Assembly: GCA_965232515.1 (NCBI GenBank)
Contig: CBDDPY010000002.1
Coordinates: 384,001 to 448,000 of the forward strand
Direction: 5' to 3'
From: Alphaproteobacteria bacterium
GTDB taxonomy: Bacteria > Pseudomonadota > Alphaproteobacteria > GCA-2731375
Length of the DNA stretch: 64,000 nucleotides
The notes beneath the pieces were generated by a model. The model was not told the DNA's origin. It did not search any database and saw only the letters and a program-made list of their open reading frames with translations. Made by a program: the position numbers and the translations under genes. Within the stretch, counting starts at the first letter, position 1. Each line of letters opens with the position of its first letter. Shown here in pieces: positions 1 to 64,000 of this stretch.

Positions 1-717
1 GTTGAGAAAAATCTCGTCTCCAGGATCAACGGTTTCCGCAGCTTGGTCTTCGGCAATCTTCTGCGCCGACAACTGACCGCTCATACGGTCATAGTGAGAG
101 GTGTAAAAGAATGTCGGTACCAAATCCGAGATAAGATCGATTCCTCGGCAGAAGATGGACTGTTTCCTGTAGTCCGAGAATTGCTTCGATAACGCGGTGA
201 GTTTTTCGGTAGGCGCATCCTGGGCCGCAATCGCGTCAATTAGCTGCTTTGATGAGTTTGCCTTTTCGACAACCTTCTTTTCAGCAGCATTGAGACGCTT
301 TGTTGCGATAGCGTTCGCAATCGCCTTTGTTTCGTCGATAGAAAGTGTCCAAGTTGTTCGGTCAGTATTGTATTGCTTAAGGATCTTGAGTTCCCGAGAA
401 GTAACCGCGTCATCGCCAAATTCGTTGCACAGCCGTTCATGGGCCTCATCTGATAGCTCCCACCATGTCTCGACTACTACAGCGTCCTCGTCAGAGTGAC
501 GTTCCTTGTAGCGAGTCGCGAAACGCCTCGGATAGTCTTCTGTAACATCGAACGAAGTCTGTGCTGCCCCATACGGTCGGATCGACTGAAGGGCCGTTAG
601 TGTCGCCGTTTTTCCCGCTTCGTTCTTGCCGACGAGGCAACAAAGCTCGCCGACCGAAATCTTGCCGGTATCAAGAATGCATCTGAAGTTCTGGATACGC
701 ACATGAGTCAGCTTCAT
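1..717 (-). CDS. OLD-family / AAA ATPase (ATP-dependent nuclease-like), 3' end outside window
   Basis: Not in the ORF track because it runs off the edge. Manual translation from ATG 717: MKLTHVRIQNFRCILDTGKISVGELCCLVGKNEAGKTATL...DYPRRF, with Walker A GKNEAGKT after the typical 'I.NFR' start. Open to position 1; visibly lower GC than the rest of the window. Confidence 0.8.
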   Translation of the reverse strand, partial: MKLTHVRIQNFRCILDTGKISVGELCCLVGKNEAGKTATLTALQSIRPYGAAQTSFDVTEDYPRRFATRYKERHSDEDAVVVETWWELSDEAHERLCNEFGDDAVTSRELKILKQYNTDRTTWTLSIDETKAIANAIATKRLNAAEKKVVEKANSSKQLIDAIAAQDAPTEKLTALSKQFSDYRKQSIFCRGIDLISDLVPTFFYTSHYDRMSGQLSAQKIAEDQAAETVDPGDEIFLN

Positions 718-1285
718 GGGGTATGTCTCATTACAAAATCTATGAGAAGTAGATTAGAGAAATTGGTCGAACTCAACAAGATGATGTCCGTTTCGCAAGA
801 CATGAAAGGGCAAGCTAATTACCGCACATCTCAGTCCGCTAGAAACAGAGTAAGACTGCTAGAGTCGTTACGTTGTACGTGCGGCAAGCCGTAAGAAAAG
901 AAGACGCTCGGGCTATACGTGTGAACGGCGGCGATGGTCCAGCGTCGGCGCAGCAGGCCGTGCGGGCGGCTCCAGATGCGGTCGAGGGGGCTTGGGGGGC
1001 AGGCGGACTGGAAAAGTACGGTGCCGGCTCCAGTCGTCGAACAAGGTGGCGAAGGCTTTGTAGCTTTCGCTGCGCTTCCGCCAGCAGCGACTGGCATAAC
1101 TGCCGAAATAGGCCGTGCCGTCGATCGGCAGCCCCGCATGTCCGACCCCCTCGATCTGTCAGCAATTGCGGTCGGCAGAGAGGGCGGTTCCTTCTCATGA
1201 GGATCTGGCAGGATCGGCATGCCCATTGCACCGTGTGTTTCACACGGTCACGTGATGGGACGCACCTTGATCTGCGTCAGTTATA

Positions 1286-1306
1286 ATAATGAGAATCAAT
1301 TGCAAT
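1286..1306 (+). promoter_or_regulatory. Fur/Irr-like iron-responsive box (candidate)
   Basis: ATAATGAGAATCAATTGCAAT resembles the Fur consensus GATAATGATAATCATTATC; AT-rich patch about 40 bp upstream of the phosphatase start. Confidence 0.45.
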
Positions 1307-1347
1307 ATGTCTCCCAGCAAATACGTGAAACCCAAGGGAGATGACTG

Positions 1348-2022
1348 ATGCGTTTTTTCGTTAGAAGCGTTTTGCCCCGCCGCGTTCGAGCGCGCGCGAA
1401 GACAGTGACGGTGTTGTCGGCGCTGTCGCTGATGTTGACGGCCGGACTGGCCGCGACGGGCCAGCAAGCGACCGCGTCCGACATGACGAGCGCGCAGCTT
1501 GTCGATGCGCTGCGCGAAGGTGGCCACGTCGTATTCATTCGGCATGTGCGGACCGAGAAGGACTACGCCGATCAGGTGGATGCCGTGATGGGCGATTGCT
1601 CGACACAGCGCACGCTGAGCGAGGCGGGCTGGCGGGATGCCCGCGCCATGGCCGATGCCTTCGCGCGGTTGCGGATCCCGGTCGCCGACGTCACCAGCAG
1701 CGAATACTGCCGTGCCTGGCAGACTGCCGATCTCATCTTCGGCAACTACAACAAAACGCCGGATCTCAACTTCGAGCCCGCCGAGACATATAGCGCGGCG
1801 CAGACCAAGGCCATGCGCGACCGCGTCGTTCCGCATCTCGCGAAGGCGCCGGCGGCGGGCGTCAATACCGTGCTGGTCGGCCATGACGATCCGTTCGAGG
1901 CCGCGACCGGCATTTATCCCGAGCCCATGGGCGTCGTCTTCGTCATCCGCCCGCTCGGAAACAACGATTTCAAGGTGCTCGGCAGCATCGCGCCGGACGA
2001 GTGGTCGGCGCTCACCGACTGA
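1348..2022 (+). CDS. Secreted histidine phosphatase superfamily protein
   Basis: Signal peptide; VFIRH catalytic motif; SSEYCRAWQTA; LVGH. Confidence 0.85.
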   Translation: MRFFVRSVLPRRVRARAKTVTVLSALSLMLTAGLAATGQQATASDMTSAQLVDALREGGHVVFIRHVRTEKDYADQVDAVMGDCSTQRTLSEAGWRDARAMADAFARLRIPVADVTSSEYCRAWQTADLIFGNYNKTPDLNFEPAETYSAAQTKAMRDRVVPHLAKAPAAGVNTVLVGHDDPFEAATGIYPEPMGVVFVIRPLGNNDFKVLGSIAPDEWSALTD

Positions 2023-2056
2023 CACACGATGATGAATGGCATCGAGGAGGTGAGGC

Positions 2057-2266
2057 GTGGAAGACGATCCCGACAACGATCGCCTTTCGCATGACCTCCT
2101 CGATATCGTTCGGCAAGCCATGGGCGGCGGCGAATGTAGCGATGCCGCCGCCGCGCTGTGGGCGCTCGATATCTGCTGCGCCGACCGCGATTTGCGACGC
2201 ACGACGAAACGCCCGGATCAGCGTCCGTCCACCGTCGCCCACAAGCCGGCATTTCGACACTTTTAG
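2057..2266 (+). CDS. Small hypothetical protein (69 aa)
   Basis: GTG start preceded by a strong GAGGAGG Shine-Dalgarno; directly downstream of the phosphatase on the same strand. Confidence 0.35.
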   Translation: MEDDPDNDRLSHDLLDIVRQAMGGGECSDAAAALWALDICCADRDLRRTTKRPDQRPSTVAHKPAFRHF

Positions 2267-2362
2267 AACAATCGAAGCGGCCCGGAATTCAGCCGATTAT
2301 TCTGCTTGACCGTTCCTGTGCATGGGGTTGTTCCGCGATCTCCGCCGCGCGACCCCCCCCCT

Positions 2363-3412
2363 TTAGGGCGTCAGCACCATGCGGCCGACGATTTTGCCGT
2401 CGCGCAGGTCGCGCAGCGTCTGGTCGGCCTCGGCGAGCGGGCGGGTGGCGACGGGCAGCGGCTTGACCTTGCCGGCGACGACCAGGTCCATGAGCTCGCG
2501 CATCTCCTCGGGACTGCCCACGTAGGAGCCGCCGAGCATGATGTTCTTCAGCGGCAAGAGCGGCACCGACAGCTTCATCGAGCCGCCGAACAGGCCGACG
2601 ACGATCAGCATGCCGCCGTTCGCCAGCGCCTGCATGCCGAAGCCGGCTGACTTGTCCGAGCCGACGAAATCGACCGCGCCATTGGCGCCGCCGCTTGTCA
2701 GGCCGATCAGCTCCTTGCGCGCGCCGTCCGCCGTCGGGTTGATGACATGGTGGGCGCCGGCCGCCTTGGCGGTTTCCAGCTTGGCGTCGTCGATGTCGGC
2801 GACGATGATCGTCGTGTCCATCATCGCCTGCGCGATCATCAGGCCGGCAAGCCCGACGCCGCCGGCGCCGATGATCAGCAGGCTGCGGCCCTCGGCCCGG
2901 CTCTGCACCTTCTTCAGCGCGCCGTAGGCGGTGATGCCCGAGCAGGCGTAGGTGCAGGCGAGCGGCGTGTCGACGTCGCCATAGGCGTAGAGGAAGCGGG
3001 CGTTGGGCACCATGACATGGTCGGCGTAGCCGCCGTCGGCGTTGACGCCGAGCGCGCGGGGGCGAGGGCAGAGATGGTCGCCGCCGGAGTTGCAGGCCGG
3101 GCAGTCGCCGCAGCCGATCCAGGGATAGACCACGGCCTTGTCGCCGACATTGGCGCCCGTGGCCTGGTCGCCCATCGCCTCGACCACGCCGACGATCTCG
3201 TGACCCAGCGTCAGCGGCAGGCTGTGGCTGCGCGACAGATCGGCCTTGCGGTCGTCGCCGAGGTCGAAGTAGCCGTCCCACAGATGGATGTCGCTGTGGC
3301 AGACGCCGCAGGCCTCGACCCGCACCAGCACTTCCGTGCCCGTCGGCGCCGGCGTCTCGCCCTCCACGGCCCGCAAGGGCTCGCCATACTTGTCGAACTG
3401 ATAGCTGCGCAT
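2363..3412 (-). CDS. Zinc-dependent alcohol dehydrogenase
   Basis: CGVCHSD, GHE, CGDCPAC...C structural Zn site, GAGGVG Rossmann motif. Start 3412 or 3445. Confidence 0.93.
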   Translation of the reverse strand: MRSYQFDKYGEPLRAVEGETPAPTGTEVLVRVEACGVCHSDIHLWDGYFDLGDDRKADLSRSHSLPLTLGHEIVGVVEAMGDQATGANVGDKAVVYPWIGCGDCPACNSGGDHLCPRPRALGVNADGGYADHVMVPNARFLYAYGDVDTPLACTYACSGITAYGALKKVQSRAEGRSLLIIGAGGVGLAGLMIAQAMMDTTIIVADIDDAKLETAKAAGAHHVINPTADGARKELIGLTSGGANGAVDFVGSDKSAGFGMQALANGGMLIVVGLFGGSMKLSVPLLPLKNIMLGGSYVGSPEEMRELMDLVVAGKVKPLPVATRPLAEADQTLRDLRDGKIVGRMVLTP

Positions 3413-3801
3413 GTCCCGCTGTCCCTGGTTGTCCGTTCGCGCCATTCATAGCCGTCCGACGGTTCGCTGGCCAGCCCGCCGTGCGGGGTTTTGGCCGCGT
3501 TCACGCGAATGAAGGTTGCCCTGCCGGCATGCACAACGTTAAATATGCCCCAGCCAATAACAAACGTCTGTACGTCAGGGAGCGCATCTATGACGGGTTG
3601 CCGTGCCTGCTAGCCGTCGGAACCGGCCACCGCCGCTTGGCCCGGCTTGAGTACGAAGCCGCAATGCCATCCGCCAACCATTGAAACCGTTGCAAGCGCA
3701 TGCCGTCATGGCCGTGATCCGGCTGCTTGGCCGCGCGGGGAAGCTCTGATCTTGATTCACCACCATTGCGAACGGCCGCCGGCGGCCGCGGGGGCGCGCC
3801 G

Positions 3802-4574
3802 ATGACTGTCATGCCGCTGCTCCGCGTCGAGGACGTGTCGGTGCATTTCGGCGGCATCGTCGCCCTCGACGGCGTCAGCTTTGATCTCGACGAAGGCTTG
3901 ATCGTCGGCCTGATCGGGCCGAACGGCGCCGGCAAGACCACGCTCTTCAATTGCCTCAGCCGGCTTTACACGCCGAGCACCGGCGAGATCGCCTTCCGCG
4001 GCCAGTCGATCCTGCAATCGCCGCCGCACGGCATCGCCACCATGGGCATCGGCCGGACGTTCCAGAACCTGGCGCTGTTCCCGACGCTGTCGGTGCTCGA
4101 CAACGTGATGATCGGCGGCCATTGCCGCACCCGCAGCGATTTCTTCTCGAACGCGCTGCGGCTGCCCTGGGTCAGCCGCGAGGAAGCGGCGCTGCGCGCC
4201 CGGGCCATGGACCTGATCGCCTATCTCGATCTCGAAGACCTGGCCGAGGTCGCGGTCAGCGAACTGCCGTTCGGCACCCAGAAGCGGGTCGAGTTGGGCC
4301 GGGCACTGGCGGCCGAACCGAAACTGCTGCTGCTGGACGAGCCGGCCGGCGGCCTGAATCACGACGAGGTCGATCACTTGAAGTCCCAGATCCGCGCCAT
4401 CCGCGACGACCGCGACATCTCGGTGCTGCTGGTCGAGCACCACATGAACCTGGTGATGGACGTCTCGGACAAGGTCGTGGCGCTCGATTTCGGCCGCAAG
4501 ATCGGCGACGGCACGCCGGACGAAGTACGCGCCAACCCGGAAGTGATCCGGGCCTATCTCGGGACCGACGAATA

Positions 4575-4575
<1 letters not shown>
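3802..4575 (+). CDS. livG: Branched-chain amino acid-type ABC transporter ATP-binding protein
   Basis: GPNGAGKTT, RTFQN, LLLLDEPAGGL, EHHM, AYLG. Confidence 0.9.
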
Positions 4576-5288
<713 letters not shown>

Positions 5289-5303
5289 CGGCGGGCCCGA
5301 GCA

Positions 5304-6182
5304 ATGGATCTGTTTCTGCAACAAACACTTGCCGGTCTTGCGATCGGCGGCGTCTATGCCAGCGTCGCGCTGGCCGTGGTGATGATTTACCAGGCCACGG
5401 ACCACTTCAATTTCGCGCAAGGCGAGATGGCCATGTTCAGCACCTTCGTGGCCTGGTCGCTGATCACGTACGGCCTGCCCTACTGGCTGGCCTTCTTCGT
5501 GACGGTCGCTCTCTCGTTCGCCGGCGGTCTCGCTATCGAACGCATTATCGTGCGGCCGGTCGAGAAGGCGCCGGTGCTGAACCAGATCATCGTCTTCATC
5601 GGCCTGCTGGTGATCTTCAACTCGGTCGCAGGCTGGATCTTCGAGCATACGATCAAGCCGTTCCCCAGCCCGTTCCCGGAACAACCGCTGTTCGGCAACA
5701 ACTATATCGGCATGCACGATACCGGCGTGATCGGCGTTACCATGATCATGCTGGCGCTGGTCTTCGTGTTCGTGCGGCACACGCCATTGGGCCTCGCCAT
5801 GCGGGCGGCGGCGCAGAACCCCGACTCGGCCAAGCTGGTCGGCGTCCGCGTCGGCTGGATGCTGGCGATCGGCTGGGGGCTGGCCGCCGCGATCGGCAGC
5901 GTCGCCGGCATGATGATCGCGCCGGTCGTGTTCCTCGAACCCAACATGATGGTCGGCATTCTGCTCTACGGCTTCGCCGGCGCCCTGCTGGGCGGCGTTA
6001 CCAGCCCGGGCGGCGCCGTGATCGGCGGCTTTATGGTCGGCGTGCTGGAGAATCTCGTCGGCACCTACGTACCGTTCGTCGGCAACGAGTTGAAGCTCAC
6101 CGTGGCGTTGGTGCTGATCGTCGCCGTCCTGTTGTTCAAGCCGGCCGGCCTGTTCGGCATCGTCACCGTGAAGAGGGTCTGA
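5304..6182 (+). CDS. livH: Branched-chain amino acid-type ABC permease
   Basis: NFAQGE motif, GLAMRAAAQN, multiple TM helices. Confidence 0.9.
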   Translation: MDLFLQQTLAGLAIGGVYASVALAVVMIYQATDHFNFAQGEMAMFSTFVAWSLITYGLPYWLAFFVTVALSFAGGLAIERIIVRPVEKAPVLNQIIVFIGLLVIFNSVAGWIFEHTIKPFPSPFPEQPLFGNNYIGMHDTGVIGVTMIMLALVFVFVRHTPLGLAMRAAAQNPDSAKLVGVRVGWMLAIGWGLAAAIGSVAGMMIAPVVFLEPNMMVGILLYGFAGALLGGVTSPGGAVIGGFMVGVLENLVGTYVPFVGNELKLTVALVLIVAVLLFKPAGLFGIVTVKRV

Positions 6183-6185
6183 GCC

Positions 6186-7196
6186 ATGGCGATCGCCCGC
6201 GAAACCGAAGCCGCCGCGATCAAGGTCGGCGGCGCCAGCGTCAGCCGCACCAGGCTGCTGGTGCTGATCGCCGTCGCCGTGGTGGCCTGCGTGCTGCCGT
6301 TCCTGGTCAGCGACTACCGCACCTTCCAGTTCACGCTGGCGCTGATCTACGCCATCGCGCTCCTGGGCCTGAACATCCTCACCGGCTACAACGGCCAGTT
6401 TTCGCTCGGCCACGGCGCCTTCTATGCGGTCGGCGCCTATACCGCGGCCGTGCTGATGGACCATTGGGAGGTCGCCTACTACTGGACCATTCCGGCCGCA
6501 GGTCTCGCCTGCTTCATCGCCGGCTTCCTGTTCGGCTTCCCGGCCCTGCGGCTAGAAGGATTATACCTGGCGCTGGCGACATTCGCGCTGGCCATCGCGA
6601 CGCCGCAGATCCTGAAATACGATGCGCTCGAGAAATGGACCGGCGGCGTGCAGGGCATCGTCATTATCAAGCCGGACCCGCCGTTCGGCTTGCCGTTGTC
6701 GCAGGATCAGTGGCTCTACTTTTTTACGCTCGGCGTTCTGGCGATCCTGTTCTTGTGCGGTTGGAACCTGCTGCGCGGCCGCACCGGTCGGGCCATGATG
6801 GCGATCCGAGACAACCCGATCGCGGCCTCGGCGCTGGGCGTAAATACGGGCATGTACAAGACGCTCACCTTCGGCGTCAGCGCGCTTTACACCGGCGTCG
6901 CCGGCGCGCTGGGCGCCATCGTCATCCAGTTCGTCGCGCCCGACAGCTTCAACCTGTTCCTGTCGGTGACGCTGCTGGTCGGTCTCGTGGTCGGTGGTAT
7001 CGCCTCGATTCCGGGCGCGATCTTCGGCGGGGTCTTCATCGTCTTCATTCCGAACGTCGCGGAGGAGATCTCGAAAGCCGCGCCCTGGGCCATCTACGGC
7101 GTCTTTCTGATCCTGTTCATGTATGTCATGCCGACCGGTATCTGGGGCGCGATCCGGCGAGCCTATGCCTGGCTTGTCCGGCAGCGGCCGGCTTAA
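6186..7196 (+). CDS. livM: Branched-chain amino acid-type ABC permease
   Basis: GLNILTGYNGQFSLGHGAFY, RLEGLYLALAT, GRAMMAIRDN. Confidence 0.9.
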   Translation: MAIARETEAAAIKVGGASVSRTRLLVLIAVAVVACVLPFLVSDYRTFQFTLALIYAIALLGLNILTGYNGQFSLGHGAFYAVGAYTAAVLMDHWEVAYYWTIPAAGLACFIAGFLFGFPALRLEGLYLALATFALAIATPQILKYDALEKWTGGVQGIVIIKPDPPFGLPLSQDQWLYFFTLGVLAILFLCGWNLLRGRTGRAMMAIRDNPIAASALGVNTGMYKTLTFGVSALYTGVAGALGAIVIQFVAPDSFNLFLSVTLLVGLVVGGIASIPGAIFGGVFIVFIPNVAEEISKAAPWAIYGVFLILFMYVMPTGIWGAIRRAYAWLVRQRPA

Positions 7197-7272
7197 CTCT
7201 ACAAGATGCGCCCGACACGCTAAGATCGTTTTCTGAGAGGCCCGGCTTCGGGCACCAAGGGAGGATTAAAGT

Positions 7273-8499
7273 ATGATGTTAACCAAACGTGCACTCATGG
7301 CCGCTGTCGCGACCGTCGCCGTCGCCGGACTGGCGGGAACGGCGTCGGCCGACAAAATGTACGGTCCCGGCGTCAGCGACACCGAGATCAAGATCGGCAA
7401 TACCAACCCCTACAGCGGCCCGGCGTCGGCTTACGGCACCATTGGCAAGGCTATCCAGGCCTATTTTGACAAAATCAACGCCGAGGGCGGCATCAACGGC
7501 CGCAAGCTCAACTTCGTGACCCTCGACGATGGCTACAGCCCGCCGAAGACGGTCGAGCAGGTCCGCAAGCTGGTCGAGAAGGAACAGGTGGCGATGCTGT
7601 TCCAGACGCTCGGCACGCCGACCAACACGGCGATCCACAAGTACATCAACGCCAAGAAGGTGCCGCACCTCTTCGTCGCCACGGGCGCGACCAAGTGGGG
7701 CCAGCCGAAGAAGTTCCCCTGGACCATGGGCTGGCAGCCGAACTACCAGGCCGAAGCCAAGGTTTATGCGAAATACATTCTGGACAACCAGCCGGGCGCC
7801 AAGGTCGCCGTGCTCTATCAGAACGACGACTACGGCAAGGACTATCTCGAAGGCTTCAAGGCCGGCCTTGGCGACAAGGCGGATTCGATGATCGTTTCCG
7901 CACTGCCCTACGAGGTCACCGACCCGACGGTCGACTCACAGATCGTCAGCATGAAGAACAGCGGCGCCACCGTGTTCTTCAACATCACCACGCCGAAGTT
8001 CGCGGCTCAGGCGATCCGCAAGGCCCACGACATCGGCTGGAAGCCGCTGCACTTCCTGAACAACGTGTCGTCGTCGGTCGGTTCGGTGCTGACACCGGCC
8101 GGTCTCGACAAGTCCGTCGGCATTATCACCGCCCAGTACCAGAAGGATCCGACCGATCCGCAATGGCAGGACAGCCAGGCCTACAAGGACTGGAACGCCT
8201 GGATGGACCAGTACTATCCGGGTGGCGACAAGAACGACGTGTCGAACGCCTACGGCTACAGTGTCGCCCAGACGCTGGAGCATGTCCTGCGCGCCGCCGG
8301 TGACAATCTGACCCGCGAAAACCTGATGAAGGAAGCCGCGAACATCCAGAACCTGGAGCTGCCGATGCTGCTGCCGGGCGTCACCATCAACACCAGCCCG
8401 AGCGATTTCTATCCCATCGAGGGCATGATGCTGTCGAAGTTCGACGGCCAGAAGTGGGAGCTGTTCGGCGACGTGATCGATCCGAGCAAGGGCAGCTAA
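7273..8499 (+). CDS. ABC transporter substrate-binding protein (Liv/type 1 fold)
   Basis: Signal peptide; GVSDTEIKIG, INAEGGINGRK, DDGYSPPKT; GAGGA RBS. Confidence 0.9.
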   Translation: MMLTKRALMAAVATVAVAGLAGTASADKMYGPGVSDTEIKIGNTNPYSGPASAYGTIGKAIQAYFDKINAEGGINGRKLNFVTLDDGYSPPKTVEQVRKLVEKEQVAMLFQTLGTPTNTAIHKYINAKKVPHLFVATGATKWGQPKKFPWTMGWQPNYQAEAKVYAKYILDNQPGAKVAVLYQNDDYGKDYLEGFKAGLGDKADSMIVSALPYEVTDPTVDSQIVSMKNSGATVFFNITTPKFAAQAIRKAHDIGWKPLHFLNNVSSSVGSVLTPAGLDKSVGIITAQYQKDPTDPQWQDSQAYKDWNAWMDQYYPGGDKNDVSNAYGYSVAQTLEHVLRAAGDNLTRENLMKEAANIQNLELPMLLPGVTINTSPSDFYPIEGMMLSKFDGQKWELFGDVIDPSKGS

Positions 8500-8528
8500 C
8501 ACCCGAGGCCTATCGGTCCGAAAAATTG

Positions 8529-8559
8529 GAAGCCGCCGGGAAACCGGCGGCTTCTTTTT
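8529..8559 (+). terminator. Rho-independent terminator
   Basis: GAAGCCGCCGG-GAAA-CCGGCGGCTTC followed by TTTTT, just after the binding-protein stop. Confidence 0.8.
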
Positions 8560-8644
8560 ATTGGCGAATTCGCGGTAACGCATCGCAGTTCGCCGGTCAT
8601 GGTATAACGCGGTCCAGCACGTGGCATGGGGAGGAACTGTAGGC

Positions 8645-10273
8645 ATGGTTTGGCCGACGGCGGGGCGCTGGCGCATGCGGCACGAGCTGCACTATGGCGA
8701 TCGCTTGGTGCGCTGCTTCGCCGAGCGTGCGCCGAACCTCGACACGCTTCTGCGCCGGACCGTGGCCGCCTATCCGGACAATGATGCCCTGGTCAGCGGC
8801 GAACAGCGGATTAGCTATGCCGAGCTCGACGATGCTGTCGAACAGGTCGCCGGCAACCTCGCCGGCATGGGCGTGGGCAAGGGCGACCGTGTGGCCATCC
8901 TGTTGGGCAACCGGCCGGAGTTCCTGTACGTCAATCTGGCGTGCGCTCGCCTGGGCGCCATCGCCGTGCCGATGAACGTTCGGCAGCGACGTCCCGAGAA
9001 TGAATATGCTTTGGCCCATTGCGGCGCGGTCGCGCTGATCTTCGAAGCGGATTTGGTGGCCGAGCTGCCGTCCCCCGAGAGCGTTCCTGTGCTGCGGCAT
9101 CGCTTTGTCGTCGGCGGTCGGGCGGCAGGCGCGGCGCCGTTCGAGACGCTGATGCAACCCGCCGCCGCGCCGGCCGTCGAAATCGACGAGGATGACGCCT
9201 GCACGATTCTCTACACGTCCGGCACGACGGGGCGGCCGAAGGGCGCCATGCTGACCCATTTCGGCCAAATCCAGTCGCTCAAACATTTCGAGATGGGCAT
9301 GAGGCTACAGCCGGGCGTGGAGCGCACTATCCTCTGCGTGCCCGGCAGTCACGTTACCGGGCTAACGGCCGTGCTTTTGACGATGATCGCCGTCGGTGGC
9401 TGCACCGTGCTGATGCCTGCCTTCAAGGCCGACGCGTTCGTGGCGCTGGCGGCGCGCGAGCGCATTACCGTCTCGATCCTGGTACCGGCCATGTACAACC
9501 TCTGCCTGCTGCAGCCGCGGTTCCGTGAATTCGACCTGTCGGCTTGGCGGGTCGGCGGCTTCGGCGGCGCGCCTATGCCGACGGCGACCATCGCGGCCCT
9601 GGCCGAAGAGCTGCCGAACCTGCAACTGATGAATGCTTACGGCGCCACCGAGGCGACCTCGCCGGCGACCCTGATGCCGCTCGGCCAAACCGCTGGGCGC
9701 GAAGACAGCGTCGGCCGGGTGCTGCCGTGTTCCGATATTCTTGTGATGGACGACGACGGCCGCGAGGTGGCGGCCGGCGAGAGTGGCGAGATCTGGATCG
9801 GCGGCGCGAACGTGGTGCCGGGCTACTGGAACAACGGGACGGCGAATGCGGAGACGTTCGTCGGCGGCTATTGGCGGTCCGGCGACATCGGATCGATCGA
9901 TGCCGACGGCTATGTACGCGTGTTCGACCGCAAGAAGGACATGATCAACCGGGCCGGCTTCAAGGTCTACAGCGCGGAGGTCGAGAACGTGCTGAGCCAT
10001 CATCCCGATATCGTCGAGGCCGCCGTCGTCGCGCGTCCCGACCCGGTGCTGGGCGAGAAGGTCCAGGCCTTTGTCGTCGCGAACGGCGATGCCCGCAATC
10101 CCGAGCGGGTGCGCGCCTTCTGCGCCGAACGCATGTCCGACTACAAGGTGCCGGATTTCGTCACCTATCTGGACGACGCCCTGCCGCGCAACGCCAACGG
10201 CAAAATTCTGAAACCGGTGCTGCGGGAGATGGTCGACGCCGAGATCGGGTCCGAAACGGAGGCGGCCGAATGA
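8645..10273 (+). CDS. Acyl-CoA synthetase (class I adenylate-forming enzyme)
   Basis: YTSGTTGRPKG, YGATE, SGDIG, DRKKDMI, LPRNANGK. Start approximate. Confidence 0.92.
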   Translation: MVWPTAGRWRMRHELHYGDRLVRCFAERAPNLDTLLRRTVAAYPDNDALVSGEQRISYAELDDAVEQVAGNLAGMGVGKGDRVAILLGNRPEFLYVNLACARLGAIAVPMNVRQRRPENEYALAHCGAVALIFEADLVAELPSPESVPVLRHRFVVGGRAAGAAPFETLMQPAAAPAVEIDEDDACTILYTSGTTGRPKGAMLTHFGQIQSLKHFEMGMRLQPGVERTILCVPGSHVTGLTAVLLTMIAVGGCTVLMPAFKADAFVALAARERITVSILVPAMYNLCLLQPRFREFDLSAWRVGGFGGAPMPTATIAALAEELPNLQLMNAYGATEATSPATLMPLGQTAGREDSVGRVLPCSDILVMDDDGREVAAGESGEIWIGGANVVPGYWNNGTANAETFVGGYWRSGDIGSIDADGYVRVFDRKKDMINRAGFKVYSAEVENVLSHHPDIVEAAVVARPDPVLGEKVQAFVVANGDARNPERVRAFCAERMSDYKVPDFVTYLDDALPRNANGKILKPVLREMVDAEIGSETEAAE

Positions 10274-12069
10274 CCTCCTTGTTGATCAATCGGCGCGACC
10301 TCGACTTCATGCTTTACGAGTTGCTCGACGTCGAGGCGCTGACGGCGCGCCCGCGTTTTGCCGAGCACGGCCGCGAGACCTTCGCCGCCGCGCTCGACAC
10401 CGCGCACGAGATCGCCGAGAAGCAGTTCGCGCCGCATAACGCCAGGGCGGATGCGAACGAGCCGACATTCGACGGCAAGACCGTCAGCCTGATCCCGGAA
10501 GTCGGTGAGGCCGTGCGCGCGTTTTCGTCGGCCGGCCTGATGGCGGCGCATCAGGACTTCGATCTCGGCGGCATGCAGTTGCCCTGGGTCGTGACGCAGG
10601 CCTGTATGGCCATGTTCCAGTCAGCCAATGTCTCGACGGCCGCCTATCCGTTCCTGACCATGGCCGCGGCCAACATGCTGCAGGCCCATGGCAGTCAGGA
10701 GCAGGTCGGCCTGTTCCTGCGGCCGATGCTGGAAGGCCGGTTCCTCGGCACCATGTGCCTGTCCGAGCCGCAGGCCGGCTCGTCGCTCGCCGACATCCGC
10801 ACCAAGGCGACCCCGACGGCCGAGGGACATTACTTGCTGTCCGGCAACAAGATGTGGATCTCGGGCGGCGACAACGAGCTGACCGAGAACATCGTGCACA
10901 TGGTGCTGGCGCGGATCGAGGGCGCTCCGCCCGGCGTCAAGGGCATCTCGTTGTTCATCGTGCCGAAGTTCCTGGTCGACGCCGACGGCGGCCTGGGCGC
11001 TCGCAACGATGTCCGTCTCGCCGGCCTGAACCACAAGATGGGTTATCGCGGCACGGTGAACACGGCGCTGAATTTCGGTGAGCAGGGCGATTGCGTCGGC
11101 TACCTGATGGGCGAACCCCATCAGGGCCTGGCGCAGATGTTCCACATGATGAACGAGGCCCGTATCGGCGTCGGCCTCGGCGCGGTGATGTTGGGCTATG
11201 CCGGCTATCTCTATTCGCTCGATTATGCCCGCAACCGGCCGCAGGGCCGGCCGCTGGCGGCTAAGGACCCGACGGCCGCGCCCATCCCGATCGTCGGGCA
11301 TACCGACGTGCGGCGCATGCTGCTGGCGCAGAAGGCCTATTGCGAGGGCGCGCTGGCGCTGTGTCTGACGGCGGCGCAAATGATCGACGATCAGCACACG
11401 GCGCCGGACCCGGAAACGCGGCGCCGCGCCGGTCTGCTGCTCGACGTGCTGACGCCGGTGGTCAAGGCCTGGCCGTCGGAATGGTGTCTGGAGGCCAACA
11501 AGCTGGCGATCCAGATCCTCGGCGGCTACGGCTATACCCGCGACTACCCTGTGGAGCAGCTCTACCGCGACAACCGGCTGAACATGATCCACGAGGGTAC
11601 GAACGGCATCCAGGCGCTCGACCTGCTGGGCCGGAAGGCCGGCATGGCGGGTGGCGAGGGGCTGACGCTGCTGCTCGAAGACATGCGGGCCTGCGCGGCC
11701 CAAGCGGCGGATGTCGATACGCTCGCCGAGTTTGCCGCGGCACTGTCGGCGGCCGCCGACCGGCTGCAAACGACGACGGCTACGCTGCTGGCGGCCGGCC
11801 GGGACGATCCCGAACGGTCGCTCGCCAACGCGCATGTCTATCTCGAGATGGCCGGAACAACGGTCATCGCCTGGATTTGGCTACGCCAGGCGCTGGTCGC
11901 CGCACGCCGTCGGGGCGATGCGCAGGCGGACGATGTTGCGTTCTACGCCGGCAAGATCCAGGCCTGCCGATACTTCTTCCGGTTCGAGCTGCCGAAGACC
12001 GAGGCGCAGGCCCGGCTGCTGTCGGAGCTCGACGACACGACGCTGGCCATGAAGGACGCCTGGTTCTGA
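10270..12069 (+). CDS. Acyl-CoA dehydrogenase
   Basis: ATGA overlap with the ligase; MCLSEPQAGSSL, GNKMWISGG, MMNEARIGVG, GGYGY, IHEGTNGIQ. Confidence 0.93.
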   Translation: MTSLLINRRDLDFMLYELLDVEALTARPRFAEHGRETFAAALDTAHEIAEKQFAPHNARADANEPTFDGKTVSLIPEVGEAVRAFSSAGLMAAHQDFDLGGMQLPWVVTQACMAMFQSANVSTAAYPFLTMAAANMLQAHGSQEQVGLFLRPMLEGRFLGTMCLSEPQAGSSLADIRTKATPTAEGHYLLSGNKMWISGGDNELTENIVHMVLARIEGAPPGVKGISLFIVPKFLVDADGGLGARNDVRLAGLNHKMGYRGTVNTALNFGEQGDCVGYLMGEPHQGLAQMFHMMNEARIGVGLGAVMLGYAGYLYSLDYARNRPQGRPLAAKDPTAAPIPIVGHTDVRRMLLAQKAYCEGALALCLTAAQMIDDQHTAPDPETRRRAGLLLDVLTPVVKAWPSEWCLEANKLAIQILGGYGYTRDYPVEQLYRDNRLNMIHEGTNGIQALDLLGRKAGMAGGEGLTLLLEDMRACAAQAADVDTLAEFAAALSAAADRLQTTTATLLAAGRDDPERSLANAHVYLEMAGTTVIAWIWLRQALVAARRRGDAQADDVAFYAGKIQACRYFFRFELPKTEAQARLLSELDDTTLAMKDAWF

Positions 12070-12848
12070 TGTACGAGACGCTGCTGATCGTCGATGTGGA
12101 CCATGTCCGCACGGTCACCATCAACCGGCCGAAGGCGCTGAACGCGCTCAATCGCAAGGTGTTCGAAGAGTTGACGGAGATCTTCGAACGGACCGCCGAG
12201 GACGCCGAAATCCGGGTCGTCGTGCTCAAGGGCACCGGCGGCCGGGCCTTCGTCGCCGGCGCCGATATCAAGGAGTTCAACGCCATGACGCCGGCCGAGG
12301 CCGAGGCCAAGTCGTGGCAGGGCATGCGCCTCTACGACCTGATGCGCCGCCTGCCGAAGCCGGTCGTGGCGTCGATCGACGGCTATGCGCTTGGCGGCGG
12401 CATGCTGCTGGCGATGGCCTGCGACGTCCGTGTCGCAGCCGAGACCGCGACGTTCGGCTATCCGGAAATCCGGCTCGGCATCTTTCCCGGCACCGGCGGC
12501 ACCGTCTTGCTGGACCGGCTGATCGGCCCGGCGGCCGCGCGCAGCATCTGTCTGCTGGGCGATCAGTTCCCGGCCGAGCGCGCCTATCAGCTTGGCTTGG
12601 TCAACCGGCTGGTGCCGGCGGGCGAGTTGGCTGCTGCCACGGACAAAGTGGCCGCGACACTCGCGAACTATAGTCCGATCGCAATTCGCGAGCTGAAGTC
12701 GGTCTTGAATGCATCGCTGGAGCGCGATTTCGAAGCTGCGCGGGTGGCCGAGGTGGCGGCATACGGCCGGTGCTTCGCCAGCGAAGACCGAAAGGAGGGG
12801 GTGCGGGCATTCATCGAGAAACGGGCGCCTCTCTTCACCGGGCGGTGA
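12069..12848 (+). CDS. Enoyl-CoA hydratase/isomerase
   Basis: INRPKALNAL, AFVAGADI, ALGGG, PEIRLGIFPG. Confidence 0.9.
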   Translation: MYETLLIVDVDHVRTVTINRPKALNALNRKVFEELTEIFERTAEDAEIRVVVLKGTGGRAFVAGADIKEFNAMTPAEAEAKSWQGMRLYDLMRRLPKPVVASIDGYALGGGMLLAMACDVRVAAETATFGYPEIRLGIFPGTGGTVLLDRLIGPAAARSICLLGDQFPAERAYQLGLVNRLVPAGELAAATDKVAATLANYSPIAIRELKSVLNASLERDFEAARVAEVAAYGRCFASEDRKEGVRAFIEKRAPLFTGR

Positions 12849-12906
12849 TAATTTCTGTCGACATGGCTATCCGACGGCCAATATGCGAACATCCTGATGC
12901 TCTGAT

Positions 12907-15900
12907 TTGGGCTTGAGACAGGTCGTCATCTTGCGGGGCAACGAATCTCTGTCACTGACCTGGCGGGTGCTGATCGGCATTGTTGCGGTCGCGACCCTGA
13001 GCGCATTGGTGGGGTTGGGGTTAATCCAACTCACCGGCCTCGAAGAAATCTACGCTCAACAACGGCCGTTCGGCGCCTTGCTCTGGGCGGCCGCCGCCTG
13101 CGCGATGGCCGTGACGATGATGATGATCGTCTGGTTGAGCGTCGTCCGGCCACTGCGGGTTCTGCGGCGGCGGCTGAACGACTTGGCCAACGGCCGGTTT
13201 GAGGACGATGCGGCGCTGCCGGCAATGGCGTCGGCCGAGCTTGTCGCGCTGAAGTCCGATCTGGAACGCGTCGGCCAGACATTGGCGGTACAGGCCGAGC
13301 GGGATGACGAGCGGCGGTTCCACGACCGGTACATGCGGCTCATTGCCCAGGACGTGCCGGCACTCGTGGCCTATGTCGACCGGGACCTGATTTTCAGATT
13401 TGCCAATCGCGGTTATGCCGAGCTGATGGGGACGACGACGGAGGAAATCGTCGGCAAGTCGCTGAAGGAAACGGCCTGTGAGTCGGCCTACGAGGCACTG
13501 AAGGCGCGGGCCGAGATCGCCCTGAGCGGGCAGTCGATCCAGTTCGAGCGCCAGGTTACCTATCCCGACGGGCGGGATATGTGGGCGCGCATGAACTATC
13601 GGCCGGACTTCGATGAAAATGGCGAGGTCGTCGGCTATATCTCGATGATCGTCGACATCGACGAGCACAAACTGGCCGAGGCCGAGCTCAAGCTGAGCGA
13701 GCAGCGTCTGCGCGACTTCGCCGAAGCGGCATCCGACTGGTTCTGGGAGATGGGGCCGGATCTGCGCTTCACCTATATGTCGGAGCAGGTCGAGCGCATC
13801 ACCGGCGTCCCGGTTGGCTTTCATCTCGGCAAGACCCGCGAGGAGCTCGCGACCGGCATCGATGACCAGGCCAATTGGGCTCGACACCAGAAGGTCCTTG
13901 AGGAACGCAAGCCGTTTCGAAACTTCGCCTACTGGCGTCATACCCATGATGGCCGAACCCTGCATGTGACATCGAGCGGCAAGCCGGTCTTTGATCCCGA
14001 CGGCACCTTTCTCGGTTATCGTGGAGTCGGCGCCGACTTGACCAAGGTTGTCGAGGCGGAGCATCGGGCCGAGTTGGCGCAGCAGCGGCTGGTGGATGCG
14101 GTCGAGGCGTTGTCGCAGGGCTTCGTGTTGTTCGACAGCGATGACCGGGTGGTGATGTGCAACCGCCGCTTTCTCGAATTCTTCGACCTGGGCGAAGACG
14201 TCGTCGACGAGCATTGGCGTTTCATCGACATCTGCCGCTACAAGCTGCGCAAGGGCTCTTATCCCGAGGCGGAAGGCCGGGAAGAGGAATGGCTGGCGGA
14301 GCGGTTGGAAAAGCACCGCGGCGCCCACGCTCCGTTCGAATTGCGGTTGGTGACGGGCGAATGGCTACAGATCAGTGAACGACGCACCAGCGACGGTGGC
14401 CTGGTGATCGTGTATTCCGATATCTCGGCGCTGAAGGCGGCCGAGGTGAGCCAGCGCGACGCGCGCGCTCAGGCGGAAGCGGCCAACAAGGCCAAGTCGG
14501 ACTTCCTCGCCAACATGAGCCATGAGATCCGGACACCCATGAATGCGGTCCTGGGCATGTTGGGCATGGTTGCAGACAGCGGCCTTAACTCGGCGCAGCG
14601 CTCTTACGTACAGGTCGCCCGTGATTCGGCCGAGATGCTGCTCGACATGCTGAACGATCTGCTCGACCTCTCGAAGCTCGAGGCCGGAAAGCTCGACCTC
14701 CAGAATGCGGCGTTCGACCTGACATCCGTCGTCGAGGACGCCGTGCAGCTGATGGCGCCGAGAGCCGAGGCCAAAGGCCTTCAACTAGCCACTTATTTCG
14801 ATCCGACGCTGATAGCCGAGCTCGTGGGAGACGGCGCTCGTCTGCGGCAGATCATCCTCAATCTGGTCGGCAACGCCATCAAATTCACCGACGAGGGCGG
14901 CGTATCGATCGCGGTCAGGGCCGCCATGGTCGGCGAAAGATCAGCCGGTCTGCGCATCGAGGTCGCCGACACCGGCATCGGCATCGCCGTGGCCGGCAGC
15001 GAGCCTGGCGTCGTCTTCGAACGCTTTAGCCAGCTCGACACCGAGGCGAACCGCAGTCGGGGAGGAACCGGGCTCGGTTTGGCGATCTGCCGGCATCTTG
15101 TCGAGGCCATGGGCGGCCGGATCGGCTACCGCGGCAACGGCGACGGCGGCTGCACGTTCTGGTTCGAGCTGGGTCTCGGGAAACAGCCCGGCGCGGCCGC
15201 CGGGCGGCCCTATCCGGGGGGCCGGATCCGGGCGCTCGTCTACGAGACCAACGATGTCGTGCGCGCGACGGTCCGCCGGCAGCTCGAGGCCTGGGGCACC
15301 GAGGTCACGTCCTGCGATCGGATCCAGGCGCTTCTGGAGCAGGCGATGACGGCCGCCGGCCCGGCGCCGTTCAACCTTGTTCTGCTGGATCAGGGGGCAT
15401 TGCGTCAGGGACCGCCCAAGCTGCTCGACTGGCTGGGGGCGGGTCGTTGCACGGCCGGCGCCGTGATCGTGTTGTTGAGCCGACCCGGCCACGGTGGGAT
15501 TGGTCAATCCGACGAGACGGAAGATGCGGCCTTGCGCCTGACGAAACCTCTGCGGCAGGCGGACTTGCGCCTATGCCTGGCGCTCGCGCGTGGCGAGAGC
15601 GTGCCGTCGGCTGCGACGCCTGACCATCGACGCGGTGGCGGCGATGCCGCGTCTGCCGGATTGGCCCGGGTTCTGCTGGTCGAGGACAGCCCCACCAATC
15701 AGCTTGTCGGACGTCTGATGCTCGAGGGCGACCGGTTCGAGGTCGATGTCGCCGCCAATGGCGAGGAAGCCGTTCATCGGGTGCAGGCCACGGCGTATGA
15801 CGTCGTGCTGATGGATGTCGCTATGCCGGTCATGGACGGCCTGACCGCAACCAGGCTGATCCGGCAGCTTGGCGGCGATTTTGCCGAATTGCCGATCATT

Positions 15901-16473
15901 GCAATGACCGCAAACGTCATGTCAGGCGACCGGGAGCGCTGCTTTGCCGCCGGTATGACCGATTACATCACCAAGCCGGTCGAACGGGTCGAAATCCTGG
16001 CCGCGATCGGCCGCTGCCTCGATGGTCGGGCGGCGGTGGCCAGGCCGGCCGTGGTGCAGGCATCGTTGCCGGCGGGTGATCTGCTCGATCTCGACATGCT
16101 GCGGCAACTGGGCGCCGACACCGGACTGGATGTGGTGCCCGACCTGATTGCCAGGTTTGCCGACGAAGTGCGCGAGCGGGCCGACCGCATTGCCGCCGCC
16201 GCCGCGGCGGAAGACGGCGAACAGCTGGCGCATGAAGCGCATGCCCTGAAGAGCGGTTCCCGCACCTTCGGCGCGCTGGCGCTGTTCGAGCGCGCCAAGG
16301 CGATCGAATGGGACTGCCGTGACGGCCGTACCTCACGGGCGATCGGCCATTGCGAAGGGCTTCTCGAGCTGGTCGACGCGACGCTTTCGGCGCTCTCCGC
16401 CGTGCCTCGGGAGGCGTTGCGCGCGCCTGCGCCCGCCGACGGCGGCCAGACGGTCAATACTCCTCCGCCTTGA
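12907..16473 (+). CDS. Hybrid sensor histidine kinase (TM-HAMP-3xPAS-HisKA-HATPase-REC-HPt)
   Basis: FLANMSHEIRTPMN H-box, NLVGNAIKFT, GGTGLGL, LMDVAMPVMDG receiver, AHALKSGS HPt. Start uncertain. Confidence 0.92.
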   Translation: MGLRQVVILRGNESLSLTWRVLIGIVAVATLSALVGLGLIQLTGLEEIYAQQRPFGALLWAAAACAMAVTMMMIVWLSVVRPLRVLRRRLNDLANGRFEDDAALPAMASAELVALKSDLERVGQTLAVQAERDDERRFHDRYMRLIAQDVPALVAYVDRDLIFRFANRGYAELMGTTTEEIVGKSLKETACESAYEALKARAEIALSGQSIQFERQVTYPDGRDMWARMNYRPDFDENGEVVGYISMIVDIDEHKLAEAELKLSEQRLRDFAEAASDWFWEMGPDLRFTYMSEQVERITGVPVGFHLGKTREELATGIDDQANWARHQKVLEERKPFRNFAYWRHTHDGRTLHVTSSGKPVFDPDGTFLGYRGVGADLTKVVEAEHRAELAQQRLVDAVEALSQGFVLFDSDDRVVMCNRRFLEFFDLGEDVVDEHWRFIDICRYKLRKGSYPEAEGREEEWLAERLEKHRGAHAPFELRLVTGEWLQISERRTSDGGLVIVYSDISALKAAEVSQRDARAQAEAANKAKSDFLANMSHEIRTPMNAVLGMLGMVADSGLNSAQRSYVQVARDSAEMLLDMLNDLLDLSKLEAGKLDLQNAAFDLTSVVEDAVQLMAPRAEAKGLQLATYFDPTLIAELVGDGARLRQIILNLVGNAIKFTDEGGVSIAVRAAMVGERSAGLRIEVADTGIGIAVAGSEPGVVFERFSQLDTEANRSRGGTGLGLAICRHLVEAMGGRIGYRGNGDGGCTFWFELGLGKQPGAAAGRPYPGGRIRALVYETNDVVRATVRRQLEAWGTEVTSCDRIQALLEQAMTAAGPAPFNLVLLDQGALRQGPPKLLDWLGAGRCTAGAVIVLLSRPGHGGIGQSDETEDAALRLTKPLRQADLRLCLALARGESVPSAATPDHRRGGGDAASAGLARVLLVEDSPTNQLVGRLMLEGDRFEVDVAANGEEAVHRVQATAYDVVLMDVAMPVMDGLTATRLIRQLGGDFAELPIIAMTANVMSGDRERCFAAGMTDYITKPVERVEILAAIGRCLDGRAAVARPAVVQASLPAGDLLDLDMLRQLGADTGLDVVPDLIARFADEVRERADRIAAAAAAEDGEQLAHEAHALKSGSRTFGALALFERAKAIEWDCRDGRTSRAIGHCEGLLELVDATLSALSAVPREALRAPAPADGGQTVNTPPP

Positions 16474-17950
16474 TGGGCGAGGCCGCGGCATCGCCGTCGT
16501 TCTCCGCCCAGGCCTGGCGCTTGCGATAGATCGTCGAAGGGCTGACCTCGAGCAGGGCCGCGGCGCGGGGGATGTTGCCGCCGCAATGCCTGATGGCGGC
16601 CTCGATCGTGTCTCTCTCGATCTGCCAAAGCGGCCGGACCGGGGGCAGGGGCGTCTGCTCGGCTTCCGCCAGTCCGCTCGCTTGGAGCGGTTCCTCGGCC
16701 GTATCGGCGACGTCGGGCGCCGCCAGGATCGGGTCTTCGGGTGGCGTCAAGCCGTCGCTGCGCAACGGTGGCGGCAGCATCTCGCTGCCGACGATCTCGC
16801 CGTCGTTCAGGACCACGACGTTGCGTACGATGTTCTGCAATTGGCGGACGTTGCCGGGCCAGTCGTAGGTCTGCAGCTTGGCTTCCGCTTCGCCCGTGAA
16901 GGTGCGGAACCGGCGGCCTTCCTCGCCGGCATAGGCCGCCAGAAACGCGCGGGCGATTTCCAGCACGTCGTTGCCGCGCTCACGCAGCGGCGGCATGTAG
17001 ATCGGGATTACATGCAGTCGGTAATAGAGGTCTTCCCGGAACTCGCCGGCTTCGACGGCCTTCAGCGGGTCGCGATTGGTGGCGCAGATGAAGCGGACGT
17101 CGACCTTCTCGGTCTTGTTGCCGCCGACCTTCAGGAAACTGCCGGTCTGGATAAAGCGCAGCAGCTTGCTCTGCAGGTTGATGTCCATATCGCAGATCTC
17201 ATCGAGGAACAGCGTGCCGCCGTCGGCCCGCGCGGCCGCGCCCTCACGGTCCTCGAGTGCGCCGGTGAAGGCGCCCTTCACATGGCCGAAGATCTCGCTC
17301 TCGATCAGATCCTTCGGAATGGCGGCGCAGTTGATGGCGACGAATGGCGCGTTCTTGCGCGGGCTGCGCTCGTGCACGGCCTCGGCGCAGATTTCCTTGC
17401 CGGTGCCGCTTTCGCCGGTGATGAACACGGTCGCGCGGCTGCTGGCGGCGCCGTCGATGATCCGGTAGACGGCCTGCATGGCCAGCGACGAACCGATGAA
17501 GCCGCCATATTGCCGGCGGACGATGTCCTCCTCGTAGGTTTCGACGATGCGGGTCAGCCGTTGCCGCTCCAGCGCGTTGCGCAGCGTGAAGACCAGGCGC
17601 TCGGCGTTGAACGGCTTGACCAGGAAGTCGAACGCGCCGCCGCGCATGGCGTCGACGGCGACGTTGATCGAGCCATGCGCCGTAATCACCACGACCGCCG
17701 TCGACAGCCCGTTGTCCCGCACATGGCGCAGGATCTCCATGCCGTCCATGTCCGGCAGTTTCAGGTCCAACAGCACGACCGGCGGCGCCTTTTCGTGCAG
17801 TGCCGTCAAGGCGTCCCTGCCGGTATCGGCGTGCACCACGTCGAACGGCTCGTCGCGAAGGTATTCCAGATAGACCCGGGCCAGAGAAGGGCTGTCTTCG
17901 ACCAGCAAGACCGTGGTCCGGGCACCGCTATCGGCGGCGACCTCCGACAT
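16454..17950 (-). CDS. luxO: Sigma54-dependent response regulator, LuxO-like (REC-AAA+-Fis HTH)
   Basis: LLDLKLPDM receiver; GFIGSS..MQAVYRIID; GESGTGKE; CAAIPKDLIESEIFGHVKGAFTGA; GNIPRAAALLEVSPSTIYRK. Closely resembles Vibrio LuxO as I recall it; orthology not proven. Confidence 0.85.
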   Translation of the reverse strand: MSEVAADSGARTTVLLVEDSPSLARVYLEYLRDEPFDVVHADTGRDALTALHEKAPPVVLLDLKLPDMDGMEILRHVRDNGLSTAVVVITAHGSINVAVDAMRGGAFDFLVKPFNAERLVFTLRNALERQRLTRIVETYEEDIVRRQYGGFIGSSLAMQAVYRIIDGAASSRATVFITGESGTGKEICAEAVHERSPRKNAPFVAINCAAIPKDLIESEIFGHVKGAFTGALEDREGAAARADGGTLFLDEICDMDINLQSKLLRFIQTGSFLKVGGNKTEKVDVRFICATNRDPLKAVEAGEFREDLYYRLHVIPIYMPPLRERGNDVLEIARAFLAAYAGEEGRRFRTFTGEAEAKLQTYDWPGNVRQLQNIVRNVVVLNDGEIVGSEMLPPPLRSDGLTPPEDPILAAPDVADTAEEPLQASGLAEAEQTPLPPVRPLWQIERDTIEAAIRHCGGNIPRAAALLEVSPSTIYRKRQAWAENDGDAAASPIKAEEY

Positions 17951-18305
17951 ATTTCGGTCGGCTATCTCGTTGCTTGATTGCTCGGCGTTCGGTGGCACGA
18001 TTCCTCCCGTCGGCGATGCGTCAAGTTAACATAGGTACGACGTTCGCGTCGTCGATTGGGAATCCGCTTATATGCGAATCTGTCGGCGCACAATCAACCC
18101 CTTGTACAACCGAATTTGTCGTCCGATCGGTCGGACGATTTGCCACCGGCCCTGAGACCGCAACAGACGAAAGCGCCGCTCGCCGATGATCGCCGTCGCG
18201 CCCAAACCTGCGCCGTTCCTGGCTCAACGGCGAATTGCCGGCCCGCGTTGCGGCCTTCTGGCCCGCCGCACGATGGCCGGATGGCCTCGTACAACCGGCC
18301 CGATG

Positions 18306-18334
18306 TTGACAGGCCAAAGGCAAGTTCCTAGCCT
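18306..18334 (+). promoter_or_regulatory. Sigma70-type promoter candidate for the cytochrome operon
   Basis: TTGACA-17 bp-TAGCCT, about 125 bp upstream of the first gene. Confidence 0.45.
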
Positions 18335-18457
18335 CGATCAAGGTGTTGGGGCGTCTACTGACAGGTGGGGCTCTTCCAACAGTGTTCGGCGATCCGCGGG
18401 CAAACCGACGGGATCGTGTTTCCGGCCTGCGGGTCGGGATCTGTAAGGAGGGGGGAG

Positions 18458-20845
18458 TTGACCGACCATTTCACGATCGCCGTGATCGGGTCAGGGCCCG
18501 CCGGGTTGAGTACGGCTGGCCGGGCGGCCGAGGTGGGGTTGTCGCACGTCCTGTACGAGCGCACCGACCACGCATCGGACACCATCTACAAGTACCAGAA
18601 GGGCAAGTATGTCATGGCGACGCCGGACATCCTGCCGCTTCGCAGCCCGTTCGATTTCGAGGCCGACGTGCGCGAGACCGTGCTGGGGACCTGGGACCGC
18701 CAGCTCGAGGAGTATGGCGTCAACATCGTCTACAACACCGAAGTAACCGGCATCAGCGGCAGCAAAGGCAATTTCGAAATCTCGCTGGCCAACGGCACCA
18801 AGGCCACGGCCGAGAATGTCGTCCTGTCGATCGGCCTGCAGGGCAACCTGCGACGGCTCGAAGTACCGGGCGCGGCCGAAGCGACCCATGTGCAATACCA
18901 GCTCGATGATCCGGACGAATACGAGGACGAGACCATCGTCGTTATCGGCGCCGGTGACGCGGCGATCGAGAACGCGGTCGCGCTGTCGAAGCAGAACAAC
19001 GTCATCATCGTCAATCGGCGCGACGAGTTCGCTCGGGCCAAGCAGGGCAACCTGATCCTAATCACCCAGGCGATCGAGAACGGCGACATCCAGTGTTACT
19101 ACAGCGCCTCGCCGGTCTCCGTGGCGCCGAAGTCGATCACGCTGCGCACGCCGGACGGCGACGCCGAGGTTGCCTGTGACCGGATCATCGCCCGGCTCGG
19201 CGCGATCCCGCCGCGCAAGTTCGTCGAATCCTGCGGCATCGAGTTTCCGAACGACAACCCGGCGTCGCTGCCGGAAGTGTCGAAGCACTACGAATCGAAC
19301 GTTCCCGGCCTCTACATCATCGGCGCGCTCGGCGGCTTCCCTCTGATCAAGCAGGCGATGAACCAGGGCTACGAGGTCGTTGAATTCATTCAGGGAAATA
19401 CCGACCTCAAGCCGGCCGACGAGCCGCTGCTGGAAGAAAAGCTGACGCACCTGTCGGGCGTCAGCGTCGACGACTTCCTGCAGTCCGTGCGTGAGAATGT
19501 GCCGTTGTTCGCCGAGCTCAACCCGCTGCTGTTGCGCGAGCTCATGCTGGACAGCGAGGTGCACCGGCCAAAGGCGGGCGAGGTCATCTTCGAGCGCAAC
19601 GACTACACCAACAGCTTTTTCACCATCGTTGACGGCGAGGTGGACATCCAGGTCGATCCTGACGATCCCAGCCAGGTGGTGACGCTGAAGCGCGGCGAGT
19701 TCTTCGGCGAGATGGGCCTGATATCCGGCCGCCGGCGCGCGGCCACGGTGGTTGCGCGCAGCGAATGTACGCTGTTCGAAAGCAACCGCCGGACCATGAT
19801 CAAGCTGGTCAACTCGGTCGAGGAAGTGAAGCGGGTACTGGATCAGACCGCGATCGTCCGCCAGATCCAGACCTATCTGGCGCCCGACCTGTCGACCGAG
19901 GACCTGAGCGATGTCGTCGCCTCGGCCTCGCTGCACAGCCTGAAAGAGGGCGAGCAGCTGTTCCAGGAGGGTGAGACCGGTGACGCCGTTCATCTGATCC
20001 GCCGTGGCTCGGTGACGGTGTCCAGGCGCATCGGCGGGCGCGAGATCGTCTTGTCCTATGTCGCCGCCGGCAACTATATCGGTGAGATGGCGCTGCTGTC
20101 GGATGCGCCGAGGTCGGCGACGGTGCGTGCGGCGATCAACGGCACCGAAACCATCCGTATCGAAGGCGAGGCCTTCAAGACGCTGATGGATCGGGCGCCG
20201 GAGCTGCGCCGCGAAATCGATCAAAAGTTCCGCGACCGGATCGCCGACAACGAACGAATGGCGAGCGCGCCCGAAGCCGGCAGCATTATCCAGTTCCTCG
20301 TCGAGCAGGGCGTTGGCGAGGCGACCGACATCCTGCTGATCGATGAAGCGCTGTGCGTGCGTTGCGATAACTGCGAGAAGGCCTGCGCCGAAACCCATGG
20401 CGGCATCTCCCGTCTCGACCGCGAGGCCGGACCGACCTTCGCCAACGTCCACGTCCCGACCTCGTGCCGGCACTGTGAGCATCCGCATTGCATGGCCGAC
20501 TGTCCGCCGGACGCGCTGCATCGCGACAGCAACGGCGAAGTCTGGATCGACGATTCCTGCATCGGCTGTGGCAACTGCGAGCGGAACTGCCCCTACGGCG
20601 TGATCCACCTGGCGGCCAAGCCGCCGAAGAAGCCAGGCCTGCTCAACTGGCTGCTCTGGGGTGCGGGACCGGGGCCTGGCGAAGACAAGACGGCGAAGGG
20701 CGAAGGTTCCAAGCTGGCCGTGAAATGCGACATGTGCAAGGACATCAAGGGCGGTGCGGCCTGCGTGCGGGCCTGTCCGACCGGTGCGGCGATCCGCGTC
20801 AGTCCCGAGGAGTTCCTTGACCTTGCGGCCCTGGCGCAGCGCTAG
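18458..20845 (+). CDS. Fusion: TrxR/FNR-like FAD-NAD(P)H oxidoreductase + 2 cNMP-binding domains + 4x[4Fe-4S] ferredoxin domain
   Basis: TTG start after AAGGAGG; GSGPAG and GAGDAA Rossmann motifs; FGEMGL..R.ATV and IGEMAL..RSATV cNMP cassettes; CVRCDNCEKAC, CRHCEHPHCMADCP, CIGCGNCERNCP, CDMC..CVRACP. Confidence 0.88.
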   Translation: MTDHFTIAVIGSGPAGLSTAGRAAEVGLSHVLYERTDHASDTIYKYQKGKYVMATPDILPLRSPFDFEADVRETVLGTWDRQLEEYGVNIVYNTEVTGISGSKGNFEISLANGTKATAENVVLSIGLQGNLRRLEVPGAAEATHVQYQLDDPDEYEDETIVVIGAGDAAIENAVALSKQNNVIIVNRRDEFARAKQGNLILITQAIENGDIQCYYSASPVSVAPKSITLRTPDGDAEVACDRIIARLGAIPPRKFVESCGIEFPNDNPASLPEVSKHYESNVPGLYIIGALGGFPLIKQAMNQGYEVVEFIQGNTDLKPADEPLLEEKLTHLSGVSVDDFLQSVRENVPLFAELNPLLLRELMLDSEVHRPKAGEVIFERNDYTNSFFTIVDGEVDIQVDPDDPSQVVTLKRGEFFGEMGLISGRRRAATVVARSECTLFESNRRTMIKLVNSVEEVKRVLDQTAIVRQIQTYLAPDLSTEDLSDVVASASLHSLKEGEQLFQEGETGDAVHLIRRGSVTVSRRIGGREIVLSYVAAGNYIGEMALLSDAPRSATVRAAINGTETIRIEGEAFKTLMDRAPELRREIDQKFRDRIADNERMASAPEAGSIIQFLVEQGVGEATDILLIDEALCVRCDNCEKACAETHGGISRLDREAGPTFANVHVPTSCRHCEHPHCMADCPPDALHRDSNGEVWIDDSCIGCGNCERNCPYGVIHLAAKPPKKPGLLNWLLWGAGPGPGEDKTAKGEGSKLAVKCDMCKDIKGGAACVRACPTGAAIRVSPEEFLDLAALAQR

Positions 20846-20909
20846 GCATGTGCAATAGCCCGACAATGTGCCCGCGCGGCAAACGCAGAACCAAGAAGTA
20901 GGCGAGGGT

Positions 20910-21740
20910 ATGCACGAATCCATCCTGGTGTATCGGCGGTTTCGGTTCCTGAAATGGGCGCTGCTTCTCATGGTCGTGGCCGTTGTCGCCTACGCCGTCG
21001 ACCAGCCCCTCGGCGTGCCGAATGGCGGCACCTGGCTAGGCTACACGCTGGGTACGATCGCGGCCCTGCTGATCGTTTGGCTGACCTGGTTCGGCGTCCG
21101 CAAGCGACGCTACAACCTCGGTCCGACGAAACTCGAGGCCTGGCTGTCGGCGCACGTCTATCTCGGCCTGACCCTGATCATCGTCGCGACGCTGCATACC
21201 GGTTTCCAGTTTGGCTGGAACGTCCACACGCTTGCCTACACGCTGATGATGCTCGTCATCCTGAGCGGTATTTTCGGCGTCTACGCCTACATGCGCTATC
21301 CGGCGCTGATGACCGAAAACCGCCGCGGTCAGACGCTGAACGAAATGCTGGCCCAGATCGCAGAGATCGATGCTGAATGCCGAGACGCTGCGCTGGGGCT
21401 TGGCGATGAGATCAGCAGCGCCGTCCTCAATGCCGCGCAAAACACGCGGATCGGCGGCGGCATGCGCCGACAGCTCTCGGGTCACGATCCGGCCTGCGCC
21501 ACGACGGCCGCCCGCCAGACCGTGCAGGGATTGGCCGAGAGCGCGGAAGCCGGCCAGGCTGAAAGCACCCGTCGGCTGATTTCGCTGTTGTTGCGTAAGG
21601 AGGAGTTGCTGCGCCGCGCGCGTCGTGACGTTCAGTTCAAGGCGTTGATGGATATCTGGTTGTATGTACACGTGCCACTGACGATCGCGCTGATCGCGTC
21701 GTTGGTCGCGCACATCCTTTCCGTCTTCTTCTACTGGTAG
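20910..21740 (+). CDS. Integral membrane protein with intramembrane histidines (possible b-heme / ferric reductase-like subunit)
   Basis: About five hydrophobic helices; His in SAHVYLG, TLHTG, NVHTL, YVHVPL, VAHIL. Confidence 0.75.
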   Translation: MHESILVYRRFRFLKWALLLMVVAVVAYAVDQPLGVPNGGTWLGYTLGTIAALLIVWLTWFGVRKRRYNLGPTKLEAWLSAHVYLGLTLIIVATLHTGFQFGWNVHTLAYTLMMLVILSGIFGVYAYMRYPALMTENRRGQTLNEMLAQIAEIDAECRDAALGLGDEISSAVLNAAQNTRIGGGMRRQLSGHDPACATTAARQTVQGLAESAEAGQAESTRRLISLLLRKEELLRRARRDVQFKALMDIWLYVHVPLTIALIASLVAHILSVFFYW

Positions 21741-21748
21741 GACCGGCC

Positions 21749-23461
21749 GTGCAAAGTCTGGTTTCGCACCTCACCCGAAAGGCCCGCGGCGGCTACGTCC
21801 ACCGCGATCTCGAGGTCACGTCGGAAATCATCCGGCTCGGCCGCGGCGCCGACAGCGAAGTGTATCTTCCCGACCCCCGCGTGCCGCTGCATGCCGCCGA
21901 GATCCACAGCCAGCCGGGCGGCTACTTCATCCAGGTCGTCGGGCCGGCCAGCCTGCGGGTCAACGGCGCCGTGACCAACAGCGCGCAGTTGAAAGCCGGC
22001 GACAAGGTGGCGTTGGGGCCCTACGACATCGAGATCGTGGCGCCGCCCGCGGGCAAGGATTTCGGACTGACGGTCGAACTGGTCCGCCCGCTTGGCGACG
22101 ATCTCGAGCAGCTGCGCAGCCGCAGCCGCCTTGAGCTATCCGAGACCTGGCTGACCCGCCGCCGCATGGCCTGGCTGCTGGCGGTGATCGTGCTGGCGCT
22201 GTTCCTGGCCATGCCGCTCGCCGGCTTCTTCATGACCCCGCCCGAGGCGCGGCAGAATTTCGTCGAGGCCGAGCCCGACACCGGACCGCTGGCCACCGCC
22301 GATCAGGTTTGGCTCAGCGGCGAGATGTCGGGACCCCACAAGTTTTTCGGCGCGGCCTGCGAGGCCTGCCATCAGCAGCCGTTCGTGCAGGTGCGCGACG
22401 ACACTTGCCTGTCCTGCCATACCGACATCGAGCATCATGCCGAGCCGATGCGGTTCGAGAACGCGGCCGGCGGCGACGTGCCGGCCTGCCAGAGCTGCCA
22501 CAAGGAGCACAACGGCAACGAGGCTATCGTGCTCAACGATCAGGCCTTCTGCAGCAGCTGCCACGCGGATCTCGACAAACGCCTGAACGACGCGGCCCTG
22601 CTGAACGTCTCGGACTTCACCGCAAACCATCCGCAGTTCCGGCCGACCGTCGTCGTCGTGCACGAGACCGGCAAGATGCAGCGCATCTCCTTGTCGGAGA
22701 AGGACAAGCTGGTCGAGCAGTCCGGCATCAAGTTCCCGCACGACAAGCACCTGGTGACCGAGAACGGCGGCATCCGCGCGCCAGAGGGCCGGCGGGTTCT
22801 CGGCTGCAACGACTGCCACGTGGTCGAGCCGGGCGGGCAGGGCCTGCTGCCGATTCGCATGCTGGAGCACTGTCAGGAGTGTCACCAGCTCACCTTCGAC
22901 AAGTCGGCGCCGAAGCGTGTGGTGCCGCACGGTAAGCCGAAGGAGGTGCAGGAGATCCTGAAGGACTTCTACGCCAAGGCGGCGCTGCAGGGTGGCTTCG
23001 ACGACCCCTCGGCGCCGGCGGTCGTGCGCCGGCTGCCGGGCACCCCGTTGCCGCCGGCGGCGGCGAATGACGCGCTGGCCTGGGCCGCGCAGCGGGCCGA
23101 TCAGGCGATATCCATGACCTTCGGCAAGCGGATTTGCGGCACCTGTCACAAAGTCCTGCAGGACCCCAATGGTATTTGGGACGTGATCAAACCGCAGATC
23201 GCGGATCGTTGGATGCCGAAGGGGATCTTCCATCACGCCAGCCACGAAACCATGAAATGCGGCGACTGCCACGAGGCGGCGAAGTCCAAGGTCAGCACCG
23301 ACATCCTGCTGCCTGGTATCGAGAGCTGTCAGGAATGCCACGGTAGCGAGATGGCGACGGACAAAGTCCCCTCGACCTGCATCATGTGCCACCAGTTCCA
23401 CATCGAGGGACAGCCGCGCATGGCGGGCGAGCCGGCCACGGCCGCGATGAAGCAGAATTGA
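21749..23461 (+). CDS. FHA domain - TM helix - decaheme c-type cytochrome
   Basis: N-terminal LGRGAD..LPDPRV..H..I and VNG FHA pattern; one TM; 10 CxxCH (CEACH, CLSCH, CQSCH, CSSCH, CNDCH, CQECH, CGTCH, CGDCH, CQECH, CIMCH). Confidence 0.88.
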   Translation: MQSLVSHLTRKARGGYVHRDLEVTSEIIRLGRGADSEVYLPDPRVPLHAAEIHSQPGGYFIQVVGPASLRVNGAVTNSAQLKAGDKVALGPYDIEIVAPPAGKDFGLTVELVRPLGDDLEQLRSRSRLELSETWLTRRRMAWLLAVIVLALFLAMPLAGFFMTPPEARQNFVEAEPDTGPLATADQVWLSGEMSGPHKFFGAACEACHQQPFVQVRDDTCLSCHTDIEHHAEPMRFENAAGGDVPACQSCHKEHNGNEAIVLNDQAFCSSCHADLDKRLNDAALLNVSDFTANHPQFRPTVVVVHETGKMQRISLSEKDKLVEQSGIKFPHDKHLVTENGGIRAPEGRRVLGCNDCHVVEPGGQGLLPIRMLEHCQECHQLTFDKSAPKRVVPHGKPKEVQEILKDFYAKAALQGGFDDPSAPAVVRRLPGTPLPPAAANDALAWAAQRADQAISMTFGKRICGTCHKVLQDPNGIWDVIKPQIADRWMPKGIFHHASHETMKCGDCHEAAKSKVSTDILLPGIESCQECHGSEMATDKVPSTCIMCHQFHIEGQPRMAGEPATAAMKQN

Positions 23462-23529
23462 AGATTGGTCGCAGCCGGGGTTTATGGTTAATCTTTAAAA
23501 AACAGGGTGGTCCAGGGGGGCTTTGGTTG

Positions 23530-23970
23530 ATGCGTAATTGGGGTGGCAGGCAGGCGTTCCTGACGGCGGTGTTCACACTGTCGTTCGCTGCCGGTGCTGC
23601 CGCGGCCGAGAAGCTGACGGTGGCAGGTGCCGCCCTCGCCGACGTGACCGTCAATCCGGCGACCGTCGCAACCACGGGCATCAGCCGCACCATCGAACTG
23701 TCGGGCGACGCCCCGGCGGCAACCTTCGTGACCGCACACCTGCCGGACGGCAAGCATCTCCAACGCAGTAATCTGGGCTACTGGCTGCCCTGGGACGGCG
23801 ATGTCGACAGCCTGATCGACAACCGGCTGCCGCTGAACGGCGATGGCACCGTCACCTTCAAGGTGGTCAAGGAAGACCTCTCCGACAAGATGTTCCCGAT
23901 CGCCGTCACGCTGGCCTACACCGTCGGCGAGCAGGTCAAGTTCGGCGTATTTCAGATCCTGCCGCAATGA
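23530..23970 (+). CDS. Small exported hypothetical protein
   Basis: Signal peptide ending AAAA-EK; stop overlaps the next ATG (ATGA). Confidence 0.7.
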   Translation: MRNWGGRQAFLTAVFTLSFAAGAAAAEKLTVAGAALADVTVNPATVATTGISRTIELSGDAPAATFVTAHLPDGKHLQRSNLGYWLPWDGDVDSLIDNRLPLNGDGTVTFKVVKEDLSDKMFPIAVTLAYTVGEQVKFGVFQILPQ

Positions 23971-25823
23971 CGATGACGATACCCAAAACGATCAAGCTTC
24001 TCGCCGCCACCTCGATTGCCGCCTGTCTGAGCGTCGCCGCGTCGGCGCAGGAGGCGCTGACCACGGACGAGGTTGGCACCATCATCGCGCAGGCGGCCAT
24101 GGAGGCGCAGACGCGCGGCCGGCCGGCGACGATCGCCGTGGTCGACCGCGTCGGCAACGTCCTGGGCGTCTTCACCATGACCGGCGCGCCTGCGACGGCG
24201 CTGGTGTCGACCTTCCGCGGAGTCACCTCGGGGCTCGAGGGCGCCAACGTGCCGTCGACGACGGCGGCCATCGCCAAGGCCGTTACCGGCGCTTATCTGT
24301 CGTCCGGCGGCAATGCCTTCTCGACCCGAACGGCCAACCAGATCGTGCAGGAATCGTTCAACCCGGGCGAGTCGAGCCAGCCCAGCGGCCCGTTGTTCGG
24401 CGTGCAGTTCAGCCAGCTGCCATGCTCGGACTTCAACACCCGCTTCGCGCCGATGACGGCGAACGCGCTGATCGGGCCGAAGCGCTCGCCGCTCGGCATG
24501 TCGGCCGATCCGGGCGGACTGCCGCTCTACAAGAACAACGTGCCCGTCGGCGGCATCGGCGTCCTGTCCGACGGTATCTACGGCATCGACCGCAACATCC
24601 TCGACATCGACAACGATGACGACGAGCTGATCGCGGTGGCCGGCACCTTCGGTTTCGATCCGCCGGCCGATATCCGGGCCGAGCGCATCACGGTCGAGGG
24701 TAAGACCCTGCGGTTCACCGACCTCAGCTTTGAATCGCTGCAGTCGGACCCGAACAGCGCCCCGTCCTTTGCCGCCGTGAACGGCACGCTCGGCAGCCTG
24801 ACGGCGGTTAACGGCTACACCGCGGCGGCGCTGTCGGCCGGCGTCGCCTACGGCACGGCCGCCTCCGGCGTGCGGCCCGACAACGAGGGCGTCTATTCGG
24901 CCATCATGCAGCCGTTCGTGTTCGTCGACGGTACCGATACGAACCGGTTCCCACCGCGCGCCGGCAGCGACGGCATTCTGACCGCCGCCGAGGTCACCGA
25001 TCTCGTCAATCAGGCGCTTAACATCGCCTTCCGCGGCCGTGCGCAGATCCGCCGCCCGTTGAACAGCTTCATCCAGGTAACGATCTCGGTCGTCGATACC
25101 AACGGCGTGATCCTGGCCATGGCCCGGACGCCGGACGGTCCGATGTTCGGCAGCGACGTGTCGCTGCAAAAAGCCCGCACCGCGGCATTTTTCTCCAGCT
25201 TCTTCGCCGCCGCCGATCTGCGCCAGGGAGGCTTCGGCAGCTACGTGGACGCGACCAAGGCCTTCATCGGCCCGACCGCGCTCGAGGACGGCGTCGCCTT
25301 CGCCGACCGTTCCGGCGGCAACCTGTCGCGCCCGTATTATCCGGACGGCAACGTCAACAACCAGAACGGACCGTTAAGCCGGCCGTTCGGCGACTGGAGC
25401 CCGTTCTCGACCGGCCTGCAGCTCGACATGGTCGCCGGCAACATCGTCACCCATCTGGGCTTCGTCCAGAGCCTCAACGCCGATACGCCGGCGCGCTGCA
25501 CGCCGTTGCCGTTGCGGCTGGCCAGCGGCTCGAACGCCATTCCGAACGGTATTCAGATCTTCCCGGGCAGCGTGCCGGTGTTCAAGAACGGTGCTCTGGC
25601 CGGCGGTCTGGGCGTTTCCGGCGACGGCATCGACCAGGACGACATGATTTCGTTTCTCGGCACCCACAATGCCGGCGTGTCGCTGGCTTCCGGTGTCGGC
25701 AACGCGCCACAGGAAGTGCGGGCCGACCGGCTGACGCCGCAGGGGTCGCGGCTGCGCTACGTCAACTGCCCCTTCAAGCCGTTCATCGCGTCGAACGAGC
25801 AAAACGTCTGCAGCGGCAAATGA
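23967..25823 (+). CDS. Exported heme-binding protein with two GlcG/HbpS-like domains
   Basis: Signal peptide; two copies of the pattern (I/V)AVVD..G...AKA.T / PGG(L/S)P(L/V)..N...GG(I/L)GV(S)G. Confidence 0.8.
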   Translation: MTMTIPKTIKLLAATSIAACLSVAASAQEALTTDEVGTIIAQAAMEAQTRGRPATIAVVDRVGNVLGVFTMTGAPATALVSTFRGVTSGLEGANVPSTTAAIAKAVTGAYLSSGGNAFSTRTANQIVQESFNPGESSQPSGPLFGVQFSQLPCSDFNTRFAPMTANALIGPKRSPLGMSADPGGLPLYKNNVPVGGIGVLSDGIYGIDRNILDIDNDDDELIAVAGTFGFDPPADIRAERITVEGKTLRFTDLSFESLQSDPNSAPSFAAVNGTLGSLTAVNGYTAAALSAGVAYGTAASGVRPDNEGVYSAIMQPFVFVDGTDTNRFPPRAGSDGILTAAEVTDLVNQALNIAFRGRAQIRRPLNSFIQVTISVVDTNGVILAMARTPDGPMFGSDVSLQKARTAAFFSSFFAAADLRQGGFGSYVDATKAFIGPTALEDGVAFADRSGGNLSRPYYPDGNVNNQNGPLSRPFGDWSPFSTGLQLDMVAGNIVTHLGFVQSLNADTPARCTPLPLRLASGSNAIPNGIQIFPGSVPVFKNGALAGGLGVSGDGIDQDDMISFLGTHNAGVSLASGVGNAPQEVRADRLTPQGSRLRYVNCPFKPFIASNEQNVCSGK

Positions 25824-27670
25824 AAATGCGTATTCGTATCCTGTTGATGGCTTCCGTCCTGGCGTTGACGCCGTTCACCGTACAGGCCGGCAAGGAACGC
25901 ATCCTCGGCGTTTCGCCGCAATCCGGCTCCGGCTTTCAGGTGCGCCCCGGCGGCGGCGCCGGCTTCGCCGTGCCGGGCGACCGCACCCGTGTGGCGCAGC
26001 GCCGCGTGCCGGGCTCGCCGCCGCCCGGCGCGCCCGAGGACCTGCCGCCCATCGATCCGGACGCGGTGCCGCCGCCGGCGCCGAACCTGCCGCGCGAGTT
26101 CATCCCCATTCCGGACCGCTGGCGACTGATCGAGGCCGTCGGCGTTAACGAGAAATGGTGGGATCCCTATAACCAGAACACGCTGAAGGGCGACCGGCCG
26201 GTCTACAAGGACTGGTTCGTGAACCTGCTGGTGATTTCCGACACCGTGTTCGAGCCGCGCTCGTTCCCGACGCCGATCGCGCCGCAGACCAGCGAAGAGG
26301 CCGGCGATCTCGACGTCTTCGGCGACAACGATCAGATCCTGTTCAACGAAAACCTGATCGTCAGCCTGTCGATCATCAAGGGCAACACCGCCTACAAGCC
26401 GCCGGACTACGAGTTCCGCTTCACGCCGATTTTCAACTACAACCGCGTCGAGGCGGAAGAGAACCGGGTCCTGCTGATCGATCCCGATCGCGGCCGTACC
26501 CGTACCGACCGGCAGCTCGCCTGGCAGGAACTGTTCGTCGACTACCACATTCACAACGTCTCGGACCGCTACGACTTCGATTCGATCCGAGGCGGCATCC
26601 AGCCGTTTTCCAGCGACTTCCGCGGCTTCCTGTTCCAGGACAGCCAGCTCGGCGTGCGCCTTTTCGGCAGCCGCGACAACAACATCTTCCAGTACAATCT
26701 GGCCTGGTTCCGGCGGCTGGAGAAGGACACCAACAGCGGTCTGAACGACATCACCACGAGCGTCCGCGACGACGACATCTACGTGGCGAACCTCTACTGG
26801 CAGGACTTCCTGAAGCTGGGCTTCGTCAGTCAGATCACGGTGCTGCACAACCGCAACCGCGAGGACAACGCCACTTTCTTCAATCTCAACGGTTTCCTCG
26901 AGCGACCGGCGCCGATCGGCGAGGAACGGCCGCGCAACTACGACGTCACCTATATCGGCTATAACGGCGACGGCCGGCTGGGCCGCTTCAACCTGACGGC
27001 GTCGGCCTACTACGCCTTCGGCGAGGACAGTCGCAACAACTTCGCCAGCCTCGACGATTCCGACATCCGCGCCTGGTTCTTCGCCGCCGAGCCATCGATC
27101 GACTTCAGCTGGATCCGGCTGCGCGGCTCGTTCCTCTACGCCAGCGGCGACGACGACCCCTTCGACGACCGCGAGGAAGGCTTCGACGCGCCGTTCGAAA
27201 ATCCGCAGTTCGCCGGCGCCGACACCAGCTACTGGATCCGTCAGACCATTCCGCTGGTCGGCGGCGGCGGCCTGGCGCTGTCGCAGCGCAACGCCGTCTT
27301 GCCGTCGCTCAAGTCCTCGAAGGAGCACGGTCAGTCGAACTTCAACAATCCCGGACTCTGGCTGGTCGGCGTTGGCACTGATCTCGACCTGACGCCGGAG
27401 CTGCGGCTGTCGACCAACTTCAACTATCTGAGGTTCGACAACACGTCCAACCTCGAGTTCCTGCGCAATCAGGGCGATATCGACGAGTCGATCGGCTACG
27501 ACCTGTCGGCGGCGCTGATCTGGCGGCCGCTGTTCATCCAGAACATCGTGCTGCGGCTGTCCGGCGCGGTGCTGATCCCGGAGACCGGCTTCGACGATCT
27601 GTTCAAGGCCGAGGACGACAGCGAGGACATCTTCTATTCGGTCCTGGCCAACCTGGTGCTGACCTATTAG
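25820..27670 (+). CDS. Outer-membrane beta-barrel protein (putative porin)
   Basis: Signal peptide, Pro-rich N-terminal linker, many alternating amphipathic strands rich in aromatics/Asp/Asn, C-terminal ANLVLTY (BAM-type terminal aromatic). Confidence 0.75.
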   Translation: MKMRIRILLMASVLALTPFTVQAGKERILGVSPQSGSGFQVRPGGGAGFAVPGDRTRVAQRRVPGSPPPGAPEDLPPIDPDAVPPPAPNLPREFIPIPDRWRLIEAVGVNEKWWDPYNQNTLKGDRPVYKDWFVNLLVISDTVFEPRSFPTPIAPQTSEEAGDLDVFGDNDQILFNENLIVSLSIIKGNTAYKPPDYEFRFTPIFNYNRVEAEENRVLLIDPDRGRTRTDRQLAWQELFVDYHIHNVSDRYDFDSIRGGIQPFSSDFRGFLFQDSQLGVRLFGSRDNNIFQYNLAWFRRLEKDTNSGLNDITTSVRDDDIYVANLYWQDFLKLGFVSQITVLHNRNREDNATFFNLNGFLERPAPIGEERPRNYDVTYIGYNGDGRLGRFNLTASAYYAFGEDSRNNFASLDDSDIRAWFFAAEPSIDFSWIRLRGSFLYASGDDDPFDDREEGFDAPFENPQFAGADTSYWIRQTIPLVGGGGLALSQRNAVLPSLKSSKEHGQSNFNNPGLWLVGVGTDLDLTPELRLSTNFNYLRFDNTSNLEFLRNQGDIDESIGYDLSAALIWRPLFIQNIVLRLSGAVLIPETGFDDLFKAEDDSEDIFYSVLANLVLTY

Positions 27671-27685
27671 GGGCGCGACGTGGGC

Positions 27686-30600
27686 ATGAAAGCAGTATTC
27701 GGTACCCTGATCGCGGCAACCCTGTTGTTGACCGGCACGGCGGCGCTGGCTGCCAGCGGCGAAAGCCCGCGCAGCGTCACCTATTCCGTCACCCCGCCGG
27801 CGCCACGCGGACAGGCGCCTTCCGAGGCGGCCAAGAAGAGCCTCGGCTGCATGAGCTGCCACACCGAGACCGACTCGGCCACCATGCACAACAACCCTGC
27901 CGTCGTGCTGGGTTGCACGGACTGCCATGGCGGCGATGCGACCGTCATGCGGCCGCCGGGCACCGTCTATGCCGACGACAGCTATCGCCGGGCGCTCGAC
28001 CAGGCGCATGTCCAGCCGCGGTTCCCCGAGACCTGGGGCTATCCGTCGAGCGCCACGCCGCCGCGCACATATTCGATCCTGAACCGGGAAGCGCCGGAAT
28101 ACATCCGCTTCATCAATCCGGCCGATTACCGGATCGCGCGCGAGGCCTGCGGCGCTTGCCATCTGTCGGATATCCATGCCACCGAACGCAGCCTGATGTC
28201 GACGGGCGCCATGCTGTGGGGCGGCGCCGCCTACAACAACGGCATCCTGCCCTACAAGAACTACATCGTCGGCGAAGCCTATACGCGCGAAGGCGTGCCG
28301 GCCGGCGTCGTCAGCCCGAATGCCGACAAGCTGACGCCATCGATGCTGCGCCGGGGTCTGTTGCCGCAACTCGTGCCACTGCCGGCCTTCGAGGTGACGG
28401 TGCCGGGCGACGTTTTCCGCGTGTTCGAACGCGGCGGCCGCAATATCCTGAATCTGTTCCCGGAGATCGCAAATCCGAACAGTCTGGGTCAGCTGCAGCG
28501 CCTGGAAGAGCCGGGCCGGCCTGACTTGCGGCAATCGAACCGCGGTCCCGCCACGGGCCTCAGGATCTCGGTGCCGATCCTCAACGTCCACAAGACGCGA
28601 CTGAACGATCCGTTCATGTGGTTCATGGGCACCAACGATCAGCCGGGCGACTACCGTTCCTCGGGCTGCGCCGGCTGCCACGTGATCTACGCCAACGACC
28701 GCGACCCGATCCATTCCGGTCCCTATGCGGTCTACGGCAACGAGGGCAAGAGCCACTCCGTCGACCCGACCATTCCGAAGAACCGGTCGGGCCATCCGAT
28801 CAAGCACGAGTTCACGCGCGCCATTCCGACCTCGCAGTGCATGCCCTGCCACATGCACCAGCCGAACATCTTCCTGAACTCCTATCTCGGCTACACCATG
28901 TGGGACTACGAGTCCGACGCGCCGGCGATGTGGCCGGAGCAGCAGAAGTATCCGAGCCATTCCGAGATGTTCGAGACGCTGTCCCGCAATCCCGAGGAAG
29001 CGGCGATCCGCGGCAAGTGGAGCGACGTCGAGTTCACCAAGAAGGTCAGCGAGCTCAACCCGACCCTGAACGCCACCCAGTTCGCCGATTACCACGGTCA
29101 CGGCTGGAATTTCCGCGGCATCTTCAAGAAGGACCGCAAGGGCAACCTGCTGGATGCCGAGGGCAAGATCGTCGAGCCGGACGATCCCGAAAAATTCAAG
29201 AAGGCCGTGCATATGAAGTCGATCCATGCCGAGGTCGGCATGCAATGCGTCGACTGCCATTTCGAGGGCGATACCCACGGCAACGGCTATATCTACGGCG
29301 AGGTCGCGCCGGCCATCGAAATCCGTTGCAAGGATTGCCACGGCACCGTCGATACCGCGCCGCCGCTGACTACCAGCGGCCCGGCCGCGGCGCCGGGTGG
29401 CCGGCCGCTGGGGCTGCTGCGCCAGGCCGATGGCCGCAAGCGCTTCGAGTATCGCGGCACCGAATGCGACAAGCCGCGCAACGAGCCCCGCGACTGCCGC
29501 CTCTATCAGCGTTCGGCCGTCTGGCCGGACCTGGAATGGGAAGTCTCGCTGCTGCGCGACAACGTCGATCCCAGCCATCCGACCTACAACGAGAAGTCGG
29601 CGCGGGCGAAGCTGATGTCAGAGGGCACCTCGATGGAATGGGGCCCGGGCGTCAAGAAGGAAGATCTGGCGCATAAAGACGACGAGATGATGTGCTTCAC
29701 CTGCCATCTCTCCTGGACCACGTCGTGCGCCGGCTGTCACCTGCCGATCCAGGCCAACTGGAAGACCGAACGGCATCGCTACGAGGGCGGCGAGACCCGC
29801 AACTTCGCGACCTATAATCCGCAGGTCGCCCGCGACCAGATGTTCCAGCTCGGCCGTCACAGCCCGGTCAAGGGCAGCGCCATCACGCCGATCCGCTCGA
29901 GCTCCGCGCTGGTGCTCTCGTCGCGCAACATCAACCGCGAGCTGATCTATATCCAGCAGCCGCCGGTGGCCGCCAGCGGCCATTCCAGTCAGGCCTTCGC
30001 GCCGCACTTCCCACACACGGCGCGCAAGACCGAGACCAAGACCTGCTCCGACTGCCATTTGAGCGAAGAGAACGACAACAACGCGATCATGGCGCAGCTC
30101 CTGCTGCACGGGACCAACTTCGTGAACTTCGTCGGCTACAACGCCTGGGTCGGCGGCGAGGGCGGTTTCGAGGCCGTGCGCGTCACCGAGTGGGACGAGC
30201 CGCAGGCCGTGATTGGCAGCTACCTTCACCGCTACGCCTACCCCGATTGGTATGCCGAGCATCAGGCGCGCGATCGCAAGCTCTACGAGAGCTACTCCCA
30301 GGGCGGCGCCATCGCCTCCTGTCTGCAGCTGCGCGGCGAGTACCTCTATGTGGCCGAGGGGCCGGACGGCATGCAGGCCTATGACGTCGCCAGCATCGCC
30401 AACAAGGGCCACTCCGACAAGATTATCAAGGCGCCGTTCAGCCAGATGGGCCACAACACGCGCATTGCCAGCAAGAATGCGACGTGCGTGGTGCTGCCGA
30501 CCAACCAGCCGATCCATCCGGACCGTATCGACTCGGATCCGGAACGGGCCAAGCTGATGTACGAGGACAACCTCGAGCAGCCATTCCATCCGATCTACGA

Positions 30601-31546
30601 CTACGCCTTCATCACCGATTCCGAGGAAGGCCTGATCCTGACCGACGTCAACACGCTGTCGGACGGCCTGCCGCGCAACAACTTTTTCACCCGCGCGCTG
30701 ACCTGGAACGAGGGCGGCGTGCTGAACGGCGCCCGGCACCTGACCATCGCCGGCTATTATTTCTACATCGCCGCCGACGCCGGCGTTGTCGTGCTGAACA
30801 TGAACGATCCGCTGCAGCCCAAGGTCGTCGACGTGCTGCCGATGGATGACGTGCGCGCCACAGCCCTGCAGTTCCGCTATCTGTTCGTGACCGACCGCGA
30901 TGGCCTGAAGGTGGTCGACGTCACCAATCCCGAAGCACCTCGGCTGGTCCAGGGCGCCGTCGTGCCGCTGGCCGATGCGCAACGGATCTACGTGGCCCGC
31001 ACCTACGCTTATGTCGCCGCCAAGCAGGACGGTCTGGTCATCGTCGATGTCGAGAACCCGGAAAAGCCTGTCCTGTTCACCAAGTTCACGGCGGACGGCA
31101 GGATCAATGACGCCTACGACGTCGTGGTTGGCTCGACCAACGCCTCGCTCTATGCCTATGTCGCCGACGGCGCCAATGGCCTCAAGGTCGTGCATCTGAC
31201 CGCGCCCGACAAACAGCCGCGCTTCTACGGTTTCAGCCCCGAGCCGGTGCCGGAGCTGATTGCTTGGTGGCCGACCAAATGGCCGGCGATCGCGCTCTCC
31301 AAGGGCCTGGACCGCGACCGCGGCGTCGACGAGACCGGCGGCCAGATGGCCATCTTCGGCCGGCTCGGCTCGCGTCCGCTCAACCTCGAGGAGCAGCGCC
31401 GCTTCTATCTCGACAAGAACGGCGATCCCTGGACGGTGACGGACGAGATCGACCGCCGCCGCTTCGTGCCGGCCGGCCAGCGCCGCAGTGCCGGTACTGG
31501 CGATGGCCGCCGGGCCGAGGCCGAGCCGTCCGTCACTGCCAACTGA
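27686..31546 (+). CDS. Large exported decaheme c-type cytochrome with C-terminal LVIVD-repeat beta-propeller
   Basis: Sec signal; 10 CxxCH (CMSCH, CTDCH, CGACH, CAGCH, CMPCH, CVDCH, CKDCH, CFTCH, CAGCH, CSDCH); repeats such as YAYVAAKQDGLVIVDVENP and YLFVTDRDGLKVVDVTNP. Confidence 0.88.
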   Translation: MKAVFGTLIAATLLLTGTAALAASGESPRSVTYSVTPPAPRGQAPSEAAKKSLGCMSCHTETDSATMHNNPAVVLGCTDCHGGDATVMRPPGTVYADDSYRRALDQAHVQPRFPETWGYPSSATPPRTYSILNREAPEYIRFINPADYRIAREACGACHLSDIHATERSLMSTGAMLWGGAAYNNGILPYKNYIVGEAYTREGVPAGVVSPNADKLTPSMLRRGLLPQLVPLPAFEVTVPGDVFRVFERGGRNILNLFPEIANPNSLGQLQRLEEPGRPDLRQSNRGPATGLRISVPILNVHKTRLNDPFMWFMGTNDQPGDYRSSGCAGCHVIYANDRDPIHSGPYAVYGNEGKSHSVDPTIPKNRSGHPIKHEFTRAIPTSQCMPCHMHQPNIFLNSYLGYTMWDYESDAPAMWPEQQKYPSHSEMFETLSRNPEEAAIRGKWSDVEFTKKVSELNPTLNATQFADYHGHGWNFRGIFKKDRKGNLLDAEGKIVEPDDPEKFKKAVHMKSIHAEVGMQCVDCHFEGDTHGNGYIYGEVAPAIEIRCKDCHGTVDTAPPLTTSGPAAAPGGRPLGLLRQADGRKRFEYRGTECDKPRNEPRDCRLYQRSAVWPDLEWEVSLLRDNVDPSHPTYNEKSARAKLMSEGTSMEWGPGVKKEDLAHKDDEMMCFTCHLSWTTSCAGCHLPIQANWKTERHRYEGGETRNFATYNPQVARDQMFQLGRHSPVKGSAITPIRSSSALVLSSRNINRELIYIQQPPVAASGHSSQAFAPHFPHTARKTETKTCSDCHLSEENDNNAIMAQLLLHGTNFVNFVGYNAWVGGEGGFEAVRVTEWDEPQAVIGSYLHRYAYPDWYAEHQARDRKLYESYSQGGAIASCLQLRGEYLYVAEGPDGMQAYDVASIANKGHSDKIIKAPFSQMGHNTRIASKNATCVVLPTNQPIHPDRIDSDPERAKLMYEDNLEQPFHPIYDYAFITDSEEGLILTDVNTLSDGLPRNNFFTRALTWNEGGVLNGARHLTIAGYYFYIAADAGVVVLNMNDPLQPKVVDVLPMDDVRATALQFRYLFVTDRDGLKVVDVTNPEAPRLVQGAVVPLADAQRIYVARTYAYVAAKQDGLVIVDVENPEKPVLFTKFTADGRINDAYDVVVGSTNASLYAYVADGANGLKVVHLTAPDKQPRFYGFSPEPVPELIAWWPTKWPAIALSKGLDRDRGVDETGGQMAIFGRLGSRPLNLEEQRRFYLDKNGDPWTVTDEIDRRRFVPAGQRRSAGTGDGRRAEAEPSVTAN

Positions 31547-31663
31547 GGCGAAATTCCACCGACTGCTGGTTTGTCGTTGACTTGCCGGCCGGATGGCGGG
31601 CATTCTCCGCGCCCGTCGCGGTGACGGCTTGGCGCGCACGCGCTTGAGAAGCGGAGAACGCAG

Positions 31664-31714
31664 ATGACGTTGGCAATCTCATTTTCCCGGAAGGACCGGC
31701 CCGCCGCGCCGTAA
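31664..31714 (+). CDS. Candidate leader peptide MTLAISFSRKDRPAAP
   Basis: GGAG RBS; ends in Pro-stop about 30 nt upstream of an intrinsic terminator. Confidence 0.4.
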   Translation: MTLAISFSRKDRPAAP

Positions 31715-31745
31715 CGACGCACGCAATCCGCTGTGCCGACGAACG

Positions 31746-31775
31746 CTCCCGGGCCACCGCCGCGGGAGTTTTTTT
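31746..31775 (+). terminator. Rho-independent terminator / attenuator
   Basis: CTCCCGGGC-CACC-GCCGCGGGAG hairpin followed by 7 T. Confidence 0.7.
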
Positions 31776-31845
31776 GTGCCCGATCCGTCCATTGATGGTT
31801 CGGCGTCCGGCCGTCGGTATGGGCGGCGAATTGGAAAGTACCCGC

Positions 31846-31914
31846 ATGACCTTAACGAACGCGATGACGCAACGACGAAGAGGAATCGGCAGGCGCCCGC
31901 CGCGCCGCCCGTAG
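31846..31914 (+). CDS. Candidate leader peptide MTLTNAMTQRRRGIGRRPPRRP
   Basis: GGAAAG upstream; Arg/Pro-rich, ends in Pro-stop 42 nt before the next gene. Confidence 0.3.
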   Translation: MTLTNAMTQRRRGIGRRPPRRP

Positions 31915-31956
31915 GTTAGCGCCCGCATCGGTGCATCGGCCTCCGGGCAGGCGGCA

Positions 31957-32976
31957 ATGGCGCTCGGGAGTGGACCGATGTGGGAACATGATGTGCGGCA
32001 GGCGTTCGCGCGGCTGCCGAAGAGCGCGATGCCGTTCGACTATTTTGAAGACCGCTACGCCCTGATGCTGCTGCACGACGCGCTGCCCGGCGAGGTGCCG
32101 ATCCGCGCCCTCCGCACGTCCCGCTATGCGCGACTGCTCAAGCGTCCTCCGGTTGAGGCGCTGATCCGTGCCAACGGCAATGGCCGGCTTGGCCCTGCCG
32201 ATCTCGGGCGCGCGCGGGCAGATCGGATCCTCAGCTACGAGTTGACGCTGGGTTTGTGGGGCCCAAGGCGGCGTCGACACTGGGATCGCAGCAAACATCA
32301 GATGCTCCGCCCCGGACGAAACATGGTGTTGCAGCTCAACTTCTCGGCATCGGATGTGCGCGACTACCGCAGTCTTGTTCAGCCGAAGCGGATTTACCTC
32401 ATGCAGCGCTACGGTCATCCGGTGGCGCGCCGTGGCTATCACACTCTTGCCTGGGCGCGGATTGACCTCGATCTGGACGGGCGGGAGGCGCTGATCGAGG
32501 AAATTCAGACCGACTGGGTTCGTGAGGCGCACCGTGTTCTGGCATGGCCCAGATACAAACGGGCATCCATGGCGGGTCATCGACATCGGATCGAGACCTA
32601 TGTCGAGCATGTTCTCCGTCCGCACGCGCTGATGTGGGACGAGGCGATGATGGCGGCTACGATCGAGGTTCTGCGTCGTTGCATGAAGATTCGTCGGATC
32701 TACTACTACGACTTCGAGACCGGTAATCGTTGCAAGGGGATCGGCCGGCGCGGGGCGAAACCGCCACGCTCGCTGTACACCGACCTGCCGCGCCGCTTCG
32801 GCTTCGAGCGGGGCGAATCCATACCGGCTTTCGCGTCCTCTGAGTTCAGCGGCAGGCTTTGGGAGGTGTTTAAGGACCAACCGCCCGTGTTCTGGCAATT
32901 GCCGCCGGCGCCGGACCCAGAGTTGATGGCAATCAGAAGCGGACCGAAAAGATCAACCCGCCGGATGGCGGGCTGA
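31957..32976 (+). CDS. Hypothetical protein
   Basis: 339 aa with protein-like composition and motif-like blocks (LQLNFS, LAWARIDLD, LIEEIQTDW). Confidence 0.7.
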   Translation: MALGSGPMWEHDVRQAFARLPKSAMPFDYFEDRYALMLLHDALPGEVPIRALRTSRYARLLKRPPVEALIRANGNGRLGPADLGRARADRILSYELTLGLWGPRRRRHWDRSKHQMLRPGRNMVLQLNFSASDVRDYRSLVQPKRIYLMQRYGHPVARRGYHTLAWARIDLDLDGREALIEEIQTDWVREAHRVLAWPRYKRASMAGHRHRIETYVEHVLRPHALMWDEAMMAATIEVLRRCMKIRRIYYYDFETGNRCKGIGRRGAKPPRSLYTDLPRRFGFERGESIPAFASSEFSGRLWEVFKDQPPVFWQLPPAPDPELMAIRSGPKRSTRRMAG

Positions 32977-33017
32977 TCGGGTCGGCATTCGGCGCCGCTG
33001 GCGGCGCGCGGGTTGGC

Positions 33018-34376
33018 TTACTTCGGCACCGAGGCCTGGAACTTGGTCAAGGCCGCGACGAACCCTTGCGGCTTGTATTCCTCATCCTTGGCCACGGCGT
33101 CGTAAAGCCCGTTGACGGCCTTGTTCATGGCGTCGAGCTGGCCGCCGTCGACATAGCCGGCATTGCCCATGGCGTTGATGATGGCCGAGATCGCCATCGT
33201 CGCCTGCTCGGCGGCCGCATATTCGACGTATTCGCCCTTGCGGCCGTCGGTCAGGACGCCGTTCAACAGGGCCTGCATGGTCTCCTTGTTGAACTTATGC
33301 TTGGCGAAGACAGTCACCAGACGGTCGGAAATCTCCTTCACCTTGGCGGCGGCCGTCGCCATTTCCTTCGGGCCCTGCGTCGACGCCTTGTGCATCGCCA
33401 GGCCGGCGTCCCGCAGGCCCTTGCCGCTGTCGGGATCGATCTGCCGCGCCAGGATGTAGAGCATGATCATGTTGGCGTCGTTGATCTTCGGCACGCCCGG
33501 GCCGAGGCCGGTGGAGGCCCGCGGTTGCCAGCGCAGATTGCTCATCGGGTGATGGCAGGCGTGGCAGTCGAACAGCACCAGCTCGGGGAAGATGCCGTCG
33601 CGGCCCCGCTTCGGATCCATCATCGCGTCCATCATCTCGGACAGCGCCACGGCCTGGCCGATGGCCCAGGTCTGCACGCCGTTCGAGACCTGCTTGCGCT
33701 TGCGGTAGTCGGCGTCGACCTTGTAGTGCGCCGGCTGCACGGCCGTGAAGGTATCGAGCTCGAAGGCCATGCGCGGATGGCCGGCGCCCATGATGCGGTG
33801 CGTGACGAACTTCTTGTCCACGCCGAAATGGCACGACAGGCACAGTTTGGCGCGCGCGATCGGCTCCTCGGTCGGATAGAGGCCGGCCGCGATGTTGTCG
33901 GCATGCGTCGCGGTGCCGGACACGTGCAGGCCGAGCCAGCGCACGGCGCCGCCGTGACAGGCCTCGCAGCCGACGCCGTCGCTGATCTGGAAGGTCTTGC
34001 CGCGCAGGTTTTGGGGTGGATTGTTGGCATGGCAGTCGAGGCAGAGGTCCGCCGTGTGCGCGTCCTTCAGCCCGAGATTGGCGGCGATCCGCTTGGATTG
34101 CTCGTTCAGCAGAACCGCATAGGCCTTGGCGTGCTTATCGTTCTTCTGCCAGGTGATGTATTCGTTCTGCAGAACCGTCGAGTCGGGCCAGGTCTGCACC
34201 GAGCCGTGACAGGTGCTGCCGGCGCAGGTGACCACGCCCAAATGCGTATCTTTCGCATATTGCGGCAGCACGGGGTCGGCGGCGTTGGCGGGCAGGGCGG
34301 CTAGCATGCCCCCCGTCACGAACATAGCCACGACCGTATCCCTGATGGCTGATCGCCATCCGTAAAGAATCGCCAT
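33018..34376 (-). CDS. Exported multiheme cytochrome c (c554/c552-like)
   Basis: Signal peptide; CLDCH, CEACH, CLSCH, CHACH plus atypical CAGSTCH (CX4CH); helical C-terminal half. Confidence 0.85.
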   Translation of the reverse strand: MAILYGWRSAIRDTVVAMFVTGGMLAALPANAADPVLPQYAKDTHLGVVTCAGSTCHGSVQTWPDSTVLQNEYITWQKNDKHAKAYAVLLNEQSKRIAANLGLKDAHTADLCLDCHANNPPQNLRGKTFQISDGVGCEACHGGAVRWLGLHVSGTATHADNIAAGLYPTEEPIARAKLCLSCHFGVDKKFVTHRIMGAGHPRMAFELDTFTAVQPAHYKVDADYRKRKQVSNGVQTWAIGQAVALSEMMDAMMDPKRGRDGIFPELVLFDCHACHHPMSNLRWQPRASTGLGPGVPKINDANMIMLYILARQIDPDSGKGLRDAGLAMHKASTQGPKEMATAAAKVKEISDRLVTVFAKHKFNKETMQALLNGVLTDGRKGEYVEYAAAEQATMAISAIINAMGNAGYVDGGQLDAMNKAVNGLYDAVAKDEEYKPQGFVAALTKFQASVPK

Positions 34377-34526
34377 CCTCTGAAGCCTCCCCCTTCCGAA
34401 TCACGCCTCCAGTTTATATTGAGAATTATGGAATCTCGATGATAGGCAGGTAAACCCTCGTCTCGGCAAATTAGCGAATTCGCGGGATGCCATCGGGGGT
34501 TGAGTACGAGCACTCGCGCCAGGAAA

Positions 34527-34931
34527 TCAGTTCTCTTCGTCGTGCGCGCCGCGTTCGCGGGCCATGTTTTGTAGCTGCATCAGCGCACCACGGACCTCGG
34601 CGTCATTGGGCATGATCTGCGATGCGCGGCTATAGGCGGCGACGGCCTCGGTCAATCGCCCCATCGCCATCATCGAGCGGCCCAGCATCTTCCAGCCCTC
34701 GCCGTCGTCGGGATCCGCCAACAGGCGCTGGCGCAACGCCTCGACCCGGGCCTCGATCTCGGCCTGGGTCGGCCGGGTGTTGTTGGCCGGGGCGGTCGCC
34801 GCTGGTGTGGCCGGCGTCGCCGCCGGCGTGATCGGAAAGCTGGTCGGGCGCGTCAGCAGGGCCGCCGCGGCCAGCGATCCGGCCACCGAGACAACGGCCA
34901 ACAGGCCGATCAGAAAATTGTTGGCGTTCAT
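34527..34931 (-). CDS. Membrane-anchored TPR protein, CycH/CcmI-like
   Basis: N-terminal TM; RLLADPDDGEGWKMLGRSMMAMGRLTEAVAAYSRA matches the CycH/CcmH TPR pattern. Confidence 0.7.
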   Translation of the reverse strand: MNANNFLIGLLAVVSVAGSLAAAALLTRPTSFPITPAATPATPAATAPANNTRPTQAEIEARVEALRQRLLADPDDGEGWKMLGRSMMAMGRLTEAVAAYSRASQIMPNDAEVRGALMQLQNMARERGAHDEEN

Positions 34932-35012
34932 CTTCGCTCGTCTCAGATTCGCGCGAACATACCACGCGGACGGCTTGGTCTTTCAAGCGACCGATGCCAG
35001 GGTGGGGCCGTA

Positions 35013-35768
35013 ATGCCCGACACGCTGACGCTCCTTACCAACCTGATGCCGGTCGTCGCCGCGCCGTTTATCGGCAGCTTCCTGACGACGGCCGCGCTGC
35101 GTTCGGCGACGGCGCAGCCGGTGGTCTGGGGACGCTCGGCCTGCCCGGCCTGCCATCAGCGACTGGGGCCGATAGATCTGTTGCCGGTGCTGAGCTGGCT
35201 GGCGACGCGTGGCCAGTGCCGTTATTGCCGGGCGCGGGTGTCGGTATTCTATCCGGCCGTTGAGGTCGCCGCGCTCTCGGTCGCTGCCTGGGCCGCTCTG
35301 TGGCTGGATGGTCCGGGCCTGTGGATTGCCTGCGGCCTCGGCTGGCTGCTGCTGCTCCTGGCGGCGATCGATTGGCGCTATCGCTTGTTGCCCGACGCAC
35401 TGACGCTGTCCTTGGGGATTTTCGGCCTGCTGATCGCCACCGTCGACGGCCGGATCGCGGACGCGGCGATTGGCGCCGCTGTCGGACTGTCGGTCTTTGC
35501 CGCCGTGCGCTGGCTCTATGCCCGGATCCGCCGGCGCGAGGGTCTAGGCCTGGGCGATGTGAAGCTTATTGCGGCGGCCGGCACATGGGTCGGCTGGGCC
35601 GGCCTGCCCAGCCTCGTGCTGATCGCATCGCTTGCGGCGCTTGCCGTGGTCGGTATCGGCGCCGTGGGCGGTCGGCGCGTCCGTCCCGATGACGCCGTGC
35701 CGTTCGGCAGCTATCTGGCTTTCGGCTGTTGGATCGTCTGGCTGCACGGCCCGCTGCGCTTCGCCTAG
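35013..35768 (+). CDS. gspO: Prepilin peptidase (A24)
   Basis: GSFL, RSACPAC, GQCRYC, IDWRYRLLPD, GLGDVKL, VPFG. Confidence 0.9.
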   Translation: MPDTLTLLTNLMPVVAAPFIGSFLTTAALRSATAQPVVWGRSACPACHQRLGPIDLLPVLSWLATRGQCRYCRARVSVFYPAVEVAALSVAAWAALWLDGPGLWIACGLGWLLLLLAAIDWRYRLLPDALTLSLGIFGLLIATVDGRIADAAIGAAVGLSVFAAVRWLYARIRRREGLGLGDVKLIAAAGTWVGWAGLPSLVLIASLAALAVVGIGAVGGRRVRPDDAVPFGSYLAFGCWIVWLHGPLRFA

Positions 35769-35840
35769 GCCGTCCGCACGGGCTAGAATGCGCCTCGAAA
35801 TTCGGGGAGGTTTCCGGCCGGACGATGCCGGGCTGCTGAG

Positions 35841-37061
35841 ATGCCGATCTTCCAATACAAAGCCGTCGCCCCGTCGGGCGAGGTCACCGAAGGCCGCATG
35901 GAGGCGGCCAGCCGCGACGACGTGATCCGGCGGCTGCAGGCCGACGACTTCGTGCCGATCCGGGCGGACGAGCAGACGGCGGAGGATACGGGCCTCGGCG
36001 CCACGCTGCAGGCCGCGTTGCGACAGCCGATCGGCCGGTCCGGACCATTGCCGCGCGCGCTCGGGCTGTTCACCCACGAGCTTGCGACCCTCCTCGGCGC
36101 CGGCCTCACCGTCGAGCGCGCGCTCGCTATCCTTTCGAGTGTGGCCGGTGGACGATCTTCCGAGCTGGCGTGGGGCCTGCTGCAGCGTCTGCAGGCCGGA
36201 CAGGCGTTGTCCGATGCCATGGCGGCCCGATCCGACCTATTCGGTGGCTTCTACGTGGCCATGGTGCGGGCCGGCGAGGCCGGCGGCGATCTCGCGGCGG
36301 CTTTGTCGCGGCTCGCCGGCTATCTCGAACGCGCGCGCGCCGCCGCCGACAATTTGAAATCGGCGCTGATCTATCCGGCGATCCTGGTGGCTTTCGCCAT
36401 CCTGTCGGTGATGCTGCTGATGACCTTCGTCGTGCCGCAGTTCGAAGTCATGTTCCGCGAGGCCGGCCGCGAGCTACCGACGGCGACGCGGGCTCTGATC
36501 GCCGCCTCCGGATTCATGCGCGACTTCGGCTGGCTGCTGGTGATCGTGCTAGCGATCGTCTGGCTCGCCGCCCGGCAGCGGAAATTCGGCGCCGTCGTCG
36601 ATGGCTATTTGCTCCGGCTGCCGTATCTCGGCCGGCTGATCGCGCGGATCGAGACCGAGCGGTTCGCTCGTGCACTGGGCGCGCTGCTGTCGGGTGGCGT
36701 CGCCCTGCCGCCGGCATTGGATCTCGCCGCGGGCGTGCTGTCCAACCGGGCCATGGCGCGCGCCGCCGCCGAGGTCGCCGCCACGGTCCGCGAGGGCGGT
36801 AGATTTGGCGAGGCAATCACTGACGCCGGCCTGTTCCCGGGCGTCGCCGCCGAGTTGGTGAAGGTGGGCGAGGAGACCGGCCGGCTTGCCGACATGCTCA
36901 TCCGGACCGCCGATATCGAAGCCACCGAACTGGCCGCGAGCCTGCGCCGCCTGGTCGCCGTGGCAGTACCCGGCGTCACCATTCTGTTGGGCCTGTTCGT
37001 GGCCGCGATCATCCTGGCGGTGATGTCGGCCATCCTGGGCGCCTACGATCTGACGCTATGA
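35841..37061 (+). CDS. gspF: Type II secretion inner membrane platform protein F
   Basis: MPIFQYKAV, ELATLLGAG, MVRAGEAGG, SALIYP, GEETGRL. Confidence 0.92.
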   Translation: MPIFQYKAVAPSGEVTEGRMEAASRDDVIRRLQADDFVPIRADEQTAEDTGLGATLQAALRQPIGRSGPLPRALGLFTHELATLLGAGLTVERALAILSSVAGGRSSELAWGLLQRLQAGQALSDAMAARSDLFGGFYVAMVRAGEAGGDLAAALSRLAGYLERARAAADNLKSALIYPAILVAFAILSVMLLMTFVVPQFEVMFREAGRELPTATRALIAASGFMRDFGWLLVIVLAIVWLAARQRKFGAVVDGYLLRLPYLGRLIARIETERFARALGALLSGGVALPPALDLAAGVLSNRAMARAAAEVAATVREGGRFGEAITDAGLFPGVAAELVKVGEETGRLADMLIRTADIEATELAASLRRLVAVAVPGVTILLGLFVAAIILAVMSAILGAYDLTL

Positions 37062-37447
37062 CATCGGACCGTCGGGCACGGAGCCGCGGCTTCACCTTGA
37101 TCGAGGTGCTGGTCGCCTTCGCGCTCGTCGCGCTGATCCTGGGCGCGGCGTTACGGTTGGTGTCGGGCGGCCTGAACGACAGCGATGCCGCCGAGCGGCA
37201 TACTCTCGCGGTTCTGGTGGCGGAGTCCCGGCTCGCCGAAGTGGGTGCGGCGGCGCCGCTGGAACCGGGCATCACCGAGGGCTCCGCATCCGACATCTAT
37301 CGTTGGCGACGGGAGATCAGATTGCTGGATGGCCAGACCGACGCCGACCCGCTGCCACTCTACGCGGTGACGGTCGATGTGACCTGGGACGATGGACCCG
37401 GCGTCCGCCTCGCCACGCTGCGACCGGGGCGGTCAGACCCGCCATGA
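37058..37447 (+). CDS. gspI: T2SS minor pseudopilin I
   Basis: Prepilin site RGFTLIEVLVA; size and gene order. Confidence 0.8.
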   Translation: MTSDRRARSRGFTLIEVLVAFALVALILGAALRLVSGGLNDSDAAERHTLAVLVAESRLAEVGAAAPLEPGITEGSASDIYRWRREIRLLDGQTDADPLPLYAVTVDVTWDDGPGVRLATLRPGRSDPP

Positions 37448-38040
37448 GCCGGGGATTCACGCTGATCGAGCTGCTGGTGGCGATGACGCTGCTGGCTTTG
37501 ATGTCCGCCGTGCTGTTCGGCGGCCTGCGGCTGGGCGGCAGCGCCGCCGCGCGCGTCGAGGCGCAAGCCGAGAGCCTGGAAGACCTGAGGCTGGTGCAGT
37601 CGTTTCTCCGCCGTCAACTGACATCGGCACAGCCGGTGATCTGGATCGTTAACCGCGAACCGGCGGTCGCCTTCGACGGCCGTTCGGATGGCGTGGATTT
37701 CATCGGTGAGCTGCCGGCCCATCTCGCGACCGGCGGCCGGCAGGCTGTTCGACTGCAAGCCGGGTCCGGCGGCGAGCTGTCGTTGACCTGGCATCCGCTC
37801 GGCGGCAACGAACAGGCCTTCGCGTTTGAGGATGGTCGGCGGCATCGTCTCGCCGACGGTTTGGGCAAGCTGCGTTTCGACTATTTCGGTCAACGGCCAA
37901 TCGACTCACCGGCGCAATGGCACGACACGTGGCAGGGCGCCGATGGCCTGCCGGAGTTGATCCGTGTGCGTAACGAGGACGACGAACCCTCTTGGCCCGA
38001 GCTCATCGTCGCCCCGCGCCTCGATCCGGGTCTGCGCTAA
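37444..38040 (+). CDS. gspJ: T2SS minor pseudopilin J
   Basis: MSRGFTLIELLVAM; W..LPELIR C-terminal motif. Confidence 0.82.
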   Translation: MSRGFTLIELLVAMTLLALMSAVLFGGLRLGGSAAARVEAQAESLEDLRLVQSFLRRQLTSAQPVIWIVNREPAVAFDGRSDGVDFIGELPAHLATGGRQAVRLQAGSGGELSLTWHPLGGNEQAFAFEDGRRHRLADGLGKLRFDYFGQRPIDSPAQWHDTWQGADGLPELIRVRNEDDEPSWPELIVAPRLDPGLR

Positions 38041-38043
38041 TCC

Positions 38044-38964
38044 ATGTGGCCCATCGCACCACCATCCGACAGTAGCCGTGGCTTCGCGCTGATCCTGGTC
38101 TTGTGGGCGCTGGCGCTGTTGTCGACGCTTGCCGTGGCCTTGTCGACGACGGGCCGGTCCGACGTGGCGCTGACCCACAATCTGGTGGAGACCAGCCGCG
38201 CTGCGCATCTTGCGGACGCCGGCATTTACGTCGGCATTCGGGCGTTGCTGACGCCGGAAAACCTGCCGGCGATCGATGACGACGGTCGCAGGCGGCTGGA
38301 TGTCCGCATCGACGGCGCCGAGGTGCGGCTCGTCCTGCAGGATGAGGGCGGCAAGGTCGACGTGAACCAGACGCCACAACGCCTGTTGCGCGGCGCTCTG
38401 TTGGCGGCCGGGGCTGCGGATGGTGAGGCTAACCGCCTTGCCGACGCGATCATGGATTGGCGCGACAGGGACGATCGGCGGCGCGATTTCGGTGCCGAGG
38501 CGTCGGCGTACGAACGCGCCGGACAGCCGGACCGGCCGCGCAACGGTCCATTCGAGCTGCTGAGCGAGCTACGGCTCGTGTTGGGTATGTCCGACGATCT
38601 GTATGCCCGGCTGAAACCGTTCGTCACCATCGACTCGCGGCAGGCCGGTCTCGACCCCGGCCAAGCCTCGGCGGCGCTCCTGCGCGCCGTGCCGGAGCTG
38701 TCGGGTGTCGACGTTCGGCGGTTGCTGGCGATGCGGGGGGATGCCGAACCGGGATCGGCTCTGCCCAACGTCGGTGGCGGCGCGGAGCTCCTGGTCGCCG
38801 GCCATGGCCTCGCCCACACGGTGACGGCCGATGTGGTCCTGCCGTCGGGCGTGGCGTACCGCAGCGAGGCCGTGGTGCTGATCAGCGACGCCGTCGACCG
38901 GCCCTATCGAATCCGGGCTTGGCGGTCGCCGGCCGTCGATGGTGCTGCGCTGGCGGCCCCCTGA
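38044..38964 (+). CDS. gspK: T2SS minor pseudopilin K
   Basis: RGFALILVLW (no Glu5), DEGGKVDVN, AIMDWRDRD, ELRLVLGM. Confidence 0.9.
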   Translation: MWPIAPPSDSSRGFALILVLWALALLSTLAVALSTTGRSDVALTHNLVETSRAAHLADAGIYVGIRALLTPENLPAIDDDGRRRLDVRIDGAEVRLVLQDEGGKVDVNQTPQRLLRGALLAAGAADGEANRLADAIMDWRDRDDRRRDFGAEASAYERAGQPDRPRNGPFELLSELRLVLGMSDDLYARLKPFVTIDSRQAGLDPGQASAALLRAVPELSGVDVRRLLAMRGDAEPGSALPNVGGGAELLVAGHGLAHTVTADVVLPSGVAYRSEAVVLISDAVDRPYRIRAWRSPAVDGAALAAP

Positions 38965-38985
38965 AGAACGCCGTATAAGAATCGC

Positions 38986-40023
38986 ATGACGGCGACGCTT
39001 TCTTCCGGACCGGCGGCCGACGGCGGGTCGACGCTTCGGCGTTTCACGCGGTGGTGGGGCGGCGAGCTCGCTGCTCTGGTGCCGGGCGGCTTGCGTCGCG
39101 CGATCGGACTGGAAAGCCCCGAGCTGCTGATCCTGGCGCGGTCCGACGATCTTCGCCTGCGCCGCCGTCGGGGCGGCCGGTTGGAGGAACTGGGTGGCCT
39201 GGACGCCGTACCGGCCGGCGCGGACGATGCCCGTATCGTTCTGCAGATCCCGGCTGAACGGGCGTTTGTAAAGACCGTGCAGCTGCCGCTCGCCGCATCG
39301 GAAAACCTGCCCGAAGTCCTGGCCTTCGAGATGGACCGGCAGACGCCGTTCCAGCCCGACCAGGTTCATTTCGGATATTCCGTGCTTGCCCGTAACACGG
39401 CGGAGAAGACATTGCAGGTTCGCCTCTCGGTCGTTCCGAGATCCGTGGTCGCGGGCGCGCTCGAACAGCTCCGTCGACGGGAGATAACGGCCGACGCGAT
39501 CGAGATTGTCGATGCTGACCGCTTGATCGGCGTGCCCGCTGGTGCGCCGCAGACAACAGGCATCGGGCGTCTGAACGGCCTGCTGATGGTGCTGTGCCTG
39601 TTGCTTCTGATCGCGGCCGTCGCCTCACCGGCGGCCGTCCGCTACTACCGCATTGCCGAAATGGATCGGGAGATCGCGGCCCTGAAGCCGCGCGCCGAGG
39701 CGGCGCTGGCCCGGCGCGGCGATACCGACCGGCAGACCGAAGGCGCGATGCAGGCGATCGCCGCCCGCGCGGCGGCGCCCTTCGCGACCGCTGTGCTCGA
39801 GGAGGTGACGCGATTGCTGCCGGATGACACCTGGCTGGCGCAATTCAACATCGTCTCCGGACGGGTCGAGATCGAAGGTTCGACTGCGTCGGCAACGAAT
39901 TTGGTGCCGCTGCTCGAGGGCTCGCCGCTGTTTGCGGCCGTATCCTTCCGGGCCCCGCTGACAACCAATGCCGTGACCCGGCGCGAGCACTTCCAGTTCG
40001 TAATCGAGTTGTCGCCGCGATGA
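38986..40023 (+). CDS. gspL: T2SS protein L (PilN-like domain)
   Basis: FTRWWGGEL, LPLAASENL..VLAFEMDRQTPF, TM, LPDDTWL. Confidence 0.82.
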   Translation: MTATLSSGPAADGGSTLRRFTRWWGGELAALVPGGLRRAIGLESPELLILARSDDLRLRRRRGGRLEELGGLDAVPAGADDARIVLQIPAERAFVKTVQLPLAASENLPEVLAFEMDRQTPFQPDQVHFGYSVLARNTAEKTLQVRLSVVPRSVVAGALEQLRRREITADAIEIVDADRLIGVPAGAPQTTGIGRLNGLLMVLCLLLLIAAVASPAAVRYYRIAEMDREIAALKPRAEAALARRGDTDRQTEGAMQAIAARAAAPFATAVLEEVTRLLPDDTWLAQFNIVSGRVEIEGSTASATNLVPLLEGSPLFAAVSFRAPLTTNAVTRREHFQFVIELSPR

Positions 40024-40574
40024 GCCGGATATTGCAGCGCCTGGCGGCCGTCGCCCTGCTTCTGCTTGTTGTGGTCGTCGGCTATGCGGGCCTCGCCGCG
40101 CCGTTGGCCGCGCATTATGCCGTGCTGGAACAGCGTGAGCGGCAGACGGCCCGGCTGTTGGAGCGTTACCGACGCATCGTCGCCCGAACGGAAGCGCCGT
40201 CAGCCGCGACCGGTACGCATAATCTCCCGCTGACAGAAATCTACCTGCCGGGTGAAAGCCCGGCTCAAGCCGTGGCGGCGCTGCAGGACCGTGTGAAGTT
40301 CGCGGCCGCTGACGCCGGCGCGCGGCTGGGCAGCGTCGAGGTGCTGGCGCCCCGCGCCGACGGCGGCCTGAACCGTCAGGCTGTCCGGGCCCGTTTCACC
40401 GCCGACACACAATCCCTGCAAAAGGTACTCCACAGCCTGGAATCGAGCCGGCCGCTGCTGCTGCTGAACAATCTCTACGTCCGGGCGCGGGATACGCGGT
40501 CGGACACGTCGCAGCTTCGGCTCGACATCCGAATCGACGTCGTCGGTTTCGCCGGCGGGGCGGCGGGATCGTGA
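40020..40574 (+). CDS. gspM: T2SS protein M
   Basis: N-terminal TM; LHSLESSRPLLLLNNL; gene order. Confidence 0.8.
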   Translation: MSRILQRLAAVALLLLVVVVGYAGLAAPLAAHYAVLEQRERQTARLLERYRRIVARTEAPSAATGTHNLPLTEIYLPGESPAQAVAALQDRVKFAAADAGARLGSVEVLAPRADGGLNRQAVRARFTADTQSLQKVLHSLESSRPLLLLNNLYVRARDTRSDTSQLRLDIRIDVVGFAGGAAGS

Positions 40575-41077
40575 AGACGCGCGCCCGTCGAAGGCTCGGC
40601 CTCGTGCTGGGACTTGCCTGTCTGCTGTTCGGGCTGGCGACGGCCGTGCCGTGGCTGGGTGTCGCCGGCGGCCCTCCGCCGGTTTCTGCGGTCGGTGCGT
40701 CCGCCAACACCACCGACCGGCCACGGGTCGATCTCGCCGCGCTGACCGTGCCCGGCCTCGAGGCTTATTCGCAAACCCGCGAACGGCCGTTGTTCCTATC
40801 GACCCGGCGCGTGATCGCAGCCGCGCCAGACAACGCGGGCGATGCGCCCGCCGGGCTGATGGACCGCTATGTCTTCACGGGCGTCGTCATCGCGCCGGAC
40901 CAGCGGCTGGTCCTGCTGCGGCCGATTGGCGGCGGCGGCGTCCGGCGTGTCGCCGAGGGCGACGTGCTGGACGGCTGGCTGATCGAGGAGATCGCCAACG
41001 ATTTCCTGACCATTGTCGCCGACGGCCGGCGCGAGGTCGTACCGCTGGTCGGACAAAGCCCGGAAACGCGCCGATAG
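40571..41077 (+). CDS. T2SS protein N/C-like (XpsN type)
   Basis: TM; ERPLFLSTRR; TGVVI..; EGDVLDGW; lies between gspM and gspD. Confidence 0.7.
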   Translation: MKTRARRRLGLVLGLACLLFGLATAVPWLGVAGGPPPVSAVGASANTTDRPRVDLAALTVPGLEAYSQTRERPLFLSTRRVIAAAPDNAGDAPAGLMDRYVFTGVVIAPDQRLVLLRPIGGGGVRRVAEGDVLDGWLIEEIANDFLTIVADGRREVVPLVGQSPETRR

Positions 41078-41136
41078 CGTTAACGCCGGCCTGCAAGTAA
41101 GATGACGTCGCATAATGTGTGGCGGGGCTGAACCCG

Positions 41137-43308
41137 ATGCGAGGCTTGGCGTTTAGGGGAGGGGTTGCGGCTGCGGCGATGGCGCTGCTGCTGACCGCCT
41201 GCGCGCTCGAGCCGGAGCGTCAGTCCGCCGCCGAGGCGCAGCCGCAAGCACAGCCCACCGGGCGTCAGGTGCTCGCTCCGGTACCGCCGCCGGTGACGCC
41301 GCCGGCCGCGCAACCCGTCTCGCGACCCGCCAACGAGCGGGGCGACGACGGGAAGATCGCCGAGATCTATCCGGCCACCGGCGGCACCATCGATCCGGCC
41401 GCCATCGGTACCGGCGCCGCGACGGCCCGGCGCGGCGATATCACGCTCAACTTCACCGATGCCGACGTCCGTCAGGTGGCCCAGGTGGTGCTACGCGACC
41501 TGCTGGGCGTGAACTACGTAATCGATCCGGATGTCCGGGGCACCGTGTCGGTTGAGACCGGCCGGCCGCTGGCGCGGCAGGACCTGATCCCGGTGCTGGA
41601 ATCGATCCTCGAGACCGTGAACGCAGCGCTGGTGCGCAATGCCGGCGTCTACCGCATCACCACGGTGGCGCGGGCGCCGGGCGGTGGCGATTCGCTGCAA
41701 TTGGGCGCCGACGGGCGCGGGTTTGCCGTCTCGGTCTATCCGCTCGCCTATATCGGCGCCGAGGAAATGGCCAGGATCGTGGCGCCGCTACTGCCGGATG
41801 GCCGCGTCGTGCGGGCGGATGCATCGCGCGGTCTGATTACGGTCGCCGGCACCGGTCGCGAGCAGAAGCTGGTGGCGGAGGCCATCGAGATCTTCGATGT
41901 CGATCAGATGGCCGGCACCTCGGTGCTGCTGGAATCGCTGAACAATGTCGAGGTCAACACGCTGGTGTTCGAGCTCGACAACGTCTTTGGCGGCCTGCAG
42001 AAGGGCCCGCTCGCCGGGTTGGTGCGGGTGATCCCGGTCGAGCGCATGAACGCCGTCATGGTGATCTCCAAGCAGCCGCAGTATCTGGACCAGGCCCGCA
42101 ACTGGATCGCCCGGCTCGACCGGACACGCAACGCCAAGGCGCGGCGGCTGTTCGTCTACTACGCCCAGAACGGCAAGGCGGTCGATCTGGCGCAGACCTT
42201 GCGCGGTATCTTCGATGCCGGTGAAGACGGCGCGACGCCGGTGACAGGCGTCAGCCTGGCGCCGGTGTTGGCGGCTGCCGCGGCCGAATCCACCGCCGAG
42301 ACGGCGACTGACGGGGCGCTGCCGACGCCGCCGGCCGCGAAGGCGGAGGACGTCGCCGTCCGCATCATGGCCGACGAGCCGAACAATGCCGTGCTGGTGC
42401 TGGCGACGCCTGCCGAATACGACATCATCGAGGAAGTGCTGGTGAAGCTGGATATCCAGCCGTTGCAGGTGCTGATCGAGGCGACGATCATCGAGATCAG
42501 ACTGCGCGATCAGCTGCGTTTCGGCCTGCAGTATTTCATCAAGTCGGGCGGCCTTGGCATCACTGACACCGGCAACACGGTGCTGACGCGAGGCACCAGC
42601 TCGCTGATCCAGTCCGCATTTCCGGGTTTCTCTTTCACGCTGGCCGATACCGACCAGGCCCGTGCGATCCTGGATACGCTATCGCAGCTCACCGAAGTGA
42701 AGGTCGTGTCGTCGCCGCAGGTCATGGTGCTCGACAACCAGCCGGCGAAGCTGCATGTCGGCGACCAGGTGCCGATCATCACCCAAAGCTCGATCAGCAA
42801 CATCACCGACGACTCTCGCACGGTGAATGCGGTCGAATATCGCGACACCGGCGTCACTCTGGAGGTCACGCCGCGCATCAACGCCAGCGGCCTCGTGACC
42901 CTCGAGATCGCCCAGGAAGTCAGCGACGTGGTCGAGACCGACACCTCGGGCATCGACTCGCCGACAATTCAGCAGCGCCAGATTCTTAGCACCGTCGCCA
43001 TCGCCGGCGGTCAGACCGTGGCCCTCGGCGGGCTTATCCGCGAGAGCTCGAACGACAGCCGTTCGGGTGTGCCGTTCCTGGTCGACCTGCCGGTGGTTGG
43101 GCCACTGTTCGGCGATTCCGCGGCCGACCTCAACCGCACCGAGCTGCTGGTACTGTTGACCCCGAGCGTGGTCCGCAACCAGCGCGAGGCCTATGACCTG
43201 ACGGCAAGCCTGCGCAACCGCTACCAGGCGCTGCTGGACCTGGAGCGCGACGGTGTGCGGCAGCCACGCCGCTTCGGCGACGCGCCTGAAATCAAACTTT
43301 TCGACTGA
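41137..43308 (+). CDS. gspD: T2SS secretin D
   Basis: Lipobox LLTAC; ITLNFTDADV N0 domain; LDIQPLQVLIEATIIE; VGDQVP; GVPFLVDLPVVGPLFG; TELLVLLTP. Confidence 0.95.
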   Translation: MRGLAFRGGVAAAAMALLLTACALEPERQSAAEAQPQAQPTGRQVLAPVPPPVTPPAAQPVSRPANERGDDGKIAEIYPATGGTIDPAAIGTGAATARRGDITLNFTDADVRQVAQVVLRDLLGVNYVIDPDVRGTVSVETGRPLARQDLIPVLESILETVNAALVRNAGVYRITTVARAPGGGDSLQLGADGRGFAVSVYPLAYIGAEEMARIVAPLLPDGRVVRADASRGLITVAGTGREQKLVAEAIEIFDVDQMAGTSVLLESLNNVEVNTLVFELDNVFGGLQKGPLAGLVRVIPVERMNAVMVISKQPQYLDQARNWIARLDRTRNAKARRLFVYYAQNGKAVDLAQTLRGIFDAGEDGATPVTGVSLAPVLAAAAAESTAETATDGALPTPPAAKAEDVAVRIMADEPNNAVLVLATPAEYDIIEEVLVKLDIQPLQVLIEATIIEIRLRDQLRFGLQYFIKSGGLGITDTGNTVLTRGTSSLIQSAFPGFSFTLADTDQARAILDTLSQLTEVKVVSSPQVMVLDNQPAKLHVGDQVPIITQSSISNITDDSRTVNAVEYRDTGVTLEVTPRINASGLVTLEIAQEVSDVVETDTSGIDSPTIQQRQILSTVAIAGGQTVALGGLIRESSNDSRSGVPFLVDLPVVGPLFGDSAADLNRTELLVLLTPSVVRNQREAYDLTASLRNRYQALLDLERDGVRQPRRFGDAPEIKLFD

Positions 43309-44478
43309 TCAGGGCGTGAAGGTCGCGGTGACGGCGTAGTCGCCCGTGCCCGCGCAGCAGTGGCTGATCCTGAGATAGTAGGTGCCGGCGCCCAGCGTCT
43401 CGGAGATCGAGAAGTTGTACCAGGTGCCGTCGTCGTCGCTGCGGGCGATCACGTTGCCGACGCCGTCTTCCAGCGTCGCCACCAGGTCGCTGCCGCCGCT
43501 CGACGACGCGTTGACCGTGCCGCCGCTGGTCGTAATCCGGAACAGATCGACATCGCCATCGGTGCCGATGCGGCCGGCCGTCACGTTGCCCGTGGTCAGC
43601 GCCGTCGCCGAACCGGTCGTCGCCGCATGGTCGTCGGCCGGCGCGCCGACGCTGCCGGTGCCGTCGGTAACGAAGATCTCGAATGCGTCGAGCGCCGTCA
43701 TGCTGGAATTGCTGCCGAACACCAACAGCTTGCCGGCGCCGAGCGGTGTGTCGGCCGGTACCCGGACCGTGGCCGTGATCCGGTCGTTCGCCACGCGCTG
43801 GGCGTTCTCGATGACAATGTTGTCCGGACCCTGCAGGTGCGGCGTGCTGCCGGCGCTGCTGTAGTCGCCGCCGGAAAGCGTCATCGTCGTCGTCGTGCCG
43901 CGCGCGATGAAGACGCGGCTTTGCAGCAACGCGTCCCGCGCCGTGGCGACCACGGTTTCCAGGTCGTTGCCGTTCAGCCCGGCGATCGCGTCGCGCACCG
44001 AAGCGGGCAGCTCGATGCTGCGCTGGATCAGCATCTTCAGCATGTATCCCTGTGCATCGGCCGACGAATCGAACCATTTGCCGCCGACAGAATCGAGCGC
44101 CACGTAGAAGCGTCCGTTCTGGTGCTGGTAGACCTGCCGCAGGTCGATTGCGTTCCCCCCGAGCCGCTCGTAAAGGTCATAGACCCGCAGGTTCGACTTC
44201 GCCCACTGCGTCTCCTCGACCGTGCGATTGACGCTGCCATACAGGCCATTGCGATCCTGGATCGGGTTGTACCACTGCAGGGAGCTGCGTCCCGCGACAT
44301 TGACTTGGGCAAAGTGATCGGACGACTGTGCGCGGTAGGCATCGATGCCGCCGTTCAGCTGCTGGAGGAAGTTGTCGCGGCCCCCAGTATCATCCACGGC
44401 GATCGTGCCAGCCGTCGCCCAGGACGAGGTCAGCAACAAGCAAATAACGGTCAGCGATCCCAGCCGTGTCATGCGCAT
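43309..44478 (-). CDS. Secreted protein with C-terminal PPC (pre-peptidase C-terminal)-like domain
   Basis: Signal peptide; DDHA...GRIGTDGDVDLFRI...ARSDDDG...GTYYLRIS. Confidence 0.75.
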   Translation of the reverse strand: MRMTRLGSLTVICLLLTSSWATAGTIAVDDTGGRDNFLQQLNGGIDAYRAQSSDHFAQVNVAGRSSLQWYNPIQDRNGLYGSVNRTVEETQWAKSNLRVYDLYERLGGNAIDLRQVYQHQNGRFYVALDSVGGKWFDSSADAQGYMLKMLIQRSIELPASVRDAIAGLNGNDLETVVATARDALLQSRVFIARGTTTTMTLSGGDYSSAGSTPHLQGPDNIVIENAQRVANDRITATVRVPADTPLGAGKLLVFGSNSSMTALDAFEIFVTDGTGSVGAPADDHAATTGSATALTTGNVTAGRIGTDGDVDLFRITTSGGTVNASSSGGSDLVATLEDGVGNVIARSDDDGTWYNFSISETLGAGTYYLRISHCCAGTGDYAVTATFTP

Positions 44479-44565
44479 CCCCTGAATGCCCCCATGCCGC
44501 AACGCGTTTCGGGGAAAATTTACCCTATTCGACTTGATGGGACAAAGGTTCCGATGCCACCTCTG

Positions 44566-46008
44566 TCAGCCTTCGAGGCGCCCGATCGGCGCGATCACAT
44601 AGCCGTCCGCCGTCTCCTGAAGGTCGGCGCCGTTTGCCTGCAACTGTTGGCGGAGGGCGGACAGCAACTCGGCGGCGTCAATGGCCCGGCTCGGCGCCAA
44701 TGAAATCGTTCCGCGGACGCCCGGCGCCACCCGATAGGGACGGCGCAGCAGGTCCCCGAAGATCGTCGCGGCCGCTTCCTCGATCGGACTGTTCCGCAGA
44801 TCTACATTGTATCGGCCGCCGAGGCGCAGACCCGGTGTCGCGACCGCCGCCCGCGCCGGTGCGGTCGTCGTCGGCGTCGGTTTGGCGCCGGGCGTTGGCG
44901 GCGTCAACCGGATCCCAGGCTGAACCGGCGCAACTTGTGGCGCCGGCGGCGCACCGGCGAAGTCGGCATCGGTCAGAACCATGATCGGCTGGCCCGTCGG
45001 TGGCCGCTGCAACGGCGACAGCGGTTCGTGTCGCGCCGGGCCATAGCCGATCGGCACGGCGCCGGGGCGCACCGGCCGTGGGCCGGCGGAAGGCGTCACG
45101 CCGCTCAGCGCAAGCCGCTGTGTCGTCCGCGTGCCCGGTGGCGTCAGCTGGATGCGCTGCGTCGGAGGTGGCGAGACGCCACTGTACGGGCGGCTGCCGT
45201 TGCCGCCGATCACGACGGTGTCGAATGGCGGGGCAAGGCCGGCGGTCGGCGCCGGCGGTCGCAGCTGCGGCCGGGTGGCGGGCGCGGCCGGCCGCAGGCG
45301 CGGCTGCGGGACAACGGCAGCTATCGCCCTCTGTGGCGTGGCCGTAGCCGCGGGCGGCGGCGGCGGGGCGGGCGGTGCGGCCGCGGTTGAAGGGGGTGGT
45401 GCCGGCGGTGACGGCGTCGGTGCGGGTGCCGCCGAGGGCGGTGACGTTGCGATTGCGGGCGCGGGACGGGGCGGCGCCGGCGGCTCGGTCCGCAGGGTCG
45501 TGGTCAGCGGCCGGCCCTGATTTGCCGACTCAGCCGTCCGTTGGGACGATTTGGCGGCGCGGAACGCCGCCACCTGATCGGCCGTCATCTCGCGTTCGGA
45601 GACGAAGGCGCCTTCGCGGTAGACCGCCTGCACCAACCGGCCGTCCGGCGATTCGATGACGAACGCGCCGTCCCGGACGCCGTCGCGATAGGTGCCGTAG
45701 ATGCGGTTGCCGTTGGCGAAGGTGATGGTGGCCTCGCCGTGCAGTTCGCCGTCCTTGAACGTGCCCTCGTCGCGCTCGTATTCCCGTCCGTCGGCATACC
45801 AGGTCAGCACGCCGGGACCGGACAGCTTGCCGTCGCGGCAACGACCGGTCCAGCGGATGCTCTCGTTCGGCCGAGGAAAGGGATTGCTGGTCGCACAACC
45901 CGATTCCGGGTCGCGGATCAGACTGCCGGATTGCGCCTGGGCGTCCGCGGCCAGCAGCGCCAGGACCGGCGCAGCGACGATGAACGATATTTGTGCGGGC
46001 CGCCCCAT
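44566..46008 (-). CDS. Exported MORN-repeat protein with Pro-rich linker and C-terminal secretin-N0-like domain
   Basis: Signal peptide; WTGRCRDGKLSGPG, EGTFKDGELHGEA, YGTYRDGVRDG repeats; C-terminus aligns by eye with the GspD N0 domain. Confidence 0.75.
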   Translation of the reverse strand: MGRPAQISFIVAAPVLALLAADAQAQSGSLIRDPESGCATSNPFPRPNESIRWTGRCRDGKLSGPGVLTWYADGREYERDEGTFKDGELHGEATITFANGNRIYGTYRDGVRDGAFVIESPDGRLVQAVYREGAFVSEREMTADQVAAFRAAKSSQRTAESANQGRPLTTTLRTEPPAPPRPAPAIATSPPSAAPAPTPSPPAPPPSTAAAPPAPPPPPAATATPQRAIAAVVPQPRLRPAAPATRPQLRPPAPTAGLAPPFDTVVIGGNGSRPYSGVSPPPTQRIQLTPPGTRTTQRLALSGVTPSAGPRPVRPGAVPIGYGPARHEPLSPLQRPPTGQPIMVLTDADFAGAPPAPQVAPVQPGIRLTPPTPGAKPTPTTTAPARAAVATPGLRLGGRYNVDLRNSPIEEAAATIFGDLLRRPYRVAPGVRGTISLAPSRAIDAAELLSALRQQLQANGADLQETADGYVIAPIGRLEG

Positions 46009-46090
46009 CGCGCGTCAGTATAGCGGAACTCACGCGAACGTCATGGTTGTCGCACTTGTCTGCGCCGCCGGGATGTCCAAATCTGCCGTC

Positions 46091-46705
46091 ATGACCGAAC
46101 TCGACAGCCTGCTCAGCGAGATTCGCGCCTGTCGCGTGTGCGAGGCGCACCTGCCGCTCGGACCGCGGCCGGTGCTGCGCGCCAGTTCTGGCGCCCGAAT
46201 CCTGATCGCCGGTCAGGCGCCAGGCACGAAAGTGCACGAATCGGGCATTCCCTGGAACGACGCCAGCGGCGACCGCCTGCGCGACTGGCTCCAGATCGAC
46301 AACGATACGTTCTACGACGAGCGCCGCATCAACATCGTGCCCATGGGCTTCTGCTATCCCGGCCGCGACGCCCGGGGCGGCGATCTGCCGCCACGACCCG
46401 AATGCGCGACGCACTGGCACACGCGGCTGATGCCGTTGTTGGACCGATCCGAGCTGGTCCTGCTCGTTGGGCAGTACGCGCAAGCCTGGCACCTCGGCAA
46501 GGCGCGCAAGCGGTCGCTCACCGAAACGGTGCGAGCCTGGCGCGACTATGGTCCGCGATATCTGCCGCTGCCGCACCCGTCCTGGCGCACCACCGGCTGG
46601 CAGAAGAAGAACCCCTGGTTCGAGGCCGAGGTGCTGCCCGAATTGCGGGCGCGGATCTCGCCTCTGCTGAAACGACCTAGGGGTAAGGCTGCTTCTGCAC
46701 GTTGA
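46091..46705 (+). CDS. Uracil-DNA glycosylase family protein
   Basis: CRVC, IAGQAPG, WNDASGDRLRDW, MGFCYPG, LPHPSWR. Confidence 0.88.
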   Translation: MTELDSLLSEIRACRVCEAHLPLGPRPVLRASSGARILIAGQAPGTKVHESGIPWNDASGDRLRDWLQIDNDTFYDERRINIVPMGFCYPGRDARGGDLPPRPECATHWHTRLMPLLDRSELVLLVGQYAQAWHLGKARKRSLTETVRAWRDYGPRYLPLPHPSWRTTGWQKKNPWFEAEVLPELRARISPLLKRPRGKAASAR

Positions 46706-47303
46706 AGGCCACCGAGATCCGCGGCCGTTCGCCCCAATAGGGGTGGACGAGATGCTGTAGGTAGCTCGGAAACAGCACCATTCGGCCGGTCTCCGGCGTC
46801 ACCGCGATCCGGTTCGGCAGCGCCTTTGGAAAGAACGTGGCCGCCGAGGCCAGGTTCGGATTGATGAATGTCAGCACGCCGTTGTGCGGCTGATCAGTCG
46901 GTCGTTCGCTGGCATCGACGTAGTAGACCCCCGACCAGGTCGAGCCGGGATGGATATGGATCTGATTGTATTGGCCGCGCCGGTTGACGTTGGCCCAGAT
47001 CGCGATCTTCCAGCCGATTTCCTCCCGCGCGCCGTAATGCTCCAGCAGCTGGCCCGTGGCGTGGTTCACCAGCGCGATGGCCCGCTCGATCAGGGCCTGG
47101 CCGGCATCGCCGGTCCATTTCTGGAAATCCTCGGTCGACTGCCAGCCGCCGACATTGGTTTTCGACTGGCCCGGGGAATCTTGCTCCTGCGCCAGGATGC
47201 GCGTGCGCAGCTCGGCATTGAGCGCGTCGCTTTCGGGCCAGAGATAGTTCAGCATCGGCACGAAGAACATCTGCATCATGCCGGCGTCGTCGAGCGTCGC
47301 CAT
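46677..47303 (-). CDS. 2OG-Fe(II) oxygenase (TIGR02466-like)
   Basis: GGWQS, WANVN, HIHPGSTWSGVYY, LFPSYLQHLV, RISVAFN. Confidence 0.85.
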   Translation of the reverse strand: MATLDDAGMMQMFFVPMLNYLWPESDALNAELRTRILAQEQDSPGQSKTNVGGWQSTEDFQKWTGDAGQALIERAIALVNHATGQLLEHYGAREEIGWKIAIWANVNRRGQYNQIHIHPGSTWSGVYYVDASERPTDQPHNGVLTFINPNLASAATFFPKALPNRIAVTPETGRMVLFPSYLQHLVHPYWGERPRISVAFNVQKQPYP

Positions 47304-47416
47304 GACGGCGTCTCCCAGCAAGCCCCGTGAAGCCAGGCCCAATGTAGCGGTTTTCGGGGATGGGCGTCAGCACCGCGGATATTGAGATCGCGGCGCGGGA
47401 CGGCCATATTCGCCCC

Positions 47417-48424
47417 ATGATCGGATCTGTCATTCGGCGCTGGCCGGCGCTCGGCGCGGCGCTCCTGTTCGCTGCCGCTTGTACGCCGCGGGTTCAGGAG
47501 TTCGGCCCTGAGTTCAGCGAGCCGCGGCTGGAGCCGACGCATCTTACGACGGTCGATAGCAAGCGGCTGCCGGTCGCGGTCTGGCCCGTCAACAGCGAGC
47601 CGGCGGCGGTGATTGTCGCCCTGCACGGCTTCAACGATTACCGCAACACCTTCGACATGCCGGGCGCCTGGTGGGCCGAGCGCGGTATCACCACCTACGC
47701 CGTCGATCAGCGCGGCTTCGGCGACACGGCCGACCGCGGCATCTGGGGTGGCGCCGCGGCCATGGTCGCCGATGCGTCTGCGCTGGTCGATTTGGTCCGC
47801 AAACGCCATCCCGGCAAGCCGGTCTATCTGTTGGGCAATTCCATGGGCGCGGCCGTTACCTTGCTGACGCTTGCCTCGGATAATCCGCCGGACGTAGACG
47901 GCGCGATCCTGGTCTCGCCGGCGGTCTGGGGCGGGCCGGGCCTGAACCCCGTGGCCAGGGCCTCGTTGTGGCTCGCCGCGCACACCATGCCGTGGAACGT
48001 GGGCACCGGCCAGGGCCTGCGCCGCTGGCCGTCCGACAATATCGAGATGCTGCGGGCGCTCGGCCGCGATCCGCTGATGATCAGGAAGACACGGGTCGAT
48101 GCCGTCTACGGCCTGACCAACCTGATGGGCGAGGCGCAGACGTCGGCGCGCGACGTCGAGGTGCCGATGTTCGTGCTTTACGGCGGCCGCGACGAGATCG
48201 TGCCGAACGCGCCGGTCGAGTTGATGATCGACAGCCTGCGAGCGCCGCACCGCGTGGCGTTCTATCCCGACGGCTATCATATGTTGCTGCGCAGCCTCGA
48301 TCGGGAAACCGTTTGGCGCGATATCCGGGCCTGGATCGCCGACCCCAACGCGCCCTTGCCCTCGGGCCAGGAGCGGGCGAAAGACATCGAAACGGAAGCC
48401 GGGGCAGGGAGGACACGCTCATGA
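47417..48424 (+). CDS. Alpha/beta hydrolase (lysophospholipase-like), probable lipoprotein
   Basis: LFAAAC lipobox, LHGFNDY, DQRGFG, GNSMG, GYHML. Confidence 0.87.
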   Translation: MIGSVIRRWPALGAALLFAAACTPRVQEFGPEFSEPRLEPTHLTTVDSKRLPVAVWPVNSEPAAVIVALHGFNDYRNTFDMPGAWWAERGITTYAVDQRGFGDTADRGIWGGAAAMVADASALVDLVRKRHPGKPVYLLGNSMGAAVTLLTLASDNPPDVDGAILVSPAVWGGPGLNPVARASLWLAAHTMPWNVGTGQGLRRWPSDNIEMLRALGRDPLMIRKTRVDAVYGLTNLMGEAQTSARDVEVPMFVLYGGRDEIVPNAPVELMIDSLRAPHRVAFYPDGYHMLLRSLDRETVWRDIRAWIADPNAPLPSGQERAKDIETEAGAGRTRS

Positions 48425-49174
48425 AAGTATTGGTCGAGAAGGACGGTCCGGTCACCACGGTCATCATAAACCGGCCAGAGGTGCGCAATGCCGTCGATGC
48501 CGAGACGGCGGACCTGCTGCGTCAGGCCTTCCAGGCCTTCGCGGACGACGATGACGCCCAGGTCGCGGTGCTGGCCGGCAACGGCGGCTATTTCTGCGCC
48601 GGTTATGACCTGAAATTCGTTTCCGAGGGCGGCTTACGGACCGGCGATCTGGAACGCGACGGTCCGATGGGGCCGAGCCGCATGCTGCTGGACAAGCCGG
48701 TGATCGCCGCCGTTGACGGTTACGCCGTGGCCGGCGGCTTGGAACTGGCGCTCTGGTGCGACATGCGGGTCGCGGCTGACGACGCCGTTTTCGGCGTCTT
48801 TTGCCGGCGTTGGGGCGTGCCGTTGATCGACGGCGGCACCGTGCGTCTGCCAAGACTGATCGGCCACAGCCGGGCGCTCGACATGATCCTGACCGGCCGA
48901 CCCGTCGAAGCCGACGAGGCGCTGTCCTGGGGCCTCGCCAACCGTGTCGTGCCGGCAGCCGACGTGCGCGCGGCGGCGCAAACGCTGGCGCTCGAGATCG
49001 CGCGGTTCCCGGCGCTTTGCATGCGCACCGACCGGATGTCGTCCTATCGGCAATGGGACCTCGACTTGGCCGCGGCGTTGATCAACGAGGCCCATCAAGG
49101 CGAAGCGCCGTTGCGCGAGGAGGCCGTCGGCGGCGCCAGCCGCTTCGCCGGCGGCAAGGGCCGCGGCGGCAGCT

Positions 49175-49188
<14 letters not shown>
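48421..49188 (+). CDS. Crotonase/enoyl-CoA hydratase family protein
   Basis: INRPEVRNAVD, FCAGYDL, AVAGGLELAL, FCRRWGVPLIDGG. Confidence 0.9.
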
Positions 49189-50734
<1,546 letters not shown>

Positions 50735-50747
50735 GGCCGCGACCGGC

Positions 50748-51911
50748 TCAGTCCGAGCCGCCGGCGTCGAAACGGTCGGGCCGATATGGCCGCAACATCT
50801 CGGACACCTGTCCGTCAACGATCTCGTCGGCCGCCAGATCGCCCAGCAACGGGCCCAGCGTGACGCCGCTATGCGTCACCATCACGTATAGACCGTCGAG
50901 CTGCGGCAGCGGCCCAACGATCGGCCGGCCGTCGCGGGGCATCGGTCGCACGCCGATCCGGGCCGTGGTTCGGCCCAGCACGTCGTCGGCACGCAGCGCC
51001 GGCAGGTACCGCTCGACCCGTCGCAGCAGCCAGGCCGGACCGTCGGCGCGGATCGCCTCTTCGTCGCCGTCCGCCAGCTCGTCCGTCATGTTCTCGGCGC
51101 CGATCCGCATGCCGCCGTCCGGGGCCGGCCGGAAGTGAATGCCGCCCGGCTCGGGCGGGTGGATGATATGGCGCACCAGACCGCCGGCGCCGTCCGCCGG
51201 CGCATCGACCAACAAGCCCTTCACGCCCGACATCGGCACCGCGTCCTCGATGCCGGTCGCCAGTGTTGCCAGCGCGCCCGTCGCGGGGCCGGCCGCCAGC
51301 ACGGCCTGGCCGGTGGCGATCGTGCCCTGGTCGGTGACCACGCCGGTCAACCGGCCGGCGTCGGTCTGGAACCCTGTGACGGCGCAGTTCTCCAGCACGG
51401 CGCCGCCGAGCGCGCGCAGCCGTTCCGCGCAGAAGCGCACATAGTGCGGCGCGTCGAGCCACCGGTCGTCCATGGCCAGCAGCCCGACCGCCTCGTCGGG
51501 AAAGGTAATATTCGGCTCCAGCTCTGTGAGCTGCTGTCTGTCGAGCAATTCGTGCCGATAATTCAGCTCGTGCATCCTCTCGGAAACCGCTCGTAAGTTG
51601 CCAATCTGGCTGACATTTTCGGCATCGGACCAATCGATGTTTCCGCGGCCGTGCATGCCAATGTGGTTGCTGCCGTATGTCGCCGCCAGGTCGCGGTAGC
51701 GCGCCATGCCGGCGGCGTTCAGGTGGTGATAATGGGCATCGTCCAGCTTGGTGGTGGCGTTCAGCCAGGCAAAGCTGTTGCTCGTGGTGCCGCCGGCCAG
51801 GGCACCCTGCTCGACGACCGCGATCCTTAGGCCGCGCCGGGCCAGCGCATGGGCGGTCGACAAGCCGATGCTGCCGCCACCCACCACAACGATATCCGCA
51901 CGATCAATCAT
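50748..51911 (-). CDS. FAD-dependent oxidoreductase (DAO family)
   Basis: VVVGGGSIG, TTSNSFAW, RPMPRDGRPIVG, HSGVTL. Confidence 0.88.
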   Translation of the reverse strand: MIDRADIVVVGGGSIGLSTAHALARRGLRIAVVEQGALAGGTTSNSFAWLNATTKLDDAHYHHLNAAGMARYRDLAATYGSNHIGMHGRGNIDWSDAENVSQIGNLRAVSERMHELNYRHELLDRQQLTELEPNITFPDEAVGLLAMDDRWLDAPHYVRFCAERLRALGGAVLENCAVTGFQTDAGRLTGVVTDQGTIATGQAVLAAGPATGALATLATGIEDAVPMSGVKGLLVDAPADGAGGLVRHIIHPPEPGGIHFRPAPDGGMRIGAENMTDELADGDEEAIRADGPAWLLRRVERYLPALRADDVLGRTTARIGVRPMPRDGRPIVGPLPQLDGLYVMVTHSGVTLGPLLGDLAADEIVDGQVSEMLRPYRPDRFDAGGSD

Positions 51912-51997
51912 AGAGACGCCAAGTTCGTTTCCAACTGGTCTGGGCGGGGCTTGAGCTTCCAGCAGGTGGAAGCGCTACATCCAAGCGACGAACAGAC

Positions 51998-52456
51998 ATG
52001 CCCAAGAGTAGACAGCGAAAGAAAAAGCCGACAAGCCAAACCGCCCCACGCGGCGGCTGGACCGGCCGGATTGTTGCCATCGTCCTGGCAATAGGGGTCG
52101 GCGTCGGCATCTACCTGTGGCAGCAATTCGGTGGCGCGGGCGGCACGCATGTCGACGTCGTCGTGCCGGAACTGAGCGGTCAGGCGTCCCGCGGCGAGGC
52201 GGCGTTCGCGCAGGCTTGTGCGCAATGTCACGGTCCCAACGCCGGCGGCTCCGACCGAGGACCGCCGCTCGTGCACAAGATCTACGAACCGAACCACCAC
52301 GCCGATTTCGCGTTCTACAACGCCATTGCCAACGGCGTGCGCGCACATCACTGGCCCTATGGCAACATGCCCCCGCAACGTCACGTCGACCGGGCAACCG
52401 CGCAAGCGATCGTTAGTTACGTCCGCGCCTTGCAGCGCGCCAACGGCATCCACTAA
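51998..52456 (+). CDS. Membrane-anchored monoheme cytochrome c
   Basis: TM; CAQCHG; GPPLVHKIYEPNHH; HW.YGNMP. Confidence 0.85.
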   Translation: MPKSRQRKKKPTSQTAPRGGWTGRIVAIVLAIGVGVGIYLWQQFGGAGGTHVDVVVPELSGQASRGEAAFAQACAQCHGPNAGGSDRGPPLVHKIYEPNHHADFAFYNAIANGVRAHHWPYGNMPPQRHVDRATAQAIVSYVRALQRANGIH

Positions 52457-52504
52457 TCGATATCAGTATCATCTAACCGACATCCGACCGGAGGTTCATG
52501 GAGA

Positions 52505-52948
52505 ATGACAACGTTGCGTCTCGCGTCCGCTCTCGCCGTTGTTTCGCTGCTGGCCACGCCGTTGGTCCAGGCGCATGACGAGAACGATCCTCGTCACAAG
52601 GCCATGACGTCGCTCGCCGACAACATGAAGGCGCTGGCCAAGATGGCGAAGGCGGGCGACATGAATCAGGACAAAGCCGTCACGCACGCCGATGAGATCG
52701 CCGAGACCGCGCGGCGAATGCTGGCGCTGTTTCCGGAAGGCTCGGCCGGCCACGGATCGCGCGCCAAACCCGAGATCTGGACCGACTGGCCGGGGTTCGA
52801 GAAGGAGGCGGCGGACTTCGAACGCGCCGTCGACACGTTGCGCGCCGCGGCGCAATCGGGCGAGCAGGCGCAACTCGGGGCGGCGCTCACCGACGTCGGC
52901 AAGACCTGCAGCAGTTGCCACAAGCAATTCCGATTACCGAAGACCTGA
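52505..52948 (+). CDS. Cytochrome c' / c556 (class II)
   Basis: Signal peptide; AKPEIWTDW; C-terminal CSSCHKQFR. Confidence 0.88.
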   Translation: MTTLRLASALAVVSLLATPLVQAHDENDPRHKAMTSLADNMKALAKMAKAGDMNQDKAVTHADEIAETARRMLALFPEGSAGHGSRAKPEIWTDWPGFEKEAADFERAVDTLRAAAQSGEQAQLGAALTDVGKTCSSCHKQFRLPKT

Positions 52949-52985
52949 GCATGGCTCGATCAGCGGCAAGGAGGGCAATCGACCG

Positions 52986-53525
52986 ATGCGAATAGCCATC
53001 TGTTCGGCCGCTTTGGCGGTCATTGGCCTTGGTTCGGCGGTGACCGCCGATACCAGTTCACCCTATAGCGGCTGGGAGACGCGTCAGATCAAGGCGCTCT
53101 CGCACCAGGAAATCCAAGACCTTCGCGCCGGCCGGGGCATGGGCCTGGCGCTGCCGGCCGAGCTGAACGGCTATCCCGGTCCCCGGCATGTCCTGGACCT
53201 TGCCGACGCGCTCGACCTGACGCCCGACCAGCGGCGCGCCATCGAGGCGCTGTTCAACGAAATGCAGGTCGAGGCAGCCGCGCTCGGCGAACAGATCATC
53301 GTGCTCGAGCAGCGGCTTGACGCCGCCTTTGCCGGCGGCGCGGCCGACAAGACAGCGATCGGCGCCCTGGTGGTCGATCTGGCCAAGCTACAGGGCGATC
53401 TGCGTTTCGTGCACCTGAAGACGCACCTGCCCATGCGCGCGCTGCTGACGGACGCACAGATCGAACGCTACGCCCAGCTGCGCGGCTATGCCGGCCAGCA
53501 CGGCGGCGGCCACTCACATCATTAG
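52986..53525 (+). CDS. Periplasmic Spy/CpxP/heavy-metal-binding family protein
   Basis: Signal peptide; GMGLALPAELNGYPGP; LDLTPDQ and LLTDAQ (LTxxQ) motifs; His-rich tail. Confidence 0.75.
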   Translation: MRIAICSAALAVIGLGSAVTADTSSPYSGWETRQIKALSHQEIQDLRAGRGMGLALPAELNGYPGPRHVLDLADALDLTPDQRRAIEALFNEMQVEAAALGEQIIVLEQRLDAAFAGGAADKTAIGALVVDLAKLQGDLRFVHLKTHLPMRALLTDAQIERYAQLRGYAGQHGGGHSHH

Positions 53526-53527
53526 CG

Positions 53528-54334
53528 TCAGGGTTGCCGGGCGGCTGCAAGGCGGTCGAGGCGCAGGCGGTGGCGCGGATCGGTCAGGCGGTAGACGCCC
53601 AGCAGGACCGCCAGCAGCACGCCGAGCCCGGTGGCGCCGGCGATCAGGAACATGATCAGCAGCTGGTACTTGACCGCTTCCGCCGGGGCCACGCCGGCCA
53701 GGATCTGTCCGGTCATCATGCCGGGCAGGAAGACCAGCCCCGTCGCCGACATGGCGTTGATGGTCGGCATCAGTCCGCTGCGCAAGGCCTGTCGCGTCAC
53801 CCCGCGCAGCGCCTGCCAGCGGGTCGCGCCCAGCGCCAATTGGGCCTCGATGGCGCCGCGCTCGCGCGCCGCCGTCGTGGTCAGCGTATTCAGGCCCAGG
53901 CTGATGCCGGTCATGGCGTTGCCGAGGATCATGCCCAGCAGCGGGATGGCGTAGCGCGGATCGTACCAGGGATCGGGCCGGACCTGCGTCGTCAATGCCA
54001 GCAGTGTCACCAGCACGGCCGCCACGGTCATGGTCGACGCGCCCAGACCATAGGCCCACCAGCCGGTCAGCCGCCGGTCCTGTCGCGCCATCACCTCGCG
54101 GCCGGCGAACAGCAGCATCACCAGCGCCGCCAACGCCGTCCACCAGGGCGACGCCAACGAAAAGAGCGTCGTCAGAATGGCGCCGACCAGCACGAGCTGA
54201 ACTGTCATGCGCAATGCCGCGATCAGCAATTGCCGCTCAAGCCGCAGCTCCAGAACCAGCGAGATCGCGCCGTTGATCAGCAGCAGCAGGGCCGCCACGG
54301 CCAGATCCAGATAGCTGAGTTCGATGGCGTTCAC
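53528..54334 (-). CDS. fetB: Iron export ABC permease (FetB/YbbM)
   Basis: RMTVQLVLVG, IPLLGMILGNAM, GLVFLPGMMTGQILAG, AVKYQ. Confidence 0.88.
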   Translation of the reverse strand: MNAIELSYLDLAVAALLLLINGAISLVLELRLERQLLIAALRMTVQLVLVGAILTTLFSLASPWWTALAALVMLLFAGREVMARQDRRLTGWWAYGLGASTMTVAAVLVTLLALTTQVRPDPWYDPRYAIPLLGMILGNAMTGISLGLNTLTTTAARERGAIEAQLALGATRWQALRGVTRQALRSGLMPTINAMSATGLVFLPGMMTGQILAGVAPAEAVKYQLLIMFLIAGATGLGVLLAVLLGVYRLTDPRHRLRLDRLAAARQP

Positions 54335-54927
54335 ACCGGGCGCTCCTCGACCGCGCCGTCGGCGATGAAGAGCGTGCGCTTGGCCAACCGTCGCGCCTGC
54401 GCCGCATCGTGGGTGACGAGCAACATCGCGCGGCCGGCATCGAGCTCCCGCAGCAACAGGCGTTCGACGGCCGCAACCGCGTCCTCGTCCAGCGCCGCCG
54501 TCGGCTCATCGAGCAGCAGCACTGGTGGTTTCAGGCAAAGCGCGCGCGCCAGCGCGATGCGCTGACGCTCGCCAGTCGACAACCGCGAGATAGGCCAGTT
54601 CAGGCAATCTTCCGGCATCTGCAGGGGCTCAAGGACCGGGCGAGCCGCATCGCGGTCAGCGAAATGCTCTTCCACCGTGTCGGCCCACCACCCGGACTCC
54701 GCGGCGACATAGACCACCTGTCGCCGCCATTCGGGCGCGGGCATAGCTGACCGCAGTGCGCCATTCAGGCGCACCTCGCCCTCATTCGGATCGAGATCGG
54801 CGATGGCGCGTAAGAGTAGCGATTTGCCAGACCCTGACGGGCCCATGACGGCCAGGCACGCGCCCGCCTCGACACCGAAGCTCGCCGCCGTCAGGCCGGG
54901 GCGTCGGAGTCCGTCGATTTCCAGCAT
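54331..54927 (-). CDS. fetA: ABC ATP-binding protein (FetA/YbbL-like)
   Basis: GPSGSGKS, LSTGERQR, LLLDEPT; overlaps the fetB start. Confidence 0.82.
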   Translation of the reverse strand: MLEIDGLRRPGLTAASFGVEAGACLAVMGPSGSGKSLLLRAIADLDPNEGEVRLNGALRSAMPAPEWRRQVVYVAAESGWWADTVEEHFADRDAARPVLEPLQMPEDCLNWPISRLSTGERQRIALARALCLKPPVLLLDEPTAALDEDAVAAVERLLLRELDAGRAMLLVTHDAAQARRLAKRTLFIADGAVEERPV

Positions 54928-54999
54928 TTGTTTGCGGGGGGCGAAGGGTCGCCGGCTTGTTGGGTGTTTCTCGATATTGTCCGGCGAATGACTGCTCCA

Positions 55000-55088
55000 G
55001 TCCTCCTTCGCTAAAGCTTCGGAGGACACGCCTTCGCCCGAGTTGCGTTTTCGGGTGGCTTGCCACCCGAAGCCCGCAGGGCGAAGGG
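55000..55088. repeat. Nested palindromic (REP-like) element at the tRNA 3' end
   Basis: GTCCTCC..GGAGGAC; CCTTCGCCC..GGGCGAAGG enclosing TTCGGGTGGC-TT-GCCACCCGAA. Confidence 0.6.
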
Positions 55089-55165
55089 TGGTGGGCGCAC
55101 GTGGATTCGAACCACGGACCTCTGCGATGTGAACACAGCGCTCTAACCAACTGAGCTATGCGCCC
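55089..55165 (-). tRNA. tRNA-Val (CAC)
   Basis: Reverse complement GGGCGCATAGCTCAGTTGGTTAGAGCGCTGTGTTCACATCGCAGAGGTCCGTGGTTCGAATCCACGTGCGCCCACCA: cloverleaf, anticodon CAC, encoded CCA. Confidence 0.95.
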
Positions 55166-55233
55166 GCCCAGGCAAGAGCCACGCTATAGTGCCGCCGGCC
55201 GTTCGCTGTCAAGCGGGCGGGGCGGCGATCGGC

Positions 55234-55905
55234 TCAGGCGAGCGCCGCCAGCGCCGCCGGCAGCTGATCGAAATGGTCGATAACCGCATCGGCGCCGAGC
55301 TCGGCCGCCGGCACCGTCGTATAGCCGAAGCTGACCACGACCACCGGCACGCCCGCGTTGCGGGCGGTGGCGACGTCGTTGGCGCTGTCGCCGATCATCA
55401 CCGCGTCGGCCGGCGACACCGACAGGGCGTCGAGCACGGCCAGCAGGTGCCGTCGATCGGGTTTGCGCACCGGCAGGCTGTCGCCGCCGAGGACGGCGTC
55501 GAAGTGGCGGGTGAGGTCGAGCTGCGCCAGCAGCCGTTCGGTTGACCCGATCATCTTGTTTGTGCAGACGCCGAGCTTGATGCCGTCGGCCTGCCAGCCC
55601 GTCAACAGCTCGACAATGCCGTTGAACGGATGGCTATGGTCGGCGATGTGGGTGTTGTAGTAGGCGAGCAAGGTCTGGAAGCTGGCCTCCATCTCATCCG
55701 CCGACGGCTCGACGCCGGATGCCTCCAGGCCGCGCCGCAGCAGCGCCCGCGCGCCGTCGCCGATCATGTGCCGCACGTCGGCAAGCTCGACCGGCGGCAC
55801 GTCCATACGGCCAAGCGTGTGGTTGAGCGCGGCGCAGAGATCGGGCGCGGTTTCGACCAGCGTGCCGTCGAGGTCGAGGACGATCGCCTTGAACCGGTGC
55901 TGCAT
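55234..55905 (-). CDS. gph: Phosphoglycolate phosphatase (HAD)
   Basis: DLDGTLVETAPDL, CTNK, KPD, MIGDSAND. Confidence 0.88.
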   Translation of the reverse strand: MQHRFKAIVLDLDGTLVETAPDLCAALNHTLGRMDVPPVELADVRHMIGDGARALLRRGLEASGVEPSADEMEASFQTLLAYYNTHIADHSHPFNGIVELLTGWQADGIKLGVCTNKMIGSTERLLAQLDLTRHFDAVLGGDSLPVRKPDRRHLLAVLDALSVSPADAVMIGDSANDVATARNAGVPVVVVSFGYTTVPAAELGADAVIDHFDQLPAALAALA

Positions 55906-55910
55906 CGCTG

Positions 55911-57689
55911 TCAGCCTCCCCAGACCATCAGGATCAGCGGCACGGCGATGACCACGATGGCCACCTCCAGCGGCAACCCGACCCGCCAGTAATCGCCGAA
56001 GCGATAGCCGCCCGGTCCCAGCACCAGCGTGTTGCACTGATGCCCGATCGGGGTCAGGAAGGCGCAGGAGGCGCCGACCGCAACAGCCATCAGAAACGCG
56101 TCGACGCTGGCCCCGATGGCGTTGGCGATGCCGACGGCGATGGGCGCCATGACCACGGCCGTCGCCGCGTTGTTCATCACATCCGACAGCGTCATGGTCA
56201 CCACCAGCACAATCGCCAGGCTGAACCAGGTCGGCATGTGGCCCGCGATATCGGCGATCTGCGTCGCCAATAGCGCCGCCGTGCCGGTGGTTTCCAGCGC
56301 CGCGCCGACCGGCAGCATGGCCCCCAGCAGCACGATCACCGGCCAGTCGATGCTCTCGTAGAGCTCGCGGGTCGAGATCAGCCCGGTCAGCACGAAGACG
56401 ACGCTTGCCGCCGTCAACGCCACCGCCGCCGGCAGCAGCCCGAAGGCGGCGGCGGCCAGCGCCACGGCGAAGATGCCGAGCGCCTGCAGGATCCGCTGCT
56501 CCTGGCCCAGGCGCAGACCGCGCGCCATCAGCGGCAGGAACTGCAGCCGGGCCAGCGTGTCGGGCAGCGTGTTCGTGTCGCCCTGCAGCAGCAACACGTC
56601 GCCGGGCTGGAACCGCATGTTGTTCAGCCGCGCCGTAATCGTGCTGGACCGGCGGGCCGCGGCCAGCAGGTTCAGGCCGTAGCGCCAGCTCAGGCCGATG
56701 CCGACCGGGCTGCGCCCGACCGCGGGCGAGTTATGCGTCACCACGGCCTCGATCAGCGCCACGTCGTCGGACCGCAGCTCGCCGACTTCCGGCACCACGT
56801 CGCCGACCAGCTCCAGGCCGGCCTGCTTCAGCAGCGCCGACAGCTCGCTCGGATCGGCGTGCAGGATCAGGATATCGTCGGTCCGCAGTTTCGTACGGCG
56901 CGACGGCGCCGGCCGGCGTTCCTCGCCGCGGATCAGGCCGCCGACGGTGATGGCATCGCCGGTCAGCTCGGCGAAATCGTTCAGCGTCTTGCCGACAAGC
57001 TGTGAGTCCTCGCCGACCCGCGCCTCGCTCATATAGGCGTCGATCTGGAACAATGCCTCGGGCGGCGTCTTGGCGCGCCGGGCCTTAGGGATCAGGTGCC
57101 GGCCAAGAAACACCAGGTAGACCACGCCAATCGCCGCGACGACGACGCCCACCGGCGAGAAATCGAACATGCCGAACGGTGTTTCGCCTATGTCGGCGCG
57201 ATAGAGGGCGATAATCACGTTGGGCGGCGTGCCGATCATCGTCATCAAACCGCCCAAAATGGCGCCGAAACTGAGTGGCATCAGGATCGCGGCTGGCGAA
57301 TGCCCGCTGCGCTGGGACATCTCCAGCGCCACCGGCATCAGGATCGCCAGCGCGCCGACATTGTTCATGAAGGCGGACGCCACCGCGCAGAGGAGTGTCA
57401 ACGCACCGACATAGACGGCCGGATGTCCGGTCAGCGGCTCCAGCCGGTCGGCCAGCAGGCCGACGATGCCGGAGTTCCTGAGGCCCTGGCTGATCACCAG
57501 CACGGCGGCCACCGTGATCACGGCCGGATGGCCGAAGCCGGAAAACGCCGTTGCCGGCGGCACCAGGCCGGCGATCACCACTGCCAGCAATGTCAGCAAG
57601 GCAACGATGTCGTAACGAATACGGCCCCAAATAAACAACCCAACCGCGCCCAATAAAACAGAGCAAACGACAATCTGATCGATCGACAT
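55911..57689 (-). CDS. SLC13-family permease with TrkA-C domains
   Basis: SAFMNNVGA, MIGTPPN, MNNAAT, TPIGHQCN; two internal RCK-C-like segments. Confidence 0.88.
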   Translation of the reverse strand: MSIDQIVVCSVLLGAVGLFIWGRIRYDIVALLTLLAVVIAGLVPPATAFSGFGHPAVITVAAVLVISQGLRNSGIVGLLADRLEPLTGHPAVYVGALTLLCAVASAFMNNVGALAILMPVALEMSQRSGHSPAAILMPLSFGAILGGLMTMIGTPPNVIIALYRADIGETPFGMFDFSPVGVVVAAIGVVYLVFLGRHLIPKARRAKTPPEALFQIDAYMSEARVGEDSQLVGKTLNDFAELTGDAITVGGLIRGEERRPAPSRRTKLRTDDILILHADPSELSALLKQAGLELVGDVVPEVGELRSDDVALIEAVVTHNSPAVGRSPVGIGLSWRYGLNLLAAARRSSTITARLNNMRFQPGDVLLLQGDTNTLPDTLARLQFLPLMARGLRLGQEQRILQALGIFAVALAAAAFGLLPAAVALTAASVVFVLTGLISTRELYESIDWPVIVLLGAMLPVGAALETTGTAALLATQIADIAGHMPTWFSLAIVLVVTMTLSDVMNNAATAVVMAPIAVGIANAIGASVDAFLMAVAVGASCAFLTPIGHQCNTLVLGPGGYRFGDYWRVGLPLEVAIVVIAVPLILMVWGG

Positions 57690-57755
57690 GAATGAAACGC
57701 CCGACGACGGTGGCCAAATTGTGGCCCGGAAATGTGGAAATCCTTCGTTACAGGT

Positions 57756-57771
57756 TGTGACTTTGCTCACT
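57756..57771. promoter_or_regulatory. CRP-like binding site (candidate)
   Basis: TGTGA-CTTTGC-TCACT versus consensus TGTGA-N6-TCACA, in the divergent SLC13/glmU intergenic region. Confidence 0.4.
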
Positions 57772-57831
57772 GACGGCCGCTATGGCAATGTCGAATTGTG
57801 TGAATCGCCAATGTTTTTGGGCATTTAGCTA

Positions 57832-59193
57832 ATGACGGACGCAAACCTCGCGGCAATTGTGCTGGCCGCCGGCCAGGGCACGCGGATGAAGTCGGATCTG
57901 CCCAAGGTTCTGCATCCGTTGGCCGGCCGGCCGATGATCAGCCATCTGCTCGACAGCATCGGTCGCCTGAATCCGGCACGTATCGTCACCGTGTTGTCGC
58001 CGGCGGTGCGCGCGCAGGTCGAGCCGGCGGTGGCCGACACGCTGATCGCCGTGCAGGACCCGCCCAAGGGCACCGGCCATGCCGTCATGGCGGCGCGCGC
58101 GGCCATGGCCGGCTTTACCGGCGACGTTCTGATCATGTTCGGCGACACGCCGCTGGTGACCGAAAAGACGTTGCGGGCGATGCAGGCCGCGCGTCGGGGT
58201 GGCGGCAACCCGGCCGTCGCGGTGCTGGGCTTCCGCCCGGACGATCCGGCCGAATACGGCCGTTTGATCCGCGGCGCCGACGGCAATCTGAACCGCATCG
58301 TCGAATATCGCGATGCCGATGCCGACGAGCGCACCGTGGGGCTGTGCAACGCCGGCGTGATGGCCGTCGACGGCGAGGTGCTGTTCGATCTCTTGGACGC
58401 CACCGATAACGACAACGCCAAGGGCGAGTATTACCTGACCGATATCGTCGCCGCGGCACGGACCGCCGGCCGCGTTTGCACGGTGGTCGAGGGCGATCCT
58501 GACGAGGTGCTGGGCATCAATTCGCGGGCCCAGCTCGCCGGCGCCGAGGCGATCCGGCAGAACCAATTGCGTGCTGCCGCCATGGAGAATGGCGCGACGT
58601 TGATCGACCCGGCGACGGTCTACTTCAGCTTCGATACCGCTCTCGGCCACGACGTCACCGTCGGGCCCAACGTCGTCTTCGGCCCCGGCGTCAGCATCGC
58701 CGACGGTGTCGAGATCAAGGCCTTCTGCCACCTGGAGAATTGCAACGTCGCCGCAGGCGCGACGATCGGACCGTTCGCCCGGCTGCGACCGGATGCCGAT
58801 ATCGGACCGGGCGCACGGGTCGGCAACTTCGTCGAGGTCAAGAACGCCGTCGTCGAAGAGGGCGCCAAGATCAACCACCTGACGTACGTGGGCGACGCCC
58901 ATATTGGCGCCAAGGCCAACATCGGCGCCGGCACGATCACCTGCAATTACGACGGCTTCTTGAAATGGCGGACCGAGATCGGTCCCGGCGCCTCGATCGG
59001 CTCGAACACCTCGCTGGTGGCGCCGGTCACAGTCGGCGCGGGTGCCATTACCGGCGCCGGCAGCGTGATCCGCGACGACGTGCCGGCCGACGCGCTGGCG
59101 GTGTCGGCGGGACCGCAGACGAACAAGGACGGCTTCGCGGTCGGCTACCGCGAGGCGAAGGCGGCGGAAAAGGCCGCGAAGCGTAAATCGTAA
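57832..59193 (+). CDS. glmU: Bifunctional UDP-GlcNAc pyrophosphorylase/glucosamine-1-P acetyltransferase
   Basis: LAAGQGTRMKSDLPKVLH, GEYYLTD, GPFARLRP, GNFVEVK, GAGTITCNYDG. Confidence 0.97.
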   Translation: MTDANLAAIVLAAGQGTRMKSDLPKVLHPLAGRPMISHLLDSIGRLNPARIVTVLSPAVRAQVEPAVADTLIAVQDPPKGTGHAVMAARAAMAGFTGDVLIMFGDTPLVTEKTLRAMQAARRGGGNPAVAVLGFRPDDPAEYGRLIRGADGNLNRIVEYRDADADERTVGLCNAGVMAVDGEVLFDLLDATDNDNAKGEYYLTDIVAAARTAGRVCTVVEGDPDEVLGINSRAQLAGAEAIRQNQLRAAAMENGATLIDPATVYFSFDTALGHDVTVGPNVVFGPGVSIADGVEIKAFCHLENCNVAAGATIGPFARLRPDADIGPGARVGNFVEVKNAVVEEGAKINHLTYVGDAHIGAKANIGAGTITCNYDGFLKWRTEIGPGASIGSNTSLVAPVTVGAGAITGAGSVIRDDVPADALAVSAGPQTNKDGFAVGYREAKAAEKAAKRKS

Positions 59194-59213
59194 GCTTGAG
59201 GAGTTGACGACGG

Positions 59214-61037
59214 ATGTGCGGCATTATCGGCATCATCGGCGAGGGCGCGGTCGCACCGCATGTCCTCGAAGGCCTGAAGCGGCTTGAATATCGTGGCTAC
59301 GACTCGGCCGGCATCGCCACGCTGGTAAACGGCCATATCGACCGGCGGCGGGCCGAGGGCAAGCTCAGTTGCCTGGCGTCGCTGCTTGACGACGATCCGC
59401 TCGATGGCGATATCGGCATCGGGCACACCCGCTGGGCGACGCACGGCGTGCCGAACGAGACCAACGCCCATCCGCATGCGACGACGCGCGTGGCGCTGGT
59501 CCATAACGGCATTATCGAGAACTTCCGCGAGCTTAGGGCCGAGCTCGAGGGACGGGGCGCCAACTTCGCCTCCGACACCGACAGCGAGGTCGCGGCGCAC
59601 TTGGTGACGGCCTACCTGAACGACGGCCTGTCGCCCGTCGAGGCGGCGGAGAAGACGCTGCAACGGCTCGAGGGCGCCTTCGCGCTGGCCATTATCTTCA
59701 ACGGCGAGCACGACCTGATGATCGGCGCCCGACGCGGCTCGCCCCTGGTCGTCGGCTACGGCGACGGCGAGATGTTCCTCGGTTCGGACGCCATCGCGCT
59801 GGCGCCGATGACCCGCCGCATCTGCTACCTGGAGGAGGGCGACTGGGTCATCGTCCGCCGGTCCGGCGCCGAGATCCGCAACCACGAGGGCGCCAAGGTC
59901 GAGCGCGAGATCAAGCTGACGGCAGCCTCGGCCGCGGCCATCAGCAAGGGCAATCACCGCCACTTCATGCTGAAGGAGATCTACGAGCAGCCGACGGTGA
60001 TCGGCGAGACCATCCATGCCTACTTCAATCCGCTCGAGCGCACGATCCAGATGCCGGATCTGCCGTTCGATTTCGCCGACGTGCCGAAGCTCAACATCGT
60101 CGCCTGCGGCACCTCGGCCTATGCGGCCATGGTGGCGAAATACTGGTTCGAGAGCGTTGCCCGGCTGCCGGTCGAGATCGATATCGCATCAGAATTCCGC
60201 TACCGCGATCCGCCCCTGGTCGACAGCGGCGCGGCGCTGTTCATTTCGCAATCCGGCGAGACCATGGACACGCTTGAGGCCCTGCGGCTGGCCAAACGCG
60301 AAGGGCAGCGTATCCTCTCCATTGTCAACGTGCCGGAAAGCACGATGGCGCGCGAAAGCGACGTGGTGCTGCAGACGCTGGCCGGGCCCGAGATCGGCGT
60401 CGCCTCGACCAAGGCCTTCACGACCCAGTTGGCGACGCTCGCCTGCCTCGCCATCACGGCGGCCAAGCAGCGCGGCGTGCTGACGCCGGAGCGCGAGGCC
60501 GAGCTCAGTCTCGCCATCGCCGAGGTGCCGTCGCGCGCTGCTGAGGTCCTGAACCACGACGAGACCATCAAGGATCTGGCGCACGACATCTTCAAGGCCC
60601 GCGACGTGCTCTATATCGGCCGCGGCATGTCCTATCCGATCGCGCTGGAAGGCGCGCTGAAGCTGAAGGAAATTTCTTATATCCACGCCGAGGGCTATGC
60701 CGCCGGCGAACTGAAGCACGGGCCGATCGCGCTGATCGACGAGGTCGTGCCGGTCATCGTCGTGGCGCCCGCGGACTCCATGTTCGACAAAACGGCGTCG
60801 AACGTTCAGGAGGTCGCGGCCCGTGGCGGCCGCGTCGTGTTGTTCAGCGACGCCAAGGGCGTGGCGCATGCCGGGGACAAGGCGACGGCCGCCATTGAGC
60901 TGCCCGACGTGCATCCCTTCGTCGCGCCGATCCTCTATTCGATCCCGGTGCAGCTTCTGGCCTATCACGTGGCCGTGCTGAAGGGCACGGACGTCGACCA
61001 GCCGCGCAACCTGGCGAAGTCCGTCACCGTGGAGTAG
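59214..61037 (+). CDS. glmS: Glutamine--fructose-6-phosphate transaminase
   Basis: MCGIIG, LEYRGYDSAG, GHTRWATHG, SQSGET, PRNLAKSVTVE. Confidence 0.98.
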   Translation: MCGIIGIIGEGAVAPHVLEGLKRLEYRGYDSAGIATLVNGHIDRRRAEGKLSCLASLLDDDPLDGDIGIGHTRWATHGVPNETNAHPHATTRVALVHNGIIENFRELRAELEGRGANFASDTDSEVAAHLVTAYLNDGLSPVEAAEKTLQRLEGAFALAIIFNGEHDLMIGARRGSPLVVGYGDGEMFLGSDAIALAPMTRRICYLEEGDWVIVRRSGAEIRNHEGAKVEREIKLTAASAAAISKGNHRHFMLKEIYEQPTVIGETIHAYFNPLERTIQMPDLPFDFADVPKLNIVACGTSAYAAMVAKYWFESVARLPVEIDIASEFRYRDPPLVDSGAALFISQSGETMDTLEALRLAKREGQRILSIVNVPESTMARESDVVLQTLAGPEIGVASTKAFTTQLATLACLAITAAKQRGVLTPEREAELSLAIAEVPSRAAEVLNHDETIKDLAHDIFKARDVLYIGRGMSYPIALEGALKLKEISYIHAEGYAAGELKHGPIALIDEVVPVIVVAPADSMFDKTASNVQEVAARGGRVVLFSDAKGVAHAGDKATAAIELPDVHPFVAPILYSIPVQLLAYHVAVLKGTDVDQPRNLAKSVTVE

Positions 61038-61963
61038 CCGCCGTTCGGCCGGCAAGCACGTCGGCCTCGGCTTGGAACAGCGTGGCCAGCGCGTCGACGA
61101 CAGCGCGGATGCGCGCTGTCCGTTGCAGATCCGCGTGCGTCACCAGCCAGATGTCGAGCGATGGAATCCGGAGCTCGGGCAGCAGGCGTCGCAGATCGGG
61201 CTCGGCGTCACCCAGCACCTTGGCGATGATGGCGATCCCCCAACCGGCCTTCGTGGCGGCGATCTGGGCCAGCAGGTTGTTGCTGCGATAGACGGTGCGC
61301 GCCGGCTTTGTCAGCTGCGAATACCAGGCCGCGTAGTCGAGCCGAGACTCGCCTTCGTCGAAGCCAATGGTTTGATGTGAGGCAAGATCGGCCGGCGTCT
61401 GCGGCGCGCCGTGGCTGTCGAGGTACGCGGCCGAGGCGTAGAGGCCGAATGCCAGCACGCCGACTTTTTGCCCGACCAGCGCCGGTTGATCGTCGAACCC
61501 ACGCCGACGCTCGGTCGGGTCATGACGCAGCCGGACGGCAATGTCGGCCTCGCGTTTCGACAGGTTCACCGCCGCATTGTCGATCACCATCTCGATGTCG
61601 ATCCCGGGCAATGTCTCGCGCAGACCGGCAAGGCGCGGGGTGAGCCAGCCGACGCCCAGGCCTTCCGTCGAGGAGATCCGGACGCTGCCCGTCAATTGCC
61701 GGTCATGTCCCGCCAGTTGCCGGCTCACCGAATCCGCCTCGGCCTCCATGCGCCGGGCGGCCTCGACCATCACCTCGCCCGCGGGCGTCAGCGTCATGCG
61801 CCGGGCCGAACGGTCGAACAGCCGCGTGGCGAGCTCCATCTCGATATCGGCGATGCGGCGGCCGACCGTCGGTTGGCTGATACGCAGGCGCCGGGCCGCC
61901 GCCGAGAAGCTCCCCCCCCTCGGCCACGGCCAGAACCACGCGCAGGGCGTCCCAATCCATCAT
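61024..61963 (-). pseudogene. LysR-family regulator interrupted by a +1 frameshift in a C8 (G8 on coding strand) tract
   Basis: MMDWDALRVVLAVAEGG is in one frame; SFSAAARRLRISQPTVGRRIADIEMELATRLFDR and the rest (61024-61839) are in another. Removing one base from the run at 61912-61919 restores the HTH. Confidence 0.8.
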
Positions 61964-61964
61964 C

Positions 61965-61980
61965 TGTTCAAATATGAACA
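61965..61980. promoter_or_regulatory. Inverted repeat, probable LysR operator
   Basis: TGTTCA-AATA-TGAACA between the LysR start and the divergent operon. Confidence 0.55.
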
Positions 61981-62073
61981 GTATGCCTGCAAATTTCGAG
62001 AATTTCTGTTCCCAGATGTCGACATTAGATTGCCGGTCACGCCGCAATCACTGACCGAAAGGCAGGCAACGCC

Positions 62074-62604
62074 ATGGATACGCTATCGACAGACCACCGC
62101 CGACACACCTTTGTTTGGGACGATCCGGCCGCGACGGCGGCGGCCGGCCGCAAGCTGCGGCCGCTCGACTATCTCGAGGCCATCCGGGCTGGCGAATTGT
62201 CGCGGCCGCCGATCGGCGGCCTGATGGGGTTCGATCTCGTCGAGGTTGCGCCCGGCAAGGCTGTCTTTGTCTGCGCGCCGCAGGAGTTCCACTGCAATCC
62301 CATGGGATTTGTGCATGGCGGGCTCGCAGCAACGCTGATTGACTCCGCCACCGGCATCGCCGTCTACTCAACGCTTGGTGCCGGCGAATGGTTCAGTACC
62401 ATCGATTTGACGACGAATTTCATTAAGGCCATGCAAGCCGGCATGGGGGAAATTCGCTGCGAGGGCAATGTCGTGCATGCCGGACGGTCCATCGCCACGG
62501 CCGAAGCTCGGATCACGAGCGCCGACGGCGATCTCGTCGCCTATGGACATGCCGCCTGCCGTCTCTTCCGCCAGCCAGCGAAAGGAACTGTCGAAAGGGA
62601 CTGA
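62074..62604 (+). CDS. PaaI-family thioesterase
   Basis: NPMGFVHGGLAATLIDSATG hotdog-fold motif. Confidence 0.9.
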   Translation: MDTLSTDHRRHTFVWDDPAATAAAGRKLRPLDYLEAIRAGELSRPPIGGLMGFDLVEVAPGKAVFVCAPQEFHCNPMGFVHGGLAATLIDSATGIAVYSTLGAGEWFSTIDLTTNFIKAMQAGMGEIRCEGNVVHAGRSIATAEARITSADGDLVAYGHAACRLFRQPAKGTVERD

Positions 62605-62607
62605 AAG

Positions 62608-63210
62608 ATGACCGTGCCAACGCCACGGACTCTGCTTCAGATGGCCGGCGTCAACGCCGCGGCGCCGGCCGTCGGGGATTGCATCCTGCTGCTGATCGAC
62701 ATGCAGCGGGAATATGTCGATGGCGGCCTGCCGCTGACCGGCGTCGACGCGGCGCTGGCCGAGGCGGAACGCCTGCTGACCTGGGCGCGCGGGGAAAGCG
62801 TGCCGGTCGTGCATATCCGCCATCGCGGCCAGCCGGGCGGCCTGTTCGATCCGGCCGGGCCGTACTTCGCGCTGCATGAGATCGTCGCCCCGCGTGAGGG
62901 CGAGTTGGTGATCGACAAAGCCAAGCCGAACGCCTTCGCCGACACCGATCTCGCCGAACGGCTGCGCGAGACCGGCCGCGCGACCCTGGTCGTGGCCGGC
63001 TTCATGACGCATATGTGCGTCAGCTCGACCGTGCGCTCGGCCCTCGACCACGGCCTGCAATGCGTCGTCGTCTCCGGCGCCTGCGCCACGCGAGATTTGC
63101 CTGATGTGAACGGCGGCACGCTCGCGGCGTCGGCCCTGCAGGCGGCCGAGCTGGCCGGGCTCGCCGATCGGTTCGCGACCATTCTGCCCGACGCCAAGGC
63201 CGTCGCCTGA
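62608..63210 (+). CDS. Isochorismatase/cysteine hydrolase family protein
   Basis: LLIDMQREY, IDKAKPNAF, GFMTHMCVSSTVR. Confidence 0.9.
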   Translation: MTVPTPRTLLQMAGVNAAAPAVGDCILLLIDMQREYVDGGLPLTGVDAALAEAERLLTWARGESVPVVHIRHRGQPGGLFDPAGPYFALHEIVAPREGELVIDKAKPNAFADTDLAERLRETGRATLVVAGFMTHMCVSSTVRSALDHGLQCVVVSGACATRDLPDVNGGTLAASALQAAELAGLADRFATILPDAKAVA

Positions 63211-63255
63211 ATTCACTTGCCAACCGTCGCGCCTGCCGGTCAGGCTAGCGGCGCT

Positions 63256-64000
63256 ATGACAACTCAAGGTTGGCGCACCGCGACGGTCGTCCTGATCTGC
63301 GGCGGCATCGTTTTGTCGCTGTCGATCGGCATCCGGCAGTCCTTCGGCCTGTTTCTGGCGCCGATGAGCACGGACCTCGGCTGGGGCCGCGAGGTCTTTG
63401 CCTTCGCCATCGCCGTGCAGAACATCCTCTGGGGCGCGACCCAGCCGTTCTTCGGCATGGCGGCCGACCGCTGGGGCGGCGGGCGTATTCTCGCCGTCAG
63501 CGGCGCGCTCTACGCCCTCGGCCTCTATCTGATGTCGACCACCTCAGGTGTCGCCGAGTTCAATATCAGCGCCGGTATCCTGATCGGTCTGGCGTTGAGC
63601 GGCACCAGCTTCGCCGTGGTGCTGGGCGCCGTCGGCCGCGCCTTCAGCCCGGAAAAACGCAGCGCCGCTCTCGGCATCGCCAGCGCCGGCGGCTCGTTCG
63701 GGCAGTTCATCATGGTGCCGCTGGGCCAGGCCGTCATCGACGCCTACGGCTGGAGCCTGACCTTCGTGCTGCTGGCTTGCCTCGCCGCATTGATGGTCGC
63801 GCTGGCGGCCCCGCTTGCCGGCAAGCCGCAGGTCGCCGTCGACGCCGGCGGGTCCCAGAGCATGGGCGAGGCACTGGCCGAGGCGCGGCGGCATCCGGGC
63901 TTTCTCTATCTCAACGCCGGCTTCTTCGTTTGCGGCTTCCACATCACCTTCATCGGCACCCACCTGCCGGCCTATCTGACCGATCTCGGCCTGTCGGCGA
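63256..64000 (+). CDS. MFS transporter (partial, runs off window)
   Basis: MTTQGWRTATVVLICGG..GIRQSFGLFL..QNILWGATQPFFGMAADRWG..GFFVCGFH; not in the ORF track because there is no stop in the window. Confidence 0.88.
   Translation, partial: MTTQGWRTATVVLICGGIVLSLSIGIRQSFGLFLAPMSTDLGWGREVFAFAIAVQNILWGATQPFFGMAADRWGGGRILAVSGALYALGLYLMSTTSGVAEFNISAGILIGLALSGTSFAVVLGAVGRAFSPEKRSAALGIASAGGSFGQFIMVPLGQAVIDAYGWSLTFVLLACLAALMVALAAPLAGKPQVAVDAGGSQSMGEALAEARRHPGFLYLNAGFFVCGFHITFIGTHLPAYLTDLGLSA

Follow-up and report, generated by a model that had tools for sequence, protein, structure and literature searches.

To our knowledge, the established routes of extracellular electron transfer (Mtr, Pcc, Cbc and Imc) draw their electrons from quinols. 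Three published descriptions come closest to the locus that we consider here. The PCC3 and PCC4 clusters are treated in a single paper (He et al. 2017, PMC5566968), the available part of which describes the operon core and gives its function in the form of a proposal. Two preprints describe, in their accessible portions, the core ptdEFG of the ptdABCDEFG cluster (bioRxiv 10.1101/2023.11.21.568154) and the core of the Ferrigenium straubiae NHC cluster, which was expressed in each of the conditions examined (bioRxiv 10.64898/2026.01.22.701106). PCC4 subgroup II and ptd, as far as these descriptions go, encode, in this order, a cNMP/Fe-S protein, a 5-TM protein that carries two WX3HX13H motifs and a decahaem cytochrome c, together with a porin and more multihaem cytochromes.

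The window, by which we mean the whole stretch of 64,000 nucleotides that was analysed, contains an operon with the gene order of ptdEFG and PCC4 subgroup II: the gene for a cNMP/Fe-S protein lies directly upstream of that for the membrane protein MEM, and a decahaem cytochrome comes next (Table 1). Here the first protein, FCF, is a fusion of 795 amino acids that joins a flavoprotein, two cNMP domains and four [4Fe-4S] motifs, and our literature searches found no functional study of it or of its module. We suggest that FCF is probably where electrons enter, under signal control and from the cytoplasm, a cluster that appears built to pass them from NAD(P)H over the inner membrane to multi-haem cytochromes. 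The full route, which would run from NAD(P)H through FAD, four [4Fe-4S] clusters and two b haems to haem c with the tandem cNMP module as regulator, is one to which we give a probability of roughly 45%.

Table 1. Features of the FCF locus, with positions counted within the window
Feature	Position	Strand	Basis
Hybrid PAS histidine kinase (PAS, HisKA, HATPase, REC, Hpt)	12907..16473	+	Pfam
NtrC-type sigma-54 response regulator, divergent from operon	16454..17998	-	Pfam
FCF, flavoprotein/2x cNMP/4x[4Fe-4S] fusion	18458..20845	+	Pfam, alignments, SD before TTG 18458
FCF: YpdA/TrxR-like FAD + NAD(P)H domain, residues 1-320, without CxxC and without YpdA Cys	18458..19417	+	Pfam Pyr_redox_3/2, 7a7b/5mh4 alignments
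FCF: cNMP-binding domain A, ~residues 346-460, cassette GEMGLISGRRRAAT	19493..19837	+	Pfam, alignment
FCF: cNMP-binding domain B, ~residues 476-600, cassette GEMALLSDAPRSAT	19883..20257	+	Pfam, alignment
FCF: four-cluster ferredoxin, ~residues 626-790	20333..20827	+	16 invariant Cys
MEM, 276-aa 5-TM putative dihaem cytochrome b ('IMP' of PCC3/PCC4 clusters)	20910..21740	+	Directly downstream of FCF
FHAcyt: cytoplasmic FHA, one TM helix (~residues 145-163), periplasmic decahaem cytochrome c	21749..23461	+	Pfam, motif count
Small conserved periplasmic protein, signal-peptide-like N-terminus, start inferred	23530..23970	+	ORF 23386-23970; tblastn matches, same position in relatives
Periplasmic protein, repeated HbpS-like (GlcG/DUF336) domains	23967..25823	+	PF03928 1.1e-19, 3 stretches; synteny kept
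616-aa signal-peptide protein, likely outer-membrane barrel/porin	25820..27670	+	Signal peptide, C-terminal ...LTY; synteny kept
g1288: 1288-aa decahaem cytochrome c with LVIVD beta-propeller repeats	27680..31546	+	10 CxxCH; LVIVD 5.6e-19 (Pfam)
c554-like tetrahaem cytochrome c	33018..34376	-	Pfam Cytochrome_C554, 4 CxxCH

The open reading frame of FCF spans 18365-20845, and TTG at 18458 is most likely the start because AAGGAGG lies just upstream (18445-18451) and homologues align from residue 1-3. GC3 of the gene is 0.85, and the protein has no signal peptide. The first-pass annotation had proposed the order flavoprotein, tandem cNMP, polyferredoxin, and Pfam agrees, placing Pyr_redox_3/2 over residues 6-304, followed by two stretches of cNMP_binding (E 1.9e-37) and by Fer4 families at about 625-780. 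The same three kinds of match, to Pyr_redox, cNMP_binding and Fer4, were found in all members of our alignment of 37 diverse full-length relatives (32-76% identity). The architecture is far beyond chance.

Two features that had been read from the N-terminus, a TrxR fold without CxxC and an NRRDEF motif resembling the NADPH-selective HRR, were borne out by alignment with the solved thioredoxin reductase 5mh4: 'VQY-QLDDPDEY' of FCF falls opposite 'VSYCAVCDGAFF', and 'NRRDEFARAKQ' opposite 'HRRDKL-RAQE'. The FCF segment 'GSGPAGLS' lies opposite 'GGGPCGLS' of the YpdA/Bdr structure 7a7b. Residues G11, G13 and G16, as well as G166, D167 and E171, are invariant among the 37 relatives. Position 15, the catalytic Cys in YpdA, is Ala in FCF and is Cys in none of the relatives. 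The family profiles give the same picture, as TIGR04018 (YpdA/Bdr) gives 125.9 bits where the cut-off is 339.9, with Ala for the active-site Cys of GGGPCG, and TIGR01292 (thioredoxin reductase) 63.9 bits against 343.45, with QLDD opposite the CAVC of 5mh4. By its motifs, the N-terminus is an intact FAD/NAD(P)H flavoprotein without redox-active Cys. The Arg pair of NRRD varies among the 37 relatives, and the electron donor may therefore differ from one FCF member to another.

At the other end of the protein, the DmsB/NrfC-like four-cluster Cys pattern that had been noted earlier is made up of four CxxCx(2-8)CxxxC(P/A) motifs, each for one [4Fe-4S] cluster (C633/636/639/643, C670/673/678/682, C701/704/707/711 and C757/760/769/773), and every one of the 37 relatives has all 16 Cys. 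On FCF, Fer4_11 gives 37.8 bits where 26.2 is the cut-off, and none of the DmsB/NrfC/HycB/HydN-type equivalogs reaches its own. The nearest solved chains are HycB 7z0s_B (1.1e-17), HycB3 7qv7_A and PsrB/NrfC 2vpw_B.

Between these redox domains lies the tandem cNMP module. PF00027 (cNMP_binding) scores 127.6 bits on FCF against a cut-off of 27.5, in two stretches, and the best solved matches are the tandem cNMP domains of PKG and PKA-R (E 1e-27 to 1e-15). We take the phosphate-binding cassette to be G-E...R-[STA]-A in each domain. Both domains had been said to keep the GE...R cassette, and indeed FCF reads FGEMGLISGRRRAATV and IGEMALLSDAPRSATV, with the triads GER-A-A and GER-S-A, from which ligand binding is predicted. 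Both cassettes are also canonical in all of the close (A1) relatives, namely P0004, P0017, P0053, P0076 and P0122. A cNMP-controlled electron valve in FCF is a plausible and reasonable hypothesis, given the anatomy as we read it, the two canonical cassettes and the 54 class-III cyclase domain matches in the host genome.

Across the wider family, the G-E...R triad is kept in both domains of 19 of the 37 relatives, in A only in six, in B only in two and in neither domain in ten. The tandem cNMP fold is conserved even where the ligand site is degenerate, and cNMP gating is not universal in the FCF family as judged from these ten diverse relatives. That the ten nevertheless keep the whole architecture favours a rival explanation in which the outward NAD(P)H conduit is retained, but the CNB fold, in place of a cAMP/cGMP switch, provides a rigid spacer, a means of dimerisation or a sensor for some other ligand, and regulation takes place at the FHA domain or in transcription, through the neighbouring two-component system. 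The Ptd-type paralogue in genome G040, which has three CNB stretches and no flavoprotein, points the same way, as does the general observation that CRP/FNR-fold domains bind many other effectors. We consider this explanation unlikely; against it stand the canonical cassettes of FCF and its A1 relatives, the PKG/PKA-R matches and the cyclase-rich genome.

A more specific form of our own reading, which we find rather unlikely, is that the tandem cNMP module acts as a second-messenger clutch between the flavin and the Fe-S wire. FCF would then belong to a bacterial electron-export chain, the first known, that takes its electrons directly from cytoplasmic NAD(P)H instead of the quinone pool and that cAMP or cGMP switches at the level of the protein. 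If so, the chain would be a modular prokaryotic equivalent of regulated NOX enzymes and would supply a multihaem system that crosses the envelope.

The membrane partner has five hydrophobic segments, like the five-helix proteins of the PCC3/PCC4 clusters, and its AF2 model (pLDDT 82.7) has long helices at residues 12-30, 42-67, 72-97, 104-138 and 214-275. Residues H82, H96, H254 and H268 are invariant in 20 of 20 orthologues and form the motifs W78x3H82x13H96 and W250x3H254x13H268. MEM thus carries WX3HX13H in TM3 and TM5, with SGxxG in TM4; S119, G120, G123 and W78 are also invariant, and W250 is present in 19 of the 20. The His of each pair are spaced 14 apart, and the two helices have the same inside-to-outside direction. 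Because of the four invariant His in two WX3HX13H motifs, MEM is probably a dihaem cytochrome b. In enzymes of the NOX/FRE type, TM3 and TM5 hold two stacked b-haems with bis-His ligation, and the acceptor is across the membrane.

Membership of MEM in either the FRD or the cytochrome b561 family was considered, and profile, hhalign and fold searches do not show it. PF01794 (ferric reductase domain) has no match at E <= 0.001 in the whole genome, MEM included, and hhalign of the MEM alignment (A2) against five FRD/MsrQ sequences, a thin template alignment, gave a probability of 0.4%. Foldseek with the MEM model returned nothing at E <= 0.001. In VIA-align the best matches are generic helical bundles (Z <= 10.6), with no NOX/FRD chain among the best 50 listed.

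The same searches bear on a second rival, that MEM is quinone-reactive like NarI, FdnI, HyaC or CybB, so that either FCF and MEM together act as an NAD(P)H:quinone oxidoreductase under regulation, or MEM gives the cytochromes access to the quinol pool. A four-cluster protein on a dihaem b anchor is, after all, the layout of NarGHI and FdnGHI, and a quinone-active cytochrome b was suggested in the available part of He et al. 2017 (PMC5566968). MEM matches Ni_hydr_CYTB (PF01292, cytochrome b561) at 20.8 bits against a cut-off of 30.1, over TM5 only, and VIA-align gives Z 8.0 for E. coli CybB 5oc0 (rmsd 3.6 over 130 aligned) and the same Z for cytochrome b561 4o6y, although these signals lie within the noise level of helical bundles. 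No quinone-site motif was identified in MEM, and FHAcyt follows directly and is anchored beside it. We regard a quinone-reactive MEM as distinctly improbable.

FCF is, by synteny, the first gene of a conserved operon. FHAcyt matches FHA (PF00498) at 24.4 bits against a cut-off of 20.7 and also matches cytochrome c3/c7 families in Pfam, and it has ten CxxCH, as do 17 of 17 complete orthologues (three truncated rows were left out). The residues of an FHA domain that bind phosphothreonine we take to be the Arg of GR, the Ser of SxxH and the Asn of NG. Among 20 orthologues, GR is present in 19, and most have NG or DG; the Ser occurs in one and is absent in the other 19, which runs counter to our best reading. 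The small periplasmic protein has no Pfam or NCBIfam match, and the porin-like protein no Pfam match and a weak hit to DESULF_POR1 (17.8 bits). Local similarity to ExtM (1.4e-17) was found in g1288, which is 48-72% identical in the relatives. The c554-like cytochrome adjoins FCF or g1288 in six other loci (L018, L020, L096, L097, L100 and L102), and a homologue of the NtrC-type regulator is adjacent in three of six close relatives (L009, L010 and L013).

With the sigma-54 promoter taken to be TGGCAC-N5-TTGC, there were 62 matches at up to two mismatches against 72.5 expected, and none was convincing in 17999-18457; sigma-70 promoter and terminator scans gave results at chance level. The contigs of run X4, an RNA library from a relative with about 97% identity, reach 28 of the 30 bins of 16000-34500. 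This coverage is no guide to transcription or habitat, since it is even over intergenic DNA and the opposite-strand regulator, and DNA carry-over is possible. Run X21 gave no coverage.

FCF had been presented by implication as unusual and as standing alone, and here our results differ. The family is not rare. Of the 401 genomes sampled from the class, 27 (~7%) carry a full-length relative, others are found in Gammaproteobacteria and Acidobacteriota, and there are 990 cluster representatives at E <= 1e-30. Oceanibacterium hippocampi, Nisaea acidiphila and Zavarzinia sp. are among the named organisms that have the protein. On these counts FCF is a member of a common family, and it heads a conserved membrane and multihaem operon. 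The gene order FCF, MEM, FHAcyt, small protein, HbpS-like, porin-like, g1288 is kept in six of six close relatives, and MEM comes directly after FCF in 13 of 15 diverse loci from Alphaproteobacteria, Gammaproteobacteria and Thermoanaerobaculia. Every one of the 26 genomes with a MEM match at E <= 1e-83, among the 401 sampled, is FCF-positive. FCF was found with no MEM nearby in one genome that is 98% complete (G322) and at one MAG locus (L020).

Natural fusions also join the two proteins. P0126 and P0272 are in-frame fusions of FCF and MEM that share 60% identity across 1120 positions with the junction included, and P0282 is a fusion of cNMP, Fer4 and MEM; only these three were counted as credible. 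In a further protein, P0138, two FHA domains are joined to the N-terminus of FCF. Nine of the 11 longer MEM-containing proteins (P0273-P0281) were rejected as fusions, each being without one Fe-S or His motif at or near the junction, which in P0273, P0275 and P0276 resembles an out-of-frame translation. We also rejected candidates in G289, G374 and G388, where the genes are in different frames, and in G134, where the FCF frame is just 825 aa from stop to stop. The Ptd-type module in G040 is homologous and has the same His pattern, with 31%, 24% and 25% identity to the window's three core proteins.

We propose, then, that electrons would be taken from NAD(P)H by the FAD of FCF, and the donor here is probably NADPH, as NRRDEFAR suggests. 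From the flavin they would pass along the four [4Fe-4S] clusters to the cytoplasmic-side haem b of MEM (H82/H254) and on to the periplasmic-side haem b (H96/H268), then to the ten c-haems of FHAcyt and the operon's periplasmic and outer-membrane proteins. Such export would proceed without quinone, as in NOX or in Fre with MsrQ. NAD(P)H is a low-potential donor, and electrons leaving the inside-negative cell move downhill. The path would spend both reducing power and membrane potential, and would therefore need a brake. The cNMP module, placed between the flavin and the Fe-S wire and resembling the two cNMP domains of the PKA regulatory subunit, may be that brake, in which case binding of cAMP or cGMP would most likely alter how FAD meets the first cluster or how FCF docks on MEM.

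This direction is opposite to that given for PCC3/PCC4 in the available text of He et al. 2017 (PMC5566968), where electrons go from an extracellular donor to the quinone pool. A third rival, inward flow from a donor outside the cell or in the periplasm (for example reduced sulfur, a cathode, Mn(II) or Fe(II)) through the cytochromes, MEM and FCF to NAD(P)+ or another cytoplasmic acceptor, would agree with the donor-to-inner-membrane paths drawn in that text for iron oxidisers, with the partial account that discusses an FHA-nonahaem cluster in Fe(II) oxidation (bioRxiv 10.64898/2026.01.22.701106) and with a relative (L024) from a MAG with 'Biocath' in its record title, but it is highly doubtful, as reduction of NAD(P)+ via haems against an inside-negative potential calls for a much stronger reductant than Fe(II), and the operon has no energy-coupling subunit.

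If the outward, NAD(P)H-fed reading is true, the route would be widespread, would cross a dihaem membrane protein and would have a cyclic-nucleotide sensor in its electron path; it would be a new way for aerobic and facultative bacteria to dump or deliver reducing power and a rare case of direct second-messenger control over electron transfer. Biochemistry on a single FCF member would annotate thousands of genes.

Among known systems, the logic of the proposed path recurs in ferric reductases of the NOX/FRE type and in Fre with MsrQ and MsrP, from cytoplasmic NAD(P)H to a flavin, two haem b and a far-side acceptor. However, MEM has no detectable homology to them, the flavin domain of FCF is TrxR-like and not FNR-like, and FCF interposes a four-cluster Fe-S wire and two cNMP domains. 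YpdA/Bdr and thioredoxin reductase are the best sequence matches of the first 300 residues of FCF (7a7b 7.3e-16, TIGR04018 1.4e-36) and have their FAD and NAD(P)H motifs in common with it, whereas FCF falls below the family cut-offs, with the YpdA catalytic Cys replaced by Ala and the TrxR CxxC by QLDD. The C-terminus is four-cluster like HycB, HydN and AegA, with matches to AegA (5.4e-18), HydN, DmsB and NrfC besides that to HycB. In AegA such a domain is also joined to an NADPH flavoprotein, but that flavoprotein is GltD-like and the one in FCF is of another family. In contrast to NarGHI/FdnGHI-type enzymes, the FCF system has no molybdopterin subunit and no Tat signal. Regulatory subunits of PKA/PKG likewise have two consecutive cNMP domains with canonical cassettes, and the best solved matches span residues 321-558 of FCF, where the module is instead inserted between two redox domains and has no kinase-inhibitor segment.

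Among the multihaem clusters, that of Ferrigenium straubiae NHC, compared here by its partial description only, likewise has a cytoplasmic-side FHA on a single-TM multihaem cytochrome, beside 5-TM and cytosolic [4Fe-4S] proteins. It differs in having nine haems, not ten, and in its neighbours (nirK, SHP-like), and the available description mentions no flavoprotein or cNMP domains. Compared with Ptd, as far as that cluster is described, the flavoprotein is fused in FCF and of the TrxR/YpdA type, whereas in Ptd it is the separate, flavohaemoprotein-like PtdC. The window's cluster, with neither a pentahaem PtdA nor a separate PtdC, is not a whole ptdABCDEFG: its cytochromes carry 10, 10 and 4 CxxCH, its decahaem carries FHA, and it has an HbpS-like protein and the LVIVD protein g1288.

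The first-pass annotation had proposed FCF, a fusion of a flavoprotein, two cNMP domains and four [4Fe-4S] clusters, as a cNMP-gated electron valve. We consider this partly supported: the anatomy of the protein and its genomic context would fit such a valve, and part of the family lacks the ligand sites. FCF (P0001, 795 residues) probably starts at a TTG, as annotated, with AAGGAGG 7 bases 5' of it, and the alignments of its full-length homologues begin at residue 1-3. Third-position G+C is 0.85, in a window of 63-69% G+C. Of the NCBIfam models, YpdA scores best on the N-terminus, at 125.9 bits, far below the cut-off of 339.9; the TrxR model gives 63.9 bits against a cut-off of 343. When aligned residue by residue with solved chains, GSGPAGLS of FCF lies opposite GGGPCGLS of YpdA/Bdr 7a7b, so that the YpdA Cys is Ala in FCF. 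Likewise, VQY-QLDDPDEY lies opposite VSYCAVCDGAFF of TrxR 5mh4, and the FCF flavoprotein therefore has no CxxC. With the Pfam Pyr_redox matches, this bears out the annotated TrxR-fold N-terminus in which VQYQLDDP replaces CxxC. The annotation was also right that NRRDEF resembles the HRR motif (NRRDEFARAKQ stands opposite HRRDKL-RAQE of a solved TrxR chain), that both cNMP domains of FCF keep a GE...R cassette (FGEMGLISGRRRAATV and IGEMALLSDAPRSATV), and that the C-terminus has a DmsB/NrfC-like pattern: it holds four CxxCx(2-8)CxxxC motifs, and its nearest solved chains are HycB of formate hydrogenlyase (7z0s_B, 1.1e-17), HycB3, ArrB and PsrB/'NrfC'. In TrxR, HRR...R has a role in NADPH use. 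The NRRDEFAR of the window orthologue suggests NADPH as its donor; the Arg pair of NRRD varies across the family.

The family is large, not rare; its commonness and its operon context were both missed by the first, sequence-only reading. A word-seeded search with FCF found 6877 proteins at E <= 1e-3 among 8000 candidates scored. Among the 120 matches listed, all have 768-842 residues and 63-97% identity, and their Pfam set is that of FCF; where named, they are mostly a 'cyclic nucleotide-binding domain-containing protein'. When the 50%-identity representatives were searched exhaustively, 38368 matched at 1e-3, 7531 at 1e-10 and 990 at 1e-30. Within the class, FCF (E <= 1e-100) occurs in 27 genomes of an even sample of 401, and in 20 of 308 genera. 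An alignment of 37 rows joins P0001 to 32 full-length representatives and four named relatives, at 32-76% identity to P0001; we selected rows whose match spanned about residues 1-790 and left out fragments and four long variants. Pyr_redox, cNMP_binding and Fer4 matches are present in all 37 rows, and the 16 ferredoxin Cys, the FAD motif (G11, G13, G16) and the NAD(P)H motif (G166, D167, E171) are invariant. No row has a Cys at position 15, and CxxC is absent at the TrxR position from every one. In sum, FCF is predicted to be cytoplasmic, keeps both its FAD and its NAD(P)H motifs, lacks thiol chemistry and carries a four-cluster wire.

Features of the FCF protein and its surroundings (window positions, or residues of FCF where stated)
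Feature	Position	Strand	Description
Hybrid PAS histidine kinase and NtrC-type sigma-54 activator	12907-17998	+ and -, respectively	3' ends overlap 20 bases
FCF open frame	18365-20845	+	likely start TTG 18458
FCF, Pyr_redox_3/Pyr_redox_2	residues 6-304		Pfam
FCF, cNMP_binding	middle part		two stretches; Pfam, E 1.9e-37
FCF, Fer4 families	residues about 625-780		Pfam
MEM	20910-21740	+	276 aa, five hydrophobic segments
FHAcyt	21749-23461	+	FHA domain, one TM helix, 10 CxxCH
FHA domain of FHAcyt	21749-22050	+	
Small protein	about 23530-23970	+	N-terminus signal-peptide-like
HbpS-like	23967-25823	+	618 aa, periplasmic; repeated HbpS-like domains, signal peptide
Porin-like	25820-27670	+	616 aa, no Cys
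g1288	27680-31546	+	1288 aa, 10 CxxCH, LVIVD repeats
ORFs	31547-33017		all without family matches
Terminator-like site	32951-32978	-	12-pair G+C-rich hairpin, then T run
c554-like tetrahaem cytochrome gene	33018-34376	-	
Type II secretion cluster	35013-43308		directly past the cytochrome operon; prepilin peptidase, GspF, pseudopilin, GspK, GspL/PilN-like, GspM, GspD secretin

The genes downstream of FCF follow at intergenic gaps of -4 to +64 bases, and their order through g1288, the LVIVD decahaem protein, was the same in all six same-family genomes examined. Across 15 diverse full-length loci, drawn from one of the 64 parts of the genome collection and titled in their records as, among others, Alphaproteobacteria, Chromatiales, Wenzhouxiangella, Steroidobacteraceae, Lysobacter and Thermoanaerobaculia MAGs, MEM, the 5-TM membrane protein, lies directly 3' of FCF in 13. 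The exceptions are L018, a rearranged cluster cut by the flank limit, and L020, a full-length FCF with no partner within 8 kb downstream. A strong MEM match (E <= 1e-83) occurs in 26 of the 401 class genomes, every one of them FCF-positive; 11 weaker matches (1e-24 to 1e-11) in FCF-negative genomes look like paralogous membrane proteins. Only one FCF-positive genome of the 401, G322 (98% complete; FCF at G322:C4, locus L098), has no MEM match, and neither L098 nor L020 has MEM or cytochromes near its full-length FCF. These two FCFs may have other partners or be remnants. Outside L018, L020 and G322, the loci show that FCF has an obligate membrane partner, MEM with its four invariant His, and behind it a membrane-anchored decahaem cytochrome (FHAcyt). 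The HbpS-like protein, with domains of the haem-binding/degrading, GlcG-type kind, is a fixed operon member. The identity of g1288 among relatives is 48-72%, against 42-76% for FCF in the same loci. By sequence, no solved chain is related to g1288, and locally it resembles ExtM, which belongs to an operon for selenite/tellurite reduction. Together with the c554-like gene and the adjacent type II secretion cluster, g1288 recurs in G021 and G023 and not in G007 or G134 (two of four relatives checked). Since g1288 is highly conserved and the secretion cluster adjoins the operon, there is a hint that the operon may function at or beyond the outer membrane.

The sigma-54 activator is divergent from the operon, with a homologue adjacent in three of six close relatives (L009, L010, L013); the DNA 5' of FCF showed no -24/-12 consensus. 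The terminator-like hairpin lies about 40 bases 3' of the stop of the minus-strand c554-like gene, and is the only strong site of its kind in 17900-33100. A relative about 97% identical to 16000-34500 is present at even depth in contigs from RNA-seq libraries labelled as other organisms, in which transcript and carried-over DNA are indistinguishable.

Its conserved residues mark MEM as, very probably, a dihaem cytochrome b. Across 20 orthologues (26-72% identity), H82, H96, H254 and H268 never vary, nor do W78, S119, G120 and G123, and W250 is kept in 19; the motifs are W-x3-H-x13-H on helices three and five and S-G-x-x-G on helix four. Positive-inside signals (RRFRFLK before TM1, and the invariant R64-K65-R66 after TM2) would run both His-bearing helices from cytoplasm to periplasm, with H82/H254 holding the putative cytoplasmic-side haem and H96/H268 the periplasmic-side one. 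MEM corresponds exactly to the 'IMP' of the PCC3 and PCC4 clusters described by He et al. (2017, PMC5566968), who likened that protein to a ferric-reductase domain. Such homology was unconfirmed by Pfam (zero FRD matches in the window's own genome), by hhalign against five FRD/MsrQ sequences (0.4% probability), by a profile search of solved chains (best E 0.18) or by fold. An AlphaFold2 model (pLDDT 82.7, pTM 0.71) matches generic helical bundles only (Foldseek best E 0.33; VIA-align Z <= 10.6); E. coli CybB 5oc0 and cytochrome b561 4o6y at Z 8.0, and the designed two-haem bundle 7ah0 at Z 9.0, are within helical-protein noise.

FCF and MEM are joined in frame in P0126 (1110 aa) and P0272 (1136 aa), with the four Fe-S and both His motifs intact. 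As the two proteins are 60% identical over 1120 positions, junction included, the fusion is inherited and no sequencing slip. P0282 (893 aa) joins cNMP, Fer4 and MEM, and has both His motifs. Nine further database 'fusions' (P0273-P0281) were rejected, each missing an Fe-S or His motif; the three junctions read among them were frameshifted-looking read-throughs. Four apparent genome fusions were also rejected, three with the genes in different frames and that of G134 with an FCF frame of only 825 aa. In high-G+C DNA wrong frames stay open, so open-frame lengths in genome searches mislead likewise. In P0138 (1134 aa), two FHA domains are fused N-terminal to FCF, which argues that the FHA module belongs functionally with the cytoplasmic head. 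Among 20 orthologues, the FHA domain of FHAcyt has retained GR in 19 and the Ser of the usual SxxH in only one, so phosphothreonine binding is doubtful, and the domain may be a phospho-independent adaptor.

We suggest that electrons would pass from NAD(P)H to FAD, the four [4Fe-4S] clusters, the inner and then the outer haem b and ten haems c, and thence to periplasmic and outer-membrane components. On general bioenergetic grounds the direction would be outward: NAD(P)H stands at the low-potential end, and electron exit from an inside-negative cell is downhill. For inward flow the donor would have to be very strong, and the operon holds no gene for the energy input needed. Because an outward path would waste reducing power and membrane potential, it would make sense to build a brake into it. 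The tandem cNMP module is positioned exactly between the flavin and the Fe-S wire, and in solved-chain matches the pair resembles the regulatory tandem of PKA/PKG. In the simplest mechanism, binding of a ligand would reposition the two redox domains or shift the ferredoxin on MEM. In the 37-row alignment, the first cassette keeps Glu in 36 rows and Arg in 25, the second Glu in 24 and Arg in 27; 19 sequences have both G-E...R triads, six the first only, two the second only and ten neither. Those ten are among the most divergent, yet retain the whole architecture, and the tandem fold would thus also have a role independent of the ligand site. The window protein has both triads, as do all of its close relatives among the 37 rows. 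The window's genome (7.39 Mb) has an unusually rich cNMP signalling repertoire, in which the class-III adenylate/guanylate cyclase domain PF00211 is matched 54 times. Because of these matches and the intact triads, cNMP sensing by FCF is plausible.

Our literature searches found no functional study of FCF or its module. He et al. (2017) describe PCC3/PCC4 with the conserved IMP and, in subgroup II, an Fe-S (pfam13247) gene upstream of it; an ODZ preprint (10.1101/2023.11.21.568154) names ptdABCDEFG, its function 'completely unknown'; and a Ferrigenium preprint (10.64898/2026.01.22.701106) has an FHA-nonahaem cytochrome, a 5-TM protein and a [4Fe-4S] protein. The core module is thus described by all three and functionally tested by none. 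The fused TrxR-like flavoprotein form and the HbpS-like or LVIVD-decahaem partners do not figure in these descriptions; supplements may list more cluster types. Many FCF-less relatives have a protein of about 570-590 aa matching the second cNMP domain and ferredoxin only. A paralogue in G040 has three cNMP stretches and the ferredoxin without the flavoprotein, with a tetrahaem cytochrome gene 5' of it and, 3', a 269-aa membrane protein (His 73/87, 246/260), decahaem and pentahaem cytochromes and a 475-aa protein. This layout is that of ptd/PCC4, and the cluster is homologous to FCF, MEM and FHAcyt of the window at 31%, 24% and 25% identity, respectively. We rate the FCF operon as a putative variant of the PCC4/ptd-type conduit, itself uncharacterised.
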